Assembly (NCBI RefSeq): GCF_055900595.2
Contig: NZ_CM148325.1
Length of the DNA stretch: 64,000 nucleotides
Reading direction: 5' to 3' (one strand)
Shown here: in pieces, positions 1-64,000 of the stretch
Layout: every line of letters starts with the position of its first letter
Position numbering within the stretch: position 1 is the first letter of the stretch
Notes under the pieces: model-generated
Databases searched by the model: none
What the model saw: the letters and a program-made list of their open reading frames with translations, nothing else
Told to the model about the DNA's origin: nothing
Translations under genes and position numbers: made by a program

Positions 1-927
1 TTGAGCCTGATGGTGAAGGTGAGCATATTCTGGTTAGAATCCTCAAAAACGGCTGTAATACCCGTTTTGTGGCGGATGCACTGGCGAAATTCCTGAAAAT
101 TCATGCCCGTGAAGTCAGCTTCGCTGGGCAAAAAGACAAACATGCTGTTACGGAACAGTGGTTATGCGCTCGCGTGCCAGGCAAAGAGATGCCCGATCTC
201 AGTGCTTTTCAACTGGAAGGTTGTCAGGTGCTGGAGTATGCGCGGCACAAGCGTAAGCTGCGTTTAGGGGCGCTGAAAGGTAACGCTTTTACCCTGGTAC
301 TCCGCGAAGTGAGCAATCGTGATGACGTTGAACAACGTCTGATCGATATTTGCGTAAAAGGTGTACCGAACTACTTTGGTGCCCAACGTTTTGGTATTAG
401 CGGCAGCAACTTGCAGGGTGCGCTGCGCTGGGCGCAAACCAATACTCCGGTGCGTGATCGCAATAAACGGAGTTTTTGGTTGTCGGCAGCCCGCAGTGCG
501 TTGTTTAATCAGATTGTTGCTGAGCGCCTCAAAAAAGCAGACGTTAATCAAGTTGTTGACGGCGATGCGCTACAATTAGCCGGACGTGGCAGCTGGTTTG
601 TTGCCTCCAATGAAGAACTGGCGGAATTACAGCGTCGCGTCAACGATAAAGAGCTGATGATTACTGCTGCATTGCCGGGCAGTGGCGAATGGGGAACTCA
701 GCGTGAAGCGCTGGCATTCGAACAAGCAGCTGTCGCCGAAGAAACTGAATTGCAAGCCTTACTGGTGCGCGAAAAAGTTGAAGCCGCGCGCAGAGCGATG
801 CTGCTGTATCCGCAACAATTAAGCTGGAACTGGTGGGATGACGTCACCGTAGAAATCCGTTTCTGGCTTCCGGCAGGCAGTTTTGCGACCAGCGTTGTCA
901 GGGAACTTATCAACACAACAGGTGATT

Positions 928-947
<20 letters not shown>
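1..947 (+). CDS. truD: tRNA pseudouridine(13) synthase TruD, 3' portion (5' end lies outside window)
   Basis: Reading frame is open from window edge (in-frame from nt 3: [18 protein letters not shown]...) and continuous with ORF 69..947; sequence recognised as TruD; stop overlaps surE start. Confidence 0.85.
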
Positions 948-2309
<1,362 letters not shown>

Positions 2310-2448
2310 AACGTGAGGAAATACCTGGATTTTTCCTGGTTATTTTGCCGCAGGTCAGCGTATCGTGAACATCTTTTCCAGTGTTCAGTATGGTGCCTTG
2401 CACGGTAATTATGTCACTGGTTATTAACCAATTTTTCTTGGGGGATAA

Positions 2449-3588
2449 ATGAGCGCGGGAAGCCCAAAATTCACCGTTCGCCGCATTGCGGCTTTGTCAC
2501 TGGTTTCGCTATGGCTGGCAGGCTGTTCTGACACTTCAAATCCACCGGCACCGGTCAGCTCCGTTAATGGCAATGCGTCTGCAAACACCAATTCTGGTAT
2601 GTTGATTACGCCGCCGCCGAAAATGGGGACGACGTCTACAACGCAGCAACCGCAAATTCAGCCGGTACAGCAGCCACAAATTCAATCTGCACAACAACCG
2701 CAAATCCAGCCAGTGCAGCCAGTAGCTCAGCAGCCGGTACAGATGGAAAACGGACGCATCGTCTACAACCGTCAGTATGGGAACATTCCGAAAGGCAGTT
2801 ATAGCGGCAGTACATACACCGTGAAAAAAGGCGACACACTTTTCTATATCGCCTGGATTACTGGCAATGATTTCCGTGACCTTGCTCAGCGCAACAATAT
2901 TCAGGCACCATACGCGCTGAATGTAGGTCAGACCTTACAGGTGGGTAATGCTTCCGGTACGCCAATCACTGGTGGAAATGCCATTACCCAGGCCGATGCA
3001 GCAGAGCAAGGAGTTGTGATCAAGCCTGCACAAAATTCCACCGTTGCTGTTGCGTCGCAACCGACAATTACGTATTCTGAGTCTTCGGGTGAACAGAGTG
3101 CTAACAAAATGTTGCCGAACAACAAGCCAACTGGGACCACGGTCACAGCGCCTGTAACGGTACCAACAGCAAGCACAACCGAGCCGACTGTCAGCAGTAC
3201 ATCAACCAGTGCGCCTATCTCCACCTGGCGCTGGCCGACTGAGGGCAAAGTGATCGAAACCTTTGGTGCTTCTGAGGGGGGTAACAAGGGGATTGATATC
3301 GCAGGCAGCAAAGGACAGGCAATTATCGCGACCGCAGATGGCCGCGTTGTTTATGCCGGTAACGCGCTGCGCGGCTACGGTAATCTGATTATCATCAAAC
3401 ATAATGATGATTACCTGAGTGCCTACGCCCATAACGACACAATGCTGGTCCGGGAACAACAAGAAGTGAAGGCGGGGCAAAAAATAGCGACTATGGGTAG
3501 CACCGGAACCAGTTCAACACGCTTGCATTTTGAAATTCGTTACAAGGGGAAATCCGTAAACCCGCTGCGCTATTTGCCGCAGCGATAA
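2449..3588 (+). CDS. nlpD: murein hydrolase activator lipoprotein NlpD (LysM + M23 peptidase domains)
   Basis: 379 aa, lipobox LAGC, Q/P-rich tandem repeat, C-terminal M23-like region; sits immediately upstream of rpoS. Confidence 0.93.
3050..3085 (+). promoter_or_regulatory. putative major rpoS promoter inside nlpD (-35 TTGCGT 3050-3055, 17 bp spacer, -10 TATTCT 3073-3078)
   Basis: Hexamers seen in sequence ~566 nt upstream of rpoS ATG, matching the known position of the rpoS promoter within nlpD. Confidence 0.55.
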
Positions 3589-3650
3589 ATCGGCGGAACC
3601 AGGCTTTTGCTTGAATGTTCCGTCAAGGGATCACGGGTAGGAGCCACCTT

Positions 3651-4643
3651 ATGAGTCAGAATACGCTGAAAGTTCATGATTTAAATGAAGATGCGGAATT
3701 TGATGAGAACGGAGTTGAGGTTTTTGACGAAAAGGCCTTAGTAGAAGAGGAACCCAGTGATAACGATTTGGCCGAAGAGGAACTGTTATCGCAAGGGGCC
3801 ACACAGCGTGTGTTGGACGCGACTCAGCTTTACCTTGGTGAGATTGGTTATTCACCACTGTTAACGGCCGAAGAAGAAGTTTATTTTGCGCGTCGCGCAC
3901 TGCGAGGAGATGTTGCCTCCCGCCGCCGGATGATCGAGAGTAACTTGCGTCTGGTGGTAAAAATTGCCCGCCGTTATGGCAATCGTGGTCTGGCTTTGCT
4001 GGATCTTATCGAAGAGGGCAACCTGGGGCTGATCCGCGCGGTAGAGAAGTTTGACCCGGAACGTGGTTTCCGCTTCTCAACATACGCAACCTGGTGGATT
4101 CGCCAGACGATCGAGCGGGCGATTATGAACCAAACCCGTACTATTCGTTTGCCGATTCACATCGTAAAGGAGCTGAACGTTTACCTGCGAACCGCACGTG
4201 AGTTGTCGCATAAACTGGACCACGAACCAAGTGCGGAAGAGATCGCAGAGCAACTGGATAAGCCAGTTGATGACGTCAGCCGTATGCTTCGTCTTAACGA
4301 GCGCATTACCTCGGTGGACACCCCGCTGGGTGGAGATTCCGAAAAAGCGTTGCTGGACATCCTGGCCGATGAAAAAGAAAACGGCCCGGAAGATACCACG
4401 CAAGATGACGATATGAAACAAAGCATCGTCAAATGGCTGTTCGAACTGAACGCCAAACAGCGTGAAGTGCTGGCACGTCGATTCGGTTTGCTGGGGTACG
4501 AAGCGGCAACACTGGAAGATGTAGGTCGTGAAATTGGCCTCACCCGTGAACGTGTTCGCCAGATTCAGGTTGAAGGCCTGCGCCGTTTGCGCGAAATCCT
4601 GCAAACGCAGGGGCTGAATATCGAAGCGCTGTTCCGCGAATAA
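3651..4643 (+). CDS. rpoS: RNA polymerase sigma factor RpoS (sigma-38), full length
   Basis: ORF 3615..4643; start at internal Met ([11 protein letters not shown]...) gives 330 aa; no premature stop; codon 33 is GAG. Confidence 0.95.
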
Positions 4644-4659
4644 GTAAGCATCTGTCAGA

Positions 4660-4694
4660 AAGGCCAGTCTCTTATGAGGCTGGCCTTTTTCTTT
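4660..4694 (+). terminator. rho-independent terminator downstream of rpoS
   Basis: GC stem GGCCAG...CTGGCC followed by T-run (ggccagtctcttatgaggctggccttttt). Confidence 0.7.
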
Positions 4695-4763
4695 TGTATG
4701 GGGAGTTGGTGTGTTTTGTCGCCTGGATAAGACACGTCAGCGTCCCATCCGGCAATCAGCATC

Positions 4764-5204
4764 CTATTTGCTCATCATCTTGCGCACCAGCTGCATAAAC
4801 AGCTCCTGCTCTTCTCCACTCAAACGCCCCAAAAATTCCTCATCCACACTGTCACCAATCGGTATCGCCGCAGCAAGTACCTTTTCTCCTTCGGCAGTCA
4901 GCCAGACAAAGCGTCGCCGCTTATCAGCAGAGTCATGTTCTCGTCTGACTAAGCCACGATTTTCCATTCGTGCCAGCATTTCTGCCAGCGTTGCTTTGGT
5001 GCTGACTGCTGCTTCCATCAGCGCAACCTGTTCGATGCCAGGCTTATCAGCAATGGCGCGCATCACCGCGTACTGCGGTTTGGTCAGGTCAGGTAGCTCG
5101 TGCTGCCAGCGAGATGTGTGCTGCTGAAAAAGCTGTCGTAACTGATGGAACGCTTTATTTCGTAACGCCATGTAAACTCCGGGCAAACTATCTGCCGCTA
5201 TCAT
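4764..5204 (-). CDS. MarR/SlyA-family transcriptional regulator
   Basis: 146 aa ORF with winged-helix MarR-like core; divergent from adjacent decarboxylase operon. Confidence 0.8.
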   Translation of the reverse strand: MIAADSLPGVYMALRNKAFHQLRQLFQQHTSRWQHELPDLTKPQYAVMRAIADKPGIEQVALMEAAVSTKATLAEMLARMENRGLVRREHDSADKRRRFVWLTAEGEKVLAAAIPIGDSVDEEFLGRLSGEEQELFMQLVRKMMSK

Positions 5205-5286
5205 AGCGGTTTTTCAGTGACGCAGGGGATGTTGTTACTTTTCAGTGCTTGCCGCGATGAGAACAGAGGCGTATTTTAATAATAAC

Positions 5287-5300
5287 GTTCGTATACGAAC
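5287..5300. promoter_or_regulatory. perfect 14-bp palindrome GTTCGTATACGAAC, candidate MarR-type operator
   Basis: Seen in sequence in the 113-bp divergent intergenic region, 18 bp upstream of the UbiX-like start codon. Confidence 0.45.
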
Positions 5301-5317
5301 AATTAAGAGAATTAACA

Positions 5318-5911
5318 ATGAGACTGATCGTCGGGATGACAGGGGCCACCGGAGCGCCTCTTGGTGTGGCATTACTGCAAGCGCTGCGGGAGATGCCGAA
5401 TGTCGAGACTCATCTGGTGATGTCGAAGTGGGCGAAAACCACCATTGAACTGGAAACGCTTTACAACGCCCGCGATGTTGCTGCCCTCGCAGACTTCTGC
5501 CATAACCCGGCGGATCAGGCCGCAACCATCTCCTCAGGTTCCTTTCGTACCGACGGCATGATCGTTATTCCGTGCAGTATGAAAACGCTCGCCGGTATCC
5601 GCGCTGGTTACGCCGATGGCCTGGTAGGGCGCGCGGCGGACGTCGTGCTCAAAGAAGGCCGCAAACTGGTGCTGGTGCCGCGTGAAATGCCGCTTAGCAC
5701 CATCCATCTCGAAAATATGCTCGCACTTTCGCGCATGGGCGTGGCGATGGTGCCGCCGATGCCTGCCTTTTATAACCATCCCGAAACGGTAGATGACATT
5801 GTCCACCACGTGGTAGCCCGCGTGCTGGATCAATTTGGCCTCGAACATCCTCACGCCAGGCGCTGGCAAGGATTGCCGCAGGCCCGGAATTTTTCCCAGG
5901 AGAATGAATAA
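5318..5911 (+). CDS. UbiX-family flavin prenyltransferase paralogue (decarboxylase B subunit)
   Basis: 197 aa; MRLIVGMTGATGA flavoprotein motif; first gene of a three-gene operon. Confidence 0.85.
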   Translation: MRLIVGMTGATGAPLGVALLQALREMPNVETHLVMSKWAKTTIELETLYNARDVAALADFCHNPADQAATISSGSFRTDGMIVIPCSMKTLAGIRAGYADGLVGRAADVVLKEGRKLVLVPREMPLSTIHLENMLALSRMGVAMVPPMPAFYNHPETVDDIVHHVVARVLDQFGLEHPHARRWQGLPQARNFSQENE

Positions 5912-7338
5912 TGGCATTTGATGATTTACGCAGCTTTTTACAGGCGCTTGATGACTACGGTCAGTTACTGAAAATCAGTGAAGAAGTGAACGCCGAGCCG
6001 GATCTGGCAGCCGCTGCCAACGCCACTGGGCGTATCGGCGACGGTGCACCGGCGCTGTGGTTTGACAATATTCGCGGCTTTACCGATGCCCGCGTGGCGA
6101 TGAACACTATCGGTTCCTGGCAGAACCACGCGATTTCCCTCGGCCTGCCGCCAAACACCCCGGTTAAAAAACAGATTGATGAGTTTATCCGCCGCTGGGA
6201 TAACTTCCCGATTGCCCCGGAACGCCGCGCTAATCCAGCGTGGGCGCAGAACACCGTCGATGGCGAAGAGATTAACCTGTTCGATATCCTGCCGCTGTTT
6301 CGTTTAAACGATGGCGATGGCGGTTTCTATCTCGACAAAGCCTGCGTGGTTTCCCGCGATCCGCTCGACCCGGATAACTTCGGCAAGCAGAATGTCGGCA
6401 TCTATCGCATGGAAGTGAAGGGTAAGCGTAAGCTCGGCCTGCAACCGGTGCCGATGCACGATATCGCCCTGCATCTGCATAAAGCGGAAGAACGTGGTGA
6501 AGATTTGCCAATTGCCATCACGCTGGGTAACGATCCGATCATCACCCTGATGGGCGCCACCCCGCTGAAATACGATCAATCAGAGTACGAAATGGCTGGC
6601 GCACTACGCGAAAGCCCGTACCCGATCGCCACCGCCCCGCTGACCGGTTTTGATGTGCCGTGGGGCTCGGAGCTGATCCTCGAAGGGGTAATCGAAAGCC
6701 GTAAACGCGAGATTGAAGGGCCGTTCGGTGAATTTACCGGCCACTACTCCGGCGGGCGCAACATGACCGTAGTGCGCATCGATAAAGTCTCTTACCGCAC
6801 CAAACCGATTTTTGAATCGCTCTATCTCGGTATGCCGTGGACCGAAATCGACTATCTGATGGGGCCAGCCACCTGTGTGCCGCTGTATCAGCAACTGAAA
6901 GCCGAGTTCCCGGAAGTGCAGGCGGTGAACGCCATGTACACCCACGGCCTGCTGGCGATTATCTCCACCAAAAAACGCTACGGCGGCTTTGCCCGCGCGG
7001 TGGGCCTGCGTGCGATGACCACGCCGCACGGTCTGGGCTACGTGAAGATGGTGATTATGGTCGATGAAGACGTTGATCCGTTCAACCTGCCGCAGGTGAT
7101 GTGGGCGCTTTCGTCGAAAGTGAACCCGGCAGGGGATCTGGTGCAGTTGCCGAATATGTCAGTACTGGAACTCGACCCTGGCTCAAGCCCGGCGGGGATC
7201 ACCGATAAGCTGATTATCGACGCCACTACGCCTGTCGCCCCGGACAACCGTGGTCACTACAGCCAGCCGGTGGTGGACTTACCGGAAACCAAAGCCTGGG
7301 CTGAAAAACTGACCGCTATGCTGGCCGCACGTAAATAA
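5911..7338 (+). CDS. UbiD-family aromatic acid decarboxylase (C subunit)
   Basis: 475 aa UbiD-like protein; start overlaps upstream stop (ATGA coupling). Confidence 0.85.
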   Translation: MAFDDLRSFLQALDDYGQLLKISEEVNAEPDLAAAANATGRIGDGAPALWFDNIRGFTDARVAMNTIGSWQNHAISLGLPPNTPVKKQIDEFIRRWDNFPIAPERRANPAWAQNTVDGEEINLFDILPLFRLNDGDGGFYLDKACVVSRDPLDPDNFGKQNVGIYRMEVKGKRKLGLQPVPMHDIALHLHKAEERGEDLPIAITLGNDPIITLMGATPLKYDQSEYEMAGALRESPYPIATAPLTGFDVPWGSELILEGVIESRKREIEGPFGEFTGHYSGGRNMTVVRIDKVSYRTKPIFESLYLGMPWTEIDYLMGPATCVPLYQQLKAEFPEVQAVNAMYTHGLLAIISTKKRYGGFARAVGLRAMTTPHGLGYVKMVIMVDEDVDPFNLPQVMWALSSKVNPAGDLVQLPNMSVLELDPGSSPAGITDKLIIDATTPVAPDNRGHYSQPVVDLPETKAWAEKLTAMLAARK

Positions 7339-7348
7339 GGAGAACAAG

Positions 7349-7585
7349 ATGATTTGTCCACGTTGTGCCGATGAACAGATTGAAGTGATGGCGAAATCGC
7401 CGGTGAAAGATGTCTGGACGGTCTACCAGTGCCAGCATTGCCTTTATACCTGGCGCGATACTGAACCGCTACGCCGCACCAGCCGCGAACATTACCCGCA
7501 AGCGTTCCGTATGACTCAAAAAGATATTGATGACGCACCGATGGTGCCGAGCATTCCGCCGCTGCTGGCGGCAGATAAGCGCTAA
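7349..7585 (+). CDS. small decarboxylase subunit with CxxC...CxxC zinc-ribbon (D subunit)
   Basis: 78 aa ORF, CPRC...CQHC, 10 nt after the UbiD-like gene. Confidence 0.7.
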   Translation: MICPRCADEQIEVMAKSPVKDVWTVYQCQHCLYTWRDTEPLRRTSREHYPQAFRMTQKDIDDAPMVPSIPPLLAADKR

Positions 7586-7586
7586 T

Positions 7587-7632
7587 AAAAAAGGGCCGGG
7601 TAGAGGCTTTGCTTTACCCGGCCACGTTATTT
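7587..7632. terminator. bidirectional terminator between decarboxylase operon and pphB
   Basis: A-run, stem GGCCGGGTA...TACCCGGCC, then T-rich tract; flanked by convergent genes. Confidence 0.65.
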
Positions 7633-8283
7633 GATTTTATAAAATGACAGCCGCCCGCTTTTCGGCGATCCGGTATCAATATAAATCTGGTTTGCGAACG
7701 TCTGGATGTTATCAAACATCATATGACCGAAGATAAAGCAGTCGGCGCCGTTTATTTCCTGTAACTCGCCTTTGAGCGATTTCAGTACGCGATCAACAGG
7801 CCAGAGCAATTCTCTCTCCGCTATTTCTTTGCCAAAGAGATATTCATTCCCCGGATAATCTGCATGCGCGATGACATATTTTATTATGTCGTTAGTGATT
7901 TCAACAATATGCGGAAGATTATGAAAACGTAGCAACAGGTCTATTGCTTCTTTTTGTTCCGTATCACTTAACTCAAAGAACCAGTCGCCACCGCTGGCAA
8001 GCCACATATTGCCATCGCCGGTCGCGAACGCATCCAATGCCATCGCTTCATGGTTGCCTTTAACCGATGTAAACCAGGGCTGGTTTAGCAGGCGCAGCAC
8101 GTTAAGACTCTCCGGCCCACGATCAATATTATCGCCGACAGAAATAAGTAAGTCGGTTTCAGGGCAAAAAGATAATTGGTGCAGGCGGGATTGCAATAAT
8201 TGATAATCTCCATGAATGTCACCTACCACCCAGATATGGCGATAATGAGTGGTTTCAATTTTACGATAACGAATATCTGGCAT
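7627..8283 (-). CDS. pphB: serine/threonine protein phosphatase 2 (metallophosphatase)
   Basis: ORF 7627..8421 trimmed to internal Met (MPDIRYRKIETTHYRHIWVVGDIHGDY...) giving 218 aa; GDxHG/GDxxDRG motifs; AT-rich. Confidence 0.88.
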   Translation of the reverse strand: MPDIRYRKIETTHYRHIWVVGDIHGDYQLLQSRLHQLSFCPETDLLISVGDNIDRGPESLNVLRLLNQPWFTSVKGNHEAMALDAFATGDGNMWLASGGDWFFELSDTEQKEAIDLLLRFHNLPHIVEITNDIIKYVIAHADYPGNEYLFGKEIAERELLWPVDRVLKSLKGELQEINGADCFIFGHMMFDNIQTFANQIYIDTGSPKSGRLSFYKIK

Positions 8284-8305
8284 TGATCGCGTTCCGTAAA
8301 AAGAA

Positions 8306-9169
8306 TTATTCCGGCTTCTGAAACAGAATGGTGTTAATCTCGACATCAGTGATTGCGCCAGCTGCTTCTGCTTTATGTAACCAGTATAGCGCTTTGTCTT
8401 TATCCACACCGTTCTCATCAATGCCCCAGGCGTAAATGCGGCCTAAGGATATTTGGGCATGAGGTAAATCTTGTGCGGCAGCTTTTTCAAACCAGTATTT
8501 AGCCTGTTTAATATCAGCGGGTACACCATCGCCCGTTAAAAAGAGCGTACCATAATTATACTGACCAATTTTGTCGCCTTTTTCTGCGGCAAACTTAAGA
8601 TATGTCGCAGCCTGGAGATAATTCTTTTCCTCGGCTGCGAGGAGCCCTAAATTAGCATGTGCAATGGGGTTTCCCTTTTGCGCCGCTTTAACGAGCCAGG
8701 ATTTTGCTTTATCGATATCATGGAACTTCTCTGGACCAAACTGATAGATATTGGCACAGTTTATCTGTGCCTGAAGATTTCCCTGTCTGGCTGATTTCTC
8801 ATACCAGTGAATGGCATTCTGGTAATCCGGCGGTGTGTCTTCATCTCCCTGATGATATAAAAGCCCGACATAAAATTGCGCAATGTCATCTCCCTGACTG
8901 GCTGCCAGATTAAACCAGTAAAATGCTTTATCGCGGTTTTTAACCCCCGTTACCCCTTCCTGGTAAACAATTCCCAATCCTTTTTGCGCAGATTTATCGC
9001 CGCCTTGTGCCTTTGCGATGATATTTTTCAGGTTTTCCTGTTTGTTTTTAGAATAACGTTGTTCAGCCTGGATAAGATCATCAAGCGAGGGTTCTTTGGC
9101 ACAATAACCTGTAAGAGGAAAATGCAAAATTAGTAGAGTAAATAAAATTAACTTTTTCATACATTCCAT
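8306..9169 (-). CDS. secreted Sel1-like repeat (TPR-like) protein
   Basis: 287 aa, N-terminal signal peptide, about six Sel1-type repeats; AT-rich; 22 nt upstream of pphB on same strand. Confidence 0.8.
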   Translation of the reverse strand: MECMKKLILFTLLILHFPLTGYCAKEPSLDDLIQAEQRYSKNKQENLKNIIAKAQGGDKSAQKGLGIVYQEGVTGVKNRDKAFYWFNLAASQGDDIAQFYVGLLYHQGDEDTPPDYQNAIHWYEKSARQGNLQAQINCANIYQFGPEKFHDIDKAKSWLVKAAQKGNPIAHANLGLLAAEEKNYLQAATYLKFAAEKGDKIGQYNYGTLFLTGDGVPADIKQAKYWFEKAAAQDLPHAQISLGRIYAWGIDENGVDKDKALYWLHKAEAAGAITDVEINTILFQKPE

Positions 9170-9233
9170 GAATTAATTGTTGAGTCCTGATTTTAATTAT
9201 ACTCCATCTGTTATTGAGCCAATAATAATTAAT

Positions 9234-9262
9234 AATCCCCGATGGGAAGGCCATCGGGGATT
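9234..9262 (-). terminator. rho-independent terminator downstream of mutS
   Basis: Palindrome ATCCCCGATGG...CCATCGGGGAT directly after mutS stop, followed by AT-rich run on minus strand. Confidence 0.6.
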
Positions 9263-9268
9263 ATGCCA

Positions 9269-11830
9269 TTACAGCAAACTCTTCAAGCGGTAAATCCACT
9301 CCAGCGCCTGACGCGGAGTCAGTGAATCCGGGTCGAGATTTTCCAGTGCTTCGACCGCTGGCGAGGTTTCTTCCGGTACTGACAGCAAAGACATTTGCGT
9401 ACCATCCACTTGCGTAGCGGCGGCGTTCGGCGAAATGCTTTCCAGTTCACGCAGTTTTTGCCGTGCGCGCTTAATCACCTCTTTTGGCACGCCCGCCAGA
9501 GCAGCAACCGCCAGGCCGTAGCTTTTGCTCGCCGCGCCATCCTGCACACTGTGCATAAAGGCAATGGTATCGCCGTGCTCCAGCGCATCAAGATGCACGT
9601 TGGCGACGCCTTCCATTTTCTCCGGCAGTTGAGTCAGTTCAAAGTAGTGGGTAGCAAACAACGTCAACGCTTTAATCTTATTCGCCAGATTTTCAGCGCA
9701 CGCCCATGCCAGCGACAGACCATCGTAAGTGGACGTTCCGCGCCCAATCTCATCCATCAACACCAGGCTGTACTCCGTGGCGTTATGCAGAATATTGGCG
9801 GTTTCGGTCATCTCCACCATAAAGGTTGAACGCCCGGATGCCAGATCGTCAGCCGCGCCCACACGGGTAAAGATACGGTCAATCGGGCCAATCTCGACTT
9901 TTTGCGCCGGTACGTAGCTGCCGATATAGGCCATCAGCGCAATCAGTGCGGTCTGGCGCATATAGGTACTTTTACCGCCCATGTTCGGACCGGTGATGAT
10001 CAACATGCGACGCTGCGGCGACAGGTTCAGCGGGTTAGCGATAAACGGCTCATTCAGTACCTGTTCAACTACCGGATGGCGACCTTCGGTAATGCGAATA
10101 CCCGGTTTATCAATGAAGGTCGGGCAGGTGTAGTTCAGGGTATAGGCCCGTTCCGCCAGGTTCACCAGTACGTCGAGTTCTGCCAGTGCGCTCGCGCTCT
10201 GTTGCAACGCCTCCAGATGCGGCAACAGCAGGTCGAACAACTCTTCATAAAGCTGTTTTTCCAGTGCCAGCGCTTTACCTTTCGAGGTGAGTACTTTGTC
10301 TTCATACTCTTTTAGCTCTGGAATAATGTAGCGTTCGGCGTTTTTCAGCGTCTGACGACGCATATAGTTGATGGGTGCCAGATGGCTTTGTCCACGGCTG
10401 ATCTGAATGTAATAACCATGCACCGCGTTAAAGCCGACTTTCAGCGTGTCCAGGCCGGTACGTTCACGCTCGCGAACTTCCAGACGCTCCAGATAATCTG
10501 TCGCGCCGTCAGCCAGCGCTCGCCACTCATCCAGCTCTTCGTTATAGCCTGATGCGATAACACCACCGTCGCGTACCAGCACCGGCGGTGTATCGATGAT
10601 TGCCCGCTCCAGCAGATCGCGCAGCTCGGCAAACTCGCCCATTTTCTCACGCAGCGCCTGTACCGGTGCACTATCGACATTTTCTAACTGTGCACGCAGC
10701 TCCGGCAGTTGCTGGAAAGCGTGACGCATACGGGCCAGATCGCGTGGGCGGGCAGTCCGTAAAGCCAGACGTGCCAGAATACGTTCCAGGTCGCCGACCT
10801 GACGCAGTACCGGCTGCAGCTCAGCGGTGAAATCCTGCAATGCGCCAATAGTTTGCTGGCGCTCAAGCAACACGCGGGTATCGCGCACTGGCATATGCAG
10901 CCAGCGTTTCAGCATTCGACTCCCCATCGGCGTTACAGTGCAGTCGAGCACGGAAGCCAGCGTGTTTTCCGCACCGCCCGCCAGGTTCTGGGTAATTTCC
11001 AGGTTACGACGCGTCGCGGCATCCATAATGATGCTGTCCTGCTCACGTTCCATAGTGATAGAACGAATATGCGGCAGAGTCGTACGTTGAGTATCTTTCG
11101 CATACTGCAACAGACAACCGGCGGCACAAAGTCCGCGCGGCGCGTTCTCGACGCCAAAACCGACCAGATCGCGAGTGCCAAATTGTAGATTCAACTGCTG
11201 GCGCGCGGTGTCGATTTCAAACTCCCACAGCGGGCGACGGCGCAAGCCGCGACGACCTTCAATCAGCGACATTTCAGCAAAATCTTCTGCATACAGCAGT
11301 TCCGCCGGATTAGTGCGTTGCAGTTCTGCCGCCATCGTTTCGCGGTCAGCCGGTTCACTCAGGCGAAAACGACCGGAACTGATATCCAGCGTCGCGTAGC
11401 CGAAACCTTTACTGTCCTGCCAGATAGCCGCCAGCAGGTTGTCCTGACGCTCCTGCAACAGCGCTTCATCGCTGATGGTGCCCGGCGTAACGATACGCAC
11501 AACTTTGCGCTCAACCGGACCTTTGCTGGTCGCCGGATCGCCAATTTGTTCGCAGATGGCAACGGACTCGCCCTGATTCACCAGTTTGGCGAGGTAGTTT
11601 TCCACCGCATGGTATGGAATCCCCGCCATCGGGATCGGCTCTCCCGCGGAAGCGCCGCGTTTGGTCAGTGAAATATCCAGCAGTTGTGACGCACGTTTTG
11701 CGTCGTCATAAAACAGTTCGTAAAAGTCACCCATCCGGTAGAACAGCAGGATCTCGGGATGCTGGGCTTTCAGCTTGAGATACTGTTGCATCATGGGCGT
11801 ATGGGCATCGAAATTTTCTATTGCACTCAT
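9269..11830 (-). CDS. mutS: DNA mismatch repair protein MutS
   Basis: 853 aa; Walker [10 protein letters not shown]; full length. Confidence 0.96.
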
Positions 11831-12076
11831 GGGGTTATGTCCGGTTCCCTGATATTAAATGGGGTGTGATGGTTTTTATTTTCGTTGTAATCACATAAGG
11901 CGCACATGATACCGGAGTTAATCATTTCAGGGGAAGAAGCGAACGGCGAGTTCTTGATGGTGATTCCGGGAAAGATGCTGTTTTGCAGCTTTTGCGTGAT
12001 GCTTATGAAGCAAGTACGCAAAATTGTATCAGTTGGCGAACCCTTCTTCTTCAGAGCCATAGTCCCCTTTCAAATT

Positions 12077-12099
12077 AAGTTGTAATATAAATACATCTT
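12077..12099. promoter_or_regulatory. candidate NsrR operator upstream of ygbA
   Basis: aagttgtaatataaatacatctt; right half AAATACATCTT matches the NsrR half-site; ygbA is a known NsrR target. Confidence 0.45.
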
Positions 12100-12116
12100 A
12101 AGAGTATGGAGGCAGC

Positions 12117-12470
12117 ATGTCTGGCAAGCGTATCTCTCGTGAAAAACTGACGATTAAAAAAATGATCGATCTTTATCAAGCGAAATGCCCGCAGGCGTCA
12201 GCGGAGCCGGAGCATTACGAAGCGCTGTTTGCCTACGCGCAAAAACGGCTGGATAAATGTGTGTTCGGCGAAGACAAACCCGCCTGTAAGCAGTGTCCGG
12301 TGCACTGTTACCAGTCTGCAAAGCGTGAAGAGATGAAACAGATTATGCGTTGGGCCGGGCCGCGCATGCTGTGGCGTCATCCGATCCTAACCGTACGCCA
12401 TCTCATTGATGACAAGCGTCCGGTGCCGGAGTTGCCAGAAAAATATCGCCCGAAAAAAAATCGTGAATAG
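12117..12470 (+). CDS. ygbA: nitrous oxide-stimulated promoter family protein YgbA
   Basis: 117 aa Cys-rich ORF between mutS and fhlA, conserved position. Confidence 0.8.
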   Translation: MSGKRISREKLTIKKMIDLYQAKCPQASAEPEHYEALFAYAQKRLDKCVFGEDKPACKQCPVHCYQSAKREEMKQIMRWAGPRMLWRHPILTVRHLIDDKRPVPELPEKYRPKKNRE

Positions 12471-12508
12471 TATACCGGACAGGCAGATCTGTCCGGCACC
12501 TCATGCAG

Positions 12509-14587
12509 TTAAACCAATGCCGATTTATCAATCCCCAGTCGTTTCATCCGTGATAGCAGTGTGGTGCGTTTTAGTCCCAGACGTTGCGCCGCGCCTTTCG
12601 GCCCGGCAACCACGCCGTTAGTCTCTTTTAATACACGCACAATTAGCTGATATTCATCTTCGCCCTCCTGAGCGACGACCGTTGCAGTCGGCGGCGTTTT
12701 AGGTTCCGGTAAAGCAATATCAGGCAATGACAGCTGCAGCACGTTGCCACGTGTCAGCAATACCGCGCGCTCAATGACGTTTTCCAGCTCGCGTACGTTA
12801 CCTGGCCACTCCATATTGCTCAACGCGCGCAACGTTTCGGCAGGAATGCTGTCGATATTGCGCCCCAGACGACGGGCAATTTTGAAGGTAAAGGCTTTCG
12901 CCAGCAGCGGAATATCTTCCGGACGCTCGCGTAGTGGCGGCAGGTGGATCGGGAATACGTTCAGGCGATAATAGAGATCGCTACGGAACTCGCGGTCGGC
13001 AACCATTTTTTTCAGATCGCGGTTAGTCGCGGCAATTAAACGCACGTCCGTCTGTATAATTTTATTACTGCCGAGACGTTCAAACTCCTGTTCCTGTAAT
13101 ACACGCAGCAACTTCGGTTGTAACTCCAGCGGCATATCACCCACTTCATCGAGGAACAGGGAGCTTTTATCCGCCAGTTCAAAACGACCGATACGCTGGG
13201 CGCTGGCTCCGGTAAACGCACCACGCTCATGACCAAACAGATCGCTTTCTAACAATCCGGCAGGCATAGCCGCGCAGTTCATTTTTACCATGCGGCGATT
13301 ATTACGCCCACTGAGATTATGGATCGCGCGGGCAATCAGTTCTTTACCGGTGCCAGTTTCACCGAGGATCAGAACTGTACTGTCACTTTGTGCCACCATT
13401 TCAACTTGTTTAAGCACGCTGTACATGGCTTCACTGCGACCAATAATCTCGCCAAATTCACTATCAACATTGTTGAGCTGCTCGGTCAGGGCGAGATTTT
13501 CATCAACCAGTCGTTCTTTCAGACGATGAATTTCCTGATAGGCAAGGGCGTTATCGACAGCGATTGCCACACGTTCGGCAATCTGGCGCAGTAAATTCAG
13601 ATTGGTCGTGGTAAACACTTTCTCTTCGCATTGCGCCAGTTTCAGCACGCCCAGCATGGTGTCGCCAGACATCAGCGGTAACAGGCACAAGGTTTGAATC
13701 TGGTTGCCCCAGGTGTCGAACAACATGCGTTCGTAGGGGGCTAAATTATCTCGCTCGTGGAGATTAATCAGCAGCATCTCTTTGCTTTTAAACACGCGTT
13801 CGGTGAGGGTTCCTGCTTCATCGACTTCGCTCTGTTCGTGAGCGGGATGCTGTTTATCAAGATAGTGAGTGGAGTAGATGTTGAGTTTGTTTTTACGGTG
13901 GCTGCGTAAGACGATGCTGATATCGTCAATGTCGAAATAGTAATGGATTTCTTTGGCGACTTCGCTGACCAGTTCGTCCATATCCAGGCGAGAAAGCACC
14001 GCGTTGGTGATGGCAACCAGGATGCGGAAGTTATCGCGTTCCCGGCATAACAACTCATAGTCGACATTATTGACGACGCGGCTCTGGATTTGTTCGGTGA
14101 CGACAGAAATGATCTGCGTAAAAGTTTGCAGGCGATTGAACTCTTTTTCACTCCACGGGCGATCGTCATAACGAATAAATTCACAGCCACCAAAAATATG
14201 CCCTTCCGCCGCCAGTGGCATCAGGCAATAGTGACCAAATTTGGGGTATAGCCCACCAGCGGCCAGCTGCGGCCAGGTTTCACAAAATTCTTCGTAACTG
14301 CAATGCAGTGTATCAGGGCGCGACAAAATGCTGCGCACCGGACCGTGTGCCAGAACAGTTTCGTCTTCATAATTTATGGGGGTGTCTTTTTCACGCGACG
14401 CGTAATAAGACGCACGTTGAGTCTGCGCTTGCCACAACACAATAGCTGCATTGTCGGCGAGCGCAGAACGCTTTACCAATTGCGAAAGAGCCTCACACAG
14501 CGAGGCCAGATCGGGCTGCTGCAATAGTGTCCGAGTGATGTCGAACAACCCTTGTTGTCCGAGATCACTCATCGGTGTATATGACAT
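12509..14587 (-). CDS. fhlA: formate hydrogenlyase transcriptional activator FhlA (sigma54-dependent)
   Basis: ORF 12509..14623 trimmed to MSYTPMSDLGQ... (692 aa); AAA+ GETGTGKE and GAFTGA motifs; C-terminal HTH. Confidence 0.93.
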   Translation of the reverse strand: MSYTPMSDLGQQGLFDITRTLLQQPDLASLCEALSQLVKRSALADNAAIVLWQAQTQRASYYASREKDTPINYEDETVLAHGPVRSILSRPDTLHCSYEEFCETWPQLAAGGLYPKFGHYCLMPLAAEGHIFGGCEFIRYDDRPWSEKEFNRLQTFTQIISVVTEQIQSRVVNNVDYELLCRERDNFRILVAITNAVLSRLDMDELVSEVAKEIHYYFDIDDISIVLRSHRKNKLNIYSTHYLDKQHPAHEQSEVDEAGTLTERVFKSKEMLLINLHERDNLAPYERMLFDTWGNQIQTLCLLPLMSGDTMLGVLKLAQCEEKVFTTTNLNLLRQIAERVAIAVDNALAYQEIHRLKERLVDENLALTEQLNNVDSEFGEIIGRSEAMYSVLKQVEMVAQSDSTVLILGETGTGKELIARAIHNLSGRNNRRMVKMNCAAMPAGLLESDLFGHERGAFTGASAQRIGRFELADKSSLFLDEVGDMPLELQPKLLRVLQEQEFERLGSNKIIQTDVRLIAATNRDLKKMVADREFRSDLYYRLNVFPIHLPPLRERPEDIPLLAKAFTFKIARRLGRNIDSIPAETLRALSNMEWPGNVRELENVIERAVLLTRGNVLQLSLPDIALPEPKTPPTATVVAQEGEDEYQLIVRVLKETNGVVAGPKGAAQRLGLKRTTLLSRMKRLGIDKSALV

Positions 14588-14660
14588 TTTGTTCTTCCAG
14601 GAAAGCACCGCAAAGCGGTGCAAAAGGTCATTGACTAAATATAGGAGATTTAGAATTTTA

Positions 14661-15671
14661 TTAGCATATACGCGGAAGCGGTTCGGCGTGTGGTAAATCG
14701 AGGGTTCGTTTCACGCCATACAGACCGGCAAGACGAACACCTTTACGTTCCACCACTTCACCAATCAGCGCCGCGTCTTTCCCCAGTGGATGGGAATGTA
14801 ACGCCGCCAGCACTTGCTCTGCTGCGTTGCGTTCAACGGCGATCACCAGTTTGCCTTCGTTGGCAAAGTTAAGGGCGTCCAGCCCCAGCAGTTCGCAAAC
14901 GCCGCGCACGGCAGGTTTAACCGGCAGTGCCGCTTCTGAAATTTCAATACCACAACCGCAGGCTGCCGCGAACTCATGAACTACCGCGTTCACTCCACCA
15001 CGGGTGGCGTCACGCAGTGCCTTCACACCGGGAATATCACGCAGCGTCTGGATGAGCGGCGTCAGCACTGCGCAGTCGCTGACCAGTTCGCCATCCAGCC
15101 CCAGTTGCTCGCGCAGATTAAGAATAGTTGCTCCGTGGTCGCCGAGAGTTCCACTCACCAGCAGAACATCGCCTGCGGTTAGCGTCTGTGCGCCCCAGTG
15201 AATATTCGCCGGGATCGCGCCCATGCCAGCGGTGTTGATAAACAGTTTATCTGCCGCGCCGCGTTGCACCACTTTAGTGTCGCCTGTAACGATGGCAATG
15301 CCTGCCGCGCGGGCGGTTTCTGCCATGCTGGTCACCACGGCTTTTAGCGTCTCCATCGGCAATCCCTCTTCGAGGATAAAGCCACAAGAGAGATAGCGCG
15401 GAATAGCGCCACTGACCGCAACGTCATTCGCGGTGCCACAAATCGCCAGCTTGCCGATATTGCCACCAGGAAAGAACAGCGGGTCGATGACGTAGCTGTC
15501 GGTGGAGAACGCCAGACGGTCGCCTTCTGCCACCAGCTGCGCCAGCTCAAGGCGCGCCTGGTCTTCCTGTTCTGCCAGCCACGGATTGGCAAAAGCTTCC
15601 ATAAACAGGCTGTTGATTAATTGCTGCATCGCCTGGCCGCCGCTGCCGTGGGCGAGTTGGATATTATTCAC
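14661..15671 (-). CDS. hypE: hydrogenase maturation protein HypE
   Basis: 336 aa, conserved position after hypD. Confidence 0.93.
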   Translation of the reverse strand: MNNIQLAHGSGGQAMQQLINSLFMEAFANPWLAEQEDQARLELAQLVAEGDRLAFSTDSYVIDPLFFPGGNIGKLAICGTANDVAVSGAIPRYLSCGFILEEGLPMETLKAVVTSMAETARAAGIAIVTGDTKVVQRGAADKLFINTAGMGAIPANIHWGAQTLTAGDVLLVSGTLGDHGATILNLREQLGLDGELVSDCAVLTPLIQTLRDIPGVKALRDATRGGVNAVVHEFAAACGCGIEISEAALPVKPAVRGVCELLGLDALNFANEGKLVIAVERNAAEQVLAALHSHPLGKDAALIGEVVERKGVRLAGLYGVKRTLDLPHAEPLPRIC

Positions 15672-16789
15672 GCTTCACTCTCCTGCTGACGATACTGATA
15701 CCACGCGGCGCACGCTCCTTCGGAGGAAACCATCAGCGCACCAAACGCGGTTTGAGGATTACAGGTGTTACCAAACAGCGGGCATTGATGCGGCTTACAT
15801 TTGCCCGTCAAGACTTCGCCACAACGCGCGCGCGGGTCATCGCAGACCTGCTGCGGTGCCGGGCGGAAATGCGCTTCGGCGTCAAATCGTTGATAATCCG
15901 GCGTCAGGTGTACACCAGAAGATTCAATCACGCCTAAGCCGCGCCATTCGCTGTCGCCGTTGACGCAGAAGACATCCGCAATCGCCTGTTGCGCCAGCAG
16001 GTTACCGGCATCCGGCACCACCCGACGATACTGATTCTCCACCTTGCTGTGGGCCGCTATTTTCTGCTCCACCAGCATGACCACGCCTTGTAGTAGATCA
16101 AGCGGTTCGAATCCAGCAACCACCAGAGGACGATGAAAATCACTGGCGATAAAATTATAGGCGTCGGTGCCGATAACCATACTGACGTGGCCCGGCGCGA
16201 GGAACGCATCGATACCGTTATCCGGCTGTTCCAGCAAACTGCGTAGCGTTGGGATCAGCGTAATATGCTGGCAGAAAAAGTAAAAATTTTGCACATCGCG
16301 GGCTTTCGCCTGTTGCAGAGTGATGGCCGTCGTCGGCATGGTGGTTTCAAACCCTAAGCCGAAGAACACCACTTTACGAGTTGGATTCTCCTGCGCCAAT
16401 TTTAACGCATCCATTGGCGAGTAAACGATGCGAACATCGGCACCGCGCGCTTTTGCCTGTAACAGCGACCCCTGTTTCCCTGGTACGCGCATGGCGTCGC
16501 CAAAGGTACAGAAGATGACTTCCGGATGGCTGGCAATCTCCACGCAGGTGTCGATTCTTCCCATCGGCAGTACACATACCGGGCAACCCGGACCGTGGAT
16601 AAACTCGACGTTTTCCGGCAGCAACTGGTCGAGGCCGAATTTAAAAATGGCGTGGGTATGACCGCCACACACTTCCATAATCCGCAGAGGGCGTTCGGCG
16701 GTGTAAGAGAGATGTGAAGCACGTTCGCGCAGATGCTCAATTAACTGCATCACCTGTTCCGGCGCGCGATATTCATCAACAAAACGCAT
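15668..16789 (-). CDS. hypD: hydrogenase maturation protein HypD
   Basis: 373 aa with CGxH/GPGCPVC motifs. Confidence 0.93.
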   Translation of the reverse strand: MRFVDEYRAPEQVMQLIEHLRERASHLSYTAERPLRIMEVCGGHTHAIFKFGLDQLLPENVEFIHGPGCPVCVLPMGRIDTCVEIASHPEVIFCTFGDAMRVPGKQGSLLQAKARGADVRIVYSPMDALKLAQENPTRKVVFFGLGFETTMPTTAITLQQAKARDVQNFYFFCQHITLIPTLRSLLEQPDNGIDAFLAPGHVSMVIGTDAYNFIASDFHRPLVVAGFEPLDLLQGVVMLVEQKIAAHSKVENQYRRVVPDAGNLLAQQAIADVFCVNGDSEWRGLGVIESSGVHLTPDYQRFDAEAHFRPAPQQVCDDPRARCGEVLTGKCKPHQCPLFGNTCNPQTAFGALMVSSEGACAAWYQYRQQESEA

Positions 16790-17061
16790 TATTTTTCCTC
16801 GCCATACAACAGCGCGCCGACATCCGGCTCAACGTCAAACATGTTTTGTAAGGCGTCGAGGGTGTCGCGCGCTTCGGCTTCATTAATTACGCTCATGGCA
16901 AAGCCAACGTGAACCAGTACCCACTGGCCCACGCGTGGCTGACCGTTTTCATCGCAGCTGCCGACTAACGTTAGATCGACGTCGCGTTGAATACCGCAGA
17001 CGTCGACTTTCGCCTGGTTGCCGTCAATGGTGCGGATCTGGCCGGGAACGCCTATGCACAT
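16789..17061 (-). CDS. hypC: hydrogenase maturation chaperone HypC
   Basis: ORF trimmed to MCIGVPGQ... (90 aa), N-terminal MC motif. Confidence 0.88.
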
Positions 17062-17924
17062 CGCTGTGTCTCCAGCCAGTTCAGCCACTGGTCCATCCCT
17101 TCGCCGCTGGTGGCGGAAATAAGGATGATTTCAATTTCTGGATTGACTTCGCGGGCGCAGGCGATGCACTTCTCAACGTCGAAATTGAGATACGGCAGCA
17201 GGTCAACTTTGTTGAGCAGCATCAGCGAGGCGGCGGCAAACATATGTGGATATTTCAGCGGTTTGTCTTCACCTTCGGTAACGGAAAGCACCGCCACTTT
17301 GTGTTTTTCACCGAGATCGAAGCTCGCCGGACATACGAGGTTGCCAACGTTTTCGATAAACAGAATACCGTTATCGTCCAGTGGCAGGCGCGGCGCGGCG
17401 TCGGCAATCATCTGTGCGTCAAGATGGCAGCCTTTACCGGTATTCACCTGAATCGCTGGTGTGCCGGTAGCGCGAATGCGCGCGGCATCGTTCACGGTTT
17501 GCTGATCGCCTTCAATAACTGCGCACGGAACGCTGTCTTTCAGGCGTATCAAGGTTTCCGTCAGCAGGGTGGTTTTACCGGAACCAGGGCTGGAAACCAG
17601 GTTGAGTACCAACTGATTGCGGGCAGCAAAGCGCGCTCGGTTGCGTTCAGCCAGACGGTTGTTTTTGTCTAGCACGTCAATTTCGACTTCCAGCATCCGA
17701 CGCTGGCTCATGCCCGGCGCGTGAGTGCCCGCTTCGCCATGACCGTAATGCAGGTCGCCTTCTTCAGTCTGGCTGGGGGTAAATTCAGGCGCTTTAATGC
17801 CGGTGATTTTCATCTTCGGGCGTGCCGCCGGGGCAAATGGCGCGCTACGAAACGCGGAATGAGGGTTATGTTCATCACCCTCGATATACAGGTTGCCTTC
17901 ACCGCAACCGCATGTTGTACACAT
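17052..17924 (-). CDS. hypB: hydrogenase nickel incorporation GTPase HypB
   Basis: 290 aa with [10 protein letters not shown]-loop and N-terminal His-rich/CxxCGC region. Confidence 0.93.
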
Positions 17925-17927
17925 CGC

Positions 17928-18278
17928 TCACTCCTGGTCTATTTCTATCCGCCGAATCTGTAAACCGTCGTCTGCCACAATTTGTAGCATGTCGCCATGA
18001 CACTGTGGACAGCGCCGGACGCGCTGGGTCAGTAGCGTCACATACTGTTGGCATGTTTCACACCAGCATTCGGCCTCTTGTTCTTCGAGGTGCAGTTTAC
18101 AACCTTCTGCCACGCTGCCGCGGCAAACCAGATCAAAACAAAAGGCAAGAGAGCTGGTTTCGACACAAGAAAATGCGCCAATTTTGAGCCAGACCCCAGT
18201 TACGCGTTTTGCGCCGTGTTTTGCGGCCTGCTGTTCGATCAATTCCAGTGCCCGTTGGCAGAGGGTTATTTCGTGCAT
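17928..18278 (-). CDS. hypA: hydrogenase nickel insertion protein HypA
   Basis: ORF trimmed to MHEITLCQ... (116 aa); CxxC...CxxC zinc site. Confidence 0.9.
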   Translation of the reverse strand: MHEITLCQRALELIEQQAAKHGAKRVTGVWLKIGAFSCVETSSLAFCFDLVCRGSVAEGCKLHLEEQEAECWCETCQQYVTLLTQRVRRCPQCHGDMLQIVADDGLQIRRIEIDQE

Positions 18279-18307
18279 ATCGCCTCCCATTAACTATTGC
18301 CAGCTAC

Positions 18308-18326
18308 AAGCAATAATTGTGCCAGT
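18308..18326 (-). promoter_or_regulatory. sigma54 (-24/-12) promoter for the hyp operon
   Basis: Minus-strand reading CTGGCACAATTATTGCT = TGGCAC-N5-TTGCT, 5' of hypA. Confidence 0.6.
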
Positions 18327-18350
18327 GTTGATTATCCCTAAAGTGAATAA

Positions 18351-18388
18351 TGTCGATGATGTCGAAATGACACGTCGACACGGCGACG
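18351..18388. promoter_or_regulatory. FhlA upstream activating sequence in hyp-hyc divergent region
   Basis: tgtcgatgatgtcgaaatgacacgtcgacacggcgacg; repeated GTCGA/TGACA half-sites between two sigma54 promoters. Confidence 0.5.
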
Positions 18389-18437
18389 AAATTCATCTTT
18401 AGCTTAAAAATTGCTTTAATAACAATAAATTAAAAGT

Positions 18438-18453
18438 TGGCACAGAAAATGCT
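18438..18453 (+). promoter_or_regulatory. sigma54 (-24/-12) promoter for hycA
   Basis: TGGCACAGAAAATGCT: GG-N10-GC spacing, ~40 nt upstream of hycA ATG. Confidence 0.6.
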
Positions 18454-18489
18454 TAAAGCTGGCATCTCTGTTAAACGGGTAACCTGACA

Positions 18490-18951
18490 ATGACTATTTG
18501 GGAAATAAGCGAGAAAGCCGATTACATCGCACAGCGGCATCGTCGCCTACAGGACCAGTGGCATCTCTACTGCAATTCGCTGGTTCAGGGGATCACGTTA
18601 TCGAAAGCGCGCCTGCATCACGCCATGAGCTGTGCGCCAGACAAAGAACTCTGTTTCGTCCTTTTTGAACATTTTCGCATTTACGTCACCCTGGCGGATG
18701 GCTTTAACAGCCACACCATCGAGTATTACGTCGAAACGAAAGAGGGTGAAGAAAAACAGCGGATTGCGCAGGCACAATTGAGCATTGACGGAATGATAGA
18801 TGGCAAGGTCAACATCCGCGATCGCGAACAGGTACTGGAACACTATCTCGAAAAAATCGCTGGCGTTTACGACAGCTTATACACCGCCATTGAAAACAAT
18901 GTACCGGTGAATTTAAGCCAACTGGTAAAGGGACAAAGCCCGGCGGCATGA
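18490..18951 (+). CDS. hycA: formate hydrogenlyase regulatory protein HycA
   Basis: 153 aa, first gene of hyc operon. Confidence 0.92.
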   Translation: MTIWEISEKADYIAQRHRRLQDQWHLYCNSLVQGITLSKARLHHAMSCAPDKELCFVLFEHFRIYVTLADGFNSHTIEYYVETKEGEEKQRIAQAQLSIDGMIDGKVNIRDREQVLEHYLEKIAGVYDSLYTAIENNVPVNLSQLVKGQSPAA

Positions 18952-19001
18952 GCTGAGGCTTTGCCCGTTTTGCAGGCGTTACGCCTGTTTGGGGATGGGC
19001 G

Positions 19002-19056
19002 TGTCGATGAGTGTCGAAAATGACATTTCATCGGCATGTTTTCGTCAAAAATGACA
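19002..19056. promoter_or_regulatory. second FhlA UAS-like element, hycA-hycB intergenic
   Basis: tgtcgatgagtgtcgaaaatgaca nearly identical to the motif at 18351. Confidence 0.45.
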
Positions 19057-19075
19057 ATCACCTGAGGAATGCCTG

Positions 19076-19687
19076 GTGAATCGTTTTGTAATTGCTGACT
19101 CCACGCTCTGTATCGGCTGCCACACCTGTGAGGCCGCCTGTTCAGAGACGCATCGCCAGCACGGCCTGCAATCAATGCCGCGCCTGCGAGTGATGCTAAA
19201 TGAAAAAGAATCTGCGCCGCAGCTCTGTCACCACTGTGAAGATGCACCCTGTGCGGTGGTCTGCCCGGTTAACGCTATCACCCGCGTTGATGGGGCAGTG
19301 CAGCTGAATGAAAGCCTGTGCGTAAGCTGCAAACTGTGCGGCATCGCCTGCCCGTTTGGCGCAATCGAATTTTCCGGCAGCCGTCCGCTGGATATTCCGG
19401 CAAACGCCAATACCCCGAAAGCACCACCGGCACCGCCTGCTCCGGCGCGTGTCAGCACGTTGCTTGACTGGGTGCCGGGTATTCGCGCGATCGCCGTCAA
19501 ATGTGACCTCTGTAGCTTTGATGAACAAGGTCCGGCCTGCGTGCGGATGTGCCCAACCAAAGCCCTGCATCTGGTGGATAACACCGATATCGCCCGCGTC
19601 AGCAAGCGTAAGCGTGAGCTGACCTTTAACACGGACTTTGGCGATCTCACCTTGTTTCAGCAGGCTCAAAGTGGAGAGGCTAAATGA
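19076..19687 (+). CDS. hycB: formate hydrogenlyase 4Fe-4S ferredoxin subunit HycB
   Basis: 203 aa, multiple CxxCxxCxxxCP motifs. Confidence 0.94.
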   Translation: MNRFVIADSTLCIGCHTCEAACSETHRQHGLQSMPRLRVMLNEKESAPQLCHHCEDAPCAVVCPVNAITRVDGAVQLNESLCVSCKLCGIACPFGAIEFSGSRPLDIPANANTPKAPPAPPAPARVSTLLDWVPGIRAIAVKCDLCSFDEQGPACVRMCPTKALHLVDNTDIARVSKRKRELTFNTDFGDLTLFQQAQSGEAK

Positions 19688-21510
19688 GCGCAATTTCCCT
19701 GATCAATAGCGGCGTGGCGTGGTTTGTTGCTGCTGCTGTTCTGGCATTTCTCTTTTCTTTTCAAAAGGCGTTAAGCGGCTGGATTGCCGGAATTGGCGGC
19801 GCGGTGGGTAGCCTGTATACGGCAGCCGCAGGCTTCACTGTGCTGACTGGCGCGGTTGGCGTGAGCGGCGCGTTGTCGCTGGTAAGCTACAATGTGCAAA
19901 TCTCTCCGCTTAATGCGATTTGGCTGATAACCCTCGGCCTGTGCGGTCTGTTTGTCAGCCTCTACAACATTGACTGGCATCGCCATGCGCAGGTGAAGTG
20001 TAACGGCTTGCAGATCAATATGTTGATGGCTGCTGCCGTCTGTGCCGTCATTGCCAGCAATCTGGGCATGTTCGTAGTAATGGCAGAAATCATGGCCCTG
20101 TGTGCGGTGTTCCTCACCAACAACAGCAAAGAGGGCAAACTGTGGTTTGCGCTGGGGCGTCTTGGCACTTTGCTGCTGGCGATTGCTTGCTGGCTGCTGT
20201 GGCAACGTTACGGCACGCTGGATCTGCGCCTGCTGGATATGCGCATGCAACAGCTGCCGCTTGGTTCCGATATCTGGCTGCTCGGTGTGATTGGTTTTGG
20301 CCTGCTGGCCGGGATTATCCCGCTGCACGGCTGGGTGCCACAGGCTCATGCTAACGCCTCTGCGCCAGCTGCCGCGCTGTTTTCCACGGTGGTGATGAAA
20401 ATTGGCCTGCTGGGTATTTTAACCCTGTCTCTGCTGGGCGGTAATGCGCCGCTGTGGTGGGGAATTGCACTTCTGGTACTCGGCATGATCACCGCGTTCG
20501 TCGGCGGTCTGTATGCGCTGATGGAGCACAACATTCAGCGTCTGCTGGCTTACCACACTCTGGAAAATATCGGCATCATCCTGCTGGGGCTAGGCGCTGG
20601 CGTAACGGGTATCGCGCTTGAACAACCGGCGCTGATTGCCCTTGGCCTGGTCGGTGGTCTGTACCATCTGCTTAACCATAGCCTGTTCAAAAGCGTACTG
20701 TTCCTTGGTGCGGGGAGCGTCTGGTTCCGTACCGGGCATCGCGATATCGAAAAACTCGGTGGTATTGGCAAAAAAATGCCGGTTATCTCCATCGCCATGT
20801 TAGTTGGGCTGATGGCAATGGCTGCGTTGCCGCCACTGAACGGGTTTGCCGGGGAATGGGTTATCTATCAATCCTTCTTCAAACTGAGCAATAGTGGCGC
20901 GTTTGTTGCCCGTCTGCTGGGGCCGCTGCTCGCAGTGGGGCTGGCAATTACCGGTGCGCTGGCAGTGATGTGTATGGCGAAAGTTTATGGCGTTACTTTC
21001 CTTGGCGCGCCGCGTACCAAAGAAGCCGAAAACGCCACCTGTGCGCCGCTCCTGATGAGCGTAAGCGTAGTGGCACTGGCGATTTGCTGCGTGATTGGCG
21101 GTGTTGCTGCGCCGTGGCTGCTGCCGATGTTGTCTGCTGCCGTACCTCTGCCGCTGGAGCCTGCTAATACAACCGTTTCTCAACCAATGATCACGTTGCT
21201 GCTGATTGCCTGCCCGCTGCTGCCATTCATCATTATGGCGATTTGCAAAGGCGATCGTTTGCCGTCGCGTTCCCGCGGCGCGGCCTGGGTGTGCGGCTAC
21301 GACCATGAAAAATCAATGGTGATTACCGCTCACGGTTTTGCCATGCCGGTGAAACAGGCATTTGCGCCAGTGCTGAAACTGCGCAAATGGCTGAATCCGG
21401 TGTCGCTGGTACCAGGCTGGCAGTGCGAGGGGAGTGCGTTGCTGTTCCGCCGGATGGCGCTGGTTGAACTGGCGGTGCTGGTGGTGATTATTGTTTCACG
21501 AGGAGCCTGA
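19684..21510 (+). CDS. hycC: formate hydrogenlyase membrane subunit HycC
   Basis: 608 aa polytopic membrane protein. Confidence 0.94.
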   Translation: MSAISLINSGVAWFVAAAVLAFLFSFQKALSGWIAGIGGAVGSLYTAAAGFTVLTGAVGVSGALSLVSYNVQISPLNAIWLITLGLCGLFVSLYNIDWHRHAQVKCNGLQINMLMAAAVCAVIASNLGMFVVMAEIMALCAVFLTNNSKEGKLWFALGRLGTLLLAIACWLLWQRYGTLDLRLLDMRMQQLPLGSDIWLLGVIGFGLLAGIIPLHGWVPQAHANASAPAAALFSTVVMKIGLLGILTLSLLGGNAPLWWGIALLVLGMITAFVGGLYALMEHNIQRLLAYHTLENIGIILLGLGAGVTGIALEQPALIALGLVGGLYHLLNHSLFKSVLFLGAGSVWFRTGHRDIEKLGGIGKKMPVISIAMLVGLMAMAALPPLNGFAGEWVIYQSFFKLSNSGAFVARLLGPLLAVGLAITGALAVMCMAKVYGVTFLGAPRTKEAENATCAPLLMSVSVVALAICCVIGGVAAPWLLPMLSAAVPLPLEPANTTVSQPMITLLLIACPLLPFIIMAICKGDRLPSRSRGAAWVCGYDHEKSMVITAHGFAMPVKQAFAPVLKLRKWLNPVSLVPGWQCEGSALLFRRMALVELAVLVVIIVSRGA

Positions 21511-21512
21511 GA

Positions 21513-22436
21513 ATGAGTGTTTTATATCCGTTAATTCAGGCGCTGGTGTTATTTGCCGTTGCGCCGCTGCTCTCTGGTATTACCCGCGTGGCGCGCGCCC
21601 GCTTGCATAACCGTCGCGGGCCGGACGTGTTGCAGGAGTATCGCGACATTATCAAACTGCTGGGTCGTCAGAGCGTTGGCCCCGATGCCTCCGGCTGGGT
21701 GTTCCGCCTGACGCCGTATGTGATGGTGGGCGTCATGCTGACTATCGCTACCGCGCTGCCGGTGGTGACCGTCGGTTCTCCGCTGCCGCAACTGGGGGAT
21801 TTGATCACTTTACTGTATCTCTTCGCCATTGCGCGTTTCTTCTTTGCCATTTCTGGTCTGGATACCGGTAGTCCGTTTACTGCTATTGGCGCGAGCCGTG
21901 AAGCGATGCTGGGCGTGCTGGTCGAACCGATGTTGTTGCTTGGTCTGTGGGTCGCCGCGCAGGTGGCTGGTTCCACCAACATCAGCAACATCACCGACAC
22001 CGTTTATCACTGGCCGCTGAGCCAGAGCATTCCGCTGGTGCTGGCGCTCTGTGCCTGCGCATTCGCCACCTTTATCGAAATGGGCAAACTGCCGTTCGAC
22101 CTGGCGGAAGCCGAGCAGGAGCTGCAGGAAGGTCCGCTCTCTGAGTACAGCGGCAGCGGCTTTGGCGTCATGAAATGGGGTATCAGCCTGAAACAGCTGG
22201 TGGTGTTACAGATGTTCGTCGGGGTGTTTATTCCGTGGGGACAAATGGAAACCTTCACTGCCGGTGGGCTGCTGCTGGCGCTGGTGATTGCCATCGTCAA
22301 ACTTGTGGTCGGCGTACTGGTTATCGCGCTGTTCGAAAACAGCATGGCCCGTCTGCGTCTTGATATTACTCCACGCATTACCTGGGCTGGTTTTGGCTTT
22401 GCATTTTTAGCGTTCGTCTCCTTGCTGGCGGCGTGA
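21513..22436 (+). CDS. hycD: formate hydrogenlyase membrane subunit HycD
   Basis: 307 aa membrane protein. Confidence 0.94.
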   Translation: MSVLYPLIQALVLFAVAPLLSGITRVARARLHNRRGPDVLQEYRDIIKLLGRQSVGPDASGWVFRLTPYVMVGVMLTIATALPVVTVGSPLPQLGDLITLLYLFAIARFFFAISGLDTGSPFTAIGASREAMLGVLVEPMLLLGLWVAAQVAGSTNISNITDTVYHWPLSQSIPLVLALCACAFATFIEMGKLPFDLAEAEQELQEGPLSEYSGSGFGVMKWGISLKQLVVLQMFVGVFIPWGQMETFTAGGLLLALVIAIVKLVVGVLVIALFENSMARLRLDITPRITWAGFGFAFLAFVSLLAA

Positions 22437-22453
22437 TTAAAGAGAGTTTGAGC

Positions 22454-24163
22454 ATGTCTGAAGAAAAATTAGGTCAACATTATCTCGCCGCGCTGAATGA
22501 GGCATTTCCGGGCGTCGTGCTGGACCACGCCTGGCAGACCAAAGATCAGCTGACTGTCACCGTGAAGGTGAACTATCTGCCGGAAGTGGTGGAGTTCCTC
22601 TACTACAAGCAGGGGGGCTGGCTGTCGGTGCTGTTTGGTAACGATGAACGCAAACTGAATGGTCATTACGCCGTTTATTACGTGCTGTCGATGGAGAAGG
22701 GCACCAAGTGTTGGATTACGGTTCGCGTCGAAGTTGACGCCAACAAACCAGAATATCCGTCCGTGACGCCGCGCGTTCCGGCGGCGGTGTGGGGCGAGCG
22801 TGAAGTGCGCGATATGTACGGTTTGATTCCGGTAGGGCTTCCGGATGAACGCCGTCTGGTGCTGCCGGATGACTGGCCGGATGAACTCTACCCGCTGCGT
22901 AAAGACAGCATGGATTATCGTCAACGTCCGGCACCAACTACTGATGCTGAAACCTACGAGTTCATCAACGAACTGGGCGACAAGAAAAACAACGTCGTGC
23001 CGATTGGTCCACTGCACGTCACTTCTGACGAACCGGGCCACTTCCGTCTGTTCGTTGATGGCGAAAACATTATCGACGCCGACTACCGCCTGTTCTATGT
23101 CCATCGCGGCATGGAAAAACTGGCGGAAACCCGCATGGGTTACAACGAAGTGACCTTCCTCTCCGACCGTGTGTGCGGGATCTGCGGCTTCGCCCACAGC
23201 ACCGCTTACACCACGTCGGTGGAAAACGCGATGGGTATTCAGGTGCCAGAACGTGCGCAGATGATTCGCGCCATTTTGCTGGAAGTGGAACGCCTGCACT
23301 CGCATCTGCTCAACCTTGGCCTTGCCTGCCACTTCACTGGCTTTGACTCTGGTTTTATGCAGTTCTTCCGCGTGCGTGAAACCTCCATGAAAATGGCGGA
23401 GATCCTTACCGGTGCGCGTAAAACCTACGGCCTGAACCTGATCGGCGGGATTCGTCGCGATCTGCTGAAAGATGACATGATCCAGACCCGTCAACTGGCG
23501 CAGCAGATGCGTCGTGAAGTGCAGGAGCTGGTGGATGTGCTGCTGAGCACACCGAACATGGAACAGCGCACTGTCGGCATTGGTCGTCTGGACCCGGAAA
23601 TTGCCCGCGACTTCAGTAACGTCGGCCCGATGGTCCGCGCCAGTGGTCACGCCCGCGATACCCGCGCCGATCACCCGTTTGTTGGCTATGGCTTACTGCC
23701 AATGGAAGTTCACAGTGAGCAGGGCTGCGATGTGATTTCCCGTCTGAAAGTGCGTATCAACGAAGTCTATACCGCGCTGAACATGATTGACTACGGTCTG
23801 GATAACCTGCCGGGCGGCCCGCTGATGGTGGAAGGCTTTACCTACATTCCGCACCGTTTTGCGCTGGGCTTTGCCGAAGCGCCGCGCGGTGATGATATTC
23901 ACTGGAGCATGACCGGCGACAACCAGAAGCTGTACCGCTGGCGCTGCCGTGCCGCGACCTACGCGAACTGGCCGACCCTGCGCTACATGCTGCGCGGCAA
24001 CACCGTTTCTGATGCGCCGCTGATTATTGGTAGCCTGGACCCTTGCTACTCCTGTACCGACCGCATGACCGTGGTCGATGTGCGTAAGAAGAAGAGCAAA
24101 GTGGTGCCGTACAAAGAACTTGAGCGCTACAGCATTGAGCGTAAAAACTCGCCGCTGAAATAA
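22454..24163 (+). CDS. hycE: hydrogenase 3 large subunit HycE
   Basis: ORF 22433..24163 trimmed to MSEEKLGQ... (569 aa); NiFe ligand motifs RxCGxC and DPCxxC. Confidence 0.94.
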   Translation: MSEEKLGQHYLAALNEAFPGVVLDHAWQTKDQLTVTVKVNYLPEVVEFLYYKQGGWLSVLFGNDERKLNGHYAVYYVLSMEKGTKCWITVRVEVDANKPEYPSVTPRVPAAVWGEREVRDMYGLIPVGLPDERRLVLPDDWPDELYPLRKDSMDYRQRPAPTTDAETYEFINELGDKKNNVVPIGPLHVTSDEPGHFRLFVDGENIIDADYRLFYVHRGMEKLAETRMGYNEVTFLSDRVCGICGFAHSTAYTTSVENAMGIQVPERAQMIRAILLEVERLHSHLLNLGLACHFTGFDSGFMQFFRVRETSMKMAEILTGARKTYGLNLIGGIRRDLLKDDMIQTRQLAQQMRREVQELVDVLLSTPNMEQRTVGIGRLDPEIARDFSNVGPMVRASGHARDTRADHPFVGYGLLPMEVHSEQGCDVISRLKVRINEVYTALNMIDYGLDNLPGGPLMVEGFTYIPHRFALGFAEAPRGDDIHWSMTGDNQKLYRWRCRAATYANWPTLRYMLRGNTVSDAPLIIGSLDPCYSCTDRMTVVDVRKKKSKVVPYKELERYSIERKNSPLK

Positions 24164-24172
24164 GGAATCGCC

Positions 24173-24715
24173 ATGTTTACCTTTATCAAAAAAGTCATCA
24201 AAACCGGCACGGCGACCTCGTCTTACCCGCTGGAGCCGATTGCGGTTGATAAAAACTTCCGTGGTAAGCCAGAGCAGAACCCGCAGCAGTGCATCGGCTG
24301 TGCAGCCTGCGTCAATGCCTGCCCGTCAAACGCCTTAACGGTTGAAACTGATCTCGCCACCGGTGAGCTGGCATGGCAGTTCAATCTCGGTCGCTGCATC
24401 TTCTGTGGACGCTGCGAAGAAGTCTGCCCGACGGCGGCGATCAAACTGTCGCAAGAGTACGAACTGGCGGTGTGGAAGAAAGAAGATTTCCTGCAACAGT
24501 CTCGCTTCGCGCTGTGCAACTGCCGCGTCTGCAATCGTCCTTTCGCCGTCCAGAAAGAGATCGACTACGCCATTGCGCTGCTTAAGCACAATGGTGACAG
24601 CCGTGCGGAAAACCACCGCGAAAGCTTTGAGACTTGCCCGGAATGTAAGCGCCAGAAATGCCTGGTGCCGTCCGACCGTATTGAACTGACTCGCCATATG
24701 AAAGAGGCCATCTGA
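24173..24715 (+). CDS. hycF: formate hydrogenlyase Fe-S subunit HycF
   Basis: 180 aa, two 4Fe-4S cysteine clusters. Confidence 0.94.
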
Positions 24716-25482
24716 TGAGCAATTTATTAGGCCCCCGTGACGCCAACGGCATTCCGGTCCCGATGACGGTGGATGAATCCATCGCCAGTATGAAGGCGTC
24801 GTTACTGAAAAAAATCAAACGTTCTGCCTACGTTTACCGCGTGGACTGCGGCGGCTGCAACGGCTGCGAAATTGAAATTTTCGCAACCTTATCGCCGCTG
24901 TTCGATGCAGAACGCTTCGGCATTAAAGTCGTTCCTTCTCCGCGTCATGCGGATATTTTACTGTTTACCGGCGCGGTCACCCGTGCAATGCGATCCCCTG
25001 CGCTGCGTGCGTGGCAGTCCGCGCCGGACCCGAAAATCTGTATCTCCTACGGTGCCTGCGGTAACAGCGGCGGGATCTTCCACGATCTCTACTGCGTGTG
25101 GGGGGGTACGGATAAAATCGTCCCGGTGGATGTCTACATTCCGGGGTGCCCGCCAACGCCAGCCGCCACGCTGTACGGCTTTGCAATGGCGCTCGGCCTG
25201 CTGGAGCAGAAAATTCACGCCCGTGGGCCGGGTGAACTGGATGAACAACCGGCAGAGATCCTGCATGGCGATATGGTGCAGCCGCTGCGTGTAAAAGTAG
25301 ATCGCGAAGCACGCCGCCTGGCGGGTTATCGTTACGGTCGCCAGATTGCCGATGATTTCCTGACGCAGTTAGGGCAGGGTGAAGAGCAGGTTGCACGCTG
25401 GCTGGAAGCGGAAAACGATCCGCGTCTGAACGAGATTGTCAGCCATCTGAATCATGTTGTTGAAGAGGCGCGTATTCGATGA
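24715..25482 (+). CDS. hycG: hydrogenase 3 small subunit HycG
   Basis: 255 aa, NuoB-like cysteine motifs. Confidence 0.94.
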
Positions 25483-25889
25483 GTGAAAAGGTGGTGTTCA
25501 GTCAACTGAGCCGTAAATTTATTGATGAGAACGATGCTACGCCCGCCGAGGCGCAGCAGGTGGTCTATTACAGCCTGGCGATTGGTCACCACCTTGGGGT
25601 TATCGATTGCCTGGAAGCCGCGCTCACCTGCCCGTGGGATGAATATCTGGCATGGATTGCCACTCTGGAGGCGGGCAGTGAAGCCCGCCGTAAAATGGAA
25701 GGCGTGCCGAAATATGGTGAGATCGTTATCGACATTAACCATGTGCCGATGCTGGCCAACGCATTCGATAAAGCCCGGGCAACGCAAACTTCGCAGCAGA
25801 AAGAATGGAGTACCATGCTGTTAAGTATGCTGCATGATATTTATCAGGAAAATGCCATCTATTTGATGGTGAGGAGACTGCGTGACTGA
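25479..25889 (+). CDS. hycH: formate hydrogenlyase maturation protein HycH
   Basis: 136 aa, conserved position. Confidence 0.92.
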
Positions 25890-26352
25890 CGTTTTACTCT
25901 GTGTTGGCAATAGCATGATGGGCGATGATGGCGCAGGTCCGCTGCTGGCGGAAAAGTGCGCCGCCGCGCCGAAAGGTAACTGGGTGGTGATTGACGGCGG
26001 TAGCGCACCGGAAAACGACATTGTCGCCATCCGTGAACTGCGCCCTACGCGACTGCTGATTGTCGACGCCACTGATATGGGGCTAAACCCCGGCGAGATC
26101 CGCATCATCGACCCGGATGACATCGCCGAGATGTTTATGATGACTACCCATAACATGCCGCTGAACTACCTTATCGACCAGTTAAAAGAAGACATTGGCG
26201 AAGTGATTTTCCTCGGCATCCAGCCGGATATCGTCGGTTTTTACTACCCGATGACCCAGCCGATTAAAGACGCCGTAGAAACCGTTTATCAACGACTTGA
26301 AGGCTGGGAAGGGAATGGTGGATTTGCGCAGTTAGCGGTGGAAGAAGAGTAG
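25882..26352 (+). CDS. hycI: hydrogenase 3 maturation endopeptidase HycI
   Basis: 156 aa, conserved position. Confidence 0.93.
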   Translation: MTDVLLCVGNSMMGDDGAGPLLAEKCAAAPKGNWVVIDGGSAPENDIVAIRELRPTRLLIVDATDMGLNPGEIRIIDPDDIAEMFMMTTHNMPLNYLIDQLKEDIGEVIFLGIQPDIVGFYYPMTQPIKDAVETVYQRLEGWEGNGGFAQLAVEEE

Positions 26353-26376
26353 TTTTTCAGTAAGGAATTCAGGGAA

Positions 26377-27150
26377 TTGAAAATCAGAACAGGGATGTGC
26401 GCTTTTTTATTTTGCTTAGTGCTTCCTGCGCAGGCTACCAGCTTTACCGAATATCTGCCAATGAGTGACAGCGAATACGCGCAAAAGCGGGCGCTGAAAC
26501 CTCTCCTGACTATGCCTTATTATACCGAGCAAACCTGGCATTTTAGAAAAGTGGGCGTTGCTGGCGTGACGCTTGAGAAGATGCCAAATGAAGAGGATTA
26601 CTGGCAATTAACTGCTAAAGACCGCGCCGGTAAATCCTGGAAGGTGCCTGTGGGTATGCTGGCAAATATGGCGGGCAAAGGGCAACTCTATCGCGCCGAT
26701 CTGGATCGTAACGGCATTCAGGATCTGGTTATCTGGTTACCAAGTGCTGGTAATGGTCTGGCTCCTTATGCACATTTAATCCTTATGACGTTCACGCGCG
26801 ATGGTCGTCCCTGTGTCTTTGAACCCTGGGGATTCTACACCGCAAGCAAAACTGGCGTAGATGATTTGCTGGATTTGCAAGGCAATGGCCACACACAATT
26901 GCTGGATATGCAGTTTAATTCTGGTTACTGGATAACCAGTCTGTATCAGGTAAAAGACGCCAAATGGCAACGTGTTCACGGCTGGTTTGGCAAGTTAAGC
27001 TATCCCGCGCTCACGCGTTTCACTTATACCCCCAACCGTAAACTCGTCCTCAAACCCATTGCCGGGCGCGACCCGCAAACGGAAGATCTGGCGTTGACCC
27101 AGCGTTGCTTGATAACAGAGGATATGCTTGATGGGGTGAATCAGCTCTGA
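26377..27150 (+). CDS. hypothetical secreted protein with FG-GAP/VCBS-like DxDxNG motifs (start may be ATG at 26395)
   Basis: 257 aa ORF; signal-peptide-like N-terminus (CAFLFCLVLPAQA); motifs DLDRNGIQDLV and DLQGNGHTQLLD; lies between hycI and a REP pair. Confidence 0.6.
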   Translation: MKIRTGMCAFLFCLVLPAQATSFTEYLPMSDSEYAQKRALKPLLTMPYYTEQTWHFRKVGVAGVTLEKMPNEEDYWQLTAKDRAGKSWKVPVGMLANMAGKGQLYRADLDRNGIQDLVIWLPSAGNGLAPYAHLILMTFTRDGRPCVFEPWGFYTASKTGVDDLLDLQGNGHTQLLDMQFNSGYWITSLYQVKDAKWQRVHGWFGKLSYPALTRFTYTPNRKLVLKPIAGRDPQTEDLALTQRCLITEDMLDGVNQL

Positions 27151-27159
27151 TGCCAAACG

Positions 27160-27250
27160 CCAGATTGCCCGATGCGCTGCGCTTATCGGGCCTACATGTC
27201 GCACGAACTATGTAGGCCGGATAAGGCGTTCACGCCGCATCCGGCACGTT
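27160..27250. repeat. BIME (pair of inverted REP elements)
   Basis: gcccgatgcgctgcgcttatcgggcctaca ... tgtaggccggataaggcgttcacgccgcatccggca. Confidence 0.8.
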
Positions 27251-27253
27251 TGC

Positions 27254-29835
<2,582 letters not shown>

Positions 29836-30094
29836 CGGATTTTATCCTGTTATCAGTAGGGTAGAGGTAGTTGTTATCAGTCGACGTGACGGGAAATTGC
29901 CGATGCTGAAACGGAATTAAGAAACCGGTTTCACAAAATCATGAATAGTTGATACTGATTAAGCAAGAGAGTTAATTGCTCATTTTTTATATTTGTGAAA
30001 CCGGTCACCTGAATATTTTTCCCGCTGCTTGCACAAGGACAATCAGCCAACGGTGCAGTACACTGCGTTGATTGCGTGTAAAGGGATGAAAATG

Positions 30095-31105
30095 ATGACG
30101 ACAATGCTGGAAGTGGCGAAGCGCGCCGGGGTTTCAAAAGCGACCGTTTCCCGCGTGCTTTCAGGTAATGGCTACGTCAGCCAGGAAACTAAAGATCGCG
30201 TGTTTCAGGCGGTGGAAGAGAGCGGCTACCGCCCAAATTTGCTGGCGCGCAATCTGTCAGCGAAGAGTACCCAGACGCTGGGGCTGGTAGTGACCAACAC
30301 GCTTTACCACGGCATTTATTTTAGTGAATTACTGTTTCATACCGCGAGAATGGCGGAAGAGAAAGGGCGTCAGCTGCTATTGGCAGATGGCAAACATAGC
30401 GCCGAAGAAGAACGCCAGGCGATTCAGTATCTACTGGATCTGCGCTGCGACGCCATTATGATTTACCCGCGCTTTTTAAGCGTGGATGAGATTGATGACA
30501 TCATTGATGCACACAATCAGCCGATAATGGTGCTCAATCGCCGCCTGCGCAAAAACAGTAGCCATAGCGTCTGGTGCGATCATAAACAGACCAGCTTTAA
30601 CGCCGTGGCAGAGTTGATAAACGCCGGACATCAGGAGATTGCTTTCCTTACCGGTTCGATGGATTCCCCCACCAGCATTGAACGCCTTGCCGGATATAAA
30701 GACGCGCTGGCGCAGCATGGTATTGCACTCAATGAAAAACTTATCGCTAACGGTAAATGGACGCCTGCCAGCGGGGCCGAAGGGGTAGAAACGTTGCTCG
30801 AACGTGGTGCTAAATTTAGCGCGTTAGTTGCCAGTAACGACGATATGGCGATAGGTGCGATGAAAGCGTTGCATGACCGTGGTGTAGCGGTGCCGGGGCA
30901 AGTATCGGTTATTGGATTTGATGATATCGCAATTGCCCCCTACACCGTTCCGGCGCTCTCCAGCGTAAAAATTCCGGTGACTGAGATGATTCAGGAAATA
31001 ATTGGGCGGCTGATATTTATGCTCGATGGTGGTGCTTACACACCGCCGAAAACCTTCAGCGGAAAACTGATCCGCCGCGACTCCCTCATTGATCTTTCGC
31101 GATAA
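30095..31105 (+). CDS. ascG: LacI-family repressor AscG
   Basis: ORF 30029..31105 trimmed to MTTMLEVAKRAGVSKATVSRVL... (336 aa); divergent from ascF. Confidence 0.92.
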   Translation: MTTMLEVAKRAGVSKATVSRVLSGNGYVSQETKDRVFQAVEESGYRPNLLARNLSAKSTQTLGLVVTNTLYHGIYFSELLFHTARMAEEKGRQLLLADGKHSAEEERQAIQYLLDLRCDAIMIYPRFLSVDEIDDIIDAHNQPIMVLNRRLRKNSSHSVWCDHKQTSFNAVAELINAGHQEIAFLTGSMDSPTSIERLAGYKDALAQHGIALNEKLIANGKWTPASGAEGVETLLERGAKFSALVASNDDMAIGAMKALHDRGVAVPGQVSVIGFDDIAIAPYTVPALSSVKIPVTEMIQEIIGRLIFMLDGGAYTPPKTFSGKLIRRDSLIDLSR

Positions 31106-31109
31106 GCAT

Positions 31110-31148
31110 TGTCATCACATGTCATCGTCACTAGTGTCGATGACATCG
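31110..31148. promoter_or_regulatory. FhlA UAS-like element upstream of hydN-hypF
   Basis: tgtcatcacatgtcatcgtcactagtgtcgatgacatcg shares TGTCGATGA/TGACA half-sites with the hyc sites. Confidence 0.45.
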
Positions 31149-31253
31149 TTTTTTCTGCATTGCAGAATTTAATTTCTTTAAATAACAATCAATTAAAAGT
31201 TGGCATGATTTGTGAATGTATCGGCGCATTAACTGTCATTGCTGGAGAATTTG

Positions 31254-31781
31254 ATGAACCGTTTCATCATTGCTGACGCGAGTAAATGTATTGGTTGTCG
31301 TACCTGTGAAGTGGCGTGCGTGGTTTCTCATCAGGAGAATCAGGACTGTGCATCGCTGACCCCGGAAACTTTTTTACCGCGAATCCATGTCATTAAAGGT
31401 GTGAACATTTCCACGGCGACAGTTTGCCGTCAGTGTGAAGATGCACCGTGCGCTAACGTCTGCCCGAATGGTGCTATCAGCCGTGATAAAGGGTTTGTTC
31501 ATGTCATGCAGGAACGTTGCATTGGTTGCAAAACCTGCGTTGTGGCTTGCCCGTATGGTGCGATGGAAGTGGTAGTGCGTCCGGTGATTCGCAACAGCGG
31601 CGCAGGGCTTAACGTACGCGCTGACAAAGCCGAAGCTAATAAATGCGACCTCTGTAACCATCGTGAAGACGGCCCGGCCTGTATGGCTGCTTGCCCGACC
31701 CATGCGCTGATTTGTGTCGATCGTAATAAACTTGAACAACTGAGCGCAGAAAAACGCCGCCGCACGGCGCTAATGTTCTAA
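31254..31781 (+). CDS. hydN: formate dehydrogenase-H-associated 4Fe-4S ferredoxin HydN
   Basis: ORF trimmed to [22 protein letters not shown]... (175 aa); HycB-like. Confidence 0.92.
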
Positions 31782-31933
31782 AAATCTTACAGAACTGTTC
31801 TGGCATCAAAGGAATTCCCGGAAATATTCGTAGAATACGGAGCGGGCGGTATCGCCAACCTGTGACTACCGGATGCGACGCGGTCGTGTCCGGCTGGGCG
31901 GGTTACGCAATTCATGATGGCGGGAATAACTCA

Positions 31934-34186
31934 ATGGCAAAAAACACATCTTGCGGTGTCCAACTGCGTATTCGTGGCAAAGTGCAGGGCGTCGGTTTTC
32001 GTCCCTTTGTCTGGCAACTGGCACAGCAATTAAATCTTCACGGCGATGTCTGTAATGACGGCGATGGCGTAGAAGTCCGGCTGCTGGAAGACCCGAAAAC
32101 GTTTCTTGTTCAATTGCATCAGCACTGCCCGCCGCTGGCGCGTATTGATAGCGTCGAATGTGAGCCGTTTATCTGGATGCAGCCGCCCACTGAGTTCACC
32201 ATCCGCCAGAGCGCGGGCGGCGTCATGAATACGCAAATTGTTCCCGATGCCGCAACTTGCCCTGCCTGTCTTGCCGAAATGAATACCCCAGGCGAACGGC
32301 GTTATCGTTATCCGTTTATCAACTGTACCCATTGCGGCCCGCGTTTCACCATTATTCGCGCGATGCCTTACGACCGTCCATTTACCGTGATGGCGGCGTT
32401 TCCGCTATGTCCGGCCTGCGATAAAGAATATCGCGACCCGCTCGATCGTCGCTTCCACGCCCAGCCGGTGGCCTGCCCGGAGTGTGGCCCACATCTTGAA
32501 TGGCTAAGTCCTGGTGAACATGCGAAACAAGATGCGGCATTACAGGCGGCTATCGCTCAGTTAAAAATGGGCAACATTGTCGCTATCAAAGGGATTGGCG
32601 GATTTCATCTCGCCTGCGATGCGCGTAACAGTAACGCGGTGGCGACACTACGGGCGAGCAAACATCGCCCGGCGAAACCGCTGGCGGTTATGTTGCCAAC
32701 GGCAGAAGGTTTACCCGACGCTGCCCGTCAGTTGCTCACCACGCCCGCCGCGCCGATTGTTCTGGTGGATAAAATATATGTTCCGGAACTTTGTGACGAT
32801 ATCGCCCCTGGCCTTAACGAAGTCGGGGTGATGTTGCCTGCGAATCCGCTCCAGCATTTGCTGTTACAGGAACTGCAATGCCCGCTGGTGATGACCTCCG
32901 GCAACCTGAGCGGTAAACCACCGGCTATCAGCAACGAACAGGCGCTGGAGGATTTGCAGGACATTGCCGACGGATTCTTGATTCATAACCGCGACATCGT
33001 GCAGCGGATGGATGATTCAGTGGTGCGCGAAAGTGGCGAAATGTTGCGCCGCTCGCGGGGGTATGTACCGGATGCGCTGGCTTTGCCTCCGGGCTTTAAA
33101 AATATTCCTCCTGTGCTGTGTCTCGGTGCGGATCTGAAAAATACCTTCTGTCTGGTGCGTGGTGAACAGGCGGTGTTGAGTCAACATTTGGGCGATTTAA
33201 GTGACGATGGCATTCAGATGCAGTGGCGCGAAGCGTTGCGCCTGATGCAAAACATCTACGATTTTACTCCACAGTTTGTGGTGCATGATGCGCATCCGGG
33301 CTATGTCTCCAGCCAGTGGGCGCGTGAGATGAATCTGCCGACGCAAACGGTGCTGCATCACCATGCCCACGCGGCGGCGTGTCTGGCAGAACATCACTGG
33401 CCGCTGGATGGCAGTGATGTCATTGCTTTGACGCTCGACGGTATTGGTATGGGCGAAAACGGCGCTTTATGGGGCGGCGAGTGCTTGCGGGTGAACTATC
33501 GCGAATGCCAGCACCTGGGCGGCTTGCCTGCGGTGGCGCTTCCGGGGGGCGATCTTGCGGCAAAGCAGCCGTGGCGAAACCTGCTGGCGCAGTGCCTGCG
33601 CTTTGTGCCGGAGTGGCAGAATTACCCTGAAACGGTAAGTGTGCAACAGCAAAACTGGAGCGTGCTGGCGCGGGCCATTGAGCGTGGAATTAACGCGCCG
33701 CTGGCGTCATCGTGTGGGCGTTTGTTCGATGCTGTGGCGGCGGCACTGGGCTGTGCGCCAGCCACGTTAAGTTATGAAGGTGAAGCGGCTTGTGCCCTCG
33801 AGGCGCTGGCGGCTTCGTGCCAGGGAGTAACGCATCCGGTGACGATGCCGCTGGTGGACAATCAACTGGATCTCGCCACTTTCTGGCAGCAGTGGCTGAA
33901 CTGGCAGGCACCGGTTAATCAACGCGCGTGGGCATTTCATGATGCGCTGGCGCAGGGTTTTGCCGCGTTGATGCGTGAGCAGGCCACGATGCGTGGTATC
34001 ACTACGCTGGTATTTAGCGGCGGGGTTATTCATAACCGTTTGCTGCGTGCACGTCTGGCGCATTATCTTGCTGACTTTACGTTGCTCTTCCCGCAGAGTT
34101 TACCTGCGGGGGATGGCGGGTTGTCTCTGGGGCAGGGGGTTATTGCTGCGGCCCGTTGGGTGGCGGGTGAAGCCCAGAACGGATAA
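31934..34186 (+). CDS. hypF: carbamoyltransferase HypF (hydrogenase maturation)
   Basis: ORF 31862..34186 trimmed to [27 protein letters not shown]... (750 aa); acylphosphatase, Zn-finger CxxC pairs, YrdC and Kae1-like domains. Confidence 0.93.
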
Positions 34187-34204
34187 ACGTGTTGCATTTG
34201 GGCG

Positions 34205-34295
34205 CAGTGCCGGATGCGGCGTGAACGCCTTATCCGGCCTACACATGCGCTTCCCGTAGGTCGGATAAGACGCGCCAGCGTCGCATCCGACATTT
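34205..34295. repeat. BIME (pair of REP elements) between hypF and norW
   Basis: gccggatgcggcgtgaacgccttatccggcctaca ... gtaggtcggataagacgcgccagcgtcgcatccgaca. Confidence 0.8.
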
Positions 34296-34312
34296 TGGGC
34301 ACACTAGCCCGC

Positions 34313-35446
34313 CTACATCGGCAAGGTTTTCAACAATCCAAACGCCTCTTTCATCCGATCCTCACTGACTACAAAGGCGCGAAGCTGGTCGGCATCGTCA
34401 ACGCCGCGCGCCACCATTCCCTGGCTTTCGGTACAAATCTGCCAGCGCAAATCCCGACGCTGGGTTTCGCCTGCCAGATGCAGCGGTAATTCCGGCGTTT
34501 TGATTTTCACCAGCATCGCCGGGAGTTTCAGCGGCGTGTTATTGCCGAGAAGATTTTTTGCCAGCACCATCGCGCTAAGTTGAATCGGCTGGAGGAACGG
34601 CAATACCTGACCGTTAATTTCCGCGCAATCGCCCAGCGCATAAATATCGGCATTACTGGTTTGCAGATAACTATCGACGCAAACGCCGCGATTAATCGTC
34701 AGCCCTGCACGTCGTGCCAGGGCGGTTTCCGGGCGCAGTCCGGTGGCGGCAATTACCGCATCCACTTCGATGCTGCGCTGGCGGTCCAGCGTTGCCAGAA
34801 TGCCAGAATCCGTTTTTTCCAGCCCCTGCAACTGAGATTTCAACAGCAGATGAACGCCCATCTCCGTCAACCGATGCTGTAAGCGACTGCTTACTTCCGG
34901 TGGCATTAACGACGCCAGAATACTGGCAGCGTTGTCGATTAGCGTGACCGCTTTGCCTGCCCGACAAAAATCCATCGCCAGTTCGCTACCAATCAAACCA
35001 CCGCCTACAATCAACACCCGTCGGGCATCCCTCAGTTGTGTTTCACAGGCGCGATACTCTTGCTGACTATTTAACGTCAGCATTAACTCACGCCCAGGCA
35101 CCGGCGGGACAAAGGCGTTGGCACCGGTTGCCAGCACTAGCTTGTCGTATTGCCACTGATTATTCTGGCTTTTCACCACATGGGCTTCGGCATCGATATC
35201 CGTCACCCAGGTGTGCGGAAACAGGCGCAGATTAAACTGCTCGGCAAATTCACCCGCCGTCTGGCGGGTAAGGTCGTCGGCACGTTGCCCCTGACTGATC
35301 ACATGGCTAAGATCAGGTTTGTTGTACTCATCCATGCTGTCGGCGGCAATCAGGGTCAATGGAATACCGGTATCCTGTTTACGAATATTTTTCACCAGTT
35401 GGCGGGCGGCGAAGCCTGAACCAATGATCACAATGCCGTTGCTCAT
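34313..35446 (-). CDS. norW: NADH:flavorubredoxin reductase NorW
   Basis: 377 aa; FAD/NAD GxGxxG motifs. Confidence 0.93.
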
Positions 35447-36882
35447 TTTGCCTCCGATGCCAGTTCGTCAAAGACGTCTTTGCCGAGAGAGCATTCCGGG
35501 CACAGGAAGTTATCCGGGACTTCACTCCACGGCGTTCCTGGCGCAACGTCCTGCATTGGCTCGCCTTTTGCCGGATCGTAAATCCACTGGCAGACACTGC
35601 ACTGCATCCGTGGGCCGAGGTCAGCCGTCGTGGTGGCACAGGTTTCTTCTTTAACCACCGTATTCACCGTGCTCTGTGGCAGCGGCGAAAGCGCCCACTG
35701 ACGGGCAATTTCACGACCGTGTTCACGGCATAACTCCAGCGCGTCCTGGTCCGGTCGCCATTTGGCTTTCAGGCTAAGCGACATTTCGAAACCTGCATCC
35801 TGCAGGCGTGTGGAAAGACGATCCACCGCACCGCCGCTCCAGCCGTGAGAGCCGAAAGCACTGGCGCGTTTGTTACGGAAGCGTAATCCGGTCATCTCCT
35901 CCACCAGCCCGGCGATTTTCGGCATCATCACGTTATTCATCGTCGACGTGCCGACCAGCACGCCTTTTGAGCGGAAGACATTGGTCAGGATTTCGTTTTT
36001 ATCGCTTCGGGCAACGTTGAAAATTTTCACCGCCACGCGTGGGTCGGTTTCCGCAATACCCTGGGCGATAGCATCGGCCATCATGCGGGTATTATTCGAC
36101 ATGGTGTCGTAGAAAATGGTGATTCTGTCTTCCTGATAATCCGCCGCCCATTTCAGGTACAGCTCGACAATTTGCGTCGGGTTATCGCGCCATACCACGC
36201 CGTGAGAGGTCGCTATCATATCGACCGGCAAGTTAAAGCCCAGGATCTCGGTGATTTTCGGCGTTACCAGGCGGCTGAACGGTGTCAGGATATTGGCGTA
36301 GTAACGCTGACACTGCTCGAAAAGCTCGGTCTGATCCACTTCATCGTTGAAGAGATGCTCGTCGCAGTAGTGCTGACCGAAAGCATCGTTACTGAACAGC
36401 ACCGCGTCGCCCGTCAGGTAAGTCATCATGCTGTCCGGCCAGTGCAGCATTGGCGTTTCGACAAAAATGAGTTGTTTGCCGTTGCCGATATCCAGCGTGT
36501 CGCCGGTTTTCACCACGTTGAAATTCCACTCCGGATGATGGTGATGACCATTTATTGAGTCGATAGCGTTGGCAGTACAATAGATCGGCGTATCGGGAAT
36601 TTGCGCCATCAGTTCGGTCAGCGCCCCGGCGTGGTCCTCTTCAGCATGGTTAATCACGATGTAATCGATATCCGCCAGATCGATTTCATTACGCAGGTTC
36701 TGCACAAATTCGCGGCTGAATTTATGGTCGACGGTGTCGATCAGTACGTTTTTTTCTTCGCGGATGAGGTAGCTGTTGTAACTGCTGCCGCGCAGCGTTT
36801 TATATTCTGTACCGTGAAAATCACGCACTTCCCAGTCACGTTGACCAACCCAATGAATGTTATTTTTCACCACAATAGACAT
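35443..36882 (-). CDS. norV: anaerobic nitric oxide reductase flavorubredoxin NorV
   Basis: 479 aa; metallo-beta-lactamase + flavodoxin + C-terminal rubredoxin CxxC...CxxC. Confidence 0.94.
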
Positions 36883-36928
36883 AGCAACCTCAATTTATTC
36901 AGCGTGTTCTAAAAAGATGTCTTGCTAA

Positions 36929-36946
36929 TTGCAGATTGCGTGCCAG
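36929..36946 (-). promoter_or_regulatory. sigma54 promoter of norVW
   Basis: Minus-strand TGGCACGCAATCTGCAA (TGGCAC-N5-CTGCA), ~45 nt upstream of norV start. Confidence 0.7.
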
Positions 36947-37000
36947 TTTTTTATCTAATTGTTTTTAATCTATAAATTAATTTATGCTCATTAATGAGTA

Positions 37001-37056
37001 GTCAAAATGACTATCAATAAAATGGTCGATATGACAATATCTATAGTCAAATTGAC
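37001..37056. promoter_or_regulatory. three NorR binding sites (GT-N7-AC)
   Basis: GTCAAAATGAC (37001-37011), GTCGATATGAC (37025-37035), GTCAAATTGAC (37046-37056) in norR-norV divergent region. Confidence 0.8.
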
Positions 37057-37068
37057 AGTGAGGCAAAG

Positions 37069-38583
37069 ATGAGTTTTTCCGTTGATGTGCTGGCGAATAT
37101 CGCCATCGAATTGCAGCGTGGGATTGGTCATCAGGATCGTTTTCAGCGCCTGATCACCACGCTGCGTCAGGTGCTGGAGTGCGATGCGTCTGCGTTGCTA
37201 CGTTACGACTCGCGGCAGTTTATTCCGCTTGCCATCGACGGGCTGGCGAAGGATGTACTCGGTAGACGCTTTGCGCTGGAAGGTCATCCACGGCTGGAAG
37301 CGATTGCCCGCGCCGGGGACGTGGTGCGTTTTCCCGCAGACAGCGAATTGCCCGATCCTTATGACGGTTTGATTCCCGGGCAGGAGAGTCTGAAGGTTCA
37401 CGCCTGCGTTGGTCTGCCGTTATTTGCCGGACAAAACCTGATCGGTGCATTGACACTCGACGGGATGCAGCCCGATCAGTTCGATGTTTTCAGCGACGAA
37501 GAGTTACGGCTGATTGCCGCGCTGGCGGCGGGAGCGTTAAGCAATGCGTTGCTGATTGAACAGCTGGAAAGTCAGAATATGCTGCCGGGCGATGCCGCGC
37601 CGTTTGAAGCGCTGAAAGAGACGCAGATGATCGGCCTGTCGCCAGGCATGACGCAATTGAAAAAAGAGATTGAGATTGTGGCGGCGTCCGATCTCAACGT
37701 CCTAATCAGTGGTGAGACGGGAACGGGTAAGGAGCTGGTGGCGAAAGCGATTCATGAAGCCTCGCCACGGGCGGTGAATCCGTTAGTCTATCTCAACTGT
37801 GCCGCACTGCCGGAAAGTGTGGCGGAAAGTGAGTTGTTTGGGCACGTGAAAGGGGCGTTTACTGGCGCTATCAGTAACCGCAGTGGGAAGTTTGAAATGG
37901 CGGATAACGGCACGCTGTTTCTGGATGAGATCGGCGAGTTGTCGTTGGCATTGCAGGCCAAGCTGCTGCGGGTGTTGCAGTATGGCGATATTCAGCGCGT
38001 TGGCGATGACCGCAGTTTGCGGGTCGATGTGCGCGTGCTGGCGGCGACTAACCGCGACTTGCGCGAAGAGGTGCTGGCAGGGCGATTTCGTGCTGACTTG
38101 TTTCATCGCCTGAGTGTGTTTCCGCTTTCGGTGCCGCCGCTGCGTGAGCGGGGTGATGACGTCATTCTGCTGGCGGGGTATTACTGCGAACAGTGCCGCC
38201 TGCGGTTGGGGCTTTCCCGCGTGGTGTTAAGTTCCGGGGCGCGGAATTTATTGCAACATTATAGTTTCCCGGGGAACGTGCGCGAACTGGAACATGCTAT
38301 TCATCGGGCGGTGGTGCTGGCGAGAGCGACCCGCAGCGGCGATGAAGTGATTCTCGAGGCGCAACATTTTGCTTTTCCTGAGGTGACGTTGCCGCCGCCA
38401 GAAGCGGCGGCGGTGCCTATTGTTAAGCAAAACCTGCGTGAAGCGACAGAAGCGTTCCAGCGTGAAACTATTCGCCAGGCGCTGGCACAAAATCATCACA
38501 ACTGGGCTGCCAGCGCACGGATGCTGGAAACCGACGTCGCCAACCTGCATCGGCTGGCGAAACGTCTGGGGCTGAAGGATTAA
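37069..38583 (+). CDS. norR: nitric oxide-responsive sigma54 activator NorR
   Basis: 504 aa; GAF + AAA+ ([14 protein letters not shown]) + HTH. Confidence 0.94.
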
Positions 38584-39545
38584 ATAATCCCGGCCTGATA
38601 GAAATCCTGCAGGTTAATTGCGCCGGTAAGTTTGCCATTTTCATCCACCACTGGTGCGGCGGTGATTTTGCGCTTCATCAGAACTTCTTTGGCGTCGATG
38701 GCGCGACTTTGCGATAGCAACGTCGTGCCGCCTGCCGTCATCGCTTCATTAACTGGCGTGGTGAGTGCACCGCCGCCAACCAGCCAGCGACGTAAATCCC
38801 CGTCGGTAAAGACGCCTTTCACCAGCCGTTGATCGTCGCACACGGCTACCAGTCCCAGACCGGTGCGACTAAGTTCCAGCATCGCATCCATCACGCTGGC
38901 GGTTAACGCCACCTGCGGGATGGTGTCATCACGGCGCATCAGATGATGCACTTTGTTCAGCAAGCGAGCGCCCAGAGCCCCAGCTGGGTGGGAGCGGGCA
39001 AAATCTTCTTCATTAAATCCGCGCGCCTGCATGACCGCCATCGCCAGCGCGTCGCCCATCATCAGGGTATTGACGGTGCTGGAGGTCGGCGCAAGGTGCA
39101 TCGGGCAGGCTTCGCGTTCTACAGAGATATCCAGCACCGCTTTCGCCGCCAGGCCCAGCGGTGATGTCGGTTTACCGGTCATCGCCAGCAGCGCGATAGA
39201 TTTGTCTTCCAGACGCGGAATAATCAGATCCAGTTCCTTTGCGCCACCGGAGTAAGAGATAAACAGCATCACATCGCGGCTTTCAATCATCCCCAGATCG
39301 CCGTGCAGTGCTTCTGCCGGATGGACAAAAAAAGCAGGCGTGCCGGTACTGGCAAGCGTTGCGGCGATTTTCTTACCAATGTGGCCCGATTTGCCAATTC
39401 CCGAAACCACCACTTTGCCTTCGCAGTGCAGGATGATATTGGCGGCGCGAACAAAATCATCGCCCAGACGTTCTGGTAAACGGCTTGCTTCCTGCAACTC
39501 CAGCATTAACGTCTGACGCCCCGCGTTCAGTAGTGCTTCACTCAT
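38580..39545 (-). CDS. gutQ: arabinose-5-phosphate isomerase GutQ
   Basis: 321 aa SIS + CBS-pair protein at end of srl operon. Confidence 0.92.
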
Positions 39546-40311
39546 TGCTCTCTCCGGTTATGATCACATCGATCCCTTTCTCTTCCAGCGCCTGACGAAA
39601 CGCCGGATCGATACCTGCGTCGGTAATCAGCTTATCGACGCTTTCAAGACTACAAACCACGTTGGGGCTTTTACGGCCAAACTTCGATGAGTCAGCCATC
39701 AAAATCACTTCGCGCGCGGCATTACACATCGCTTTACTGACGGTATAGACCTCGTTGAAGGTGGTTACGCCTGCATTGAGATCGATGCCATCGGTGCCCA
39801 TAAACAATTTATCGAAGCTGAAATGTTCGAAGGCGTTCTCTGCCAGCTGCCCGTGAAATGAGGCCGATTTTTTACGAAATGTGCCGCCTGGCATCAGGAT
39901 AGTTTGTTCGTTATCCAGTTCGGATAGCGCATTGACGATGTGCAGGCTGTTGGTCATCACCGTGATGTTATTAAAGCGCGAGAGCAGGGGCACCATCTGT
40001 AATACAGTACTTCCAGCATCAAGAATGATTGAATCGCCATCATGAATAAAACTGACGGCAGCTTCTGCAATCAGCTCTTTCTTGTGGGTGTTGATGAGTG
40101 TTTTATGATCGATAGGCGGATCGGATTCCTCTTTATTCAACACCACTCCGCCATAAGTACGAATGACGGTTCCTGCATGTTCCAGAATGACCAGATCTTT
40201 GCGAATGGTTGTGCCTGTGGTGTCAAAGTATTGCGCCAATTCTTCAACCGAGCATTTCCCCTGCTTTTGCAGGTACTCCAGAATGGCGGCCTGACGCTGA
40301 CGAGGTTTCAT
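39538..40311 (-). CDS. srlR: DeoR-family glucitol operon repressor
   Basis: 257 aa DeoR HTH + sugar-binding domain. Confidence 0.92.
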
Positions 40312-40377
40312 GGGCGTGATTACCTGATTTAGGTTTCAAAATGATAACTTCGCAAGCTAGTAACATTCACAACGAAA

Positions 40378-40737
40378 TTATCCACGTTTCAGTTTAAGCG
40401 CCAATGATAGAGCATTCTGTGATAGTGGATCATGGGGAAAGATCACATCGGGCTGTAAATCAGCAGAATGCATGCCCGTAATTGCGGGAATTTTTTGCGG
40501 TCGGGCGAAGACAGTCAGTCCTTTCATAAACAAGGTGTCGACGATGCGCTGCTGATCGTCCAGGGCGATGGCGACCACGACCCGCGGTTTAAAGCGCCCG
40601 CTGGAACGGCCCACGCCAACCCGCCCTTGCTGGCAAAGTGCGTCGAAGGCGCGGTTAAAACGAGAAATTTGCCAGCCGCCTAAGGCCAGTTGCGCACACC
40701 AGGCGATAACGGCGACGGTGATGAGTGTGGATACCAT
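40378..40737 (-). CDS. srlM: glucitol operon activator GutM
   Basis: 119 aa, conserved position between srlD and srlR. Confidence 0.88.
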   Translation of the reverse strand: MVSTLITVAVIAWCAQLALGGWQISRFNRAFDALCQQGRVGVGRSSGRFKPRVVVAIALDDQQRIVDTLFMKGLTVFARPQKIPAITGMHSADLQPDVIFPHDPLSQNALSLALKLKRG

Positions 40738-40842
40738 AACTTTTCCTTAATGTAGCGGCGGAAGTCCTGTAGGCCTGATCAACGTAGCGCATCAGGCATT
40801 CTATTAGTCTCGCGGAGATCCTTAACGGATCTCCGCTGTTGA

Positions 40843-41997
<1,155 letters not shown>

Positions 41998-42007
41998 GTT
42001 TCAGCCT

Positions 42008-43545
<1,538 letters not shown>

Positions 43546-43782
43546 TTATTGTTTTATTACCAAACGGCAACCTAATCTAATCAGATTGAAAGATTTAAAA
43601 GTGTTATTTTGATCGCAAAATGAAAGATAAATATTTTAATTTGAAAGTTTGTATAAAAGGATAGTGAGGCGGATGAGTTGAGTTATGTAAAGTCCGTATC
43701 GGGCAGTGACTACCGCTTCCTTGTGCGGGGCGTGATGCTTTACCATACTTGCCCCTGGTTGAATCTGTTAAATGGACCCCTC

Positions 43783-44868
43783 ATGTTCAAGCGTCGTTAT
43801 GTAACATTGCTTCCCCTTTTTGTGTTGCTTGCCGCCTGTAGCAGCAAGCCAAAATCTACTGAGACTGAAACGACCACCGGAACGCCGTCTGGCGGCTTCC
43901 TGCTTGAGCCGCAGCACAATGTGATGCAGATGGGCGGCGATTTCGCTAACAACCCGAATGCCCAGCAGTTCATCGACAAAATGGTGAACAAACACGGTTT
44001 CAATCGTCAGCAGTTGCAGGAAATTCTCTCCCAGGCGAAACGTCTGGATTCGGTATTGCGGCTGATGGATAACCAGGCACCAACCACATCGGTGAAGCCG
44101 CCATCAGGTCCGAACGGCGCATGGCTGCGTTATCGCAAAAAATTTATTACGCCGGACAACGTGCAAAACGGCGTGGTTTTCTGGAATCAGTATGAAGACG
44201 CGTTGAATCGTGCGTGGCAGGTGTATGGTGTACCGCCGGAAATTATCGTCGGGATTATCGGCGTCGAAACTCGCTGGGGACGCGTGATGGGGAAAACTCG
44301 TATCCTCGATGCGCTGGCAACGTTGTCATTTAACTACCCACGCCGCGCGGAGTATTTCTCTGGTGAGCTGGAAACCTTCTTGCTGATGGCGCGCGACGAG
44401 CAGGACGATCCGCTCAATCTGAAAGGCTCTTTTGCCGGTGCGATGGGCTACGGTCAGTTTATGCCATCGTCTTATAAACAATATGCAGTGGATTTTAGCG
44501 GCGACGGGCATATCAACCTGTGGGATCCGGTTGATGCCATCGGTAGTGTGGCGAACTATTTTAAAGCGCACGGCTGGGTGAAAGGTGATCAGGTTGCGGT
44601 GATGGCAAACGGTCAGGCTCCAGGCTTACCGAATGGCTTCAAAACCAAGTACAGCATTTCACAACTTGCTGCAGCTGGACTAACGCCACAGCAGCCGCTG
44701 GGCAATCATCAGCAGGCCAGCTTACTGCGCCTGGATGTTGGCACCGGTTATCAGTACTGGTACGGTTTGCCGAACTTCTACACTATCACCCGTTACAATC
44801 ACAGCACCCATTACGCAATGGCCGTCTGGCAGTTAGGACAAGCCGTGGCACTGGCGCGCGTGCAGTAA
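43783..44868 (+). CDS. mltB: membrane-bound lytic murein transglycosylase B (lipoprotein)
   Basis: ORF 43678..44868 trimmed to MFKRRYVTLLPLFVLLAACSS... (361 aa), lipobox LAAC. Confidence 0.9.
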   Translation: MFKRRYVTLLPLFVLLAACSSKPKSTETETTTGTPSGGFLLEPQHNVMQMGGDFANNPNAQQFIDKMVNKHGFNRQQLQEILSQAKRLDSVLRLMDNQAPTTSVKPPSGPNGAWLRYRKKFITPDNVQNGVVFWNQYEDALNRAWQVYGVPPEIIVGIIGVETRWGRVMGKTRILDALATLSFNYPRRAEYFSGELETFLLMARDEQDDPLNLKGSFAGAMGYGQFMPSSYKQYAVDFSGDGHINLWDPVDAIGSVANYFKAHGWVKGDQVAVMANGQAPGLPNGFKTKYSISQLAAAGLTPQQPLGNHQQASLLRLDVGTGYQYWYGLPNFYTITRYNHSTHYAMAVWQLGQAVALARVQ

Positions 44869-45012
44869 CTATTTGCAAGAGGGGGGCGTGAGCTTCCCTC
44901 TGGCTAATCAGCTTTTTTCTGAATCCTCCTCGTAAAATTGCAACGCCAACACCATCTTCCTGACGAAAGTGCTATCTTGTCCGACATAAATTTTTGACTG
45001 ACAGAGGTTGTG

Positions 45013-45506
45013 ATGACTGACAGTGAACTGATGCAGTTAAGCGAACAGGTTGGGCAGGCGCTGAAAGCCCGTGGCGCAACCGTAACAACTGCCGAGTCTT
45101 GTACCGGCGGTTGGGTAGCGAAAGTGATTACCGATATTGCCGGTAGTTCCGCCTGGTTTGAACGCGGATTTGTCACCTACAGTAACGAAGCCAAAGCGCA
45201 GATGATCGGCGTACGCGAAGAGACGCTGGCGCAGCACGGCGCGGTGAGCGAACCCGTCGTGGTGGAAATGGCGATAGGCGCACTGAAAGCGGCTCGTGCT
45301 GATTATGCTGTGTCTGTCAGCGGTATCGCCGGGCCGGATGGCGGCAGTGAAGAGAAACCTGTCGGCACTGTCTGGTTTGCTTTTGCCACTGCCCGCGGCG
45401 AAGGCATTACCCGCCGGGAATGCTTCAGCGGTGACCGTGATGCGGTGCGTCGTCAGGCTACTGCGTATGCATTGCAAACCTTGTGGCAACAATTTCTACA
45501 AAACAC

Positions 45507-45510
<4 letters not shown>
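45013..45510 (+). CDS. pncC: NMN amidohydrolase PncC (CinA-like C-terminal domain)
   Basis: ~165 aa ORF immediately upstream of recA. Confidence 0.88.
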
Positions 45511-46651
<1,141 letters not shown>

Positions 46652-46670
46652 TCGTCTTGTTTGATACACA

Positions 46671-46700
46671 AGGGTCGCATCTGCGGCCCTTTTGCTTTTT
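46671..46700 (+). terminator. terminator/attenuator hairpin between recA and recX
   Basis: aagggtcgcatctgcggcccttttgcttttt: stem plus T-run. Confidence 0.6.
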
Positions 46701-46718
46701 AAGTTGTAAGGGTATGCC

Positions 46719-47219
46719 ATGACAGAATCAACATCCCGTCGCCCGGCATATGCTCGCCTGTTGGATCGTGCGGTACGCATTCTGGCGGTGCGCGATCACA
46801 GTGAGCAAGAAGTGCGACGTAAACTCGCGGCACCGATCATGGGCAAAAATGGCCCGGAAGAGATTGATGCCACGGCAGAGGATTACGAGCGTGTTATTGC
46901 CTGGTGCCATGAACATGGCTATCTCGATGACAGCCGATTTGTTGCGCGCTTTATCGCCAGCCGTAGCCGCAAAGGTTATGGACCTGCGCGTATTCGTCAG
47001 GAACTGAATCAGAAAGGTATTTCCCGCGAAGCGACAGAAAAAGCGATGCGTGAATGTGACATCGACTGGTGTGCACTGGCGCGCGATCAGGCGACGCGAA
47101 AATATGGCGAACCTTTGCCAACTGTCTTTTCAGAAAAAGTTAAGATCCAGCGTTTTCTGCTCTATCGCGGCTATCTGATGGAGGATATCCAGGATATTTG
47201 GCGAAATTTTGCCGACTGA
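46719..47219 (+). CDS. recX: RecA regulator RecX
   Basis: 166 aa, immediately downstream of recA. Confidence 0.93.
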
Positions 47220-47346
47220 ACGCATACGGTATTTTACTTCCCAGTCAAGAAAACTTATCTTATTCCCACTTTTCAGTTACCAGCCCGGCGGTTAAGACAC
47301 GCTGTAGCTGGTGGCGATATTTCGTTAGCTTGATTTCAGGATAATT

Positions 47347-49977
47347 ATGAGCAAGAGCACCGCTGAGATCCGTCAGGCGTTTCTCGACTTTTTCCATAGT
47401 AAGGGACATCAGGTAGTTGCCAGCAGCTCCCTGGTACCCCATAACGACCCAACTTTGTTGTTTACCAACGCCGGGATGAACCAGTTCAAGGATGTGTTCC
47501 TTGGGCTCGACAAGCGTAATTATTCCCGCGCTACCACTTCCCAACGCTGCGTGCGTGCGGGTGGTAAACACAACGACCTGGAAAACGTCGGTTACACCGC
47601 GCGTCACCATACCTTCTTCGAAATGCTGGGCAACTTCAGCTTCGGCGACTATTTCAAACACGATGCTATTCAGTTTGCATGGGAACTGCTGACCAGCGAA
47701 AAATGGTTTGCCCTGCCGAAAGAGCGTCTGTGGGTTACCGTCTATGAAAGCGACGACGAAGCCTACGAAATCTGGGAAAAAGAAGTAGGGATCCCGCGCG
47801 AACGTATTATTCGCATCGGCGATAACAAAGGTGCGCCATACGCATCTGACAACTTCTGGCAGATGGGTGACACTGGTCCGTGTGGCCCGTGCACCGAAAT
47901 CTTCTACGATCACGGCGACCACATTTGGGGTGGCCCTCCGGGAAGTCCGGAAGAAGACGGCGATCGCTACATTGAGATCTGGAACATCGTCTTCATGCAG
48001 TTCAACCGCCAGGCCGATGGCACGATGGAACCGCTGCCGAAGCCGTCTGTAGATACCGGTATGGGTCTGGAGCGTATTGCTGCGGTGCTGCAACACGTTA
48101 ACTCTAACTATGACATTGACCTGTTCCGCACGCTGATCCAGGCAGTAGCGAAAGTCACTGGCGCGACCGATCTGAGCAATAAATCACTGCGCGTAATCGC
48201 TGACCACATTCGTTCTTGTGCGTTCCTGATCGCGGATGGCGTAATGCCGTCCAACGAAAACCGTGGTTATGTACTGCGTCGTATCATTCGTCGCGCAGTG
48301 CGTCACGGCAATATGCTCGGCGCGAAAGAAACCTTCTTCTACAAACTGGTTGGTCCGCTGATCGACGTTATGGGATCTGCAGGTGAAGACCTGAAACGCC
48401 AGCAGGCGCAGGTTGAGCAGGTGCTGAAGACTGAAGAAGAGCAGTTTGCCCGCACGCTGGAACGCGGTCTGGCGCTGCTGGACGAAGAGCTGGCGAAACT
48501 TTCTGGCGATACGCTGGATGGCGAAACTGCTTTCCGTCTGTACGACACCTACGGTTTCCCGGTTGACCTGACGGCTGATGTTTGTCGTGAACGCAACATC
48601 AAAGTTGACGAAGCTGGTTTTGAAGCAGCAATGGAAGAGCAGCGTCGTCGTGCGCGCGAAGCCAGCGGCTTTGGTGCCGATTACAACGCAATGATCCGTG
48701 TTGACAGTGCATCTGAATTTAAAGGCTATGACCATCTGGAACTGAACGGCAAAGTGACTGCGCTGTTTGTTGATGGTAAAGCGGTTGATGCCATCAATGC
48801 AGGCCAGGAAGCTGTGGTCGTGCTGGATCAAACGCCATTCTATGCGGAATCTGGCGGTCAGGTTGGCGATAAAGGTGAACTGAAAGGCGCTAACTTCTCC
48901 TTTGCGGTGGAAGATACGCAGAAATACGGCCAGGCGATTGGTCATATCGGTAAACTTGCTGCGGGTTCTCTGAAAGTGGGCGACGCGGTGCAGGCTGATG
49001 TTGATGAGGCTCGTCGCTCTCGTATTCGTCTGAATCACTCCGCAACGCACCTGATGCACGCTGCGCTGCGCCAGGTTTTGGGTACTCATGTATCGCAGAA
49101 AGGTTCACTGGTTAACGACAAAGTGCTGCGCTTCGACTTCTCACACAACGAAGCGATGAAACCAGAAGAGATTCGTGCGGTTGAAGACCTGGTGAACGCG
49201 CAGATTCGCCGTAACTTGCCGATCGAAACCAACATCATGGATCTCGAAGCGGCGAAAGCGAAAGGTGCGATGGCGCTGTTTGGCGAGAAGTATGATGAGC
49301 GCGTACGCGTGCTGAGCATGGGCGATTTCTCCACCGAGCTGTGTGGCGGTACTCACGCCAGCCGCACCGGTGATATTGGTCTGTTCCGCATCATCTCTGA
49401 ATCGGGTACTGCTGCAGGCGTTCGTCGTATCGAAGCGGTAACCGGAGAAGGCGCTATCGCCACCGTTCATGCAGACAGCGATCGCTTAAGCGAAGTCGCA
49501 CATCTGTTGAAAGGCGATAGCAATAATCTGGCTGATAAAGTGCGCTCAGTACTGGAACGTACGCGTCAGCTGGAAAAAGAGTTACAACAGCTTAAAGAAC
49601 AAGCTGCCGCACAGGAGAGCGCAAATCTTTCCAGTAAGGCAATTGATGTTAATGGTGTTAAGCTGTTGGTTAGCGAGCTTAGCGGTGTTGAGCCGAAAAT
49701 GTTGCGTACCATGGTTGACGATTTAAAAAATCAGCTGGGGTCGACAATTATCGTGCTGGCAACGGTAGCCGAAGGTAAGGTTTCTCTGATTGCAGGCGTA
49801 TCTAAGGACGTCACAGATCGTGTGAAAGCAGGGGAACTGATTGGTATGGTCGCTCAGCAGGTGGGCGGCAAGGGTGGTGGACGTCCTGACATGGCGCAAG
49901 CCGGTGGTACGGATGCTGCGGCCTTACCTGCAGCGTTAGCCAGTGTGAAAGGCTGGGTCAGCGCGAAATTGCAATAA
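47347..49977 (+). CDS. alaS: alanine--tRNA ligase
   Basis: 876 aa, class II aaRS. Confidence 0.96.
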
Positions 49978-50211
49978 TATAAGCGTCAGGCAATGCCGTG
50001 GACTCGCTTCACGGCATTCGCATTAACGCTATCGACAACGATAAAGTCAGGTTGAAGTTGTGTATATCGGCTAAACTTAGGTTTAACAGAATGTAATGCC
50101 ATGACTGCTTACATGTAATGTGTTTGTCATTGCTTACTTTTTGGCGTTATATGATGGATAATGCCGGGATACAGAGAGACCCGACTCTTTTAATCTTTCA
50201 AGGAGCAAAGA

Positions 50212-50397
50212 ATGCTGATTCTGACTCGTCGAGTTGGTGAGACCCTCATGATTGGGGATGAGGTCACCGTGACAGTTTTAGGGGTAAAGGGCAACCAGGT
50301 ACGTATTGGCGTAAATGCCCCGAAGGAAGTTTCTGTTCACCGTGAAGAGATCTACCAGCGTATCCAGGCTGAAAAATCCCAGCAGTCCAGTTACTAA
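50212..50397 (+). CDS. csrA: carbon storage regulator CsrA
   Basis: 61 aa, [40 protein letters not shown]... Confidence 0.96.
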
Positions 50398-50711
50398 TCT
50401 TTCCGCGTCTCATCTTTATCGGTGAGACGCACCCTCAAAATTCCTCCTTCACTCCATTTCTTTTCGCGTTATTCCCGTTCATTCAACTTAAGTCTCCATT
50501 TTTTTGCATTACTGCTATCTGTCAGACCTCCGTTTTTCTGTTGATAAAACACTCTTTTTGACGTTTTTACAGACTAATTGAGCGTGAAGTGTGCAAACGA
50601 TAAAAGTGTGGGAAAAATTGTTTGACTTATAAGTCTCAGAAAGTAATATGTGCGCCACGCAGCGACGATGAGCGATAAACAAGTTCTTCGAAGCACTCGT
50701 AAGAGGCGTGT

Positions 50712-50804
50712 GGTGAGGTGGCCGAGAGGCTGAAGGCGCTCCCCTGCTAAGGGAGTATGCGGTCAAAAGCTGCATCCGGGGTTCGAATCCCCGCCTCACC
50801 GCCA
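50712..50804 (+). tRNA. serV: tRNA-Ser (anticodon GCU)
   Basis: 93 nt with long variable arm, anticodon loop CU-GCU-AA, 3' CCA encoded. Confidence 0.93.
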
Positions 50805-50807
50805 TTT

Positions 50808-50884
50808 GCATCCGTAGCTCAGCTGGATAGAGTACTCGGCTACGAACCGAGCGGTCGGAGGTTCGAATCCTCCCGGATGCACCA
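50808..50884 (+). tRNA. argV: tRNA-Arg (anticodon ACG), copy 1
   Basis: 77 nt GCATCCGTAGCTCAGCTGGATAGAGTACTCGGCTACGAACCGAG...CACCA; 3 nt after serV. Confidence 0.93.
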
Positions 50885-50947
50885 TATTCTACGAAATCTT
50901 CAGCAATGAAGGTGTCGAAGAGGTGGCGGTACTAACCGCAAGCACCA

Positions 50948-51019
50948 GGGAGGATAACGTTGCTTTAGCAACGGCCCGAAGGGCGAGCCGTAAGGCGAGT
51001 AATCCTCCCGGATGCACCA
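50948..51019 (+). other. tRNA-like structured spacer element ending in a copy of the tRNA-Arg 3' end
   Basis: 72 nt: stem GGGAGGA...TCCTCCC, internal hairpins, terminal aatcctcccggatgcacca identical to tRNA-Arg 3' 19 nt. Confidence 0.45.
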
Positions 51020-51083
51020 TCTCTTACTTGATACGGCTTTAGTAGCGGTATCAAAAAATCTGCAGTAAAGTAAGTTTCCCGAT

Positions 51084-51160
51084 GCATCCGTAGCTCAGCT
51101 GGATAGAGTACTCGGCTACGAACCGAGCGGTCGGAGGTTCGAATCCTCCCGGATGCACCA
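51084..51160 (+). tRNA. argY: tRNA-Arg (anticodon ACG), copy 2
   Basis: 77 nt, identical to copy 1. Confidence 0.92.
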
Positions 51161-51262
51161 TATTCTCCGTAATCATCAGTGATGATGGTTAAGATGGATT
51201 TTCTTATTTGATATGGCTTTAGTAGCGGTATCAATATCAGCAGTAAAATAAGTTTTCCCGAT

Positions 51263-51339
51263 GCATCCGTAGCTCAGCTGGATAGAGTACTCGGCTACGA
51301 ACCGAGCGGTCGGAGGTTCGAATCCTCCCGGATGCACCA
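51263..51339 (+). tRNA. argZ: tRNA-Arg (anticodon ACG), copy 3
   Basis: 77 nt, identical to copy 1. Confidence 0.92.
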
Positions 51340-51549
51340 TATTCTCCGTAACCTTCAGCAATGAACGTATCGAAGAGGTAGCGGTACTAACCGCAGGCAC
51401 CATCTCCTCCAAAAAATCCCCTTCAAAAATATTTCATTTCTAAATAACTATTTTATCCATTTCCTGAATATTCTTCTCCTTCGCCATCAGCGACAAAATC
51501 AAGCAATTACGCTAAAGTAGCGTCATATTTTTCGACTTGCGAGAAGACC

Positions 51550-52116
51550 ATGTACGAGCGTTATGCAGGTTTAATTTTTGATATGGATGGCACAATCCTG
51601 GATACGGAGCCTACGCACCGTAAAGCGTGGCGCGAAGTATTAGGGCACTACGGTCTTCAGTACGATGTTCAGTCGATGATTGCGCTTAATGGCTCGCCCA
51701 CGTGGCGCATTGCTCAGGCGATTATTGAACTGAATCAGGCCGATCTCGACCCGCATGCGCTGGCGCGTGAAAAAACAGAAGCAGTCAGAAGCATGTTACT
51801 CGATAGCGTCGAACCACTCCCCCTTGTTGAAGTGGTGAAAAGCTGGCACGGACGTCGACCAATGGCTGTAGGAACGGGGAGTGAAAGCGCCATCGCTGAG
51901 GCACTGCTAACGCACCTGGGATTACGCCGTTATTTTGACGCCGTCGTTGCTGCCGATCACGTCAAACATCATAAACCTGCGCCAGACACATTTTTGTTGT
52001 GCGCGCAGCGTATGGGCGTGCAACCAACGCAGTGTGTGGTCTTTGAAGATGCTGATTTCGGTATTCAGGCGGCCCGTGCTGCAGGCATGGACGCTGTGGA
52101 TGTTCGCTTGCTGTGA
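51550..52116 (+). CDS. yqaB: HAD-family sugar phosphatase YqaB
   Basis: 188 aa with HAD motif I FDMDGTILDT. Confidence 0.9.
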   Translation: MYERYAGLIFDMDGTILDTEPTHRKAWREVLGHYGLQYDVQSMIALNGSPTWRIAQAIIELNQADLDPHALAREKTEAVRSMLLDSVEPLPLVEVVKSWHGRRPMAVGTGSESAIAEALLTHLGLRRYFDAVVAADHVKHHKPAPDTFLLCAQRMGVQPTQCVVFEDADFGIQAARAAGMDAVDVRLL

Positions 52117-52541
52117 GTGAAGCTTTATCGCTTTTCTCGTTGTTTGCCAGTAGTTTCCTCAGCGCTACACTATTACCCGGTAATTCCGAAGTCGTGCTGG
52201 TTGCAATGTTGCTTTCCGGGGTAAGTCATCCCTAGGTTTTAGTGTTAACAGCAATAATGGGTAATAGCCTTGGAGGGTTAACTAACGTTATTCTTGGGCG
52301 TTTCTTTCCATTGCGTAAAACATCGCGCTGGCAAGAGAAAGCTACTGGTTGGCTGAAACGCTATGGTGCAGTCACGCTATTATTAAGCTGGATGCCCGTG
52401 GTTGGCGATTTACTGTGTCTGTTAGCGGGATGGATGCGCATCTCCTGGGGGCCAGTAATCTTTTTTTTGTGTCTTGGTAAAGCGTTACGTTATGTTGCAG
52501 TTGCAGCAGCGACCGTTCAGGGCATGATATGGTGGCACTAA
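52113..52541 (+). pseudogene. yqaA: DedA-family inner membrane protein YqaA interrupted by in-frame amber (TAG at 52233-52235)
   Basis: GTG at 52113 opens VSEALSLFSLFASSFLSATLLPGNSEVVLVAMLLSGVSHP-TAG-VLVLTAIMGNSLGG..., continuing in the same frame into ORF 52242..52541. Confidence 0.75.
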
Positions 52542-52586
52542 TTGTAGGCCTGCACACATGGTCACCATTACAGTTATGCTAATTAA

Positions 52587-54170
<1,584 letters not shown>

Positions 54171-54175
54171 CAGAA

Positions 54176-54250
54176 AAGAAAAAGGCCACTCGTGAGTGGC
54201 CAAAATTTCATCTCTGAATTCAGGGATGATGATAACAAATGCGCGTCTTT
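54176..54250 (-). ncRNA. micA: small regulatory RNA MicA (SraD)
   Basis: Minus strand reads GAAAGACGCGCATTTGTTATCATCATCCCTGAATTCAGAGATGAAATTTTGGCCACTCACGAGTGGCCTTTTT; between gshA and luxS, divergent from luxS. Confidence 0.85.
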
Positions 54251-54319
54251 CATATACTCAGACTCGCCTGGGAAGAAAGAGTTCAGAAAATTTTTAAAAA
54301 AATTACCGGAGGTGGCTAA

Positions 54320-54835
54320 ATGCCGTTGTTAGATAGCTTCACAGTCGATCATACCCGGATGGAAGCGCCTGCAGTTCGGGTGGCGAAAACAATGAACACC
54401 CCGCATGGCGACGCAATCATCGTGTTCGATCTGCGCTTCTGCGTGCCGAACAAAGAAGTGATGCCAGAAAGAGGGATCCATACCCTGGAGCACCTGTTTG
54501 CTGGTTTTATGCGTAACCATCTTAACGGTAATGGCGTAGAGATTATCGATATCTCGCCAATGGGCTGCCGCACCGGTTTTTATATGAGTCTGATTGGTAC
54601 GCCAGATGAGCAGCGTGTCGCTAATGCCTGGAAAGCGGCAATGGAAGACGTGCTGAAAGTGCAGGATCAGAATCAGATCCCGGAACTGAACGTCTACCAG
54701 TGTGGCACTTACCAGATGCATTCGTTGCAGGAAGCGCAGGATATTGCGCGTAGCATTCTGGAGCGCGATGTACGCATTAACAGTAATGAAGAACTGGCAC
54801 TGCCAAAAGAGAAGTTGCAGGAATTGCACATCTAG
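54320..54835 (+). CDS. luxS: S-ribosylhomocysteine lyase LuxS
   Basis: 171 aa; HTLEHL metal-binding motif. Confidence 0.96.
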
Positions 54836-54852
54836 TCAGTTTAAGCAGAAGA

Positions 54853-54884
54853 GGCCGGGCTGGTGAAATCACCGCCCGGCTTTT
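54853..54884 (+). terminator. luxS rho-independent terminator
   Basis: ggccgggctggtgaaatcaccgcccggc + TTTTATT; convergent gene stop codon abuts it. Confidence 0.7.
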
Positions 54885-54885
54885 A

Positions 54886-55998
54886 TTACCTGTCAGTCAC
54901 CCGATATTCCACGCTATGTGCTTCATCAGGTTGAGGAACTTCCAGCCTTGAGGCCATCCGCATCACGACCGCTTCAGGAACGGCATACTCGCGCCTGGCA
55001 TTTTGCTGCTTCCATTGCGCCCACGGTACTTCCAGATAAACGATTTTTACTCGTGCACCGTAAGCCGTAAATAGACTGATGAGCTGGCTACGCAACTGGC
55101 GGGTAATGTTCGTTGCATTCCAGATGAACGGCTTCTTCTGGCGTAAAAAAACGCGCGCTTCTTCTTTTGCCTGTTGCACAATACGCCCGGTGGCGGTTTT
55201 GTCGTCCGGACTGGCATTGATTCGCCGCCGCATATCATCAAGGCTGATAACGTTCACTCTCTGGCACTGTTCACTGATAAAGCGATCTTTGCCCATACCC
55301 GGTAAACCACACAGCAAAATAACCTCAAAAGATTCAGCCTCCCAGGGAACAAAATCAGGAGAACTTTGTTCATGGGTCAGGTAATGCCAGCGTGCGGAAT
55401 CCGAAGCGAATGAACGCACTTTTCCCCAGCATTGTTGCTCCTGGCAAAATAGCTCGAACAGATCGATGCGTTCCAGCATTGATTGCTGATCATGACAATG
55501 GCGACCAAGCAGATCGGCACGAGCAAGCAAAGCGAGCAGACGTGTGTCGATACGCATTGCAGCCGTGAGCAGCAAACGCTCCGGTTCCGGACGTTCCAGT
55601 AACCATAGCGGTAACCCATGCAGACGCACCAGTGCAACAATTTGCTCGCGTAGCACGAACGGCGTCGGGATATCGCGCCATAAAATTTGTCGGGCCGTCA
55701 ATTCCCCCCGACGAGCATGACCAGGGGACTGAATACGTCCGTTTTCCTGCACGGTAGTACTGCGCTTTTCAACGTCATGCAATAACGCCGCCGCCCATAA
55801 AATTTCCTGCTGCTGAGCGGGGAGTTGCTGAAACTCAGCCATCGCAACGAGTGCGTTCAGCACCATTTCAGTATGCACACCAACGTCGCCTTCACCATGA
55901 TGCTCCGGGTCTTGCGGCGTGTTATGCATATCCTCAACCCAGCTAAAACGCTGGCGTAGCGTCGACCAGCGTTTGTCGTCGGTAAGTTGCCAAATCAT
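54886..55998 (-). CDS. bifunctional HD-domain phosphoesterase / P-loop polynucleotide kinase-like protein (HD-Pnk type)
   Basis: 370 aa; N-terminal HD motifs ([18 protein letters not shown]), C-terminal P-loop-like GLPGMGKD; start overlaps upstream ligase stop (ATGA). Confidence 0.75.
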
Positions 55999-56702
55999 GA
56001 CTGTTCTCCATAAGCGAACTCATGGGCCATCCGCGCCCGTCGCCAGTGGCGTTTCCAGTGCTCGGTGGTTTTGACATGATTTTTGCGCACATACTTGAAG
56101 ACGTTATGCGAAAAGTCAGCGACGGAAAACGCATCACGATTCCGGCTGACAATGCCTTCCAGCGTACAGGGTTGCCCGGTTTGTGTATCCCAGGGATCGA
56201 ACGCGCCGCGCGCATTGGTCAGCGCCAGAAAATCACGTTGCCAGCTTTTTTCATCATTCCCCGGCTGCGGGCCGGAGATTTCGGGAACGCAGGGGAAATC
56301 AAACAGAGCGGCGTAAAACTGCACCTCTTCCCAGCTCAGCCACATATCCTGGCAGCGAACGGCAAACAGGTAAAAGTCCTGTTCCAGGGCGCGGTATTCA
56401 ATGGAATGAACGGCGTAGAGATTTTCACCAAACAGTTCCAGATCGCCGAGATCGTTTTTCAGCAGTTGCCAACGCTGGCGAATTTTATAAGTCCATGCCG
56501 ACTGCGTAGGCGCAGCATGGGAACGGGCAAACACGCCGTAGCGGTTAAGGCAGTTATTTTCGCCGTCGAGTTTTTCTGTATGCACCAATTGCGTGATGGC
56601 CTGTAAATCCTGCCAGTAATCGGCATTAATACGGTCATCGCTGGTGGTGCCAGGGGAGAAAGGATAATGCCAGGTTCTCCCGTATTTCCGTTGGGTATTC
56701 AT
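55995..56702 (-). CDS. ATP-dependent polynucleotide (RNA/DNA) ligase-like nucleotidyltransferase
   Basis: 235 aa; motif I KLDG, motif IV-like LEGIV, motif V-like FKYVRK; first gene of two-gene operon. Confidence 0.75.
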
Positions 56703-56754
56703 AATAATCCATTATTTTGTGTGTAATAAATGTACGCCCGCGAGGGTGCGAGTT

Positions 56755-56922
56755 ATGGGGTTAAAAGAAAAATGTGAGTATCACCCGCGAAAGCGAGGGC
56801 GAAGGAAAAAGAGAATTAACAACCTGAGCGAATGCTCAGAACCGGTTAATGGTGAATGGAAGAGTTTGGGGCGGCGAAAAGATACACCGTTTGAGATGAT
56901 AAAACAACCGTTTACAGAATGA
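56755..56922 (+). CDS. possible small basic protein (55 aa), speculative
   Basis: ATG preceded by GAGGG 8 nt upstream; product MGLKEKCEYHPRKRGRRKKRINNLSECSEP...; divergent from ligase operon; no homology support. Confidence 0.25.
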   Translation: MGLKEKCEYHPRKRGRRKKRINNLSECSEPVNGEWKSLGRRKDTPFEMIKQPFTE

Positions 56923-56924
56923 GC

Positions 56925-56952
56925 AAATAAAAAGGGAGCCGCAGCTCCCTTT
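56925..56952 (-). terminator. emrB rho-independent terminator
   Basis: Minus strand: gggagctgcggctccc followed by TTTTT directly after emrB stop. Confidence 0.7.
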
Positions 56953-56959
56953 GACAACC

Positions 56960-58498
56960 TTAGTGCGCACCGCCTCCGCCGCCACCTGCGCCAAATGGCG
57001 GTTTAGCAAACCACACCAGCCCCAGCAGGACGAGGAATATCCCGGCTGACATCCAGAAGATCTCATTGGCGGAAATAATCAGCCCCTGATTGGTGATCTG
57101 CTGGGCAATCCAGCCTGATGCCTGTTGTTGCGTCATCCCCAGCCCTTCCAGTTGGCTGTACATCGCCTGAGCGTTCGGGTTAAACGGGTTTACCGACTCG
57201 GTTAACTGTGCGTGGTGCATCGACTCGCGGTTAGTCCACATGGTGGTGGTGATGGATGTGCCGATAGACCCCGCCAGCGTTCGCGTAAAGTTAGAGAGGC
57301 TCGATGCCGCCGCCAGTCGTTCCGGTGGCAAACCAGACAGCGTAATGGTGGTCAGCGGCATAAAGAAGCAGGCCACTGCGAAGCCCTGGATAAACTGCGG
57401 CCAGGCCGACGCACCAAAATCCATACCCGGTTCAAAGGTATAGGCACGCCAGTAGAAGCAGACGGCATACATAATAAAGCTGAAGGTTACCAGCCGCCGC
57501 ATATCCAGTTTATGCGCGAAGCGGCCGATAATCGGCGACAGGATCACCGGAATAATCCCTACCGGCGCAGAGGCCAAACCTGCCCAGGTCGCCGTGTAAC
57601 CGTAGACCTCCTGCAACAACTGCGGCAGCAGAACAATCGCGCCGAAGTAGAGCATATACGCGAGGCTGATACACAAGCAGCCGATGGTGAAGTTGCGCGA
57701 CTTAAACAACGACAGATCGACTATCGGGTTATCGTCGGTCAGCTCCCAGACAATCAGGAAGCAGATAGCCACCACCGCCACCACGGTGAGGATGATTATT
57801 TCCTGCGATGAGAACCAGTCCAGCTCTTTACCGCGGTCGAGCATAATCTGCAGGCTGCCGATACCAATCACCAGCAGTGCCAGCCCCACGGCATCAATCC
57901 GCCGCCGTTCGGTGCGGGTTTCGCGTCCGCGCAGGGTTTGCAGTGTCATCAACACCACCGCCACGCCAATCGGCACGTTGATGAAGAATATCCAGCCCCA
58001 GTGGTAATTATCGCTGATATAACCGCCGAGGATCGGGCCGCAAATTGGCGCGACAATCACCGTCATCGACCACAACGCCAGCGCGATCGAGCGTTTGGCT
58101 GGCGGGTAGTTATTCAGCAATAGACTTTGCGAAAGCGGGATCAATGGCCCGGCGACAATCCCCTGAATCACGCGGAAGAAGATCAGCATATTCAGGCTGC
58201 TGGAGACACCACATGCCCACGATGCAATAGCGAAGGCGATGGTCGACCAGAGGAACAGCTTCACTTCCCCAACACGTTTTGCCAGCCAGCCGGTAAGCGG
58301 GATCGAGATGGCATTCGCCACCCCGAAAGAAGTGATTACCCACGTTCCCTGGCTGAGCGATGAGCCCAGATTCCCGGCGATAGTGGGGATCGCCACGTTA
58401 GCAATGGTGGAGTCCAGCACCTGCATGAATGTCGCTAGTGACAGCGCAATCGTCATAATGACCAGTTGCGCGCCTTCCAGCGGTTTTTGCTGTTGCAT
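56960..58498 (-). CDS. emrB: multidrug efflux MFS transporter EmrB
   Basis: ORF trimmed to MQQQKPLEGAQLVIMTIALSLATFM... (512 aa). Confidence 0.94.
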   Translation of the reverse strand: MQQQKPLEGAQLVIMTIALSLATFMQVLDSTIANVAIPTIAGNLGSSLSQGTWVITSFGVANAISIPLTGWLAKRVGEVKLFLWSTIAFAIASWACGVSSSLNMLIFFRVIQGIVAGPLIPLSQSLLLNNYPPAKRSIALALWSMTVIVAPICGPILGGYISDNYHWGWIFFINVPIGVAVVLMTLQTLRGRETRTERRRIDAVGLALLVIGIGSLQIMLDRGKELDWFSSQEIIILTVVAVVAICFLIVWELTDDNPIVDLSLFKSRNFTIGCLCISLAYMLYFGAIVLLPQLLQEVYGYTATWAGLASAPVGIIPVILSPIIGRFAHKLDMRRLVTFSFIMYAVCFYWRAYTFEPGMDFGASAWPQFIQGFAVACFFMPLTTITLSGLPPERLAAASSLSNFTRTLAGSIGTSITTTMWTNRESMHHAQLTESVNPFNPNAQAMYSQLEGLGMTQQQASGWIAQQITNQGLIISANEIFWMSAGIFLVLLGLVWFAKPPFGAGGGGGGAH

Positions 58499-58514
58499 TA
58501 CACGCACCTCTGGA

Positions 58515-59687
58515 TTAGCCAGCGTTAGCTTTTACGATATCGTCGATCAGTTTATTGACAGGAGCCAGGCTTATTTCACGCGCGGTGCTCACCGCTACCG
58601 GCGTAGAACGTACTTTATTTGCCAGTACCTGACCGTCACGGTTAGTGGTATTGACGCTCACCAGCGTGGATAAACCGATACGCAGCGGGTATTGTTCCAG
58701 CTGTTTTTGGTCCAGTTCAATACGTACAGGCAGACGCTGAACAACTTTTATCCAGTTACCAGTGGCATTTTGCGCCGGAAGCAGCGAGAACGCGCTACCT
58801 GTCCCCATATCCAGACCAACCACTTTACCGGTGTATTTCACATCATCGCCGTAAATATCCGTGGTGATGGTGACCGGCTGACCGATGCGCATATTGGCAA
58901 TCTGCGTCTCTTTAAAGTTGGCATCCACCCACATATTGGTGGCTGGAACGACCGCCATCAGCGGCGTCGTTGGGCTAATTTGCGCCCCAGGCTGTACTGC
59001 TCGGCGGGAGACATAACCGGTCATCGGACTGACAATACGGGTACGCTCCAGCGCCAGCCAGGCGTTACGTACTTCGGTGGCAGCCTGTTGCACGGCAGGC
59101 TGATCTTCCAGTTTAGTCCCCAGAATCATCGCCTGATTGGCATTGTATTGTTGAATGGCGACATCCAGTTGCGCCTGGGCACTGGTCACCGCGTCGCGGG
59201 CGTGTTGCAGCTCTTCGCGACCAATCAGGTTGGCATTGCCCAGCGGCACACGGCGGTTGTAGTCGCTTTGTGCTTTCGCGAGGGCGATTTTTTGCACCTC
59301 AATATTCGCCTGCAACTGTTTGCTGTTAATCATCAGCTGGTGGGTTTGGCGCACGCTGGAAGCCAGTGCCGTTTTGGCTTTTTCAAACGCCTGGCGAGCA
59401 TCTGTCGGGTCGAGAGTGACCAGCACATCGCCTTCTTTTACAAAATCGGTGTTATCGGCCCAGACTTTCGTCACGCTGCCAGACACCTGAGACATAATTT
59501 GAATCTGATTCCCTGCCACGTATGCGTCATCGGTTTCTTCGAAATGACGCAGTACTAAAAACCAATAAATCCCTATCGCTACGGCAATAATTATAAAGAG
59601 CAAGGTGAGAAGCAGGAGCAGACGCTTACGTTTGCCGCTCTTCTTTACCGGTTGCTGCGGGGTTTGAGTCTCCGCATTTGCGCTCAT
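58515..59687 (-). CDS. emrA: multidrug efflux periplasmic adaptor EmrA
   Basis: ORF trimmed to MSANAETQTPQQPVKK... (390 aa). Confidence 0.94.
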   Translation of the reverse strand: MSANAETQTPQQPVKKSGKRKRLLLLLTLLFIIIAVAIGIYWFLVLRHFEETDDAYVAGNQIQIMSQVSGSVTKVWADNTDFVKEGDVLVTLDPTDARQAFEKAKTALASSVRQTHQLMINSKQLQANIEVQKIALAKAQSDYNRRVPLGNANLIGREELQHARDAVTSAQAQLDVAIQQYNANQAMILGTKLEDQPAVQQAATEVRNAWLALERTRIVSPMTGYVSRRAVQPGAQISPTTPLMAVVPATNMWVDANFKETQIANMRIGQPVTITTDIYGDDVKYTGKVVGLDMGTGSAFSLLPAQNATGNWIKVVQRLPVRIELDQKQLEQYPLRIGLSTLVSVNTTNRDGQVLANKVRSTPVAVSTAREISLAPVNKLIDDIVKANAG

Positions 59688-59813
59688 ATTGTTCTCCACG
59701 ATCTTCTTAACTCATCGGCTGAGCCGACCTGCTTGCCAAAAAGGCCAGCATGTTGCGATGCTGGCCAGTCATTTTTTCTGTTATAAATCTGGATTTTTGA
59801 GCGAGATGACGCG

Positions 59814-60344
59814 TTAGCTCATCGCTTCGAGAACCACACCGTCTTGTTCCATCTGGTCGAGACGGGAGAGCAATTTGCGGGTGATTTGCTCGAGCTGATC
59901 TTTTTCTGTTGTGCTGAGCGCGGACCAGAGTTGATGCAGGCAATTATGCTGCGGTGGTAAAACTTCGCGCAAAAACTCGTGACCTTTTTCCGTTAATTGC
60001 AGATGCAGGCAGCGGCGATCGTTATCGCTTTCACGACGTTCGATCCAACCGCGTTTTTCCAGTTCATCGGCAATACGCGTCGCGTTGGTACGGGATGATC
60101 CAAGAGCACAACTCAATTCAGAAGGCTGAATACTGTGGTTTTCCTGAGACTCCAGCGTAATCAACGCCATAAACAACGTCTCGTTAATCCCCTGAGCCTT
60201 CAGCATTTTATTGCGGTTCTCCAGCAGCTTGCTTTGCATATGCATGCAAAGACGGGTCAGAAGGATCTCCTGATAAGGAAAATCTTCGTGGCGGCTGGCG
60301 CGAAATTTTAGCATTTGTTCAATGGGCGTAAACGAACTATCCAT
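59814..60344 (-). CDS. emrR: MarR-family repressor EmrR (MprA)
   Basis: 176 aa, first gene of emrRAB. Confidence 0.94.
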
Positions 60345-60434
60345 TTGGGTATGACCTCATTAATTTCAGCCGATATAGTAACGACAGTGACAAATAAAGT
60401 AAATGTATTGTTTTAGAAAAATGATTCTTGTGGG

Positions 60435-60770
60435 TTATATAATCGCCATCACTTTCCAGGCGAGCCCATAGGCCAGCGCACTAAGCAGTGTTGGGATGAT
60501 AATGCTGCGTGTTTTATAGAAACTGGCACCCAGTACCGCGAAGCCGACCAGAGTGGGCACGAAACGGCGTGTATCGTGCATCACTTCTGGTGCGGTAGAG
60601 ACAACCAGCAGAGCGCATATCGAGGCGATGCCAATGGTGTCGAGCAAAATACCTACCGCGCCACGTTTGGTTGGGCGGGCATTACCCACACGCAGGCGCA
60701 GCGGCAAATAGCGGAAGCAATAATTCGCCGCGCCAACCAGTAACCCAAGCAGCAGAACCTCATAGCTCAT
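60435..60770 (-). CDS. ygaH: L-valine exporter small subunit YgaH
   Basis: 111 aa membrane protein, overlaps ygaZ end. Confidence 0.9.
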
Positions 60771-61497
60771 CGGGCGCTCCTTGCCAGAATGCCTGGATTA
60801 ACGCAGTGAGGCAGCCACAGACAATGCCTGCCAGAATGGCGACGGGAATAGAAAATAGCGTTACGCCTGCAAGGGCACCAACTAACGCTGCGGTAACGCA
60901 AAGAGATTGTTTGCGCTGGAAAGATGCGAGCAGGAAACTCATAAAGAGTGCCGGAAGCATAAAACCTAATGCTGCTTCAACGGCGGGATATCCTTGCAGC
61001 AAGCCGCTGCCGGAGAATGCCCCTATTACCGTACCAAATACCCACGATGACCATGAACTGAAGGCAATGCCGATCATCCAGTTCTCGCTCCAGCGGCGAT
61101 TATTGCGTACCAGTTTTGCGGTTGCGGCGGCAAAAACCTCATCCGTCAGGCCAAACGCCCACAGGGCGGTTTTCGATTTTTGCAGACGCTGAATAATACG
61201 GCTACGCAGTGACGGGCCATACAAAACATGGCGAACATCCATTGCCATGACGGTCAGTGCAGCAACCCACAAACTACTCCCGGCTGCCAGCATCGCGGTA
61301 ATGACGAACTGGCTCGCGCCTGCATAAATGATGCAGGAGAAAAAAACGCTTTCGAGAGGAGAGAATCCCAGACGGGTCGCATTCAGACCGAACGCAAAGG
61401 CCACCGGAATATAACTAATAACAATCGGTAAACTGTCTTTGCATCCTTCCATGAAGGTCGCCGAACCAGGAGCAGGCTGTGGAGTAGGGCTTTCCAT
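60760..61497 (-). CDS. ygaZ: L-valine exporter subunit YgaZ (AzlC family)
   Basis: 245 aa membrane protein. Confidence 0.9.
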
Positions 61498-61620
61498 AGA
61501 GTGTACGCTTAACGATTGTTAATATTATAAATAGACTGAATGAATATCTTAACCTTATCAGACTGATGGGCTTCTTAACACCCTTATAAGTGTAAAGCCA
61601 CGAAAACGGTTGCTGATTGC

Positions 61621-62805
61621 TTAATTTGCGGCTTCCTGACGATGAAAACCTCGCCACCAGACCAGTAAGTTAACCAGGGCAATCGTCGCGCCAGCCAGAC
61701 AAACGCCAGACCAACCGCCATGTTGCCAGGCTGAGGCTGAAATTAGCGAACCGGCGGCACCGCCAATAAAGTAGCTGGTCATGTAACCTGCGGTCAGGCG
61801 ATTACGCGCATCAGGGTGTATTCGATAAATTACCGTCTGGTTAGTGATATGCACGCCCTGCACGGTGAGGTCCAGCACCAGGATGCCGATAATCAAGGCC
61901 AGTACGGAAGTGTGGCCAAACCAGATAGCAAGCCATGAAAGTAACAGCAGCAGCAGACCGAAAGTTGTGGTGTGGTGCGATTTGCCCTTATCGGCAAAAC
62001 CGCCCGCCGGACGAGCGCCCAACGCTCCGGCAGCTCCCGCGAGTCCAAACAGACCAATGACGCCATCGCTGTAGTTAAAAGGTGGAGCGGCGAGCAAAAA
62101 GGCCATTGAGGTCCAGAGAATGCTGAAGTTGGCAAAGGTCAGGCAGCCCAGCAACGCGCGGGTGCGCAGAATTTTATCGCTGATAAACATACTGAAAACG
62201 GAACCTAACAACTGTGGATAGTTGAGGTGGGTTTCTGATTTCATCTGCGGCAGGCCGCGCCATAACGCCAGCGCCATCAGTGCCATTAACACCGAGGCAA
62301 CCCAAAAGACGGTGCGCCAGCCGCCGAGGTTTGCCAGCAACCCGGCAACGGTTCGTGCCAGCAAGATCCCCAACAGCAGCCCGCTCATAATGGTGCCGAC
62401 CACTTTGCCGCGTTTGTCCGGTGAAGCCAGCGTCGCTGCCAGCGGAACCAGAATTTGTGCCACGACCGAGAATAAACCGGTTAATGCCGTACCGAGGATC
62501 ATCATCGCCAGCGACTGACTGCTGGCGGTAATCAACATACCGCCCGCTGCCAGTAAGGTCATCGAGACAATCAGGCGGCGGCGTTCAAACATATCACCGA
62601 GGGGAACAAGAAACAGCAGACCTGCGGCATAGCCCAACTGCGCGGCGGTAACAATAAAGCCCGCCGAACTGGCGGAAAGGGAAAAGTTACGCGCGATGGT
62701 GTCGAGTAATGGCTGGGCGTAATAGTTACTGGCTACCGCCAGACCGGTGGCGATAGACATCAGCACGATCAGTGCCGGGCTAAGCTCATGATTAGGTTTA
62801 GTCAT
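61621..62805 (-). CDS. ygaY: MFS transporter YgaY, intact
   Basis: 394 aa, ~12 TM MFS; uninterrupted frame. Confidence 0.85.
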   Translation of the reverse strand: MTKPNHELSPALIVLMSIATGLAVASNYYAQPLLDTIARNFSLSASSAGFIVTAAQLGYAAGLLFLVPLGDMFERRRLIVSMTLLAAGGMLITASSQSLAMMILGTALTGLFSVVAQILVPLAATLASPDKRGKVVGTIMSGLLLGILLARTVAGLLANLGGWRTVFWVASVLMALMALALWRGLPQMKSETHLNYPQLLGSVFSMFISDKILRTRALLGCLTFANFSILWTSMAFLLAAPPFNYSDGVIGLFGLAGAAGALGARPAGGFADKGKSHHTTTFGLLLLLLSWLAIWFGHTSVLALIIGILVLDLTVQGVHITNQTVIYRIHPDARNRLTAGYMTSYFIGGAAGSLISASAWQHGGWSGVCLAGATIALVNLLVWWRGFHRQEAAN

Positions 62806-62906
62806 TATTTTTGTTCATCAGGTGATGATTAAGCTGGAAATCAATAATAGCGGATGTTGATGAATATGGGATGAAAGATAGATTGTTGAAATGTGCGGTG
62901 TGGTTT

Positions 62907-62986
62907 GTAGGCATGATAAGACGCGGCCGCATCGCATCAGGCATTGTGTACAGAGCGGCGGATGAGGCAAAAGCGCCTTATCCGCC
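62907..62986. repeat. REP-like palindromic elements between ygaY and proX
   Basis: tgtaggcatgataagacgcggccgcatcgcatcaggca ... gcggatgaggcaaaagcgccttatccgcc. Confidence 0.6.
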
Positions 62987-62996
62987 CGAATAAAAA

Positions 62997-63989
62997 TTAC
63001 TTCTGCGCTGCCAGCGCCTCATTCACCCAGCCATCGAACTGCTGCTGGTGGGCTTTGATCCAGCCATCAACGTGTCCCTGAATATCGCCTTCTGAGGCTT
63101 TGCCGTCATGCATGATGGCGTTCTGGGCGTTAATGTCTGCCACCGGCAACTGCATAATGGCAAACAGTTTCGCTGCTGCCGGGTTTTTCTCGGCCCAGGC
63201 TTTGTTGGCAACGATATGCATGGTACTGACCGGGAAGCCGTAATTCGCGCCATTCGGCAGTTTGGTATCGGCATTTTTATCGCCCGGCAGTGCGGAGAAC
63301 GGCACCTGCAACCAGACCACATCTTTCCCCGGTTTCAGTTCGTTACTCACCCAGTACGGCGTCCAGGTGTAGTAAAACACCGGCTTACCCTCTTTGTAAC
63401 GACTGATGGTGTCAGCCATCATCGCTGCGTAGTTCCCCTGATTATGCGTCACGGTATTGGTCAGTCCATACGCGGCAAGCTGGTGGTTGATCGCACCTTC
63501 GCAGCCCCAGCCTGGGTTACAGCCGGTTAAATCCGCTTTACCGTCGCCGTTGGTATCGAACAGTTTGGCGATCTTCGGATCTTTAAGTTGCGCGATGTTG
63601 GTAATTTTATACTGGTCGGCGGTTTTCTTATCGATCAGGTAACCCTGTGCCGCGCCGTTAACAAATACTCCTTCACGATAAAATTTCTTATCGCCACCGG
63701 CAGCTTCGTACATGTTGTCATGCAGTGGCGTCCAGTTCACGGCGGTGAAGGTTGCATCGCCGGAAGCAAGCGAGGTGTAGCCAACGTTGTAATCCACTTC
63801 GCTGGGTTTATTGACGGTATAACCTAATTTCTCCAGCGCGCGGCTGACCAGCAGCGTCTGGAAAGTTTCTTCGGTGATGGTGCTCTGAACCGGATTAACA
63901 GTAATGCCTTTGCCCGGCAGGTCGGCAGCAAAAGTTTGTGTAGAGATAAGCGTGGCAAACGCTGTCGCAAAAAGTACGCTATGTCGCAT
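62997..63989 (-). CDS. proX: glycine betaine/proline ABC transporter periplasmic binding protein ProX
   Basis: 330 aa with signal peptide; proW would lie beyond the window end. Confidence 0.93.
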
Positions 63990-64000
63990 TGTTATTCCTT

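Follow-up and report, generated by a model that had tools for sequence, protein, structure and literature searches.

What kind of rpoS gene does a natural Escherichia coli strain carry, and what governs its expression when the controlling DNA lies within the coding sequence of the gene before it? We consider here the nlpD-rpoS locus of a 64,000-nucleotide stretch of DNA (contig NZ_CM148325.1 of NCBI RefSeq assembly GCF_055900595.2), referred to throughout as the window. An initial annotation, made from the letters alone, had described a full-length rpoS allele with GAG at codon 33, a promoter embedded in nlpD and a non-K-12 background. As set out below, this is very probably an nlpD-rpoS locus of the standard kind, from a natural, non-K-12 E. 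coli, with textbook promoter and leader control. The observation marks no departure from known biology.

In the first 4.7 kb of the window, the + strand carries truD (partial), surE, pcm, nlpD and rpoS, an order shared with the nlpD-rpoS region (b2742-b2741) of the K-12 strain MG1655, in which the open reading frames are also of equal length. The nlpD coding sequence (2449..3588, +), placed by the list of open reading frames together with profile matches, specifies a protein of 379 aa that scores 679.5 bits against the NlpD equivalog of NCBIfam (cutoff 311). Its two Pfam domains – LysM at residues 123-165 and Peptidase_M23 at residues 279-372 – are separated by a long linker. The rpoS promoter and the greater part of the rpoS leader lie within this gene. 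rpoS follows directly, with nlpD ending at 3588 and rpoS starting at 3651, and a full-length rpoS was likewise found 3' of nlpD in 89 of the loci fetched from other Gammaproteobacteria (described below). A terminator scan places the intrinsic terminator of rpoS, a hairpin with a 15-pair stem followed by a T-run, at 4657..4690 (+). Three antisense open reading frames in the region (2928-3311, 3202-3480 and 3649-3900) are read as shadows of the coding strand.

The rpoS coding sequence (3651..4643, +) consists of 330 sense codons and a TAA stop (4641-4643), and its translation from the ATG to that stop reveals neither a frameshift nor an internal stop codon. The protein scores 604.6 bits against the NCBIfam equivalog NF004207 (cutoff 394), aligning over residues 1-329 to a profile of 329 positions, and 480.7 bits against TIGR02394 (cutoff 378.7). 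With the reading frame intact and the equivalog matched from end to end, the full length attributed to the gene by the initial annotation is borne out. The sigma-70 regions recognised by Pfam run without interruption: Sigma70_r1_2 at residues 56-88, r2 at 94-163, r3 at 174-248 and r4 at 262-315. At least 1000 contigs encode the exact 330-residue sequence, which is recorded as 'MULTISPECIES: RNA polymerase sigma factor RpoS [Enterobacteriaceae]'. Alignment with MG1655 gives 21 nucleotide differences, 20 of them silent and one – Q33E – changing an amino acid.

That one change falls at codon 33 (3747-3749), which reads GAG (Glu) in the window and CAG (Gln) in MG1655. How common each state is was assessed by counting, across 5426 complete E. 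coli genomes, exact matches to a 61-mer centred on the first base of the codon. Of these genomes, 4821 have the GAG version, 173 have CAG and 121 have TAG; roughly 600 matched the GAG version at lower identity only. The matches listed for CAG all come from MG1655-type or other laboratory strains, and those listed for TAG from K-12-type or laboratory lineages, including W3110, J53, HMS174 and NCM3722. GAG at codon 33 is thus the norm for the species. Glu33 is also found in RpoS of E. albertii, Salmonella, Citrobacter, Enterobacter, Leclercia, Pluralibacter and one Klebsiella species, and its occurrence in other genera of the Enterobacteriaceae marks it as the ancestral state and the K-12 states as derived. 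Judged by its sequence, the product of the window's rpoS is therefore the species-consensus, ancestral Glu33 form of RpoS.

These counts agree with the published picture, in which some K-12 strains have TAG33 and MG1655 has CAG33, whereas GAG33 is common among natural non-K-12 isolates and was present in all verotoxigenic (VTEC) strains tested (PMC2700278). The contrast drawn by the initial annotation between GAG here and CAG or TAG in K-12 is accordingly upheld by the MG1655 alignment, the genome counts and the literature alike. The window shares with natural and pathogenic E. coli – VTEC, including O157:H7 EDL933 (PMC2700278) – both GAG33 and the full-length 330-residue protein. With the amber allele of W3110, J53 and similar K-12 strains it has the gene and the codon position in common, but the codon in the window is a sense codon. 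Certain K-12 stocks, however, likewise have GAG33 (PMC2700278), so codon 33 by itself does not exclude a K-12 origin.

The case for a non-K-12 background is made instead by the surrounding sequence. Besides the 20 silent differences in rpoS, a comparison of 2309-3650 with K-12, which takes in nlpD, 140 nt of its 5' flank and the nlpD-rpoS spacer, yields 28 substitutions, six of which alter NlpD. Furthermore, the genes 3' of rpoS are a MarR/slyA-like gene, genes for hydroxyarylic acid decarboxylase subunits B, C and D, pphB and a TPR gene, followed by mutS, whereas K-12 has ygbN, ygbM and ygbL at that place. Within the known mosaic of the rpoS-mutS segment, slyA/kpdBCD without o454 (ygbN) constitutes 'pattern I', the O157:H7/EHEC-1 type (PMC4209514), and the window matches it in having the slyA-like and decarboxylase genes beside rpoS and no ygbN. 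It is on these three grounds – the silent differences in rpoS, the substitutions in nlpD and its flank, and the slyA-like and decarboxylase genes in place of ygbN – that the background is taken to be non-K-12. The earlier claim to that effect was correct, by virtue of a silent divergence of ~2% and a non-K-12 rpoS-mutS segment rather than of codon 33 alone. The lineage is an uncommon one: only 17 of 5421 complete genomes reach at least 99% identity over nlpD-rpoS, and only eight do so over 4600-24000, these being listed at 100% apart from one insertion. In the eight relatives the rpoS terminator is followed by an IS200/IS605 element, which the window lacks.

If the coding sequence is that of a typical natural strain, is the promoter attributed to it inside nlpD also real? 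The main rpoS promoter has been described within nlpD, with its start site 567 nt 5' of the ATG (PMC10948607; bioRxiv 10.1101/2023.11.09.566509). In the window, the -35 hexamer TTGCGT (3050..3055, +; nlpD codons 201-203) and the -10 hexamer TATTCT (3073..3078, +; Tyr209-Ser210) are both the same as in K-12. They are separated by a 17-bp spacer and lie in nlpD codons 201-210, within the linker between the two NlpD domains, and the -10 hexamer ends 573 nt from the rpoS ATG. The whole region from 2998 to 3133 has zero substitutions relative to K-12. Counted back from the ATG at 3651, the 567 nt published for the K-12 leader would place the transcription start at 3084 (+/- 1), 6 nt past the -10 hexamer. 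The initial annotation had put the hexamers at 3050-3078, ~566 nt upstream in nlpD; they are indeed present there, identical to those of K-12 and consistent with the published leader.

By their letters alone, the hexamers do not stand out. They match the sigma-70 consensus at 3/6 (-35) and 4/6 (-10) positions, a weak 7/12 in all; a consensus promoter scan of 2300-4800 returned no site; and the same strand of 2449-3650 contains six equally good hexamer pairs, against 7.6 +/- 3.0 in shuffled sequence. Judged in this way they are at chance level, and because six equal sites compare with 7.6 in shuffles we dropped the consensus match as evidence, which reduces the weight of the match but leaves the identification untouched. 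A literature search for the hexamer string yielded nothing relevant. The weak match, the empty scan and the count of equal sites are what would be expected if the hexamers were a product of chance and rpoS were read only from promoters 5' of nlpD, as part of a bicistronic nlpD-rpoS message, and an upstream nlpD promoter does give rise to a low-level bicistronic transcript (PMC10948607). Nonetheless, such a reading is very improbable. The region is the same as that for which the intragenic promoter was described in K-12, and what lifts the hexamers above chance, in addition to this base-for-base identity, is the behaviour of their synonymous sites across ~100 species.

This behaviour was examined in 120 loci from other Gammaproteobacteria, mostly Enterobacterales, which were fetched with a degenerate pattern for the NlpD C-terminus and codon-aligned over nlpD. 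Each of 287 scorable nlpD codons was then assigned the share of species with the same amino acid that also use the same codon. Over these 287 codons, the top-codon fraction has a median of 0.58 and a 90th percentile of 0.86. The values for the promoter codons are far above this: 0.98 for Val201 GTT (86 species), 0.98 for Ile207 ATT, 1.00 for Thr208 ACG, 0.98 for Tyr209 TAT (86 species) and 1.00 for Ser210 TCT (70 species), the last for an amino acid with six-fold degeneracy. Codons of the promoter spacer, by contrast, vary freely (0.39-0.78). Five of the seven most conserved nlpD codons fall inside the ten that span the promoter (hypergeometric P = 3e-7, 287 codons).

All of this takes place in a part of nlpD where the protein is poorly conserved, the linker being highly variable across species in both length and sequence. 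Within it, in the alignment of ~100 species, a block of the form GTTG(C/A)NT-N17-ACGTATTCTG stands out. The -35 element takes the form GTTG(C/A)NT across Enterobacterales; in several groups, among them Yersinia, Serratia and Pectobacterium, it reads TTGATT, nearer the consensus. A pair of constrained blocks on either side of a freely varying 17-bp stretch is what a promoter predicts, and constraint on the protein does not. Extreme synonymous conservation that coincides exactly with both hexamers, on either side of a variable 17-bp spacer and in a poorly conserved linker, therefore speaks against chance, and the nlpD-embedded promoter of the initial annotation can be said to be under DNA-level constraint across species. 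More generally, synonymous-site conservation recovers a weak promoter hidden in coding DNA where consensus scanning fails, and the approach is usable for other intragenic promoters.

The constraint is wider than the two hexamers, as ATTACG directly 5' of the -10 element is conserved as well. So, among Enterobacteriaceae, are the first ~30 transcribed bases (TCAGGTGAACAGAGTGCTAACAAAATGTTGCC, 3085-3116), and the -10/start block is complementary to the rpoS start codon region. That these features reflect an undescribed conserved operator, or an RNA element at the 5' end acting on rpoS beyond the known promoter, is conceivable but unlikely.

The complementarity also invites a different account of the conserved ACGTATTCTGA segment, namely that it is constrained at the level of RNA, with 3071-3091 of a bicistronic transcript pairing with the rpoS start at 3645-3665. 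The two arms form an inverted repeat, I1, of 21 nt that is 81% complementary and has a perfect 10-nt core (CGTATTCTGA/TCAGAATACG), and both are highly conserved. Yet changes in the arms in other species go uncompensated, with pairing down to 5-8 of 13, and by our estimate chance alone would supply ~0.3 such 10-mers in 761 nt. Moreover, the 5' arm lies mostly upstream of the main transcript start, and pairing would leave unexplained the conserved GTTG block 17 bp upstream. Given the lack of compensatory change, the long-range pairing of 3071-3091 with 3645-3665 was rejected, and its probability as an explanation of the conservation is very slight. Separately, a direct repeat (GTAACAAGGGGA / GTTACAAGGGGA) proved to be at chance level.

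With a promoter under selection as the preferred explanation of the two blocks, we can turn to the RNA that it would produce. The published length applied to the ATG at 3651 predicts a 567-nt 5' untranslated leader on the rpoS mRNA (3084..3650, +). Relative to K-12 it has eight substitutions and no indels, and none of the substitutions falls within 3493-3569, which contains the sRNA-binding region. That region, the sRNA-binding hub, doubles as the 5' arm of the inhibitory stem and occupies 3524..3558 (+), -127 to -93 from the ATG, in the last codons of nlpD. It is identical to that of K-12, and its synonymous sites are strongly conserved across species. The translation initiation region (3633..3662, +) comprises a Shine-Dalgarno sequence, AGGAG (3639-3643), and the ATG at 3651, and its flanks serve as the 3' arm of the stem. 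MG1655 has the same hub, Shine-Dalgarno sequence, start region and promoter hexamers as the window.

In the minimum free energy (MFE) fold of 3486-3680, positions 3527-3557 pair with 3633-3662, an arrangement that encloses AGGAG, pairs the ATG and includes two internal hairpins. The fold energy is no lower than that of shuffled sequences (z = -1.07). When the structure is carried over to an alignment of the leader from 48 species, 83.5% of cells form standard pairs, compared with 35-40% in controls where the 3' partners are shifted by 1-3 columns, although this count is biased towards the structure that was projected, which is the MFE fold of the window, itself one of the aligned sequences. 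Across the 48 species, pairing in helices 5-7, which make up the long stem, is 86-95%, where the 35-40% of the shifted control refers to the structure as a whole. In the same alignment, compensatory changes are found in two hairpins, one of them the hairpin of the nlpD-rpoS spacer within the leader (3592..3624, +), where six of the seven lower-stem pairs (helix 11) show them. The pairs of the long stem are near-invariant and hence lend weak covariation support; this invariance we attribute to the coding duties of the arms, the NlpD C-terminus in one and the rpoS start in the other. Given the 48-species leader alignment alone, RNAalifold missed the long-range inhibitory stem, owing to gaps in the variable spacer.

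The pairing of the leader with small RNAs was evaluated with the K-12 sequences of DsrA, RprA and ArcZ, the strain's own genes for these lying outside the window, and with a windowed scan, as unrestricted duplexfold inflates duplexes across whole molecules. Over the whole leader, DsrA forms its most stable duplex at 3524-3555 (-127 to -96), with -31.8 kcal/mol against -25.7 +/- 1.8 for shuffled DsrA. RprA pairs at the same hub (3522-3558). For RprA and ArcZ the windowed scan of the whole leader gave the hub no such prominence, since the scores are dominated by the GC-rich terminators of these two RNAs, and the duplex that ArcZ forms when restricted to the hub involves mainly its 5' part, not the 3' seed that was expected. 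The long leader with sRNA control that had been proposed for this locus is well in keeping with an sRNA region that is identical to that of K-12 and complementary to DsrA.

Several further motifs of the leader and promoter region have putative roles in the control of rpoS. Inspection of the + strand 5' of the hub (3455..3484) shows two A-rich stretches, namely (AAN)4 (3455-3466) and A6 (3479-3484), the putative upstream Hfq-binding sites of the rpoS leader. The sequence TGGGA-N6-TCACA at 3132..3147 (+), centred at +55.5 from 3084, is presumably cAMP-CRP box II, and another putative CRP box may be present at ~3015-3030. One of the eight leader substitutions falls in the putative box II, where position 3134 is G instead of the C of K-12. 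The box is partly conserved, in that its TCACA half-site and its spacing are kept in most Enterobacteriaceae.

Polymorphism in rpoS is notorious, and the level of RpoS depends, in addition, on loci that are not linked to the gene. An allele that looks intact might, then, nonetheless belong to a strain in which RpoS activity is attenuated. Attenuating rpoS mutations are frequent in natural and laboratory strains alike (PMC2700278), and the leader of the window does differ from that of K-12 by its eight substitutions, including the one in the putative CRP box. Still, we regard attenuation as distinctly improbable. The protein has no missense change besides the ancestral Glu33 and is the commonest RpoS sequence, and K-12 has the same promoter, hub and start region. 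In VTEC, moreover, the tabulated polymorphic codons of rpoS were synonymous except for codon 33 and one stop codon, and among those strains low catalase activity was confined to the one with the stop codon (PMC2700278). From the identity to the consensus protein and these published data, we strongly infer that RpoS is functional in this strain.

On the preferred reading of a standard natural locus, expression of rpoS would proceed as follows. A weak, regulated main promoter in the linker-coding part of nlpD would start transcription from ~3084 and so give the mRNA its 567-nt leader. Within this leader, 3527-3557 would pair with the start-codon region at 3633-3662 and hold translation down, until Hfq-dependent sRNAs (DsrA, RprA and ArcZ) bind the upstream strand and free the start region. 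The start site, the action of the sRNAs and Hfq, and the activity of RpoS are here carried over from the literature and would be expected to apply to this strain.

As to what the finding means, it is of little importance beyond annotation. It sets the sequence apart from the K-12 laboratory lineages. For the organism, it implies that the strain possesses the ancestral and presumably active form of the general-stress sigma factor, together with intact elements for its transcriptional and translational control.

Within the long rpoS leader, which begins inside nlpD, the window differs from K-12 at position 3134, where a C is replaced by a G and NlpD consequently carries the substitution A229G. 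This position falls in the left half-site of what we take to be CRP box II (TG[C/G]GA-N6-TCACA, 3132-3147), a half-site that matches the consensus at four of its five bases with either the C of K-12 or the G of the window. Close to the inferred transcription start, the DNA of leader bases 3085-3116 (TCAGGTGAACAGAGTGCTAACAAAATGTTGCC) – roughly the first 30 to be transcribed – is nearly invariant across Enterobacteriaceae; the cause of this invariance is ambiguous, because the NlpD peptide encoded by the same bases is likewise conserved. Further downstream, the part of the leader formed by the nlpD-rpoS spacer contains approximately 45-65 additional bases in several Enterobacteriaceae, namely at comparison loci L008, L035, L047, L053, L060, L090, L098 and L122, which represent Enterobacter, Pseudocitrobacter, Siccibacter, Phytobacter, Kosakonia, Kluyvera and an 'Escherichia sp.'.

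There is also an inverted repeat of 21 nt (3071-3091 and 3645-3665; 81% complementary), whose first arm spans the -10 hexamer of rpoS together with its start site and whose second spans the rpoS ATG and codons 2-5, with a perfectly complementary core (CGTATTCTGA/TCAGAATACG). Compensating changes between the arms were sought in other species and none were found; since the arm changes seen there are uncompensated, the repeat probably reflects the coincidence of two conserved elements.

At the other end of rpoS, the T-run of its terminator (4686-4691) is an unoccupied insertion site in the window. Exactly this site carries an IS200/IS605-family element of approximately 712 bp (for example, 11244-11955 in the coordinates of comparison locus L002) in eight genomes whose remaining sequence is 100% identical over 4600-24000. 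An IS200-family insertion adjoining rpoS in another strain has been mentioned previously (PMC4209514).

Beyond the terminator lies the variable rpoS-mutS segment (4764 to about 10000 in the window). Its ORFs include a MarR/slyA-like gene on the minus strand (4764-5204) and those for subunits B (5318-5911) and C (5911-7338) of hydroxyarylic acid decarboxylase, followed – as the near-identical genome is annotated – by subunit D, pphB, a TPR protein and then mutS. Among the ORFs of the window and in that annotation, ygbN is absent from the segment, which thereby shows the O157:H7/EHEC-1-like pattern described in PMC4209514.

A search of complete E. coli genomes also placed TAG33, the K-12 allele of rpoS codon 33, in the B-lineage strain BLR(DE3) (NZ_CP020368.1). 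This fits the introduction of K-12 DNA together with the nearby recA region.

Farther along the window, the tRNA cluster at 50712-51339 comprises Ser(GCT) and only three copies of tRNA-Arg(ACG), compared with four annotated in the nearest complete genome, so that one tandem copy appears to have been lost. ARAGORN additionally calls an antisense Arg(TCG) at 50828-50899, which is probably spurious and overlaps a genuine gene. The MicA sRNA gene (54180-54251, minus strand), which scores 83.9 bits where the gathering score is 41, occupies its expected gshA/luxS neighbourhood. On the same strand, two ORFs (370 and 235 aa) that overlap each other lie at 54886-56702, the position between luxS and emrB at which the nearest relative has an annotated 'AAA family ATPase' and 'RNA ligase family protein'; the pair may constitute an accessory two-gene module.

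Follow-up and report, generated by a model that had tools for sequence, protein, structure and literature searches.

The Q/P-rich linker repeat of nlpD and its rare length alleles in Escherichia coli

In E. coli, the outer-membrane lipoprotein NlpD activates AmiC, a septal amidase, and promotes the separation of daughter cells (Tsang et al., 2017, PMC5533458). The repeat considered here is already known and dates, in the literature, from the first sequencing of nlpD: the paper of Ichikawa et al. (1994, J Bacteriol 176:1630) has "unusual amino acid repeat sequences" in its title, and Tidhar et al. (2009, PMC2736372), citing that paper, refer to a P/Q-rich repeat region. The linker that carries it is likewise already treated as disordered, both NlpD linkers having been predicted to be so by Tsang et al. 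(2017, PMC5533458), who use the term dLytM for the type of domain that follows the second of them.

The gene described below lies in a window of 64,000 nucleotides (the whole stretch of DNA that was analysed) from contig NZ_CM148325.1 of NCBI RefSeq assembly GCF_055900595.2. Its product resembles NlpD of E. coli K-12, which we take to be UniProt P0ADA3: it is the same gene in the same position, with the same layout of three repeat units plus one and the same length of 379 aa. It differs from the K-12 protein in that the second unit ends in SA rather than AT and in that the residue before the first unit is T rather than A. Our additions to what is known are small and consist of an allele census and an explanation of the variants by short exact matches. 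The literature searched, including searches with the peptide string, contained no report of nlpD length alleles, which may be reported elsewhere. What emerges is a nearly fixed repeat length, with rare variants that would be explained by a 9-nt mini-tandem and by two copies of an 11-nt exact match at a distance of 48 nt.

The nlpD gene and its coding repeat

The sequence-only reading named the gene nlpD and placed a Q/P-rich linker between the lipoprotein anchor and the LysM domain, and both calls are well supported. The NCBIfam NlpD equivalog (NF008123) matches at 679.5 bits, against a cut-off of 311, with residues 4-379 aligned to model positions 1-365 of 365. A lipobox and both LysM and Peptidase_M23 domains are present (Table 1), and the gene order on the + strand is truD-surE-pcm-nlpD-rpoS, for which the pcm-nlpD-rpoS annotation was checked in the closest genome. 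C26 and A24 are invariant in an alignment of 32 species. The metal-ligand motifs of the M23 family are HxxxD and HxH; read from the sequence, the active site is degenerate here, with N279-K-G-I-D283 replacing the former and R358-L-H360 the latter. All the features of NlpD that can be assessed from sequence were found.

RefSeq (PGAP) starts nlpD at a TTG at 2494, giving 364 aa, and not at the ATG at 2449, which gives 379 aa. With the later start, the signal peptide would be without its basic n-region. An ATG occurs at the upstream position in 80 of 80 species, with a conserved N-terminal peptide; at the downstream position, TTG is found in 29 of the 80 and TTA in 31. There is also a Shine-Dalgarno-like GGGGG run upstream of the ATG. 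The 364-aa annotation looks wrong on this comparison.

Table 1. Coordinates of nlpD, its domains and the elements of its repeat (positions in the window).
Feature	Position	Strand	Details
nlpD	2449-3588	+	379 aa + stop; murein hydrolase (AmiC) activator lipoprotein; NCBIfam equivalog
Lipobox L-A-G-C	2515-2526	+	aa 23-26; read from translation; Cys26 is the lipid-anchored first mature residue
Repeat unit 1	2644-2667	+	CAGCAACCGCAAATTCAGCCGGTA, QQPQIQPV; exactly the unit quoted by the sequence-only reading
11-nt exact match, unit 1 copy	2647-2657	+	CAACCGCAAAT; putative crossover site of the 48-nt deletion/duplication
Repeat unit 2	2668-2691	+	QQPQIQSA; 18/24 nt identical to unit 1
Repeat unit 3	2692-2715	+	QQPQIQPV; 20/24 nt identical to unit 1
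11-nt exact match, unit 3 copy	2695-2705	+	CAACCGCAAAT
Two-copy 9-nt tandem	2707-2724	+	CAGCCAGTG CAGCCAGTA (QPV QPV); at the junction of units 3 and 4; rare strains have 1 or 3 copies
Repeat unit 4, degenerate	2716-2739	+	QPVAQQPV; 14/24 nt identical to unit 1
LysM peptidoglycan-binding domain	2815-2943	+	aa 123-165; Pfam PF01476, E = 2.6e-12
Degenerate LytM / Peptidase_M23 domain	3283-3564	+	aa 279-372; Pfam PF01551, E = 4.6e-33

Tandem Repeats Finder reports one array in nlpD, at 2644-2719, with a period of 24, 3.2 copies, 69% matches and a score of 82. In register, the array extends over 2644-2739. The repeat was earlier described as four imperfect copies within 2636-2760; it is real, although that span is slightly generous and the copies are better counted as three clear 24-nt units and a degenerate fourth. 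The units are contiguous and head-to-tail, without spacers, and the 24-mers on either side of the array match unit 1 at just 4-8 of 24 positions. Codon 66 of the 379-aa reading frame starts at position 2644, so that the array is in frame and encodes residues 66-97, between the lipid-anchored Cys26 and LysM; 69% of these residues are Q or P. The score of 82 was reached by none of 300 whole-gene codon shuffles (maximum 49) and by none of 300 shuffles of codons within the Q/P-rich segment, aa 58-102 (maximum 66). Only the tRNA-Arg cluster scores higher among the tandem repeats of the window.

Four codons differ between units 1 and 3, all of them synonymously, and units 1 and 2 differ by three synonymous and two nonsynonymous codon changes. 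From these differences the duplication is best read as an old one, in which the peptide was maintained while the DNA drifted at synonymous sites. In most E. coli the second unit is QQPQIQAT, as opposed to the QQPQIQSA of the window. No two units share an exact match longer than the 11-nt CAACCGCAAAT, which has just two copies in the window, and adjacent units share exact matches of at most 8 bases. The two copies of the QPV mini-tandem match at 8 of 9 nt. Also present is a 12-nt repeat, CAGCCGGTACAG, at 2659 and 2731.

A search of Rfam over 1800-5300 on both strands found no family in or near the repeat, the sub-threshold chance matches all lying past rpoS, and a scan for promoters and terminators over 2250-3700 gave matches at or below the shuffle expectation. 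An opposite-strand open reading frame at 2636-2839 is a mechanical call only. The second linker of the protein, between LysM and dLytM (aa 166-278, 2944-3282), is a low-complexity segment rich in T, S, A and G; tandem repeats were not detected in it, and its conservation across genera exceeds that of the Q/P repeat.

Length alleles among E. coli genomes

The sequence-only reading had expected linker length to vary between strains and proposed comparing repeat number among them. The comparison was made on 5,420 of 5,426 complete E. coli genomes, those in which the 5' part of nlpD was matched over its full length. About 98.7% of the 5,420 have the length of the window and about 69 (1.3%) differ, in a census made by BLAST ranking rather than allele-by-allele extraction, which 3-6 nt indels and SNP-diverged -72 alleles could escape. 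Length therefore does vary between strains, but rarely, and never by one 24-nt unit. Queries of 70 and 88 nt hid indels of ±9 nt, as megablast split these alleles into two perfect pieces, which were re-joined; the ±9 and +48 alleles were counted with real alleles of 250-310 nt as queries. The -48 allele was counted with a 61-nt junction query, of which native alleles cover less than 80%.

The length alleles observed are -48, +48, -9 and +9 nt, all multiples of 3 and all inside coding sequence. Searches with synthetic alleles exposed lengths of 252, 270 and 309 nt, against a native 261. A synthetic one-unit allele, a hybrid of units 1 and 3, has matches in real genomes that are 100% identical from end to end. 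The -48 allele, with one unit left, occurs in 57 genomes, of which 42 match the junction query at 100% and 15 at 98.4%, in rough agreement with indirect counts of 61-64 from other searches. The +48 allele, with five units, was found in a single genome, the baboon isolate PapRG-04-4, as an exact 48-nt duplication. Seven genomes, identical over 252 nt, have the -9 allele, in which the two CAGCCAGTR (QPV) copies of most strains are reduced to one. The +9 allele, with three QPV, is present in four genomes on two backgrounds, reading GTG-GTG-GTA in Rb-50 and GTA-GTA-GTA in the three other strains.

Synthetic two-unit and four-unit alleles matched no genome among the 5,420 better than a gapped native-length alignment; therefore single-unit, 24-nt changes of length are absent from this set. 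Clean units number one (57 genomes), three (about 5,362) or five (one genome), in steps of two units, or 48 nt. The 12-nt repeat noted above would predict a -72 allele as well; a synthetic version of it found no single-piece match, a result that SNP-diverged versions could escape.

The junctions point to how these alleles may have formed. All -48 alleles read CAGCAACCGCAAAT joined to CCAGCCAGTG, which is the head of unit 1 followed by the tail of unit 3, and in the +48 allele the additional unit has CAACAACCGCAAAT joined to TCAGCCGGTG, the head of unit 3 followed by the tail of unit 1. The two alleles are thus reciprocal in form, as an exchange within the 11-nt CAACCGCAAAT would make them. Changes of 24 nt would be missing because adjacent units share no more than 8 exact bases. 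In the mechanism we propose, drift of the units would have left short exact matches only, of 11 nt between units 1 and 3 and of 8/9 nt in the QPV mini-tandem. At these, replication would now and then slip, or an unequal exchange take place, with in-frame -48, +48, -9 and +9 alleles as the outcome, which are tolerated yet stay rare. We infer slippage or unequal exchange at short homology from the junctions of natural alleles. In E. coli, the slippage of replication at direct repeats, with deletion or duplication at short homologies, was reportedly studied by Bzymek and Lovett in 2001. The reciprocal -48 and +48 alleles within an 11-nt match 48 nt apart, and the ±9 alleles of a 9-nt tandem, are like that process; the difference is that the events here are reconstructed from natural alleles alone.

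The flanking SNPs of each -48 allele fit the native-length allele of its own lineage. In O157:H7 EC4115 (-48) the allele is 1 site from that of O157:H7 DEC4E, which is native in length, and 7-8 sites from other -48 alleles. ECCWS199 (-48) is 2 sites from the K-12-type allele, AMSHJX01 and 2013C-3342 (both -48) are 1-2 sites from the background of the -9 allele, and OkiPb01695 (-48) has a SNP background apart from the rest. Because the -48 alleles sit on different native-lineage SNP backgrounds, this pattern implies that the 48-nt deletion arose at least four independent times.

One of these origins lies within O157:H7, in which EC4115, TW14359 and SS17 are deleted and DEC4E is native. Also carrying the allele are O157:H7 SS52, JEONG-1266 and RM6067W and about 20 O157-looking genomes; DEC4E, TR01 and PV15-279 have the native length. 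The O157:H7 carriers presumably correspond to clade 8, the spinach-outbreak lineage. The -48 allele may serve as a simple lineage marker within O157:H7, and the literature searched made no mention of nlpD length alleles in connection with O157 clade 8 strains. Among the carriers are EC4115 and TW14359, from the 2006 spinach outbreak, and the super-shedders SS17 and SS52. We regard it as quite unlikely that the recurrent shortening of the NlpD tether by 16 residues is other than neutral; were it so, the shorter tether could alter the reach of outer-membrane NlpD to peptidoglycan for AmiC activation, and could affect cell separation, envelope robustness or surface exposure.

Six of the 5,426 complete genomes have no real match to the 5' part of nlpD. 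They include E. coli O55:H7 DEC5A, in which the sole match is a spurious one of 49 nt in flhA. The six could be explained by loss of the nlpD/rpoS region or by faulty assembly.

The linker across species and its likely role

Among 80 species of Enterobacteriaceae, the clean QQPQIQxx repeat occurs in no genus other than Escherichia. There are three units in E. whittamii and in two further Escherichia species, and four clean ones in E. albertii. Citrobacter, Salmonella, Enterobacter and others have a degenerate (T)PQIQPVQ...QP.QIQPV stretch, and there are separate expansions elsewhere, with QPV four times in Kosakonia cowanii and three units of 12 residues in isolate RIT693. The repeat segment is the least conserved part of NlpD, although P68, Q71, Q85 and Q90 are nearly invariant across genera in the 32-species alignment. 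From the lipid-anchored Cys to LysM, the linker measures 83-107 aa in the 80 species (median 93, SD 3.8). The E. coli -48 and +48 linkers, at 81 and 113 aa, fall just outside this range, the former being shorter than that of any species sampled.

We consider it highly probable that the array is the known P/Q-rich linker repeat of NlpD, most likely a structureless tether, which arose by an old duplication and changes length by slippage at short matches. The reading as a flexible tether is favoured because length is conserved while sequence is poorly conserved, and because changes of 16 residues are tolerated. Tethering is most likely the function, which we infer rather than observe. The linker would be extended, setting how far LysM and dLytM hang below the outer membrane, and its length and Q/P/V character would matter more than its exact sequence. 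LpoA and LpoB, outer-membrane lipoprotein regulators, have disordered linkers, and TonB has a proline-rich spacer; in each, as here, a low-complexity segment containing proline leads from a membrane anchor to a domain that reaches peptidoglycan. Their linkers are without an 8-residue Q/P tandem repeat, and the likeness is one of layout, with no claim of a sequence relationship. An AlphaFold2 model from the 32-sequence alignment has a mean pLDDT of 34.8, low even in the M23 domain, and says nothing on disorder; relatives in the PDB (DipM, EnvC) cover residues 235-379 only, with no structure over the linker. The natural allelic series of one, three and five units offers a way of asking whether the regulation of AmiC by NlpD depends on tether length.

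Alternatively, QQPQIQxx might be a sequence-specific motif for weak septal targeting or partner binding, with copy number tuning the strength of binding. The amino-acid sequence is indeed kept across units despite synonymous divergence, the four nearly invariant residues lie in the region, and a fusion of NlpD residues 1-115 shows weak midcell enrichment (Tsang et al., 2017, PMC5533458). The same study found, however, that LysM alone suffices for septal localisation, and NlpD of Yersinia, which is without the P/Q-rich repeat region, is nevertheless required for cells to separate (Tidhar et al., 2009, PMC2736372). Moreover, the units are degenerate outside Escherichia, and the 57 E. coli genomes that keep a single unit include successful O157:H7 lineages. 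We therefore think a binding motif rather improbable. A further step removed is the idea of a contingency locus, in which rapid change of repeat number would switch or diversify NlpD as a phase- or antigen-variable protein. Length alleles do exist, the 48-nt deletion has at least four origins, and NlpD of H. influenzae has been reported at the cell surface (cited by Tsang et al., 2017, PMC5533458). Against this, every indel is a multiple of 3, which allows no on/off switching, and 98.7% of genomes have one length; the units are 75-83% identical in DNA with a longest exact match of 11 nt, whereas contingency loci have perfect repeats. The defining shift of frame or promoter spacing of a phase-variable simple sequence repeat switch is absent, the indels being of 9 and 48 nt and within the coding sequence, and we hold such a locus to be very improbable.

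The two remaining explanations concern whether there is a coding duplication at all. The segment is compositionally biased, at 69% Q+P, and a repeat could in principle be a by-product of that composition without true duplication. Shuffling codons within the segment alone refutes this, with a highest score of 66 against 82, and the fourth clean unit of E. albertii and the five units of one E. coli strain indicate that whole units duplicate; chance is thus scarcely credible as the origin. Finally, units of 24 nt have a superficial look of a CRISPR-like or other non-coding array that merely appears inside an open reading frame, a resemblance that the sequence-only reading had raised and set aside in favour of in-frame coding sequence. 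That judgement is borne out. The units are directly adjacent, leaving no room for spacers; the reading frame, including its ATG in 80 of 80 species, is conserved; the NlpD equivalog matches end to end; the Rfam search of both strands gave no overlapping family; and in the closest annotated genome the 64 kb equivalent to the window have no annotated cas genes. In-frame conservation refutes the CRISPR-like reading, to which we give next to no weight, and the linker tether remains the reading that we prefer.

Origin and other features of the window

Just 17 of 5,421 E. coli genomes match the window at 99% identity or more over nlpD positions 1-452, the rest being at about 97%, and the closest species-representative protein is that of Escherichia whittamii, at 99% amino-acid identity. 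From these identities the window seems to come from an uncommon Escherichia lineage or to include a recombinant segment. The whole window is 99.9-100% identical to E. coli Z0117EC0005, a dog isolate from Korea.

The window has some further features of note, several of them differences from that isolate. Between rpoS and a MarR-family gene (4764-5204), at about 4688-4690, the window is without the 710-bp IS200/IS605 tnpA insertion of Z0117EC0005. The rpoS-mutS variable region that follows (4764-7600) encodes the MarR-type regulator and a hydroxyarylic acid decarboxylase B/C/D cluster (UbiX/UbiD-like), an arrangement that we take to be that of O157:H7-type strains rather than of K-12. The gene ascF (PTS cellobiose/arbutin/salicin IIBC; 28687-29835, - strand) encodes 382 aa, compared with 485 aa in Z0117EC0005, owing to a 309-nt in-frame deletion flanked by 14-nt direct repeats, with its junction near 29098-29111; the deletion probably inactivates the transporter. 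The tRNA-Ser / tRNA-Arg(ACG) cluster at 50712-51400 has three tRNA-Arg(ACG) genes, as against four in Z0117EC0005, and is the strongest tandem repeat of the window, with a period of 179 and a score of 600.

Follow-up and report, generated by a model that had tools for sequence, protein, structure and literature searches.

The rpoS-mutS hotspot of an Escherichia coli chromosome carries an O157-type hosA-ecdBCD locus, a probable inducible phenolic-acid decarboxylase module

[quoted passage not shown] A first-pass annotation had proposed a divergent MarR-family regulator followed by a UbiX-like protein, a UbiD-like protein, and a 78-residue zinc-ribbon protein, in the B/C/D architecture of non-oxidative decarboxylases. 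Our data bear this out, as the open reading frames lie where they had been placed and the products of the three enzyme genes exceed the corresponding NCBIfam cutoffs. Taking all lines of evidence together, we consider it very likely that the locus is best explained as hosA-ecdBCD, an inducible, non-oxidative phenolic-acid decarboxylase system under the control of HosA.

The variable segment and its edges

The variable segment is flanked upstream by rpoS (3651-4643) and downstream by pphB (7627-8283, minus strand), which is convergent with ecdD. When the K-12 locus was compared with the window using blastn, homology extended to position 4689 and returned at 7628, delimiting a 2.9-kb segment (4690-7627) with no counterpart in K-12 and confirming that the region lies outside the K-12 configuration. 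A terminator scan located the rpoS intrinsic terminator hairpin at the left edge of this segment (4657-4690, plus strand), where it may also stop hosA transcripts arriving from the opposite side. The right edge of the module is marked by a GC-rich hairpin terminator with a 12-bp stem (7594-7623, plus strand) between ecdD and pphB. In the closest genome, an IS200 element is inserted exactly at the rpoS terminator.

The 6-kb ygbN-ygbI block of K-12 had no blastn match anywhere in the 64-kb window. With ygbN (o454) absent, hosA-ecdBCD beside rpoS, and ecdD beside pphB, the layout is that of mutS-rpoS "pattern I," the O157:H7/EHEC 1 type, and a "2.9-kb segment" adjoining rpoS is what Ewers et al. 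(2014) describe for pattern I. The window departs from this pattern in that pphB and mutS are separated by an additional Sel1/TPR gene. The hosA-ecdBCD module is intact, and no transporter gene lies within it. Compared with the alleles of O157:H7, strain 135, and O111, all four genes show dN/dS ratios of 0.02 to 0.14, and they are therefore maintained coding genes and not chance open reading frames.

The decarboxylase genes and their likely substrates

The enzyme genes ecdB (also pad1, vdcB, or kpdB; 5318-5911), ecdC (yclC, vdcC, or kpdC; 5911-7338), and ecdD (vdcD or kpdD; 7349-7585) follow each other in the order B, C, D on the plus strand. A 1-nt overlap joins ecdB to ecdC, the ATG of the latter overlapping the stop codon of the former (TAATG), and a 10-nt gap separates ecdC from ecdD, which has a GGAG 7 nt upstream. 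Gene identities were established directly, by scores against NCBI's curated NCBIfam cutoffs. EcdB is a UbiX-family flavin prenyltransferase, the type of enzyme that makes prenylated FMN (prFMN): it scores 311.3 bits with the VdcB model NF041206 (cutoff, 290) and 247.6 bits with the general UbiX model TIGR00421 (cutoff, 108.9), and it is identical at 192 of 197 positions to the crystallized O157:H7 Pad1 (PDB 1SBZ). The UbiD-family catalytic subunit EcdC scores 787.6 bits with the VdcC model NF041204 (cutoff, 650) and 417 bits with the general UbiD family model (cutoff, 245), and it matches ShdC/VdcC (PDB 7AE4) with an E value of 1e-159. Aligned with ShdC, EcdC retains the motifs NVGIYR (N161, R166) and EGPFGE (E269, E274) as well as H183 and E225/E227, that is, both the catalytic Glu-Arg-Glu triad and the metal ligands. 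Of these residues, N161, R166, H183, E269, and E274 would correspond to N168, R173, H191, E277, and E282 of Fdc1. The activator subunit EcdD, a zinc-ribbon protein of 78 amino acids, scores 120.5 bits with the VdcD model NF041205 (cutoff, 30) and matches ShdD (7AE4_a) with an E value of 7.5e-11; the cysteines of its two CXXC knuckles (C3, C6, C28, and C31) occupy the zinc-ligand positions of ShVdcD.

With respect to substrates, which had been called unknown in the first-pass annotation, the literature has moved on. We presume from a table heading that the compound codes 49a and 57a denote 4-hydroxybenzoate and vanillate, respectively. Both codes are among the accepted substrates listed for O157:H7 EcdCD in a review (PMC6644310), and 4-hydroxybenzoate is the effector of HosA. 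By analogy with the O157:H7 ortholog, EcdBCD of the window would thus be expected to decarboxylate 4-hydroxybenzoate and vanillate. VdcC activity requires VdcD (PMC8379154), and VdcCD enzymes are oxygen sensitive, the Bacillus and Sedimentibacter holoenzymes having been obtained from E. coli only via in vitro reconstitution (PMC8379154); activity in vivo may therefore be conditional.

A different main natural substrate, such as vanillate, protocatechuate, gallate, or a similar phenolic acid from the gut or from plants, would reduce 4-hydroxybenzoate to the best-studied inducer. Several para-hydroxy acids are indeed taken by VdcCD-type enzymes (PMC6644310, PMC8379154), and the Klebsiella homolog is listed with a broader range (PMC6644310). 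We nevertheless regard this reading as unlikely, given that the effector with which HosA was crystallized and its affinity measured is 4-hydroxybenzoate and that the dedicated protocatechuate decarboxylase AroY (PDB 5O3M) matches EcdC with an E value of 5e-27, compared with the far stronger match of ShdC.

HosA, the divergent control region, and the proposed mechanism

The regulator gene hosA (4764-5171, minus strand) encodes a MarR/SlyA-family repressor of 135 amino acids, identified by its match to crystallized HosA and by the RefSeq annotation. While the open reading frame as listed spans 4764-5204, the true start is at 5171, in agreement with both the RefSeq annotation and the MALRNKAF beginning of the crystallized protein, and a GGAG lies 7 nt 5' of this ATG. 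The protein is identical to PDB 8AGA at 129 of 134 positions (the differences are at 20, 53, 81, 119, and 134), and every reported 4-hydroxybenzoate contact (F8, H9, R12, F15, H18, K31, and D110) is conserved; the dN/dS ratio of hosA is 0.10 to 0.14. We rejected an assignment to SlyA proper, since the SlyA equivalog model NF002926 yields 27.5 bits against a cutoff of 120, and the gene that earlier publications call "slyA" is in fact hosA. HosA has been reported to repress both the decarboxylase operon and its own gene and to be freed from DNA by 4-hydroxybenzoate, with a KD of 4.7 µM for this ligand and release seen by EMSA (bioRxiv 10.1101/2024.04.24.590444, PMC6261655).

Between hosA and ecdB lies a divergent regulatory region of 146 bp (5172-5317), which we aligned for four E. 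coli alleles, Salmonella, and Klebsiella. It contains the HosA operator, a perfect 14-bp palindrome, GTTCGTATACGAAC (5287-5300), that ends 17 nt before the ecdB ATG, is the sequence found in the HosA-binding probes of the PMC6261655 supplement, and occurs in this exact form only once in the 64 kb. The conservation of the operator across genera can be observed directly: every other E. coli allele inspected has it unchanged, as does Salmonella at equal spacing, and Klebsiella differs by a single mismatch, while the flanks have diverged. The HosA site has been located downstream of the ecdB transcription start (bioRxiv 10.1101/2024.04.24.590444). A strict scan of 4600-7700 found no sigma-70 promoter at its threshold, suggesting that the ecdB promoter is weak or unconventional, and the best candidates under relaxed scoring reach only 8 of the 12 consensus matches, for which reasons the promoter can be positioned only by inference. 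One such candidate, TTGCCG-N17-TATTTT (5249-5277, plus strand), would place the start near 5284, just upstream of the operator, agreeing with the published position of the site.

A second palindrome, the terminator-like hairpin GCCGCTATCATAGCGGT followed by a T-run (5194-5210), lies 23 nt upstream of the hosA start. All four of the aligned E. coli alleles have the hairpin, and Salmonella and Klebsiella retain its CTATCATA/CTATGATA core. Candidate roles include a hosA -10 box or leader, a second operator, or an insulator against rpoS read-through. It is conceivable, albeit doubtful, that this palindrome provides a further, as yet undescribed control element, acting either in HosA autoregulation or as an insulator against rpoS transcripts, and that the order rpoS-hosA-ecdBCD-pphB-Sel1/TPR-mutS constitutes an undescribed fifth pattern of the hotspot.

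The regulon of HosA may be wider than this locus, as a 2005 paper reports in its title that HosA regulates motility in EPEC. Taken further, HosA could be chiefly a global regulator of motility and virulence, with the adjacent decarboxylase genes as a minor or vestigial target. We consider this improbable, because the operator sits directly before ecdB and is conserved together with the enzyme genes across three genera and because purifying selection on ecdC is very strong (dN/dS, 0.017).

We return to the HosA-controlled decarboxylase, for which substrates, effector, and repression are transferred by analogy from orthologs that are 93 to 99% identical in protein. In this model, which for repression and autorepression follows the literature, a HosA dimer bound to the operator just past the ecdB transcription start would block transcription when no substrate is present, and HosA would also repress its own gene. 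Upon entering the cell, 4-hydroxybenzoate would bind at the dimer interface (H9, R12, and D110) and take HosA off the DNA, allowing ecdBCD to be transcribed as a single, translationally coupled unit. EcdB would then prenylate reduced FMN to yield prFMN, with which EcdC would convert 4-hydroxybenzoate into phenol and vanillate into guaiacol by decarboxylation, while the EcdD zinc ribbon would bind EcdC and steady its catalytic Glu-Arg-Glu loops. As to the physiological role, we infer the detoxification or use of phenolic acids derived from plants or parabens; repression would also protect the endogenous pool of 4-hydroxybenzoate, from which ubiquinone is made, against depletion.

Two further readings are very improbable. 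Although the enzyme family is described as reversible, a system running mainly backwards as a phenol carboxylase, adding CO2 to phenol in the anaerobic, CO2-rich gut, is at odds with an inducer that is the acid and not the phenol, with a locus that has neither phenylphosphate synthase nor another energy-coupling partner, and with phenylphosphate carboxylase models that score far under their cutoffs. Likewise, EcdB and EcdC belong to the same superfamilies as UbiX and UbiD, and E. coli UbiD (PDB 2IDB) matches EcdC with an E value of 5e-46, but spare copies for ubiquinone biosynthesis are hard to reconcile with a VdcD partner, with control by 4-hydroxybenzoate, and with only 171.3 bits for EcdC in the UbiD equivalog model NF008175 against a cutoff of 788, whereas the VdcC cutoff is exceeded.

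Distribution, history, and comparison with known systems

By direct count in annotated genomes, hosA-ecdBCD is present in 2,380 of 5,426 complete E. coli genomes (approximately 44%), in keeping with the expectation that it would be restricted to a subset of strains; at this prevalence, the module counts as widespread and already annotated, not as a discovery. Descriptions of the locus date back to 1999-2000, its regulator has been crystallized with ligand, RefSeq names its genes, and the HosA operator is employed in commercial-style biosensors. Nothing about the module itself is new. The direct ecdD-pphB junction of the O157-type layout, without ygbI-N, occurs in 804 of the 5,426 genomes. The arithmetic of these two counts suggests that about two thirds of the E. 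coli genomes bearing the module also have ygbI-N; the proposal that it stands in place of ygbI-N is thus correct for the window but does not hold as a general rule.

At the DNA level, the module of the window is 5 to 6% diverged: only 8 of the 5,426 genomes are at least 99% identical, the others being 94 to 95.5% identical, and the flanking mutS shows the same degree of divergence from every genome except 8. The layout rpoS-hosA-ecdBCD-pphB-Sel1/TPR-mutS is found in about 3.6% of E. coli genomes, and the two TPR alleles are only about 68% identical. The strain from which the window derives represents a rare lineage, unusual alongside its Sel1/TPR gene in a locus that is otherwise ordinary.

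Two proposals for the origin of the module were rejected. Foreign import is not supported, as the dS values of the module (0.09 to 0.32) bracket that of mutS (0.26), its GC content (55%) differs little from the 56% of mutS, and mutS is equally diverged. Nor is the module plasmid borne, with 0 of 2,418 E. coli places on plasmids and all of them chromosomal; large PLSDB "plasmid" matches are chromosomes or chromosome fragments, and in Pantoea and Rahnella the module is on megaplasmids. In Salmonella and Klebsiella, too, the module adjoins rpoS or lies between rpoS and mutS, and it therefore appears to be a long-standing occupant of this interval that K-12-like lineages have lost, whereas in the O157-type layout of the window ygbI-N would have been lost instead. 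[quoted passage not shown] The practical value of the locus is that of a strain marker, its layout identifying the strain as O157-type with respect to the rpoS-mutS hotspot.

Among known systems, UbiX and UbiD of ubiquinone biosynthesis have prFMN chemistry and folds in common with EcdB and EcdC but act on another substrate, polyprenylated 4-hydroxybenzoate, and lack a D subunit; EcdC, moreover, fails the UbiD equivalog model. Closer in architecture are the VdcCD systems of Sedimentibacter hydroxybenzoicus and Bacillus subtilis (ShdCD and BsdBCD; PDB 7AE4), which like the window combine a UbiD-type C subunit with a four-cysteine zinc-ribbon activator D, obtain prFMN from a UbiX partner, and act on 4-hydroxybenzoate and vanillate. 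Their proteins are distant relatives of those in the window, the D subunit most of all, and a HosA-type regulator is not described for the Firmicute systems in the literature examined. The Salmonella StdBCD and Klebsiella KpdBCD modules comprise the same four genes, with EcdC 97 to 98% identical in protein but HosA only 75 to 77% identical; in Salmonella, the module has the opposite orientation with respect to rpoS and lies beside ygbI, and the Klebsiella locus has additional LysR, MFS, and DUF4440 genes. The closest counterpart is hosA-ecdBCD of O157:H7 and EPEC (also slyA-pad1-yclC or kpdR-kpdBCD). Although O157:H7 is without the Sel1/TPR gene between pphB and mutS, its proteins are identical to those of the window at 126 of 135 (HosA), 192 of 197 (EcdB), 471 of 475 (EcdC), and 75 of 78 (EcdD) positions. 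In line with the O157-type layout first proposed, its genes, their order and orientation, the operator, the left junction at the rpoS terminator, and the direct contact of ecdD with pphB are the same as in the window.

The regulator and decarboxylase genes

Our data confirmed the architecture proposed in the first-pass annotation, a MarR regulator accompanied by UbiX-like, UbiD-like and small zinc-ribbon (B/C/D) subunits; the observation is real, and the interpretation given to it was correct. The hosA-ecdBCD module is already known, having been named, annotated and characterized both structurally and biochemically, and it occurs in nearly half of E. coli. At the left of the window, the gene order truD-surE-pcm-nlpD-rpoS (rpoS, 3651-4643, plus strand) leads into hosA (4764-5171, minus strand), which is followed on the plus strand by ecdB (5318-5911), ecdC (5911-7338) and ecdD (7349-7585). 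ecdB and ecdC share one base (TAATG), ecdD starts 10 nt past ecdC with its own GGAG, and a 12-bp GC-rich hairpin at 7594-7623 ends the ecdBCD unit.

All three enzymes exceeded the curated NCBIfam cut-offs of their VdcBCD orthologues (EcdB, 311 bits against 290 for VdcB; EcdC, 788 against 650 for VdcC; EcdD, 120 against 30 for VdcD), and the broad UbiX and UbiD family models of NCBIfam were passed as well, in keeping with the families first assigned. The NCBIfam equivalog model for UbiD proper clearly failed. EcdB is identical to Pad1 of O157:H7 (PDB 1SBZ) at 192 of 197 residues, and the best match of EcdC was the ShdC/VdcC chain of 7AE4 (E 1e-159), with UbiD (5e-46), AroY (5e-27) and Fdc1 far weaker. 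EcdC retains NVGIYR (N161/R166), H183 and EGPFGE (E269/E274), the metal-binding and Glu-Arg-Glu motifs, which map onto the Fdc1 numbering. EcdD matched ShdD (E 7.5e-11), and its cysteines 3, 6, 28 and 31 occupy the exact zinc-ligand positions of ShVdcD, a subunit that VdcC activity needs and that is proposed to keep catalytic loops in position (PMC8379154). With dN/dS values of 0.02-0.14, the module genes are under purifying selection.

The regulator shares 129 of 134 residues with crystallized HosA (8AGA), and six other HosA entries were also matched. Each of the residues contacting or surrounding 4-hydroxybenzoate (4-HBA) in HosA, namely, F8, H9, R12, F15, H18, K31 and D110 (bioRxiv 10.1101/2024.04.24.590444), is unchanged. 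The NCBIfam equivalog model for SlyA proper clearly failed.

What the genes are, their motifs, the operator, the layout of the operon and the purifying selection are shown directly here, and the substrates, effector and repression are carried over from the literature on the orthologues. The substrate, initially regarded as unknown, is no longer so, as a review table lists 4-hydroxybenzoate and vanillate for the O157:H7 orthologue (PMC6644310) and 4-HBA has been identified as the effector (PMC6261655). In this scenario, EcdB would make prenylated FMN, with which EcdC and EcdD would form phenol from 4-hydroxybenzoate and guaiacol from vanillate by decarboxylation, the genes being held off by HosA until 4-HBA arrives. 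The physiological role would then be phenolic-acid detoxification or use, and repression may additionally spare the endogenous 4-HBA pool for ubiquinone.

The hosA-ecdB control region

The 146-bp intergenic region contains a perfect 14-bp palindrome, GTTCGTATACGAAC, at 5287-5300, which stops 17 nt short of the ecdB ATG and is the single exact copy in the window. Together with its flanks, it is present in the HosA-binding oligonucleotides of a study in which HosA was reported to recognize a 14-bp site, to come off the DNA in EMSA when 4-HBA was added and to bind 4-HBA with a KD of 4.7 uM (PMC6261655). The palindrome is identical in the O157:H7, strain 135, O111 and strain 10035776-3 alleles, while neighbouring bases vary. 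In Salmonella it is likewise identical and 17 nt from the ATG, the remaining intergenic DNA being unalignable by eye, and Klebsiella has a copy with one mismatch plus a second related site. We take this conservation as a clear phylogenetic footprint.

HosA is described as repressing both the operon and hosA itself, with 4-HBA as inducer, from a site downstream of the transcription start by road-block action. A weak candidate ecdB promoter found in a relaxed scan (TTGCCG-N17-TATTTT, 5249-5277) would fit such an operator position; since a stricter scan found no promoter in the hosA-ecdB intergenic region, this step is one that we infer.

A second palindrome or hairpin, GCCGCTATCATAGCGGT with a T-run, at 5194-5210, precedes the hosA start by 23 nt and scored as terminator-like on the plus strand. 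The element is kept in the compared E. coli alleles, and its CTATCATA/CTATGATA core is retained in Salmonella and Klebsiella. It could serve as the hosA -10 box (TATGAT, minus strand) or as a second operator, form a hairpin in the leader, or insulate against transcription reading through from rpoS.

Lineage divergence and origin of the module

Identity of at least 99% at the module (4764-7585), mutS (9269-11830) and the srl operon (40000-43000) was found in only 8 of 5426 complete E. coli genomes. The remaining genomes are roughly equidistant (module, 94-95.5%; mutS, 93-95%; srl, 97-97.8%). The strain is one of a rare lineage, perhaps a deep-branching one such as cryptic clade I. Against O157:H7, the dS values of the module genes (0.09-0.32) bracket that of mutS (0.26), and the divergence therefore belongs to the region and the lineage, not to the module. 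pphB (7627-8283, minus strand; low GC, 44%) is much more diverged than its neighbours, with 86-88% DNA identity and dS of 0.54-0.66 against O157:H7, K-12 and strain 135 (rpoS, 0.10; mutS, 0.26), which is suggestive of recombination at this gene or of an ancient separation of its alleles.

The same MarR-B-C-D module directly adjoins rpoS in Salmonella Senftenberg, inverted and beside ygbI, and lies between rpoS and mutS in Klebsiella pneumoniae, with EcdC protein identities of 97-98% in both. Together with the region-wide divergence, this shared location and identity favour the module being an old resident of the rpoS-mutS interval that was differentially lost. Herbelin et al. (2000) reportedly reached the same conclusion. 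Horizontal acquisition from Shigella, claimed in recent literature, is not favoured by the present results.

Several PLSDB "plasmid" records (including NZ_LN868944.1 and CP125156.1) are mislabelled chromosomes or chromosome fragments, among them a Salmonella record of 728 kb with rpoS, nlpD and ispDF, as well as 4.8-5.4-Mb records from Klebsiella and E. coli, so plasmid matches in PLSDB require checking.

The variable segment and its known layouts

Homology to the K-12 locus stops at 4689, immediately past the rpoS terminator hairpin (4657-4690), and picks up again at 7628, thus defining a variable segment of about 2.94 kb (4690-7627). The 6-kb ygbN-ygbI block of K-12 had no match within the 64-kb window, which upholds the first-pass placement of the strain outside the K-12 configuration, with the layout of O157:H7 and without ygbI-N.

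Of the complete genomes, NZ_CP098223, from a dog in Korea, is the closest, with 100% identity over the region. It carries an IS200/IS605 insertion (6048-6756 of its locus) precisely at the breakpoint where the rpoS terminator ends and K-12 homology breaks off (about 4688-4690 in the window); the element is absent from the window. In one of their strains, Ewers et al. found IS200 in the ygbN-rpoS interval (PMC4209514). A REP-like sequence lies close to this breakpoint, at about 4720-4755. Elsewhere, Rfam identified the MicA sRNA (54180-54251, minus strand) and a four-tRNA cluster (50712-51336, plus strand), as expected for this chromosomal region.

The pphB-mutS interval, only about 100 bp in K-12 and O157:H7, holds in the window a Sel1/TPR gene (8306-9160, minus strand; spacer to 9268; low GC, 43%) encoding a secreted repeat protein, ahead of mutS (9269-11830, minus strand). 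Its exact allele occurs in 11 of 5426 complete E. coli genomes. Another 182 genomes have a TPR gene that is only about 68% identical to it; both of the loci inspected had this gene at the position seen in the window, with ISKpn26 interrupting one copy.

Among the 5426 complete E. coli genomes, at a coverage of at least 80%, the module was present in 2380 (44%), always chromosomally, in line with the suggested restriction to a subset of strains. The K-12 ygbN-ygbI block was present in 4577 (84%) and the direct ecdD-pphB junction in 804 (15%). By arithmetic on these totals rather than per-genome intersection, about 1576 genomes would carry both blocks, like O111, and about 800 the module without ygbI-N, like O157:H7 and the window. 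The variable segment agrees with the "2.9-kb" one that adjoins rpoS in O157:H7 and EPEC and includes hosA, pad1 and yclC (PMC5491219; PMC4209514), and the both-block and module-only layouts reproduce patterns IV and I, respectively, of Ewers et al. (PMC4209514).

Follow-up and report, generated by a model that had tools for sequence, protein, structure and literature searches.

The perfect 14-bp palindrome GTTCGTATACGAAC at positions 5287-5300 of the window (the whole 64-kb stretch of DNA analyzed here) is, with high confidence, the HosA operator that controls the 4-hydroxybenzoate decarboxylase operon; HosA is a MarR-family repressor, and its gene lies in divergent orientation at 4764-5171. 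It is an already published HosA site of E. coli, and the finding as such is not new. The present analysis provides the identity of the site and of its regulator, and shows that the site, like a -35/-10 pair upstream of it, is deeply conserved. The palindrome matters chiefly as correct annotation of a HosA/4-hydroxybenzoate switch in the rpoS-mutS polymorphic region, and adds no new biology.

The gene order in the window (truD, surE, pcm, nlpD, rpoS, the MarR-type gene, three decarboxylase genes, pphB, a Sel1-repeat ORF, and mutS) is that of the rpoS-mutS region of Escherichia, and the locus is part of an E. coli chromosome. The divergent arrangement of hosA and the decarboxylase operon is the same as in the RefSeq annotation of E. 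coli genomes. The features of the locus are as follows.

4764..5171, minus strand: hosA, MarR-family winged-helix repressor, 135 aa (Pfam, identity to PDB 8aga, PGAP start)
5200..5205, minus strand: candidate -10 element of hosA, TATGAT, within the conserved block TAT[C/G]ATAGC (5199-5207)
5249..5254, plus strand: predicted -35 element of the decarboxylase operon, TTGCCG (TTG 5249-5251 invariant in 68 loci, 16 genera)
5272..5277, plus strand: predicted -10 element of the decarboxylase operon, TATTTT (T5272, A5273, and T5277, that is TAnnnT, invariant in 68 loci)
5287..5300, no strand assigned: probable HosA operator (HosA box), GTTCG-TATA-CGAAC (identity to a published oligonucleotide, conservation)
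5305..5309, plus strand: Shine-Dalgarno-like AAGAG of vdcB (sequence; GAGG in the corresponding position of homologues)
5318..5911, plus strand: vdcB/ecdB, UbiX-family flavin prenyltransferase subunit B (NCBIfam NF041206 VdcB, 311.3 bits, cutoff 290)
5911..7338, plus strand: vdcC/ecdC, UbiD-family decarboxylase subunit C (NCBIfam NF041204 VdcC, 787.6 bits, cutoff 650)
7349..7585, plus strand: vdcD/ecdD, small subunit D (NCBIfam NF041205 VdcD, 120.5 bits, cutoff 30)

The adjacent B, C, and D genes (operon 5318-7585) each score over the cutoff of the respective NCBIfam profile, which assigns them to VdcBCD/EcdBCD; by these matches the operon would encode the subunits of a non-oxidative hydroxyarylic acid decarboxylase. 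The hosA product belongs to the MarR family by two Pfam profiles, PF01047 (46.3 bits, cutoff 24.6) and PF12802 (40.6 bits, cutoff 27), and in the profile search no NCBIfam equivalog reached its cutoff with this protein. It is ~96% identical to PDB 8aga, "Transcriptional regulator HosA", crystallized from EPEC E2348/69. Five of the 134 residues differ from the crystallized protein (S20, M52, S81, G119, and S134), with S81 located in the wing region, and the predicted recognition-helix region is the same in both. The HosA allele of the window would probably behave like the HosA proteins tested in experiments.

The start of hosA was placed at 5171, where PGAP gives a 135-aa protein at the equivalent position in five E. 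coli genomes; the homologues from 75 loci align from the Met at 5171, and GGAG sits 5 nt upstream of it. The hosA-vdcB intergenic region is 146 bp long (5172-5317), not 113 bp as in the original prediction, which had used the longest ORF. This ORF opens at the ATG at 5204, inside the conserved TATGAT motif. The neighboring rpoS gene is intact in the window (3615/3651-4643). In E. coli O157:H7 strain F6321 (comparison locus L077, 1510-2494), the annotation lists rpoS as a pseudogene with a frameshift.

Direct reading of the window confirmed the position and the exact 7+7 symmetry of the palindrome. Its outward extension stops at C in position 5286 and A in position 5301, and the 14-mer has no other exact copy in the 64-kb window. 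The palindrome is separated by 17 nt from the start codon of the UbiX-like gene vdcB (ATG at 5318) and by 4 nt from the AAGAG motif, in line with the original placement of the site just upstream of the ribosome-binding site of this gene.

The bare palindrome is no proof beyond chance. The window contains three perfect 14-bp palindromes compared with a mean of 5.0 expected from first-order Markov simulations, and the probability of one such palindrome within a 146-bp region of the same composition (P ~0.013) is suggestive, not strong. The other two perfect palindromes are CAAAGACGTCTTTG at 35469-35482 and ATAAATTAATTTAT at 36972-36985, a number that fits chance. This chance-level count is what one would see if the palindrome were fortuitous, or a terminator-like hairpin without function, but we regard this explanation as having a negligible probability, given that the half-sites are invariant over dozens of genera, compared with ~49% mean identity in the neighboring columns, and that experimental binding of HosA has been published. 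The palindrome at 5287-5300 is significant because it is conserved, not because it is palindromic. A terminator scan did flag the minus strand at 5301..5286; however, the "T tail" of this hit is the AT-rich -10 region, and a terminator on the minus strand has nothing to stop, because vdcB lies on the plus strand and no gene runs in. As an intrinsic terminator the structure was rejected, with a hairpin of -3.4 kcal/mol and an interrupted tail, TTATTATTAA.

Within the 64 kb there is no sign of further HosA targets: additional sites resembling the HosA box with at most three mismatches (three matches, 1.8 expected) and occurrences of the half-site pattern elsewhere in the window (four matches, 2.7 expected) are both at the chance level.

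The published binding data refer to the same DNA sequence. Positions 5286-5301 of the window, CGTTCGTATACGAACA, are identical to the dsDNA(HosA)-F oligonucleotide of Liang et al. 2019 (PMC6694116), where CGTTCGTATACGAACA placed in unrelated flanks binds HosA, and p-hydroxybenzoate specifically releases the protein, whereas close analogues do not. Cao et al. 2018 (PMC6261655) describe a "14-bp palindromic TFBS of HosA", with both the protein and the site taken from E. coli UMN026, and report HosA-site binding by EMSA and biolayer interferometry, release by 4-HBA, and a Kd of 4.7 uM for 4-HBA determined by ITC. In their probe with native context, the 5' flank is CAGAGGCGTATTTTAATAATAAC, an exact match to window positions 5264-5286, and their oligonucleotide T_H and the nicked/split pairs R7 and R8 reconstitute GTTCGTATACGAAC. 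A 15-nt form, GTTTCGTATACGAAC (starting with GTTTCG), is given in supplement tables; it is absent from all 80 loci and from the window, and the 14-mer follows from the R7/R8 split oligonucleotides as well as from the forward oligonucleotide that Liang et al. used. We treat the extra T in the 15-nt form as a text-conversion or typing artifact.

The 2018 and 2019 studies both cite Roy & Ranjan 2016 (Biochemistry 55:1120). As summarized in two preprints, that work reports that HosA represses the decarboxylase (HAD) operon, that 4-HBA derepresses it, and that HosA is autorepressed; according to a preprint summary, it also places the palindromic site downstream of the transcription start. The original prediction had assigned the palindrome to a MarR-family dimer and proposed repression of the operon relieved by a phenolic ligand. 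This interpretation is supported: the published HosA-bound sequence is identical to the palindrome, the regulator is nearly identical to crystallized HosA, and the ligand in the publications is specifically 4-hydroxybenzoate. The closest experimentally studied counterpart is the hosA-HAD (ecdBCD/vdcBCD-type) divergon of UMN026, which has the same 14-bp sequence and the same 23-bp upstream flank as the window, the same gene neighbors, and a site likewise just 5' of the operon ribosome-binding site. The differences are allelic alone, namely one or two bases in the flank proximal to the ribosome-binding site and a few HosA residues, the latter by comparison with the crystallized protein of EPEC E2348/69.

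To characterize conservation of the box, one genome per species was scanned, which resulted in 75 hosA loci from Escherichia, Citrobacter, Salmonella, Klebsiella, Enterobacter, Kluyvera, Kosakonia, Lelliottia, Leclercia, Pluralibacter, Phytobacter, Atlantibacter, Franconibacter, Rahnella, and other genera. The half-sites GTTCG-N4-CGAAC are exact upstream of hosA in 69 of the 75 homologous loci, and two Rahnella loci have the half-site ATTCG. Only the four central bases of the box vary (TATA, TGTA, TACA, TATG, or CATA). Since the sequences were anchored on exact half-sites, the half-site information content of 2.0 bits is circular, and motif-blind alignments were used instead, one of the whole intergenic regions of 68 loci made with MAFFT and a further one across 16 genera. 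In the 68-locus alignment, nine of the 14 columns of the palindrome show no variation, compared with seven of the other 132 intergenic columns, and identity to the window averages 0.95 inside the palindrome and 0.49 outside it.

The box is also tied to the operon by its position. The divergent hosA-vdcB arrangement is kept in 69 of the 75 loci, and in 65 of 67 loci the end of the box is 15-19 nt from the vdcB start codon, whereas its distance to hosA varies from 115 to 185 nt. In two loci without vdcB, the HosA box lies in front of vdcC instead; these are Superficieibacter (L059, 1366-2793) and an Enterobacterales MAG (L068, 1175-2599). An actinobacterial homologue with 47% identity was found in Fodinicola feengrottensis (L073), where the hosA-vdcB intergenic region is 65 bp long and contains two adjoining boxes, GGTCGTAGACGAAT and GTTCGTGTACGAAT, with starts 15 bp apart. 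Because of these two actinobacterial boxes, the half-site motif seems to be older than the Enterobacteriaceae.

The seven invariant columns outside the palindrome are TTG 5249-5251, TA 5272-5273, T5277, and C5207. The first six fit a predicted sigma-70 promoter TTGCCG-17 nt-TATTTT, the 17-nt spacer being constant across genera. The sigma-70 consensus scan of positions 4600-5500 returned no promoter at its threshold, because TTGCCG-17-TATTTT scores 8/12, just under this threshold. Transcription of the operon is predicted to start at about 5284-5285. With this start, the box would begin 2-3 bp further on and span about +3 to +17, so that it would be part of the first stretch to be transcribed and not lie upstream of the promoter, which agrees with the published downstream position as relayed in the preprint summary.

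These positions suggest how HosA would act. In a HosA dimer, each winged-helix domain would contact one of the half-sites, GTTCG or CGAAC. Given the predicted position of the box, the bound dimer would be expected to stand in the way of RNA polymerase: occlusion of the enzyme at about +3 to +17 would prevent open complex formation and promoter clearance and keep the operon off. Repression by such occlusion is the most likely mechanism. 4-Hydroxybenzoate, a substrate of the encoded decarboxylase, would then bind HosA, which would leave the DNA and allow induction of the operon. For HosA of other strains, experiments have established 4-hydroxybenzoate as the inducer.

If the predicted start (~5284) is correct, the palindrome is also part of the vdcB leader, which raises the question of whether it acts mainly as RNA, as a 5'-end stem-loop stabilizing the message or modulating its translation. 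The transcript would fold into a 5-bp stem with a 4-nt loop, and the positions that vary across genera are just the loop bases. Nevertheless, a main role in RNA is very improbable. The hairpin is weak (-3.4 kcal/mol by itself and -4.9 together with its surroundings; z-score only -1.7 to -2.8) and pairs with neither the Shine-Dalgarno region nor the start codon. Its stems are invariant rather than covarying, as would fit base-specific contacts with a protein; the motif is repeated upstream of the -35 element in 33 loci, where it would be outside the vdcB mRNA; and the published protein binding is to the DNA duplex. An RNA-level role of the palindrome is thus secondary at most.

Another reading is that the palindrome is the site of a different regulator, or that HosA uses it for some other purpose, for example to activate or repress hosA only. 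HosA has also been linked to motility and fliC in EPEC, its autorepression is reported, and on the minus strand TTGTTC (5302..5297)-18 nt-TAAAAT (5278..5273), which overlaps the box, could be an alternative hosA promoter. This reading is nonetheless highly unlikely, as the distance of the box is fixed with respect to the decarboxylase start codon and not to hosA, the box stays with the operon even when the first gene differs, and the literature summaries describe repression of the operon and its derepression by 4-HBA.

The best candidate -10 element of hosA (5205..5200) belongs to the block TAT[C/G]ATAGC, which is at least 90% conserved in the 68 loci, with C5207 invariant; across the 16 genera, positions 5200, 5201, 5203, 5204, 5205, and 5207 are invariant. 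The conserved core could be either the hosA -10 element or the site of another factor. It is contained in a perfect 15-bp odd palindrome at 5195-5209, CCGCTAT-C-ATAGCGG, which was flagged by the terminator scan as well. Because this candidate -10 element is ~80 bp from the box, autoregulation of hosA by a single box is unexplained from the sequence. The autoregulation proposed in the original prediction is in keeping with the autorepression given in the summaries of Roy & Ranjan 2016, but a mechanism acting from the single box does not follow from the arrangement of the region.

A second, imperfect box, in most cases GATCGTGTACGAAC and with an exact right half in every case, was observed in 33 loci at a distance of 56-57 bp from the main box toward hosA (L006, L009, L018-L019, L021-L022, L024-L025, L030-L031, L033-L037, L040-L050, L053-L055, L057-L058, L060, and L074). 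It lies about 84-97 nt upstream of hosA, ends 4 nt before the -35 element, and occurs in Klebsiella, Enterobacter, Kluyvera, Lelliottia, Leclercia, Pluralibacter, and Pseudocitrobacter. Among the 75 loci, the second box is absent in Escherichia, Citrobacter, Salmonella, and Kosakonia, and the Escherichia intergenic region is ~25 bp shorter. One tentative and rather doubtful scenario is that the ancestral enterobacterial operator had two boxes, the perfect one at +3 to +17 and the imperfect GATCGTGTACGAAC, and that Escherichia and some other genera lost the auxiliary box. In that case, HosA would act in E. coli through one site alone, perhaps without cooperativity and with more leakage, and the autoregulation of hosA would differ as well, one possibility being the minus-strand promoter overlapping the box.

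Several known systems resemble the HosA switch in part. MarR of E. coli with its marO sites I and II is likewise a dimeric winged-helix repressor that binds a (pseudo)palindrome in a promoter/leader and is released by phenolic compounds. MarR, however, is co-transcribed with its target (marRAB) and not divergent, and marO has two sites in one promoter, with sequences unrelated to the HosA box. BsdA of Bacillus subtilis is a phenolic-acid-induced regulator encoded divergently from bsdBCD (yclBCD), a homologous B/C/D hydroxyarylic acid decarboxylase operon, but its operator logic is unrelated to that of HosA, because BsdA is a LysR-type activator and not a MarR-type repressor.

The next closest solved structure to HosA is PcaV (4fht, E = 7e-16). 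PcaV of Streptomyces coelicolor (Davis et al. 2013, PMC3616709) is a MarR-family repressor of an aromatic-acid pathway and is released by the hydroxybenzoate-type substrate of that pathway. Of its two operators, OI/OV, one is a perfect inverted repeat with a 4-bp center ~10 bp downstream of the operon transcription start, and the other is an imperfect second site toward the regulator gene, as in the hosA loci of Klebsiella, Enterobacter, and other genera; Escherichia hosA loci, by contrast, have the operon-proximal site only. The two systems differ in the half-site (TCAG-N4-CTGA for PcaV and GTTCG-N4-CGAAC for HosA) in the ligand, which for PcaV is protocatechuate, and in the pathway.

The HosA/4-hydroxybenzoate module already serves as a paraben/4-HBA biosensor part. 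The cross-genus footprint map, comprising the -35 and -10 elements and the box with its invariant half-sites and tolerant 4-bp center, could aid sensor engineering, and also hints at the auxiliary second box in other genera.

Finally, of 5,426 complete E. coli genomes, 2,405 (~44%) carry the hosA locus, and the 34-mer around the palindrome is identical in 1,696 complete genomes of this species. The window allele itself is uncommon: identity of at least 99% over 800 bp (window 4650-5450) was found in only eight of the 2,405 genomes, and most of the 2,405 are 90-95% identical to the window allele. An IS200/IS605 tnpA gene, which the window is without, lies between rpoS and hosA in NZ_CP098223.1 (L076), the single 100% match among the matches listed.

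Follow-up and report, generated by a model that had tools for sequence, protein, structure and literature searches.

The ygbA locus

The window, as the whole 64-kb stretch of DNA analysed here is called, belongs to an E. coli chromosome, in which ygbA and then fhlA lie beyond mutS (Table 1). The product of ygbA is a protein of the PF11756 family (YgbA_NO; Pfam match, E 1.5e-40), the function of which is still given as unknown in the literature covered (PMC2884951). Strain Z0117EC0005 is 100% identical to the window over positions 11800–12520, and PGAP puts the ygbA start at the same place in that strain. The cysteines of YgbA are found at residues 24, 48, 57, 60 and 64, and the resulting C-x8-C-x2-C-x3-C pattern is suggestive, at the level of sequence, of a metal or Fe–S site.

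Table 1. Coordinates of the features at the ygbA locus (window positions)
Feature	Position	Strand	Evidence or remarks
mutS	9269–11830	−	
Predicted −35 hexamer TAGTCC (weak)	12060–12065	+	Putative; 17 bp upstream of the −10; conserved (T/C)TG
NsrR operator, 23-bp imperfect inverted repeat (11-1-11), AAGTTGTAATA-T-AAATACATCTT	12077–12099		PWM; dyad match; conservation; CFT073 orthologue listed in PMC5320621 Table 4
Left (promoter-distal) half-site AAGTTGTAATA, the weaker half	12077–12087	+	7.2–7.7 bits; 8/11 matches to AAGATGTATTT
Predicted −10 hexamer TAATAT, operator positions 7–12	12083–12088	+	T7, A8, A11 and T12 97–100% conserved in 80 species
Right half-site, the consensus half (minus strand AAGATGTATTT)	12089–12099	−	14.5–15.0 bits; best 11-mer match in the window
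Predicted transcription start, near 12095, within the right half-site	12094–12096	+	Putative; about 7 nt past the −10, placed by the −10 position only
Shine–Dalgarno sequence of ygbA, GGAGG	12108–12112	+	Sequence; invariant in nine aligned E. coli sequences
ygbA CDS, the regulated gene, 117 aa	12117–12470	+	ORF; PF11756; PGAP
fhlA	12509–14623	−	

Upstream of ygbA, PGAP also places a plus-strand ORF for a ‘hypothetical protein’ of 59 aa (11906–12085), the stop codon of which falls within the operator and its −10 hexamer. This ORF has no Pfam match, its K-12 version is 44 aa long and it is unannotated in UTI89; given the lack of a Pfam match and the differences in length among strains, it was rejected as a part of the system and is probably not a real gene.

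A 23-bp NsrR operator ahead of ygbA

The 23 bp that end 17 nt ahead of the ygbA ATG read AAGTTGTAATATAAATACATCTT, i.e. AAGTTGTAATAT|AAATACATCTT, as described in the first-pass annotation of this DNA. In the published NsrR site of enterobacteria, which is 23 bp long, two inverted copies of AAGATGTATTT flank one variable base (PMC10783083; PMC3887101). The right half of the ygbA site, AAATACATCTT, reads exactly as the published half-site (PMC10783083) on the opposite strand, which bears out the earlier description of it as a perfect match to the consensus, and nowhere else in the window is AAATRCATCTT matched exactly. The left half, AAGTTGTAATA, agrees with the half-site consensus at 8/11 positions, the mismatches being at positions 4, 9 and 11. 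As a whole, the 23-mer is an inverted repeat of the AAGATGYATTT-N-AAATRCATCTT type and departs from the degenerate dyad AAGWTGYATTTNAAATRCAWCTT at two positions, 9 and 11; a search for AAGWTGYATTTNAAATRCAWCTT at up to three mismatches returned this site as the single match in the window, and none in 100 shuffles.

Half-site and palindromic PWMs were constructed from the 16 ChIP-seq-positive CFT073 sites listed by Mehta et al. (2015; Table 4, PMC5320621), with ygbA left out. With these the ygbA 23-mer scores 21.5–22.7 bits, depending on the background model, which makes it the top match in the 64-kb window and places it above 14/16 of the ChIP-positive sites from which the PWM was built, as well as above the threshold applied to palindromic sites in CFT073 (PMC5320621). 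The chance probability of such a score is 1.2e-8 to 2.3e-8, rising to 2.5e-7 with a 65% AT background, and the score was attained in 1/200 first-order Markov simulations. The motif scan that had been named as a check on the site thus comes out in its favour.

The evidential weight rests on this match to the motif, as dyad symmetry alone, with 8/11 pairs complementary, would not be significant in 64 kb. An inverted-repeat finder (seed 6) applied to 12040–12130 reported nothing, because the exact complementary runs are only 3–4 bases long, and matches to the half-site at up to one mismatch are not beyond chance in the window (5 observed versus 2.3 expected).

A second NsrR-type 23-mer, AAATGACATTTCATCGGCATGTT, is present at 19018–19040, between hycA (18490–18951) and hycB (19076–19687). 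Its sequence is that of the ChIP-seq-positive ‘hycB’ site of CFT073 (PMC5320621), and apart from it and the ygbA operator nothing in the window scores above 15 bits.

Published regulation of ygbA by NsrR

There are published reports of NsrR controlling ygbA in K-12, in CFT073 and in Salmonella, so that the ygbA operator is already known, and the response to NO and NsrR that the first-pass annotation proposed for testing is already in the literature. The gene was named as an NsrR target in 2005 (PMC1274295). For K-12, PMC5320621 cites both regulation of ygbA by NsrR and its binding in ChIP-chip; citing papers attribute this evidence to Bodenmiller & Spiro (2006) and Partridge et al. (2009). In Salmonella, ygbA mRNA is up 31.8-fold in an nsrR mutant (PMC2884951), and in CFT073 the gene is induced by nitrate/NO and during nitrate respiration. 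NsrR ChIP-seq in CFT073 gave no ygbA peak, which the authors judged to be a probable false negative (PMC5320621). The regulator is encoded outside the window, and nsrR was found at ≥95% identity in 5425/5426 complete E. coli genomes.

Together with the motif match and the conservation described below, these reports leave us highly confident that 12077–12099 is the known ygbA NsrR operator, and that it is real and functional.

Conservation of the operator across Enterobacterales

The ygbA loci of 80 species, including members of Escherichia, Citrobacter, Salmonella, Klebsiella, Enterobacter, Kluyvera, Raoultella, Hafnia, Rahnella and others, were compared by taking, for each species, the best PWM match within 200 nt upstream of ygbA. 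An NsrR site was found at the equivalent position in all 80, i.e. in every one of these orthologous promoters, its end lying 12–25 nt ahead of the start codon (mode 18) with one outlier at 41. The mean best score was 18.2 bits, compared with 1.8 for shuffled upstream regions, and 3/80 species scored below 11 bits.

Within the site, the left half is invariant or nearly so at A1 (97%), A2 (100%), G6 (99%), T7 (100%), A8 (100%) and A11 (97%), the central base is always T12 (100%), and the right half is similarly held at A15 (90%), T16 (96%), R17 (100%), C18 (99%), A19 (95%), T22 (100%) and T23 (100%). The flanking spacer columns from −12 to −3 carry less than 0.2 bits each. Since running the same PWM on shuffled sequences yields at most 0.44 bits per column, compared with the 1.4–2.0 observed, the way in which the sites were chosen does not explain the conservation of these columns. 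The mirror pairs A1A2/T22T23, G6/C18 and A8/T16 are, on the evidence of these alignments, the signature of a dimer that uses both halves, and both halves of the operator are under constraint.

One of the contigs retrieved (L066) is titled Chryseobacterium sp. 18061, a Bacteroidota organism, and carries an enterobacterial-type ygbA (82% identity) together with an NsrR site; this assembly is probably mislabelled or contaminated.

Asymmetry of the two halves and a predicted embedded promoter

The two halves differ markedly in strength, the left scoring 7.2–7.7 bits and the right 14.5–15.0, and this gap exceeds that of 14/16 reference sites; the right half also scores above the left in 87.5% of the 80 species. 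The whole of the left-half deficit in the PWM is due to A9 and A11, with A at position 11 being given −1.8 bits compared with +1.75 for T, and T12 being neutral.

Although the NsrR PWM disfavours A11 and is neutral on T12, both bases are near-invariant in the 80 species; positions 9 and 10 are free to vary, operator positions 7–12 being found as TATTAT, TAGAAT, TAAAAT, TAATAT and TATGAT. We infer a sigma-70 −10 element here, with T7-A8-n-n-A11-T12 as its TAnnAT core, paired with a (T/C)TG element at a distance of exactly 17 bp on its upstream side. This element occupies positions −17 to −15 counted from the operator and has its G in 89% of the species, amid spacer columns that show no conservation. 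On this assignment the operator would extend from about −18 to about +5 relative to the predicted start and, with 17 nt to the ATG and TAnnAT inside it, would lie within the promoter and overlap its core elements. A strict scan for sigma-70 consensus promoters returned none at the operator site, so this promoter assignment is drawn from cross-species conservation; a text search of the literature found no experimental ygbA transcription start. TATAAA at operator positions 10–15 was considered as an alternative −10 and rejected, as positions 13–14 vary across species and TAnnAT at 7–12 is invariant.

Because A11 and T12 complete a conserved −10 hexamer, the divergence of the left half points to a conserved second function rather than to decay, and the embedded hexamer would account for the asymmetry of the operator. 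The first-pass view of the left half as diverged is thus accurate in so far as it matches at 8/11 positions, deviates at A9 and A11 and scores only 7.2–7.7 bits; any reading of this divergence as decay does not hold, since the half is constrained across the 80 species. Nor is the operator as a whole ‘degenerate’, as it had been called, given that the 23-mer outscores 14/16 ChIP-verified sites: it is asymmetric.

Comparison with characterised NsrR sites

The closest known relatives are the ygbA sites of K-12 and CFT073 (Mehta et al., 2015, Table 4), which occupy the orthologous position, have the same 23-bp frame and share an identical left-half core, TGTAATAT. The K-12 operator, AAGATGTAATATAAATACATCTT, differs from the window at position 4 (window T, K-12 A), and that of CFT073, AAGTTGTAATATAAATGCACCTT, which is listed in PMC5320621 on the opposite strand as AAGGTGCATTTATATTACAACTT, differs from it at position 17 (window A, CFT073 G) and position 20 (window T, CFT073 C); the three score almost equally in the PWM (21.3–21.5 bits).

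The canonical 11-1-11 palindromes of ytfE, hcp and hmp share their motif and their repressor with ygbA. The right half of the CFT073 ytfE site, AAATGCATCTT, differs from that of the window only at position 17, the degenerate R, and the ytfE site is nearly perfectly symmetric, whereas the left half of the ygbA site has A9 and A11, which form the predicted −10. In the single-half-site targets attributed to Partridge et al. (2009) and in LEE5 of O157:H7, one strong 11-bp motif likewise dominates the score; unlike in these, the second half of the ygbA site is recognisable (8/11) and phylogenetically constrained, as in a full site.

Structural information comes from Streptomyces coelicolor. In the complex of its NsrR with the hmpA1 operator, the minor groove at either end of the operator is contacted by wings bearing Arg60 and Lys45 is close to G-6, and no loss of binding was detected in vitro when the central 7 bp were changed to AT-rich or GC-rich sequence (PMC9338935); half-sites are not bound by this protein (PMC4432287). 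The contacts of [4Fe-4S]-NsrR with the 23-bp hmpA1 site, at the ends and at about ±6, match the invariant A1A2/T22T23 and G6/C18 of ygbA, and A9 and A11 both fall in the central 7 bp that are dispensable for the S. coelicolor protein. The DNA-contacting residues of E. coli NsrR differ from those of S. coelicolor, which makes the comparison a guide only, and where S. coelicolor NsrR accepts any sequence in the central 7 bp, E. coli sites show a preference for TTT/AAA. With E. coli sites so strongly preferring T at 9–11, the cost of A9 and A11 to binding may be higher than the S. coelicolor data would lead one to expect.

A model for NsrR action at ygbA and its alternatives

Most likely, a dimer of holo-NsrR, the NO-sensing Fe–S repressor of the Rrf2 family, binds the 11-1-11 dyad, occludes the −10 and the start site and so shuts off the ygbA promoter. 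Recognition would involve positions in both halves, namely the outer A1A2/T22T23 and the G6-T7-A8/T16-R17-C18 blocks. With the −10 in the left half and the predicted start in the right, bound NsrR would cover about −18 to +5 and exclude RNA polymerase; NO would nitrosylate or damage the cluster, upon which NsrR would leave the DNA and ygbA would be transcribed, in keeping with the general NsrR mechanism, in which NO damage to the Fe–S cluster leads to release of the repressor (PMC4432287). The weakness of the left half would follow from bases shared by two functions, with sigma-70 needing A11 and T12 at a cost to the NsrR PWM score. The exact transcription start, the occlusion mechanism and the contribution of the left half to binding are what we infer here; the motif match with its statistics, its conservation and the promoter geometry come from the sequence analysis, and NsrR/NO-dependent regulation and occupancy of the promoter by NsrR in K-12 from published work.

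The first-pass annotation had suggested a ‘half-site-dominated’ operator; on this view NsrR would read essentially the right half AAATACATCTT only, its other monomer resting non-specifically on the left, as has been proposed for single-motif NsrR targets. A right half scoring 14.5–15 bits compared with 7.2–7.7 for the left, an asymmetry greater than in 14/16 reference sites and the ranking of the right half above the left in most of the species would all be in line with this, and binding of NsrR to half-sites is an already published concept, single 11-bp motifs having been reported as functional for the E. coli protein (PMC5320621; PMC3887101; PMC4432287). The left half nevertheless adds 7.2–7.7 bits of its own and is better than 10/32 ChIP-positive halves, and five of its bases (A1, A2, G6, T7 and A8) are 97–100% conserved, and of these A1, A2 and G6 are not known to serve a sigma-70 promoter in any way; its sole deviations from the PWM, A9 and A11, are central and accounted for by the −10 hexamer, and the entire 23-mer exceeds the palindromic-site threshold for CFT073. 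The site also falls outside the definition of a lone half-site target (one 11-bp motif without a conserved partner at 1-bp spacing), because its second half is both recognisable (8/11) and constrained. A repressor reading the right half only is, in our estimation, unlikely.

Far less probable still is that there is simply an AT-rich ygbA core promoter with a coincidental resemblance to an NsrR site. A likely −10 does lie inside the site, an AT-rich background lifts the chance probability to 2.5e-7 and the CFT073 ChIP-seq data lack a peak at ygbA; yet even with that background about one match per genome would be expected, and this one is found before an NsrR-regulated gene, while the right half, downstream of the −10 in a stretch where promoters have no specific sequence requirement, is near-invariant and mirrors the left. 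We give equally little credence to the dyad being the target of another dimeric regulator, whether an Rrf2 protein such as IscR, or FNR or NarL, even though Rrf2 proteins have a common fold and AT-rich dyads and ygbA responds to nitrate and nitrite, which act also via NarL/NarP and FNR. The match is specifically to the NsrR matrix, and the dyad presumably bears no likeness to IscR motifs or to that of FNR (TTGAT-N4-ATCAA). A phenotype of ygbA in an nsrR mutant has moreover been published (PMC2884951).

Returning to binding of the full dyad by a dimer, much of this is confirmation, ygbA having counted among the textbook genes of this regulon from 2005–2006 onwards, with its site in published lists of NsrR targets. 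The additions are modest: a predicted embedded −10, conserved order-wide, that would account for the weak left half, and a catalogue of near-isofunctional E. coli operator alleles, set out below. For motif-based annotation, the case illustrates that asymmetric sites can be full sites and that a weak half need not mean decay of the operator; the findings may also be of use in the design of NO-responsive reporters from the ygbA promoter. A more ambitious proposal, which we consider doubtful, is that the site is a conserved composite in which the bases shared by the −10 and the left half lock promoter strength and repressor affinity into a trade-off, and in which the five alleles set lineage-specific NO thresholds.

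Variation within E. coli

Nine aligned sequences revealed operator polymorphisms at positions 4 (A/T), 17 (A/G) and 20 (T/C), and exact-word searches of 5426 E. coli genomes were used to count the alleles. The K-12 allele, AAGATGTAATATAAATACATCTT, occurs in 2111 genomes, followed by those of Ecol_316 (...ATACACCTT; 1300 genomes), UTI89/CFT073 (...ATGCACCTT; 1120 genomes) and EF5 (...ATGCATCTT; 682 genomes); the window allele, AAGTTGTAATATAAATACATCTT, with T4, A17 and T20, is rare (29 genomes). All five score 20.5–22.4 bits in the PWM, and from these near-equal scores the variation, which falls at degenerate positions of the motif, is predicted to be near-neutral for binding.

Strain AHM8C160RI carries a rarer operator variant, AAGATGTAATATAAATACCTCTT, which scores 19.3 bits. 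In the same strain (locus L009, 1–264) the sequence further upstream than the predicted −35 has been replaced by an IS200/605-type TnpB gene, the end of which lies ~100 nt ahead of ygbA.

The surroundings of the operator in the window are themselves divergent. The mutS region (10000–11000) is only 90–95% identical to 4983/5417 E. coli genomes, and the ygbA region (11800–12520) shows 90–95% identity to 4653 E. coli genomes, while fhlA (13200–14200) shows 95–99% identity to 5397. The divergent mutS–ygbA segment is common at ≥99% identity to only 8–9 genomes, and has probably been imported, with a boundary near the ygbA/fhlA junction.

Follow-up and report, generated by a model that had tools for sequence, protein, structure and literature searches.

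The spacer between hypA and hycA is, with a probability that we put at about 0.93, the formate-responsive control region of the formate hydrogenlyase genes of Escherichia coli: it carries two divergent sigma-54 promoters, a FhlA block between them and an IHF site on the hyc side, and it works together with a remote block in the hycA-hycB spacer. This sigma-54/FhlA control region is real and already known, and the original prediction had read it correctly: its picture of divergent sigma-54 promoters with a FhlA-type UAS in between is borne out by motif statistics, by identity to K-12, by published ChIP-seq and by conservation across 80 species. The motifs, the statistics, the K-12 identity and the conservation were computed here. 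Sigma-54 occupancy and the dependence on FhlA and formate are taken from the literature, and the IHF bend and the pairing of UAS and promoter are what we infer.

All coordinates refer to the window, that is, the whole stretch of 64 kb of DNA that was analysed, which comes from the E. coli chromosome. The features discussed below are the following.

17928 to 18278, minus strand: hypA coding sequence, first gene of the hyp operon (translation MHEITLCQRAL..., and annotation of an identical E. coli record).
18309 to 18324, minus strand: PhypA, sigma-54 promoter of the hypABCDE-fhlA operon, TGGCACAATTATTGCT, read as TGGCAC-AATTA-TTGCT; exact pattern match.
18351 to 18378, no strand given: conserved core of the central UAS, TGTCGATGATGTCGAAATGACACGTCGA (FhlA-matrix match, half-site cluster, conservation).
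18373 to 18393, no strand given: a second sub-site within the central UAS, weaker than the first, consisting of the dyad CGTCG-ACACGG-CGACG and, after it, AAATT.
18420 to 18432, plus strand: IHF-like core TAACAATAAATTA, which differs from WATCAANNNNTTR at one position and lies 5 bp ahead of the -24 element of hyc.
18438 to 18453, plus strand: PhycA, sigma-54 promoter of the hycABCDEFGHI operon, TGGCACAGAAAATGCT, read as TGGCAC-AGAAA-ATGCT; exact pattern match.
18490 to 18951, plus strand: hycA coding sequence, which encodes the FhlA antagonist and opens the hyc operon (ORF list, translation, annotation).
19001 to 19056, no strand given: second FhlA-type UAS, GTGTCGATGAGTGTCGAAAATGACA ... TTTTCGTCAAAAATGACA (FhlA-matrix matches, direct repeat, conservation).
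31110 to 31216, plus strand: hydN-hypF layout, with a UAS-like block at 31110-31148, the IHF-like core TAACAATCAATTA at 31183-31195 and the sigma-54 motif TGGCATGATTTGTGAA at 31201-31216.

The region is found in 5425 of the 5426 complete E. coli genomes, and the 1.1 kb around the spacer is 100% identical to several of them; in the identical records the genes annotated over this stretch are hypB, hypA and hycA. The hypA ATG is located at 18278 on the minus strand, with the RBS GGAGGC (the reverse complement of 18282-18287), and the hycA ATG at 18490 on the plus strand. The two genes are thus divergent, with a spacer of 211 bp, and these two start codons confirm the gene context that had been proposed, hypA on the minus and hycA on the plus strand.

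The characterisation of the hyp-hyc region in K-12 dates back over 25 years, and what we have here is the same locus. Its confirmation serves mainly to validate the motif reading of the original prediction, whose label of known biology was right. The hycA and hypA promoters described in K-12 (Lutz et al. 1990; Schlensog et al. 1994; Hopper et al. 1994; Leonhartsberger et al. 2000) are the promoters of this very locus. Compared with K-12 MG1655, the spacer has the same length (211 bp in both) and is 98% identical, with six substitutions (18340-18342, 18412-18413 and 18445), none of which falls in the -24/-12 bases, the central block or the IHF-like core. Over the 1.1-kb query (17900-19000) an identity of at least 99% is seen in just 13 of the 5426 E. 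coli records, and the others are at 95-99%, indicating that the window holds a minor allele of a known region, from a lineage that is in the minority at the hyp-hyc locus. The spacer is thus a minor allele of the very control region of hyc and hyp known from K-12, neither a new member nor a variant of anything. Further downstream, the genes that follow hycI are shifted by 309 bp against their positions in NZ_CP098223, a genome with 100% identity across the hyp-hyc query; this offset implies an indel somewhere between hycI and hydN (about 26400 to 31250).

Both sigma-54 motifs that had been quoted are found exactly as described: the minus-strand one occupies 18309-18324 (the start originally noted, 18308, is one base outside) and the plus-strand one 18438-18453. 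The pattern TGGCAC-N5-WTGCT (TGGCACNNNNNWTGCT) has two matches in the 64 kb, which are these two promoters, against 0.07 expected, and none of 100 shuffles gave two. Further, when every position of the 64-kb window is scored with the RpoN matrix (PMC7658346, Table 2), PhypA ranks first (19.0 bits), the norV promoter second and PhycA third (15.6 bits). Both promoters follow the class pattern TGGCAC-N5-TTGCW and have GG and GC exactly ten bases apart. PhycA carries an A for T at the first -12 position, which is consistent with its lower matrix score.

The predicted start of PhypA, 18298, is 20 nt before the hypA ATG and that of PhycA, 18464, is 26 nt before the hycA ATG. In K-12, sigma-54 ChIP-seq (Bonocora et al. 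2015, PMC4591121) has a peak at hypA (OS28, CTGGCACAATTATTGCT, FAT 201) and one at hycA (OS27, TTGGCACAAAAAATGCT, FAT 91); both belong to EcoCyc-confirmed promoters, with predicted starts 20 nt and 26 nt before the gene, respectively. The PhypA motif is identical to OS28, and PhycA differs from OS27 at one spacer base. A mismatch between mapped starts and the -24/-12 elements would have spoken against the original prediction; as far as secondary sources show (the EcoCyc-confirmed flags in PMC4591121), there is no such mismatch.

Other experiments agree with this occupancy. The hypA-hycA spacer is also picked up by genomic SELEX with RpoN (Shimada et al. 2021, PMC8743547). In Salmonella, ChIP-chip places sigma-54 at both the hyc and the hyp promoter, and expression of a promiscuous bEBP raises hyc 26-fold, hyp 5.6-fold and hydN 13-fold (PMC3844500); the same paper credits the divergent NtrA-dependent promoters to Lutz et al. 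1990.

A HycA-based scan with one genome per species gave 80 loci, which with the window make 81 sequences; the genera covered are Escherichia, Salmonella, Citrobacter, Enterobacter, Klebsiella, Raoultella, Kluyvera, Kosakonia, Lelliottia, Pseudescherichia and others. In all 80 loci hypA and hycA are divergent, and the spacer is 188-223 bp long. TGGCAY-N5-TTGCW faces hypA in 81 of 81 sequences, with 13 different N5 spacers, and TGGCAY-N5-NTGCT faces hycA in equally many, with 10 different N5 spacers. From the end of the motif to the ATG there are 28-34 bp for hypA (42 bp in one sequence) and 34-37 bp for hycA, again in 81 of 81. That the promoters are kept at near-fixed distances while the N5 spacers vary is the pattern expected from selection on the sigma-54 contacts.

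A few observations on the promoters and their surroundings can be added. Together the two promoters make up an imperfect inverted repeat of 27 nt (18298-18324 and 18438-18464, 21 of 27 positions matching), which continues beyond the -12 element as far as a second CTGGCA at either predicted start (GCTTGTAGCTGGCA and GCTTAAAGCTGGCA); this extension is not shared outside E. coli, and E. albertii and Salmonella differ. The 5' leader of hycA (18467-18486, TCTCTGTTAAACGGGTAACCTGAC) is strongly kept across genera (..TCTC..TTAACCGGGTAACC..), beyond what an RBS needs, and has no Rfam match.

Sigma-54-like motifs are also present within genes. Inside hycA, TGGCATCTCTACTGCA at 18559-18574 on the plus strand, about 95 bp downstream of the hyc start, scores 11.9 bits with the RpoN matrix; it has TGGCATCTCT in common with 18460-18469, and in 53 of 80 species its score is 10 bits or more. 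As it overlaps the conserved codons W-H-L-Y-C, its conservation may reflect a constraint on the protein. A ChIP-seq peak at this motif would be inseparable from that of the hycA promoter. Within hycC, TGGCGCGTTTGTTGCC at 20895-20910 on the plus strand matches IS31, a sigma-54 ChIP-seq site that was reported inside the hycC gene of K-12.

Between the two promoters the original prediction had placed a block rich in GTCGA/TGACA half-sites. The block it quoted, tgtcgatgatgtcgaaatgacacgtcgacacggcgacg, is found at 18351-18388, in the densest half-site cluster of the window: GTCGA, TCGAC, TGACA and TGTCA together occur five times in 45 bp (18348-18392). This density should be read against first-order Markov simulations of 64-kb sequences, in which five was reached in 6 of 200 runs. 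The central block is 44 bp from the -24 element of hyp and 69 bp from that of hyc. Relative to the predicted starts, the core is at -113 to -86 for hyc and at -53 to -80 for hyp, and the whole block (18351-18393) is at -71 to -113 and -53 to -95, respectively. This position fits that of a FhlA UAS, which is expected about 70-150 bp upstream of a formate-regulon sigma-54 promoter.

With the FhlA matrix, two sites of at least 16 bits are found in the window against 0.07 expected, one at 18351-18364 in the central block (16.0 bits) and one at 19012-19025 in the hycA-hycB spacer (17.5 bits); these window scores are partly circular, as the matrix (PMC7658346) comes from 13 E. coli sites, very probably with these sequences among them. 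The site at 18351-18364 is the only strong match in the central block and the second-best in the window. In spacers from outside Escherichia the median best score is 11.0 bits, compared with 6.0 for random 210-mers, and this difference mostly removes the circularity.

In the central block, the match to the published 16-bp FhlA consensus CATTTCGTACGAAATG (Leonhartsberger 2000, quoted in PMC4987338) is limited to CGAAAT half-sites, one at 18363 and one at 18387. As a model of the site the full 16-bp palindrome was rejected, since it fails to fit and only its half-sites match. The second CGAAAT half-site, 24 bp after the first, is provided by the weaker sub-site at 18373-18393.

In the alignment of the 81 sequences, the best-conserved stretch of the spacer apart from the promoters is ATGWCGA-N3/4-TGWCGAAATGACAYGTC. 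The UAS core is kept in about 20 genera while the flanking spacer sequence diverges. Conservation across genera is confined to the left two-thirds of the quoted block, TGTCGATGATGTCGAAATGACACGTCG, and the right part (cacggcgacg) is restricted to certain lineages. Escherichia, Salmonella and part of Citrobacter retain this right part, CACGGCGACGAAATT; Enterobacter and Kluyvera have other TGWCR pairs in its place, and the C. freundii group and Pseudescherichia have a deletion here. The core is thus a discrete conserved block, and related blocks are found at other FhlA targets (hycA-hycB and hydN).

The second FhlA-type block, in the hycA-hycB spacer, follows the hyc start at a distance of 537-592 bp and, seen from the hyp start, lies 703-758 bp upstream. 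This block contains the best FhlA-matrix match of the window, the one at 19012-19025, as well as another at 19043-19056 (12.2 bits), and a 13-nt direct repeat, 31 bp apart. In 78 distinct sequences both GTGTCGA-N3-GTGTCGAAA(A)TGACA and TTTCGTCAAAAATGAC are kept, and the latter is nearly invariant. The block ends 20 bp before hycB, which leaves no room for a promoter of its own, so that it must act at a distance.

On the hyc side, the IHF-like core is preceded by an A/T-rich tract (18395-18419), between the UAS and PhycA. The core has zero or one mismatch in 57 of the 81 sequences, and its 5-bp gap to the TGGCA of hyc is fixed in 67 of them. When the hyp side of the same 81 sequences was scanned for a comparable site, the best match had two to four mismatches. 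The arrangement expected of an IHF-assisted sigma-54 promoter, WATCAANNNNTTR with an A/T-rich 5' flank, is therefore present on the hyc side only. A near-identical IHF-like core is found at hydN.

Other kinds of signal were also looked for. An Rfam scan of 17800-19300 gave only a sub-threshold match to isrA (E 0.89), which we take as noise, and scans for sigma-70 promoters and terminators gave counts at chance level. The lone 'terminator' is the CGTCG-N6-CGACG dyad of the UAS and was rejected, as this DNA is untranscribed. A scan of hypA and the spacer for FNR sites gave nothing at up to two mismatches, save the A/T-rich IHF stretch.

It had also been noted that the motif recurs elsewhere in the window, and this holds; presumably the hycA-hycB block (19001-19056) and the hydN layout (31110-31216) were meant. 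The IHF-like site on the hyc side, the UAS in the hycA-hycB spacer and the order of UAS, IHF-like core and sigma-54 motif at hydN were not listed there.

The hydN gene (ATG at 31254) is a known FhlA target. Its UAS-like block is the second-densest half-site cluster in the window, and its sigma-54 motif equals the K-12 ChIP-seq site OS26. The hydN-hypF region resembles hyc in having a TGWCR block, an IHF-like core 5 bp before TGGCA and a sigma-54 motif. Over the IHF/-24 stretch (18395-18443 and 31170-31206) the two promoters are identical at 33 of 35 positions, and their flanks are unrelated. This likeness could come from common descent, hydN being a paralogue of hycB, or from a strong shared constraint. 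However, hydN-hypF has a single promoter instead of a divergent pair, the distance from the UAS core to the -24 element is 59 bp compared with 69 bp at hyc, the -12 element is weaker (GTGAA), and the spacings of the half-sites do not fit the rigid 14-bp FhlA matrix.

Besides the hydN promoter, the closest analogues are two sigma-54 systems with other activators. For the spacer between zraP and zraSR a shared central enhancer has been proposed. As at hyp-hyc, two divergent sigma-54 promoters surround an enhancer in a short spacer (K-12 ChIP-seq peaks OS38 and OS39), but the activator is ZraR and the motif centres are 154 bp apart, compared with 128 bp here. At norV, the divergent norR gene is not known to have a sigma-54 promoter. 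The norV gene (ATG at 36882; norR starts at 37069) has the sigma-54 motif TGGCACGCAATCTGCA at 36930-36945 on the minus strand, the same as the K-12 ChIP-seq site OS25, and three GTCA-N-TGAC enhancer sites of the NorR type (GT-N7-AC) at about 37013-37057. An A/T-rich AACAATTAGATAAAAAAC stretch just before its TGGCA resembles the placement of IHF at hyc and hydN. The activator and the signal differ from hyp-hyc, being NorR and nitric oxide.

In the mechanism with the best support, which is that of the textbooks, RNA polymerase with sigma-54 would form closed complexes on both divergent -24/-12 promoters, and the enhancer-binding protein FhlA would occupy the TGWCR-rich block at 18351-18393. Formate-bound FhlA would hydrolyse ATP, by which the promoter complex is opened. 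On the hyc side, IHF at 18420-18432 probably bends the A/T-rich stretch, allowing FhlA at -71 to -113 to reach PhycA. The hycA-hycB block (19001-19056) would be part of the same FhlA system and act remotely.

Within this mechanism, PhypA may be activated in more than one way. One is a division of labour, in which the central block together with IHF activates PhycA only, and PhypA is driven from the hycA-hycB block, about 700-760 bp upstream; we would give this a little less than an even chance. In its favour, the best FhlA-matrix match of the window is in the hycA-hycB spacer, the block there is kept in all species examined and lacks space for its own promoter, and the IHF-like site is confined to the hyc side. 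Further, Schlensog and co-workers and Hopper and co-workers, both in 1994, reportedly assigned the hycA-hycB site to hyp. However, the distance from the core to the -24 element of hyp takes only the values 42-44 or 53-55 bp (75 species), which suggests a face-of-helix constraint towards hyp as well, and a position of -53 to -95 from the hyp start would be workable for an enhancer-binding protein.

The distances within the spacer are restricted in other ways too. The gap between the two promoters is 113-115, 101-102 or 91 bp only, with a single exception of 111 bp, and the distance from the core to the -24 element of hyc is 47, 58-61 or 69-70 bp only. Both core-to-promoter distances thus shift between species in steps of about 10-11 bp. 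Such steps on both sides suggest, from sequence comparison, that there may be a rotational constraint towards both promoters.

This is what would be expected if the central block were a shared, bidirectional enhancer, where one FhlA oligomer activates both promoters and the hycA-hycB block merely boosts or stabilises the assembly of that oligomer. We regard this as a serious but somewhat doubtful possibility. The block is indeed placed between the two -24 elements, and the gap between the promoters is quantised, with both UAS-promoter distances following the same steps. On the other hand, the steps could be gains or losses of a TGWCR repeat unit of about 10 bp, or of the second sub-site, and they represent few independent indel events, about five to seven. 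In addition, the hyp side is without a bend site, and the literature reportedly pairs hyp with the other UAS. As the steps may be changes in repeat units and come from so few independent events, remote and shared activation of PhypA are left near parity.

A stricter arrangement can also be imagined, where throughout the Enterobacteriaceae the rotational register of the FhlA core and the two promoters is fixed and both promoters are served by a single FhlA assembly on one face of the DNA, with IHF steering it to hyc and the hycA-hycB block as a helper. We consider this unlikely. If true, it would depart from the textbook arrangement of one UAS per operon.

Finally, that the GTCGA/TGACA cluster is due to chance, or is the site of another regulator (ModE, HyfR or a NorR-like GT-N7-AC binder), is highly improbable: the half-site count is only moderately unusual in the simulations and also catches the NorR sites at 37013-37057, but the core is kept in about 20 genera where its flanks are not, it recurs at two other positions of the FhlA regulon, and its FhlA-matrix score holds in species outside the training sites of the matrix. 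Our preferred reading remains that of a formate-responsive control region with a FhlA block between the promoters.

Only two things in this analysis are mildly new, namely the pattern of spacings between species and the finding that the IHF-like site is strictly one-sided. The spacing pattern offers a cheap and testable handle on which enhancer serves the hyp promoter. As for the region itself, it governs the way in which hydrogen production and the maturation of hydrogenase are turned on in E. coli and its relatives as formate accumulates.

Follow-up and report, generated by a model that had tools for sequence, protein, structure and literature searches.

The window analysed here, a stretch of 64,000 nucleotides (64 kb), is part of an Escherichia coli chromosome; a 1-kb stretch around the site that concerns us has a counterpart of 95-100% identity in 5425 of 5426 complete E. 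coli genomes, and the matching genomes annotate that stretch as hypA, hycA and hycB. Two FhlA-type sites of the upstream activating sequence (UAS) kind lie at this locus, one (site A) between hypA and hycA and the other (site B) in the 124-bp spacer that separates hycA from hycB. The genes and features are arranged as follows.

17928-18278, minus strand: hypA
18351-18397: site A, an FhlA UAS between the divergent hypA and hycA promoters, with elements A1 (18351-18372) and A2 (18383-18397); second-best match to the FhlA matrix
18490-18951, plus strand: hycA (PF11046), which encodes the FhlA antagonist and lies inside the DNA loop proposed below between site B and the hypA promoter, PhypA
18960-19000, plus strand: a predicted RNA hairpin, outside the UAS, that falls after the hycA stop codon and before site B (-23.8 kcal/mol, z = -2.85)
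19002-19056: site B, an FhlA-type UAS within the 124-bp hycA-hycB spacer
19002-19025, plus strand: element B1 of site B, TGTCGA-N4-TGTCGAAAATGACA, the top match to the FhlA matrix
19039-19056, plus strand: element B2 of site B, TTTTCGTCAAAAATGACA, placed 31 bp (three helical turns) past B1
19064-19068 and 19076-19078, plus strand: the hycB RBS (GAGGA) and the GTG start codon, both conserved in 26 species
19076-19687, plus strand: hycB, with a GTG start

Site B corresponds to the complement of positions 2849869-2849923 in K-12 MG1655 (NC_000913.3). The entire 124-bp spacer is 100% identical to that of K-12, so the classical experiments on K-12 apply to it directly. The RefSeq record for K-12 carries no regulatory or binding feature at the hycA-hycB spacer.

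The first element of site B contains two TGTCGA repeats 10 bp apart, with a near-perfect 14-bp palindrome that starts at the second repeat. An earlier note on this DNA had proposed that the spacer holds a second FhlA-type UAS motif, nearly identical to the site at 18351-18372 and followed by a further element, and the comparison bears out this description. B1 (TGTCGATGAGTGTCGAAAATGACA) and its counterpart at 18351-18372 (TGTCGATGATGTCGAAATGACA) are identical at all 22 of their shared bases and differ by two single-base insertions. The further element, GTCAAAAATGACA at 19044-19056, repeats GTCGAAAATGACA at 19013-19025 with 92% identity at a spacing of 31 bp. We scored both strands of the window with an FhlA weight matrix built on 13 characterised E. 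coli-type sites, for which the maximum attainable score is 17.7 bits (PMC7658346). Among these 128,000 positions, 19012-19025 in B1 is the best match, at 17.5 of 17.7 bits; 18351-18364 in site A ranks second, and 19043-19056 in B2, at 12.2 bits on both strands, is among the ten best. A permuted window is expected to yield 0.01 matches of 17 bits or more, and none of 300 permutations reached 17.4 bits.

Because the matrix was possibly trained on site B itself, its score is partly circular; the counts of repeated words and the conservation across genera are independent of it. The 9-mer TGTCGATGA occurs four times in the window against 0.58 expected, and three of the four copies are at FhlA-regulated regions, namely the hyp-hyc spacer, the hycA-hycB spacer and the region upstream of hydN. 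The pattern TGWCGA-N4-TGWCGA is found once in the window, at 19002, against 0.04 expected. Site B matches the FhlA recognition motif, for which the published descriptions are the TGTCGAAAATGACA-type palindrome (PMC7658346) and the consensus CATTTCGTACGAAATG (quoted in PMC4987338).

An alignment of HycA provided 80 loci from species-representative genomes in at least 17 named genera of Enterobacteriaceae, including Escherichia, Salmonella, Citrobacter, Enterobacter, Klebsiella, Raoultella, Kluyvera, Kosakonia and Lelliottia. All 80 have the hypA, hycA, hycB arrangement, and all 80 have the block GTGTCGA-N4-TGTCGA...TTCGTCAAAAATGAC just 5' of hycB. Site B is therefore conserved wherever the regulon is, with its motif columns at 98-99%. 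For a finer view we used an alignment of 26 species (at least 17 named genera) and measured identity to the E. coli base. The TGTCGA repeat columns reach 98% and the TTCGTCAAAAATGAC columns 99%; the corresponding values are 37% for the spacer 5' of site B, 55-57% for the linkers inside it, 59-65% for third codon positions of hycA and hycB and 96% for the first and second codon positions of hycB. Sequence and length both vary in the flanking spacer and in the DNA that links B1 to B2, and the hycA-hycB spacer of Enterobacter, at about 70 bp in total, comprises little beyond the motif and the RBS. Within E. coli itself, 5362 of 5426 records show at least 99% identity over the 65 bp around site B, a level that the surrounding 1 kb attains in only 13. 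Judged by this pattern of substitution, the DNA motif at site B is under purifying selection.

The geometry of the site is conserved along with its letters. Of 81 loci, 78 keep the TGNCGA repeats at a distance of 10 bp. The spacing from B1 to B2 is bimodal, with 22 loci at 18-22 bp, 59 at 28-31 bp and none at 23-27 bp. These distances amount to two or three helical turns, which is the signature of a protein that sits on one face of the DNA; the two elements of site B in the window, 31 bp apart, likewise share a helix face. The bimodal spacing fits a statement in a 2024 preprint, made there with reference to a study of FhlA domains, that FhlA contacts the DNA from one side through its HTH domain. 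The invariance of B1 and B2 across Enterobacteriaceae and their spacing by two or three turns are modest additions to the published literature.

A variation on this arrangement was observed in Kosakonia and one soil MAG (L071, L073 and L077-L081), where 14-16 nt are inserted between B2 and the hycB RBS. The insertion is GC-rich and hairpin-like by eye (for example, GCCCGTAAGCGGGC), and it shifts the UAS 15-17 bp farther from hycB while leaving the motif undisturbed.

FhlA is a sigma-54 enhancer-binding protein (PMC4987338), and a site at which it acts therefore requires a -24/-12 promoter. We applied a published RpoN matrix to the whole window and obtained four convincing promoters, which are given here with the accompanying elements.

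18309-18324, minus strand: PhypA, sigma-54 -24/-12 element TGGCACAATTATTGCT, 19.0 bits, the best in the window
18420-18432, plus strand: IHF-like site TAACAATAAATTA, read from the sequence, between site A and PhycA
18438-18453, plus strand: PhycA, sigma-54 -24/-12 element TGGCACAGAAAATGCT, 15.6 bits
31108-31149: hydN-hypF UAS, with the words TGTCATC and TGTCGATGACA
31183-31195: hydN IHF-like site TAACAATCAATTA
31201-31216, plus strand: PhydN, sigma-54 promoter TGGCATGATTTGTGAA, found with the RpoN matrix
36930-36945, minus strand: PnorV, sigma-54 promoter, found with the RpoN matrix

PhypA and PhycA are both present in 81 of 81 loci. On the hyc side the order is canonical, with the UAS (site A) followed by a conserved IHF-like bend site and then PhycA. 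The IHF consensus is WATCAANNNNTTR, to which the site at 18420-18432 has one mismatch, and the AATCAAT...TTAAAA block at this site is conserved in the 26 species. The control region of hydN-hypF has the same layout of UAS, IHF-like site and sigma-54 promoter. On the hyp side, the interval between site A and the -24 element of PhypA is only 26 bp long, is not conserved and contains no IHF-like site. The four promoters agree with the motifs and genes listed in an E. coli ChIP-seq report (PMC4591121); there, the K-12 equivalent of PhycA is a ChIP-seq site and that of PhypA, with a score of 201, belongs to the top two peaks of the table rows considered.

Several smaller features of the hypA-hycA region were also recorded. 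The two promoters form a 27-nt imperfect inverted repeat (18298-18324 and 18438-18464, 78% complementary) that continues on each side past the -12 element as far as a second TGGCA (AGCTGGCA), and TGGCATCTCT recurs at 18460 and 18559. Across genera, A1 is conserved and A2 is not. The loci of Klebsiella, Raoultella and Enterobacter JUb54 (L045, L068, L056, L070 and L052) have a rebuilt site A, with extra repeats of the TGTCGATGAC/TGTCATCGAC type and an insertion of about 10-15 bp relative to Escherichia, and an almost unchanged site B. The remote site B is thus the more conserved UAS of the two.

PhypA and PhycA are the sole sigma-54 promoters within looping range of site B. Relative to PhypA the site is upstream, at about 680 bp when counted from its edge, or about 730 bp between its centre and the inferred start; relative to the PhycA start it is downstream, by about 540-590 bp. 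The documented reach of such enhancers is as much as 3 kb on the upstream side and 1.5 kb on the downstream side (PMC3844500), and hyp is dependent on both FhlA and sigma-54 (PMC4591121, PMC3844500, PMC4987338). Because PhycA already has site A with an IHF-like site whereas PhypA has no bend site, the parsimonious pairing is of site A with PhycA and of site B with PhypA. We consider it probable that site B is a remote FhlA UAS that loops to PhypA and drives hypABCDE-fhlA, an assignment to hyp that combines this geometry with earlier experiments.

The experiments in question come from the Böck laboratory. Deletion analysis by Lutz et al. in 1990 (Mol Microbiol 4:13) reportedly placed the hyp UAS between hycA and hycB. 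The same position is said to have emerged from the FhlA footprints, obtained with DNase I and hydroxyl radicals, of Schlensog, Lutz and Böck in 1994 (JBC 269:19590) and of Leonhartsberger et al. in 2000 (Eur J Biochem 267:3672), and from in vitro expression by Hopper et al. in 1994 (JBC 269:19597), and it is reportedly the one given in Leonhartsberger's 2002 review of the formate regulon. We take site B to be the FhlA-footprinted hyp UAS of these papers from 1990-2002. The earlier note, in referring to a "published hycB-proximal UAS", uses wording that points to the same assignment. Site B is thus almost certainly the remote hyp enhancer of the literature, and not a new internal promoter. In terms of its sequence it is a real, deeply conserved and presumably functional FhlA site, and an already described element of a much-studied E. 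coli regulon.

A mechanism can be outlined for site B as the hyp UAS. FhlA oligomers activated by formate would assemble on B1 and B2 along one helix face, and about 700 bp of DNA, including the whole of hycA, would loop out between site B and PhypA. The AAA+ domain of FhlA would then remodel the sigma-54 closed complex at PhypA, with ATP hydrolysis opening the promoter. The resulting formate-dependent transcription of hypABCDE-fhlA would supply hydrogenase maturation proteins together with more FhlA, a positive autoregulation of fhlA. Site A, with its IHF-like bend site, would serve PhycA and hence the production of hydrogenase 3 and of the antagonist HycA. The feedback circuit would in this manner be closed, with FhlA driving hyp-fhlA and the gene for its antagonist, hycA, inside the loop. 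Some points weigh against the assignment to hyp. PhypA has site A upstream of it as well, centred near -76, and in principle could be served from there; the computed evidence does not separate action on PhypA from action on PhycA; and the FhlA matrix may include site B in its training set.

The first alternative is that site B, together with site A, acts as a downstream enhancer of PhycA, at about +540 to +590, either instead of or besides its action on hyp. Enhancer-binding proteins act at a distance from either side of a promoter (PMC3844500). PhycA is slightly nearer to site B than PhypA is, and FhlA oligomers could bridge sites A and B, whose first elements are nearly identical. However, PhycA already has a complete module of UAS and IHF-like site, and any RNA polymerase that transcribes hyc has to cross site B. 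Moreover, the hyc-hyp intergenic region alone reportedly gave full formate induction of hyc fusions. We regard an enhancer role at PhycA as unlikely on these grounds. A bifunctional site B, in which activation of hyp is joined either to downstream enhancement of PhycA by bridging to site A or to a partial roadblock that, with the hairpin at 18960-19000, tunes the ratio of hycA to hycB-I transcripts, is an idea that we hold to be quite doubtful.

A further alternative was put forward in the earlier note, which read site B as an internal activator site that drives hycB-I independently of hycA. Site B is immediately 5' of hycB, in the orientation that site A has to hycA, and there would be regulatory sense in uncoupling the structural genes from the gene for the anti-activator. 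The identification of an FhlA-type UAS in that note stands; the promoter function deduced from it is not supported, since neither a sigma-54 element nor a sigma-70-like promoter was found. Site B ends at 19056, only 7 nt before the hycB RBS at 19064-19068 and 19 nt before the GTG at 19076, an interval with no room for a sigma-54 -24/-12 promoter. On the plus strand from 18990 to 19700, the best score with the sigma-54 matrix is 3.9 bits, against 15.6 for PhycA and 19.0 for PhypA, and no plus-strand sigma-54 element recurs at a common position between site B and 1.6 kb past the hycA start in the 81 loci. A consensus scan of 18250-19350 for sigma-70 promoters and terminators was negative, with no sigma-70-like promoter in 18952-19075, although a scan of this kind is a weak test. 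The hycA and hypA promoters are entered in the main-text sigma-54 tables of both the ChIP-seq work on E. coli (PMC4591121) and a ChIP-chip survey of Salmonella (PMC3844500), and term searches of the two texts returned no mention of hycB or STM2852. With no -24/-12 promoter past site B, an internal hycB-I promoter would be without its essential component, and none of the three marks of such a promoter, a sigma-54 element, a sigma-70-type promoter or sigma-54 occupancy near hycB, was encountered in these searches. We judge an enhancer for an internal hycB-I promoter to be very improbable; the correct annotation of site B is hyp UAS, and it should not be taken as evidence of a promoter internal to hyc.

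One candidate promoter within hycA, which site B would serve from downstream, was considered and rejected as a by-product of coding. The sigma-54-like sequence TGGCATCTCTACTGCA at 18559-18574 on the plus strand scores 11.9 bits; of the 81 loci, 54 score 10 bits or more at the equivalent position, with a maximum of 16.4 bits in Klebsiella. The motif is spelled by the codons of Trp24-His/Arg-x-Tyr27-Cys28, in which Trp24, Tyr27 and Cys28 are invariant. Cys28 is encoded by TGC in 62 loci and by TGT in 19, and the unrelated Cys48 by TGC in 57 and by TGT in 24; because codon use at the two positions is similar, there is no sign of an extra constraint on this motif at the level of DNA. A term search of the E. 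coli ChIP-seq paper located the name hycA just once, at its promoter row (PMC4591121).

Site B might also be conserved for a role in hyc mRNA, in the initiation of hycB translation or as a target for an sRNA or protein, and merely resemble an FhlA site. It does lie in the transcribed hycB leader, beside a conserved RBS and 3' of a stable hairpin. Its conserved units, however, are DNA palindromes and direct repeats at 10 bp that fit the FhlA motif, its linker varies by whole helical turns as a constraint on the DNA face would dictate, and the same words appear at the untranscribed UAS regions of hyc and hydN, all of which makes a role in RNA most implausible. Lastly, a chance similarity or a decaying, functionless duplicate of site A, for which nothing speaks except the general frequency of short repeats, is refuted by the 0.01 matches expected at the score of site B and by the conservation of its motif columns, at 98-99% in 26 species against 37-57% for the neighbouring non-coding bases.

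As the hyp UAS, site B can be compared with known systems, beginning with its own counterpart. The E. coli K-12 hyp UAS, as reportedly mapped, is at the same locus, in a spacer that is 100% identical, and has the same bipartite FhlA motif; we detected no difference, the window being from another E. coli strain. The hyc UAS (site A) shares with site B a first element that is the same bar two one-base insertions, and both sites are conserved across Enterobacteriaceae. Unlike site A, which occupies the canonical position of about -70 to -115 and is accompanied by an IHF-like site, site B has no promoter of its own within 500 bp and is located inside a transcribed operon, and across genera its second element is invariant, in contrast to A2. 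The hydN-hypF UAS has TGTCGATGA and the words TGTCAT/ATGACA in common with site B and belongs to the same regulon (PMC4987338), but its layout is the canonical, promoter-proximal one. Distant looping from no fixed position has precedents in the NtrC sites that were moved up to 3 kb from glnAp2 and in the Bacillus subtilis rocG enhancer (PMC3844500). Those enhancers work with other activators and other motifs than site B; the glnA arrangement was made artificially, and the enhancer of rocG is downstream of its gene. Site B would then be a textbook-grade case of a natural enhancer in bacteria that lies within an adjacent operon and reaches its promoter across about 0.7 kb.

Elsewhere in the window, FhlA-matrix matches of at least 12 bits number nine in all, against three expected. 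One of them, TGTCGATGGTGTCA at 42454-42467 on the plus strand (14.7 bits), is 50 bp upstream of a weak sigma-54-like motif, TGGCATCATTATGGCT, at 42389-42404 on the minus strand (11.7 bits). From the gene order, 42389-42467 is presumably in the srl/gut sorbitol gene region, and the pairing is probably due to chance.

The RNA hairpin at 18960-19000 is followed by a weak U-tract. The segment is absent from the clade of Klebsiella, Enterobacter and Kluyvera, and most loci of Salmonella, Citrobacter and Intestinirhabdus have a predicted hairpin in this position, with different inner-stem sequences. Between hycA and hycB, such a structure could serve as a leaky terminator or as an element for mRNA stability.

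Follow-up and report, generated by a model that had tools for sequence, protein, structure and literature searches.

A two-unit BIME between the convergent hyc and asc operons of Escherichia coli, and probable loss of the neighbouring gene by deletion between short repeats inside its reading frame

The DNA analysed here (the window) is a stretch of 64,000 nucleotides, numbered from its first letter. It comes from E. coli, and the 1.8 kb used as a query are 100% identical in strain Z0117EC0005. The features follow each other in the order hycH, hycI on the + strand, a 257-aa ORF also on the + strand, a pair of REP sequences and ascB on the - strand. hycI, the last gene of the hyc (formate hydrogenlyase) operon, occupies positions 25882..26352 (+), as indicated by its ORF and by the RefSeq annotation of Z0117EC0005. 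The 257-aa ORF extends over 26377..27150 (+) in the ORF list; RefSeq starts it at ATG 26395 and enters it as 'hypothetical protein' WP_032303647. ascB, coding for a 6-phospho-beta-glucosidase, was located from its ORF at 27254..28678 on the - strand and is convergent with the 257-aa ORF. The stop codon of the latter (27148-27150) lies 15 nt before the first REP sequence, REP1, and the stop codon of ascB (27254-27256) lies 7 nt beyond the end of the second one, REP2.

The N-terminus of the 257-aa ORF resembles a signal peptide (MKIRTGMCAFLFCLVLPAQA|TSF). No family was found in Pfam or NCBIfam for the 257-aa protein, and likewise none for HigB, which is encoded by a cassette present at this site in other strains. 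Two D-x-D/N-x-N-G-like motifs, DLDRNGIQD and DLQGNGHTQ, are visible in the 257-aa protein. On the 5′ side of the gene ATG, a 16-nt segment, TTCAGGGAATTGAAAA (26368-26383), is also missing from K-12 and O157. This segment holds the alternative TTG start at 26377, just 3′ of an AAGGA Shine-Dalgarno-like motif. On the other side of the REP pair, beyond ascB, ascF (28687-29835, - strand) encodes 382 aa here versus 485. An in-frame deletion of 103 aa (309 nt) joins ...ITPAVT to WKTKNPEL..., and much of the PTS EIIC membrane domain is gone; the asc operon of the window strain is probably non-functional.

REP1, a z1-like palindromic unit found by pattern and consensus match on the + strand at 27166-27195, reads TGCCCGATGCGCTGCGCTTATCGGGCCTAC. 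It agrees with the published z1 consensus at 26/29 positions (the y, z1 and z2 consensus sequences used for scoring are from PMC11208160), and of its three differences, T>C and A>G are compensatory changes in the stem. REP2, at 27212-27246 on the - strand, is a y-type palindromic unit matching the y consensus at 34/35 positions. The two units are inversely oriented and placed tail-to-tail, which is the arrangement of a BIME. Their foot tetranucleotides, CTAC in REP1 (27192-27195) and GTAG in REP2 (27212-27215), follow the REP consensus and face each other across a 16-nt linker (27196-27211) of sequence ATGTCGCACGAACTAT. The REP arms form a 16-nt inverted repeat with 94% complementarity, and the whole pair spans 27166-27246, about 81 nt.

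A loose REP pattern detected 6 copies in the 64-kb window as compared to 0-1 per shuffle, and a query containing the REP pair had a median of 31 match sites per E. coli genome. The element is highly repeated, and it is extragenic, the pair lying between the stop codons of two convergent ORFs. Overall, 27166-27246 is a genuine two-unit BIME in which a y REP is paired with a z1-like one, and it belongs to a known kind of E. coli repeat. A previous reading of this DNA made from its letters alone (hereafter the sequence-only reading) had recognised such a pair between an extra gene and ascB, and in this it was right. Two details need correcting: it had described the pair as abutting ascB, where 7 nt separate REP2 from the ascB stop codon, and had set the gene end 10 nt before REP1, where 15 nt are found.

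Other REP sequences occur in the same window. A y unit at 34209-34240 gives a 32-nt pattern match identical to that of REP2; together with a z2-like unit 17 nt apart it forms a second BIME (34209-34291). Outgroup loci L011, L013 and L015 carry the same pair, and additional isolated REPs occur near positions 40771 and 62909. The RefSeq record of K-12 has no REP feature annotated at the ascB/hycI-side site. Searching Rfam with the REP pair returned only sub-threshold matches, to the REP-derived naRNA4 family, and assignment of the pair to a known RNA family was rejected on the ground that all these naRNA4 matches fell below threshold.

On either strand, the REP pair is predicted to fold as one long G+C-rich hairpin, the energy being -53.8 kcal/mol for the + strand (z = -3.35) and -54.3 kcal/mol for the - strand (z = -2.96). 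No U-tract was found at this hairpin on either strand. The possibility of an intrinsic terminator between the convergent genes was rejected, as no such site was predicted in 26200-27500. The roles of REP and BIME elements have been summarised (PMC1525189 and PMC1187871). Those ascribed to BIMEs comprise protection of mRNA 3′ ends, attenuation of transcription and binding of gyrase, Pol I and IHF. At this locus, the BIME sits between two convergent units, ascB being one and hyc together with the 257-aa gene the other. By analogy, its most likely role lies at the RNA level, where the REP hairpin would shield the 3′ ends of both hyc-side and asc transcripts from 3′-exonucleases and would attenuate read-through from one convergent operon into the other.

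In order to describe variation at the locus, ten configurations of the hycI-ascB interval taken from complete E. coli genomes were aligned. Prevalence was then estimated in a census of 5426 complete E. coli genomes, in which counts correspond to megablast coverage thresholds and about 520 of the 5426 genomes fall outside all counted allele classes. In every asc-positive configuration examined, the BIME is present in the ascB 3′ flank. It is kept whatever its left neighbour, be it the gene, the gene followed by higBA, the gene followed by higA, higBA only or the deleted gene.

The higB-higA toxin-antitoxin cassette, of about 0.9 kb, is found in many strains between the gene and REP1. A 5-bp duplication, ACTGA, brackets the cassette: one copy, on the left, overlaps the gene stop, and the other, on the right, lies 15 nt before REP1. 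Alignment places the corresponding empty attachment site of the window at 27146..27150 (+), overlapping the ORF stop codon; it reads TCTGA in the window and ACTGA in other alleles. Such a single-copy empty site is seen in the window, in E69, in E. albertii and in E. whittamii, and the filled site of L003 extends over about 1553-2462. The census counted 1092 genomes with complete higBA and about 1417 with higA only, higB being deleted.

Two related observations were made outside E. coli. In MOD1-EC7003 (L011), a 25-nt remnant lies between two copies of ACTGA. In K. spallanzanii, inspection by eye of locus L014 (3390-3629, 4826-5376, 5542-5775) revealed putative small toxin-antitoxin-type ORF pairs and two SymE-like ORFs, located in the space that hycI, the gene homologue and ascB leave between them. 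The K. spallanzanii locus suggests that the hycI-ascB interval may be a recurrent landing place for toxin-antitoxin modules across genera.

The BIME itself varies between strains. When reverse-complemented, the core of the window linker, GTCGCACGAACT, agrees with the K-12 linker, GGTTCGTGCGAC, at 11/12 positions (the K-12 linker is at 872-887 in L001, as compared to 27196-27211 in the window). Consistent with this, the K-12-type query matches genome H157, which is of the window type, in minus-strand orientation. The K-12-type linker was counted in 2847 of the 5426 genomes, the window-type linker in 449, to which 196 shortened matches are added. Because E. albertii and E69 carry the K-12 orientation, the orientation found in the window is the derived one. 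Recombination or a template switch between the inverted REP tails would fit such a flip. Two further types of alleles affect the pair: the linker is absent, with REP1 fused to REP2, in 376/5426 genomes, and the y REP (REP2) is absent in 309/5426, all sampled rows of the latter being O157:H7 or O55:H7.

Larger changes occur on the right-hand side. The asc operon is absent, with a DUF4259 gene instead, in 726 of the 5426 genomes. In B2-type E. coli (L008, L010), the entire ascGFB is gone and the DUF4259 gene, with its own hairpin, stands between a degenerate REP1 and hydN; this degenerate REP1 copy persists in asc-less lineages. For three asc-less configurations (B2-type DUF4259, E. whittamii and MOD1-EC7003), homology to asc-positive strains stops at the REP1 tail, the junctions being placed only to within a few nt. 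These configurations may not be independent of each other, as the one of MOD1-EC7003 looks like a derivative of the DUF4259 form. In E. albertii, a stub of about 40 nt corresponding to the ascB 3′ end is the scar of an asc-operon loss. Since E. albertii retains this stub and the B2-type is without it, asc was lost in more than one way.

IS621, a bridge-RNA-guided element of the IS110 family, adds to this variability. In the three genomes inspected (3/3; L016, L018 and L019), it is inserted at GGGCCT|CTACAT, that is, at the CT core of REP1; in L016 it occupies 223-1500, at a point equivalent to window positions 27192-27193. The three insertions differ in REP1 loop sequence and in transposase allele, and their left contexts are higA in two cases and the scar of the deleted gene in one. 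Unlike these loci, the window itself has no IS621 at REP1. It carries in REP1, however, the 11-nt sequence ATCGGGCCTAC (27185-27195, + strand; CT core at 27192-27193), an exact match to the IS621 target with its CT core. [quoted passage not shown] The commonest natural IS621 target is ATCAGGCCTAC, to be compared with ATCGGGCCTAC in the window REP1, and the K-12 REP1 allele reads ATCGGGCCTTC, a mismatch to the IS621 target. In the IS621-bearing copies examined, the linker on the right of the element is always of the window type. The number of genomes with IS621 in REP1, about 196, derives from the shortened-match pattern together with the three inspected cases; a query across the IS621/REP1 junction was unusable for counting the locus, IS621 copies in other REPs also matching it. 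Overall, comparison of the alleles indicates that the BIME is a local hot spot for small rearrangements, affecting the linker, the y unit, IS621 insertion and asc loss.

A role of TnpA-REP in rearranging the BIME is possible. More generally, the rearrangements might be driven by REP-specific enzymes, either TnpA-REP/RAYT, which would cut at CC|TAC and within the linker, or the IS621 recombinase, which would use the CT cores, and the linker inversion and the REP1-tail junctions would then be products of these enzymes. TnpA-REP indeed cuts linkers as well as the CTAC of an inverted REP, and in vitro it can recombine these sites (PMC3333891). Moreover, the inverted segment corresponds to the 20 nt between two inverted CT cores, insertion of IS621 at the REP1 CT core is observed, and in the three asc-less forms homology ends within about 6 nt of CTAC. 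However, an identical inversion would result from any recombination or switch of template involving the two 16-nt inverted arms, and the observed linker alleles carry 1-2 substitutions in addition to a simple flip. We consider an enzymatic origin of these rearrangements unlikely. Still more doubtful is an extension of this idea in which the REP pair would be a very small invertible element: TnpA-REP/RAYT or the IS621 recombinase would flip the 20 nt that separate the CT cores, and this would gate IS621 insertion. If true, the derived linker orientation combined with a perfect IS621 target in REP1 would explain the orientation found with all examined IS621 copies, in two left contexts.

Presence of the 257-aa gene is also polymorphic, as the sequence-only reading had supposed. 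The gene is full-length in 1461 of the 5426 genomes, and the junction of a 727-nt deletion is found in 2783. K-12 (L001) and O157 (L005) are gene-less, yet they are not clean empty sites. After hycI, their sequence reads ...CAGGGATGT|TCTTGATG(G/A)GG...TGA, in which the start codon of the gene is joined to the 3′ end of the ORF. K-12/O157-type strains have thus kept the ATG close to the RBS together with the final ~23 nt of the ORF and its stop codon. Absence of the BIME from gene-less strains was looked for, and the BIME is still present in K-12: the 15-nt segment on the left of REP1 and the BIME itself are intact, and both REPs are there.

The deletion junctions coincide with a 7-nt direct repeat. 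The left GGGATGT copy is at 26392-26398 (+) and includes ATG 26395; the right repeat position is at 27119-27125 (+), about 40 nt to the left of REP1. The right copy is degenerate in the window allele (AGGATAT) and reads GGGATGT in L003, L004, L009 and L013. The GGGATGT repeats are exactly 727 nt apart, and 727 nt are missing in K-12/O157-type strains. Indeed, deletion from one repeat to the other in an L009-like allele would give exactly the K-12 sequence ACAGGGATGTTCTTGATGGGG. Because 727 = 3n+1, the frame is lost in the K-12 stub (ATG TTC TTG ATG GGG TGA). Taken together, the alignments argue that the gene was very probably lost in K-12/O157-type strains by deletion between the 7-nt repeats inside the ORF, and not at the BIME. 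Most simply, replication slippage or a microhomology-mediated deletion between the GGGATGT repeats would produce this outcome and would leave both ORF stubs and the entire BIME in place. A second type of loss is represented by L007 and L008, with a deletion running from about nt 190-210 of the ORF into higB, this left limit varying with the start codon chosen; about 837 of the 5426 genomes belong to this type and retain only the first 164 queried nt of the gene.

The ancestry of the gene was examined with the 257-aa protein as the query against a single genome of each species, a search that returns gene-bearing species only and in which gene-less species could not appear. Homologues were found, in synteny, in four other species. 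They directly follow hycI in E. albertii (80% identity), in E. whittamii (93%) and in Escherichia sp. MOD1-EC7003, of a cryptic clade (96%), and the homologue of Klebsiella spallanzanii, with 63% aa identity, lies between hycI and ascB. In E. albertii, hycI and the gene are followed by the two REPs, by the 3′-terminal ~40 nt of ascB and by hydN; in E. whittamii and MOD1-EC7003 the order is hycI, the gene, REP1 and hydN. Across E. coli strains, the gene is unusually divergent: its alleles (window 26395-27140) share 85-100% nucleotide identity and fall into several discrete bands. Because of the ORF stubs in K-12, the synteny, the Klebsiella homologue and the divergence of the alleles, the 257-aa gene is in all likelihood ancestral at its position and its absence the result of deletion, the BIME being an old resident of the ascB 3′ flank. 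The polarity is called here from the K-12 stubs, the synteny and the Klebsiella homologue rather than from a full species tree.

The same sequence signature is left whether a segment is inserted with duplication of 7 nt or deleted between 7-nt repeats. The GGGATGT repeats could accordingly be viewed as the target-site duplication of a 727-nt insertion into a K-12-like interval, the short form being ancestral, the more so as an outgroup search able to return only gene-bearing species leaves short-form outgroups invisible. However, such an insertion would need to begin 4 nt after an existing start codon, to end about 25 nt before an existing stop and to make, in addition, one continuous 257-codon frame. 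No mobile-element features were seen beside the 727-nt segment, the out-of-frame K-12 stub fits a 727-nt (3n+1) deletion, and the 63% identity in K. spallanzanii together with differences of up to 15% between E. coli alleles points to a long residence. We regard this polarity as highly improbable. The sequence-only reading, in which the gene was inserted by hycI with the BIME as the recombination junction and boundary at its right end, draws on the mere 15 nt between the BIME and the gene stop codon, on the enrichment of BIMEs at strain-specific loops in E. coli (PMC1187871) and on the lack of the gene in about half of the genomes, but it is hardly credible given that the start codon and the last ~23 nt with the stop persist in gene-less strains, that the multi-genome alignment maps both junctions within the ORF, at the 7-nt repeat and with the right one about 40 nt from REP1, that the K-12 BIME and the 15-nt segment on its left are intact, and that the gene is syntenic in four other species. 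The broader proposal that BIMEs serve as rearrangement junctions holds for asc loss, IS621, y-REP loss and linker inversion or deletion, and fails for the 257-aa gene.

Deletion between repeats internal to an ancestral ORF, next to a BIME that rearranges on its own account, corrects the polarity of a common intuition in annotation: the 'extra' gene of non-K-12 strains would be the ancestral state and K-12 would carry a deletion scar. It also illustrates that a BIME near a variable gene need not be its junction. The site offers a compact natural case in which linker inversion and loss, loss of a unit, IS621 insertion at a bridge-RNA target and deletions of operon size that stop at a REP tail are brought together, and it could serve for testing REP-directed recombination.

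Comparison with the known BIME classes can be made using the published definitions of BIME-1 and BIME-2 (PMC3333891, PMC1187871). Like BIME-1, the element has one y and one z1 unit forming a single inverse pair, and it is extragenic between convergent genes. BIME-1, however, has a long conserved L linker, often with an IHF site, and measures about 140 bp overall, whereas the present element measures about 81 nt and its 16-nt linker is too short for an L motif. With BIME-2 it shares the short linker, the tail-to-tail units and the polymorphism of length and linker between strains, which are found in atypical BIMEs as well. Unlike BIME-2, in which y and z2 units occur in tandem with an S linker and a DNA gyrase site, it consists of a single pair and its non-y unit has the length of z1 (29 nt); alignment of REP1 to the z2 consensus needs gaps and reaches 27/36. 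By these definitions, and as far as its sequence features go, the element is an atypical, short-linker BIME.

BIME-associated, strain-specific 'loops' of E. coli genomes are described by Chiapello et al. 2005 and reportedly also by Bachellier et al. 1997. As at these 'loops', the BIME described here lies at the edge of or inside a strain-variable segment; a unit may be present or absent, the y REP missing in O157/O55 being an example, and the length is variable. Unlike at those loops, the BIME does not delimit the largest local polymorphism, which is that of the 257-aa gene. The element is already known in kind and K-12 carries the same copy; only the linker inversion and its association with IS621 insertion form a mildly novel thread.
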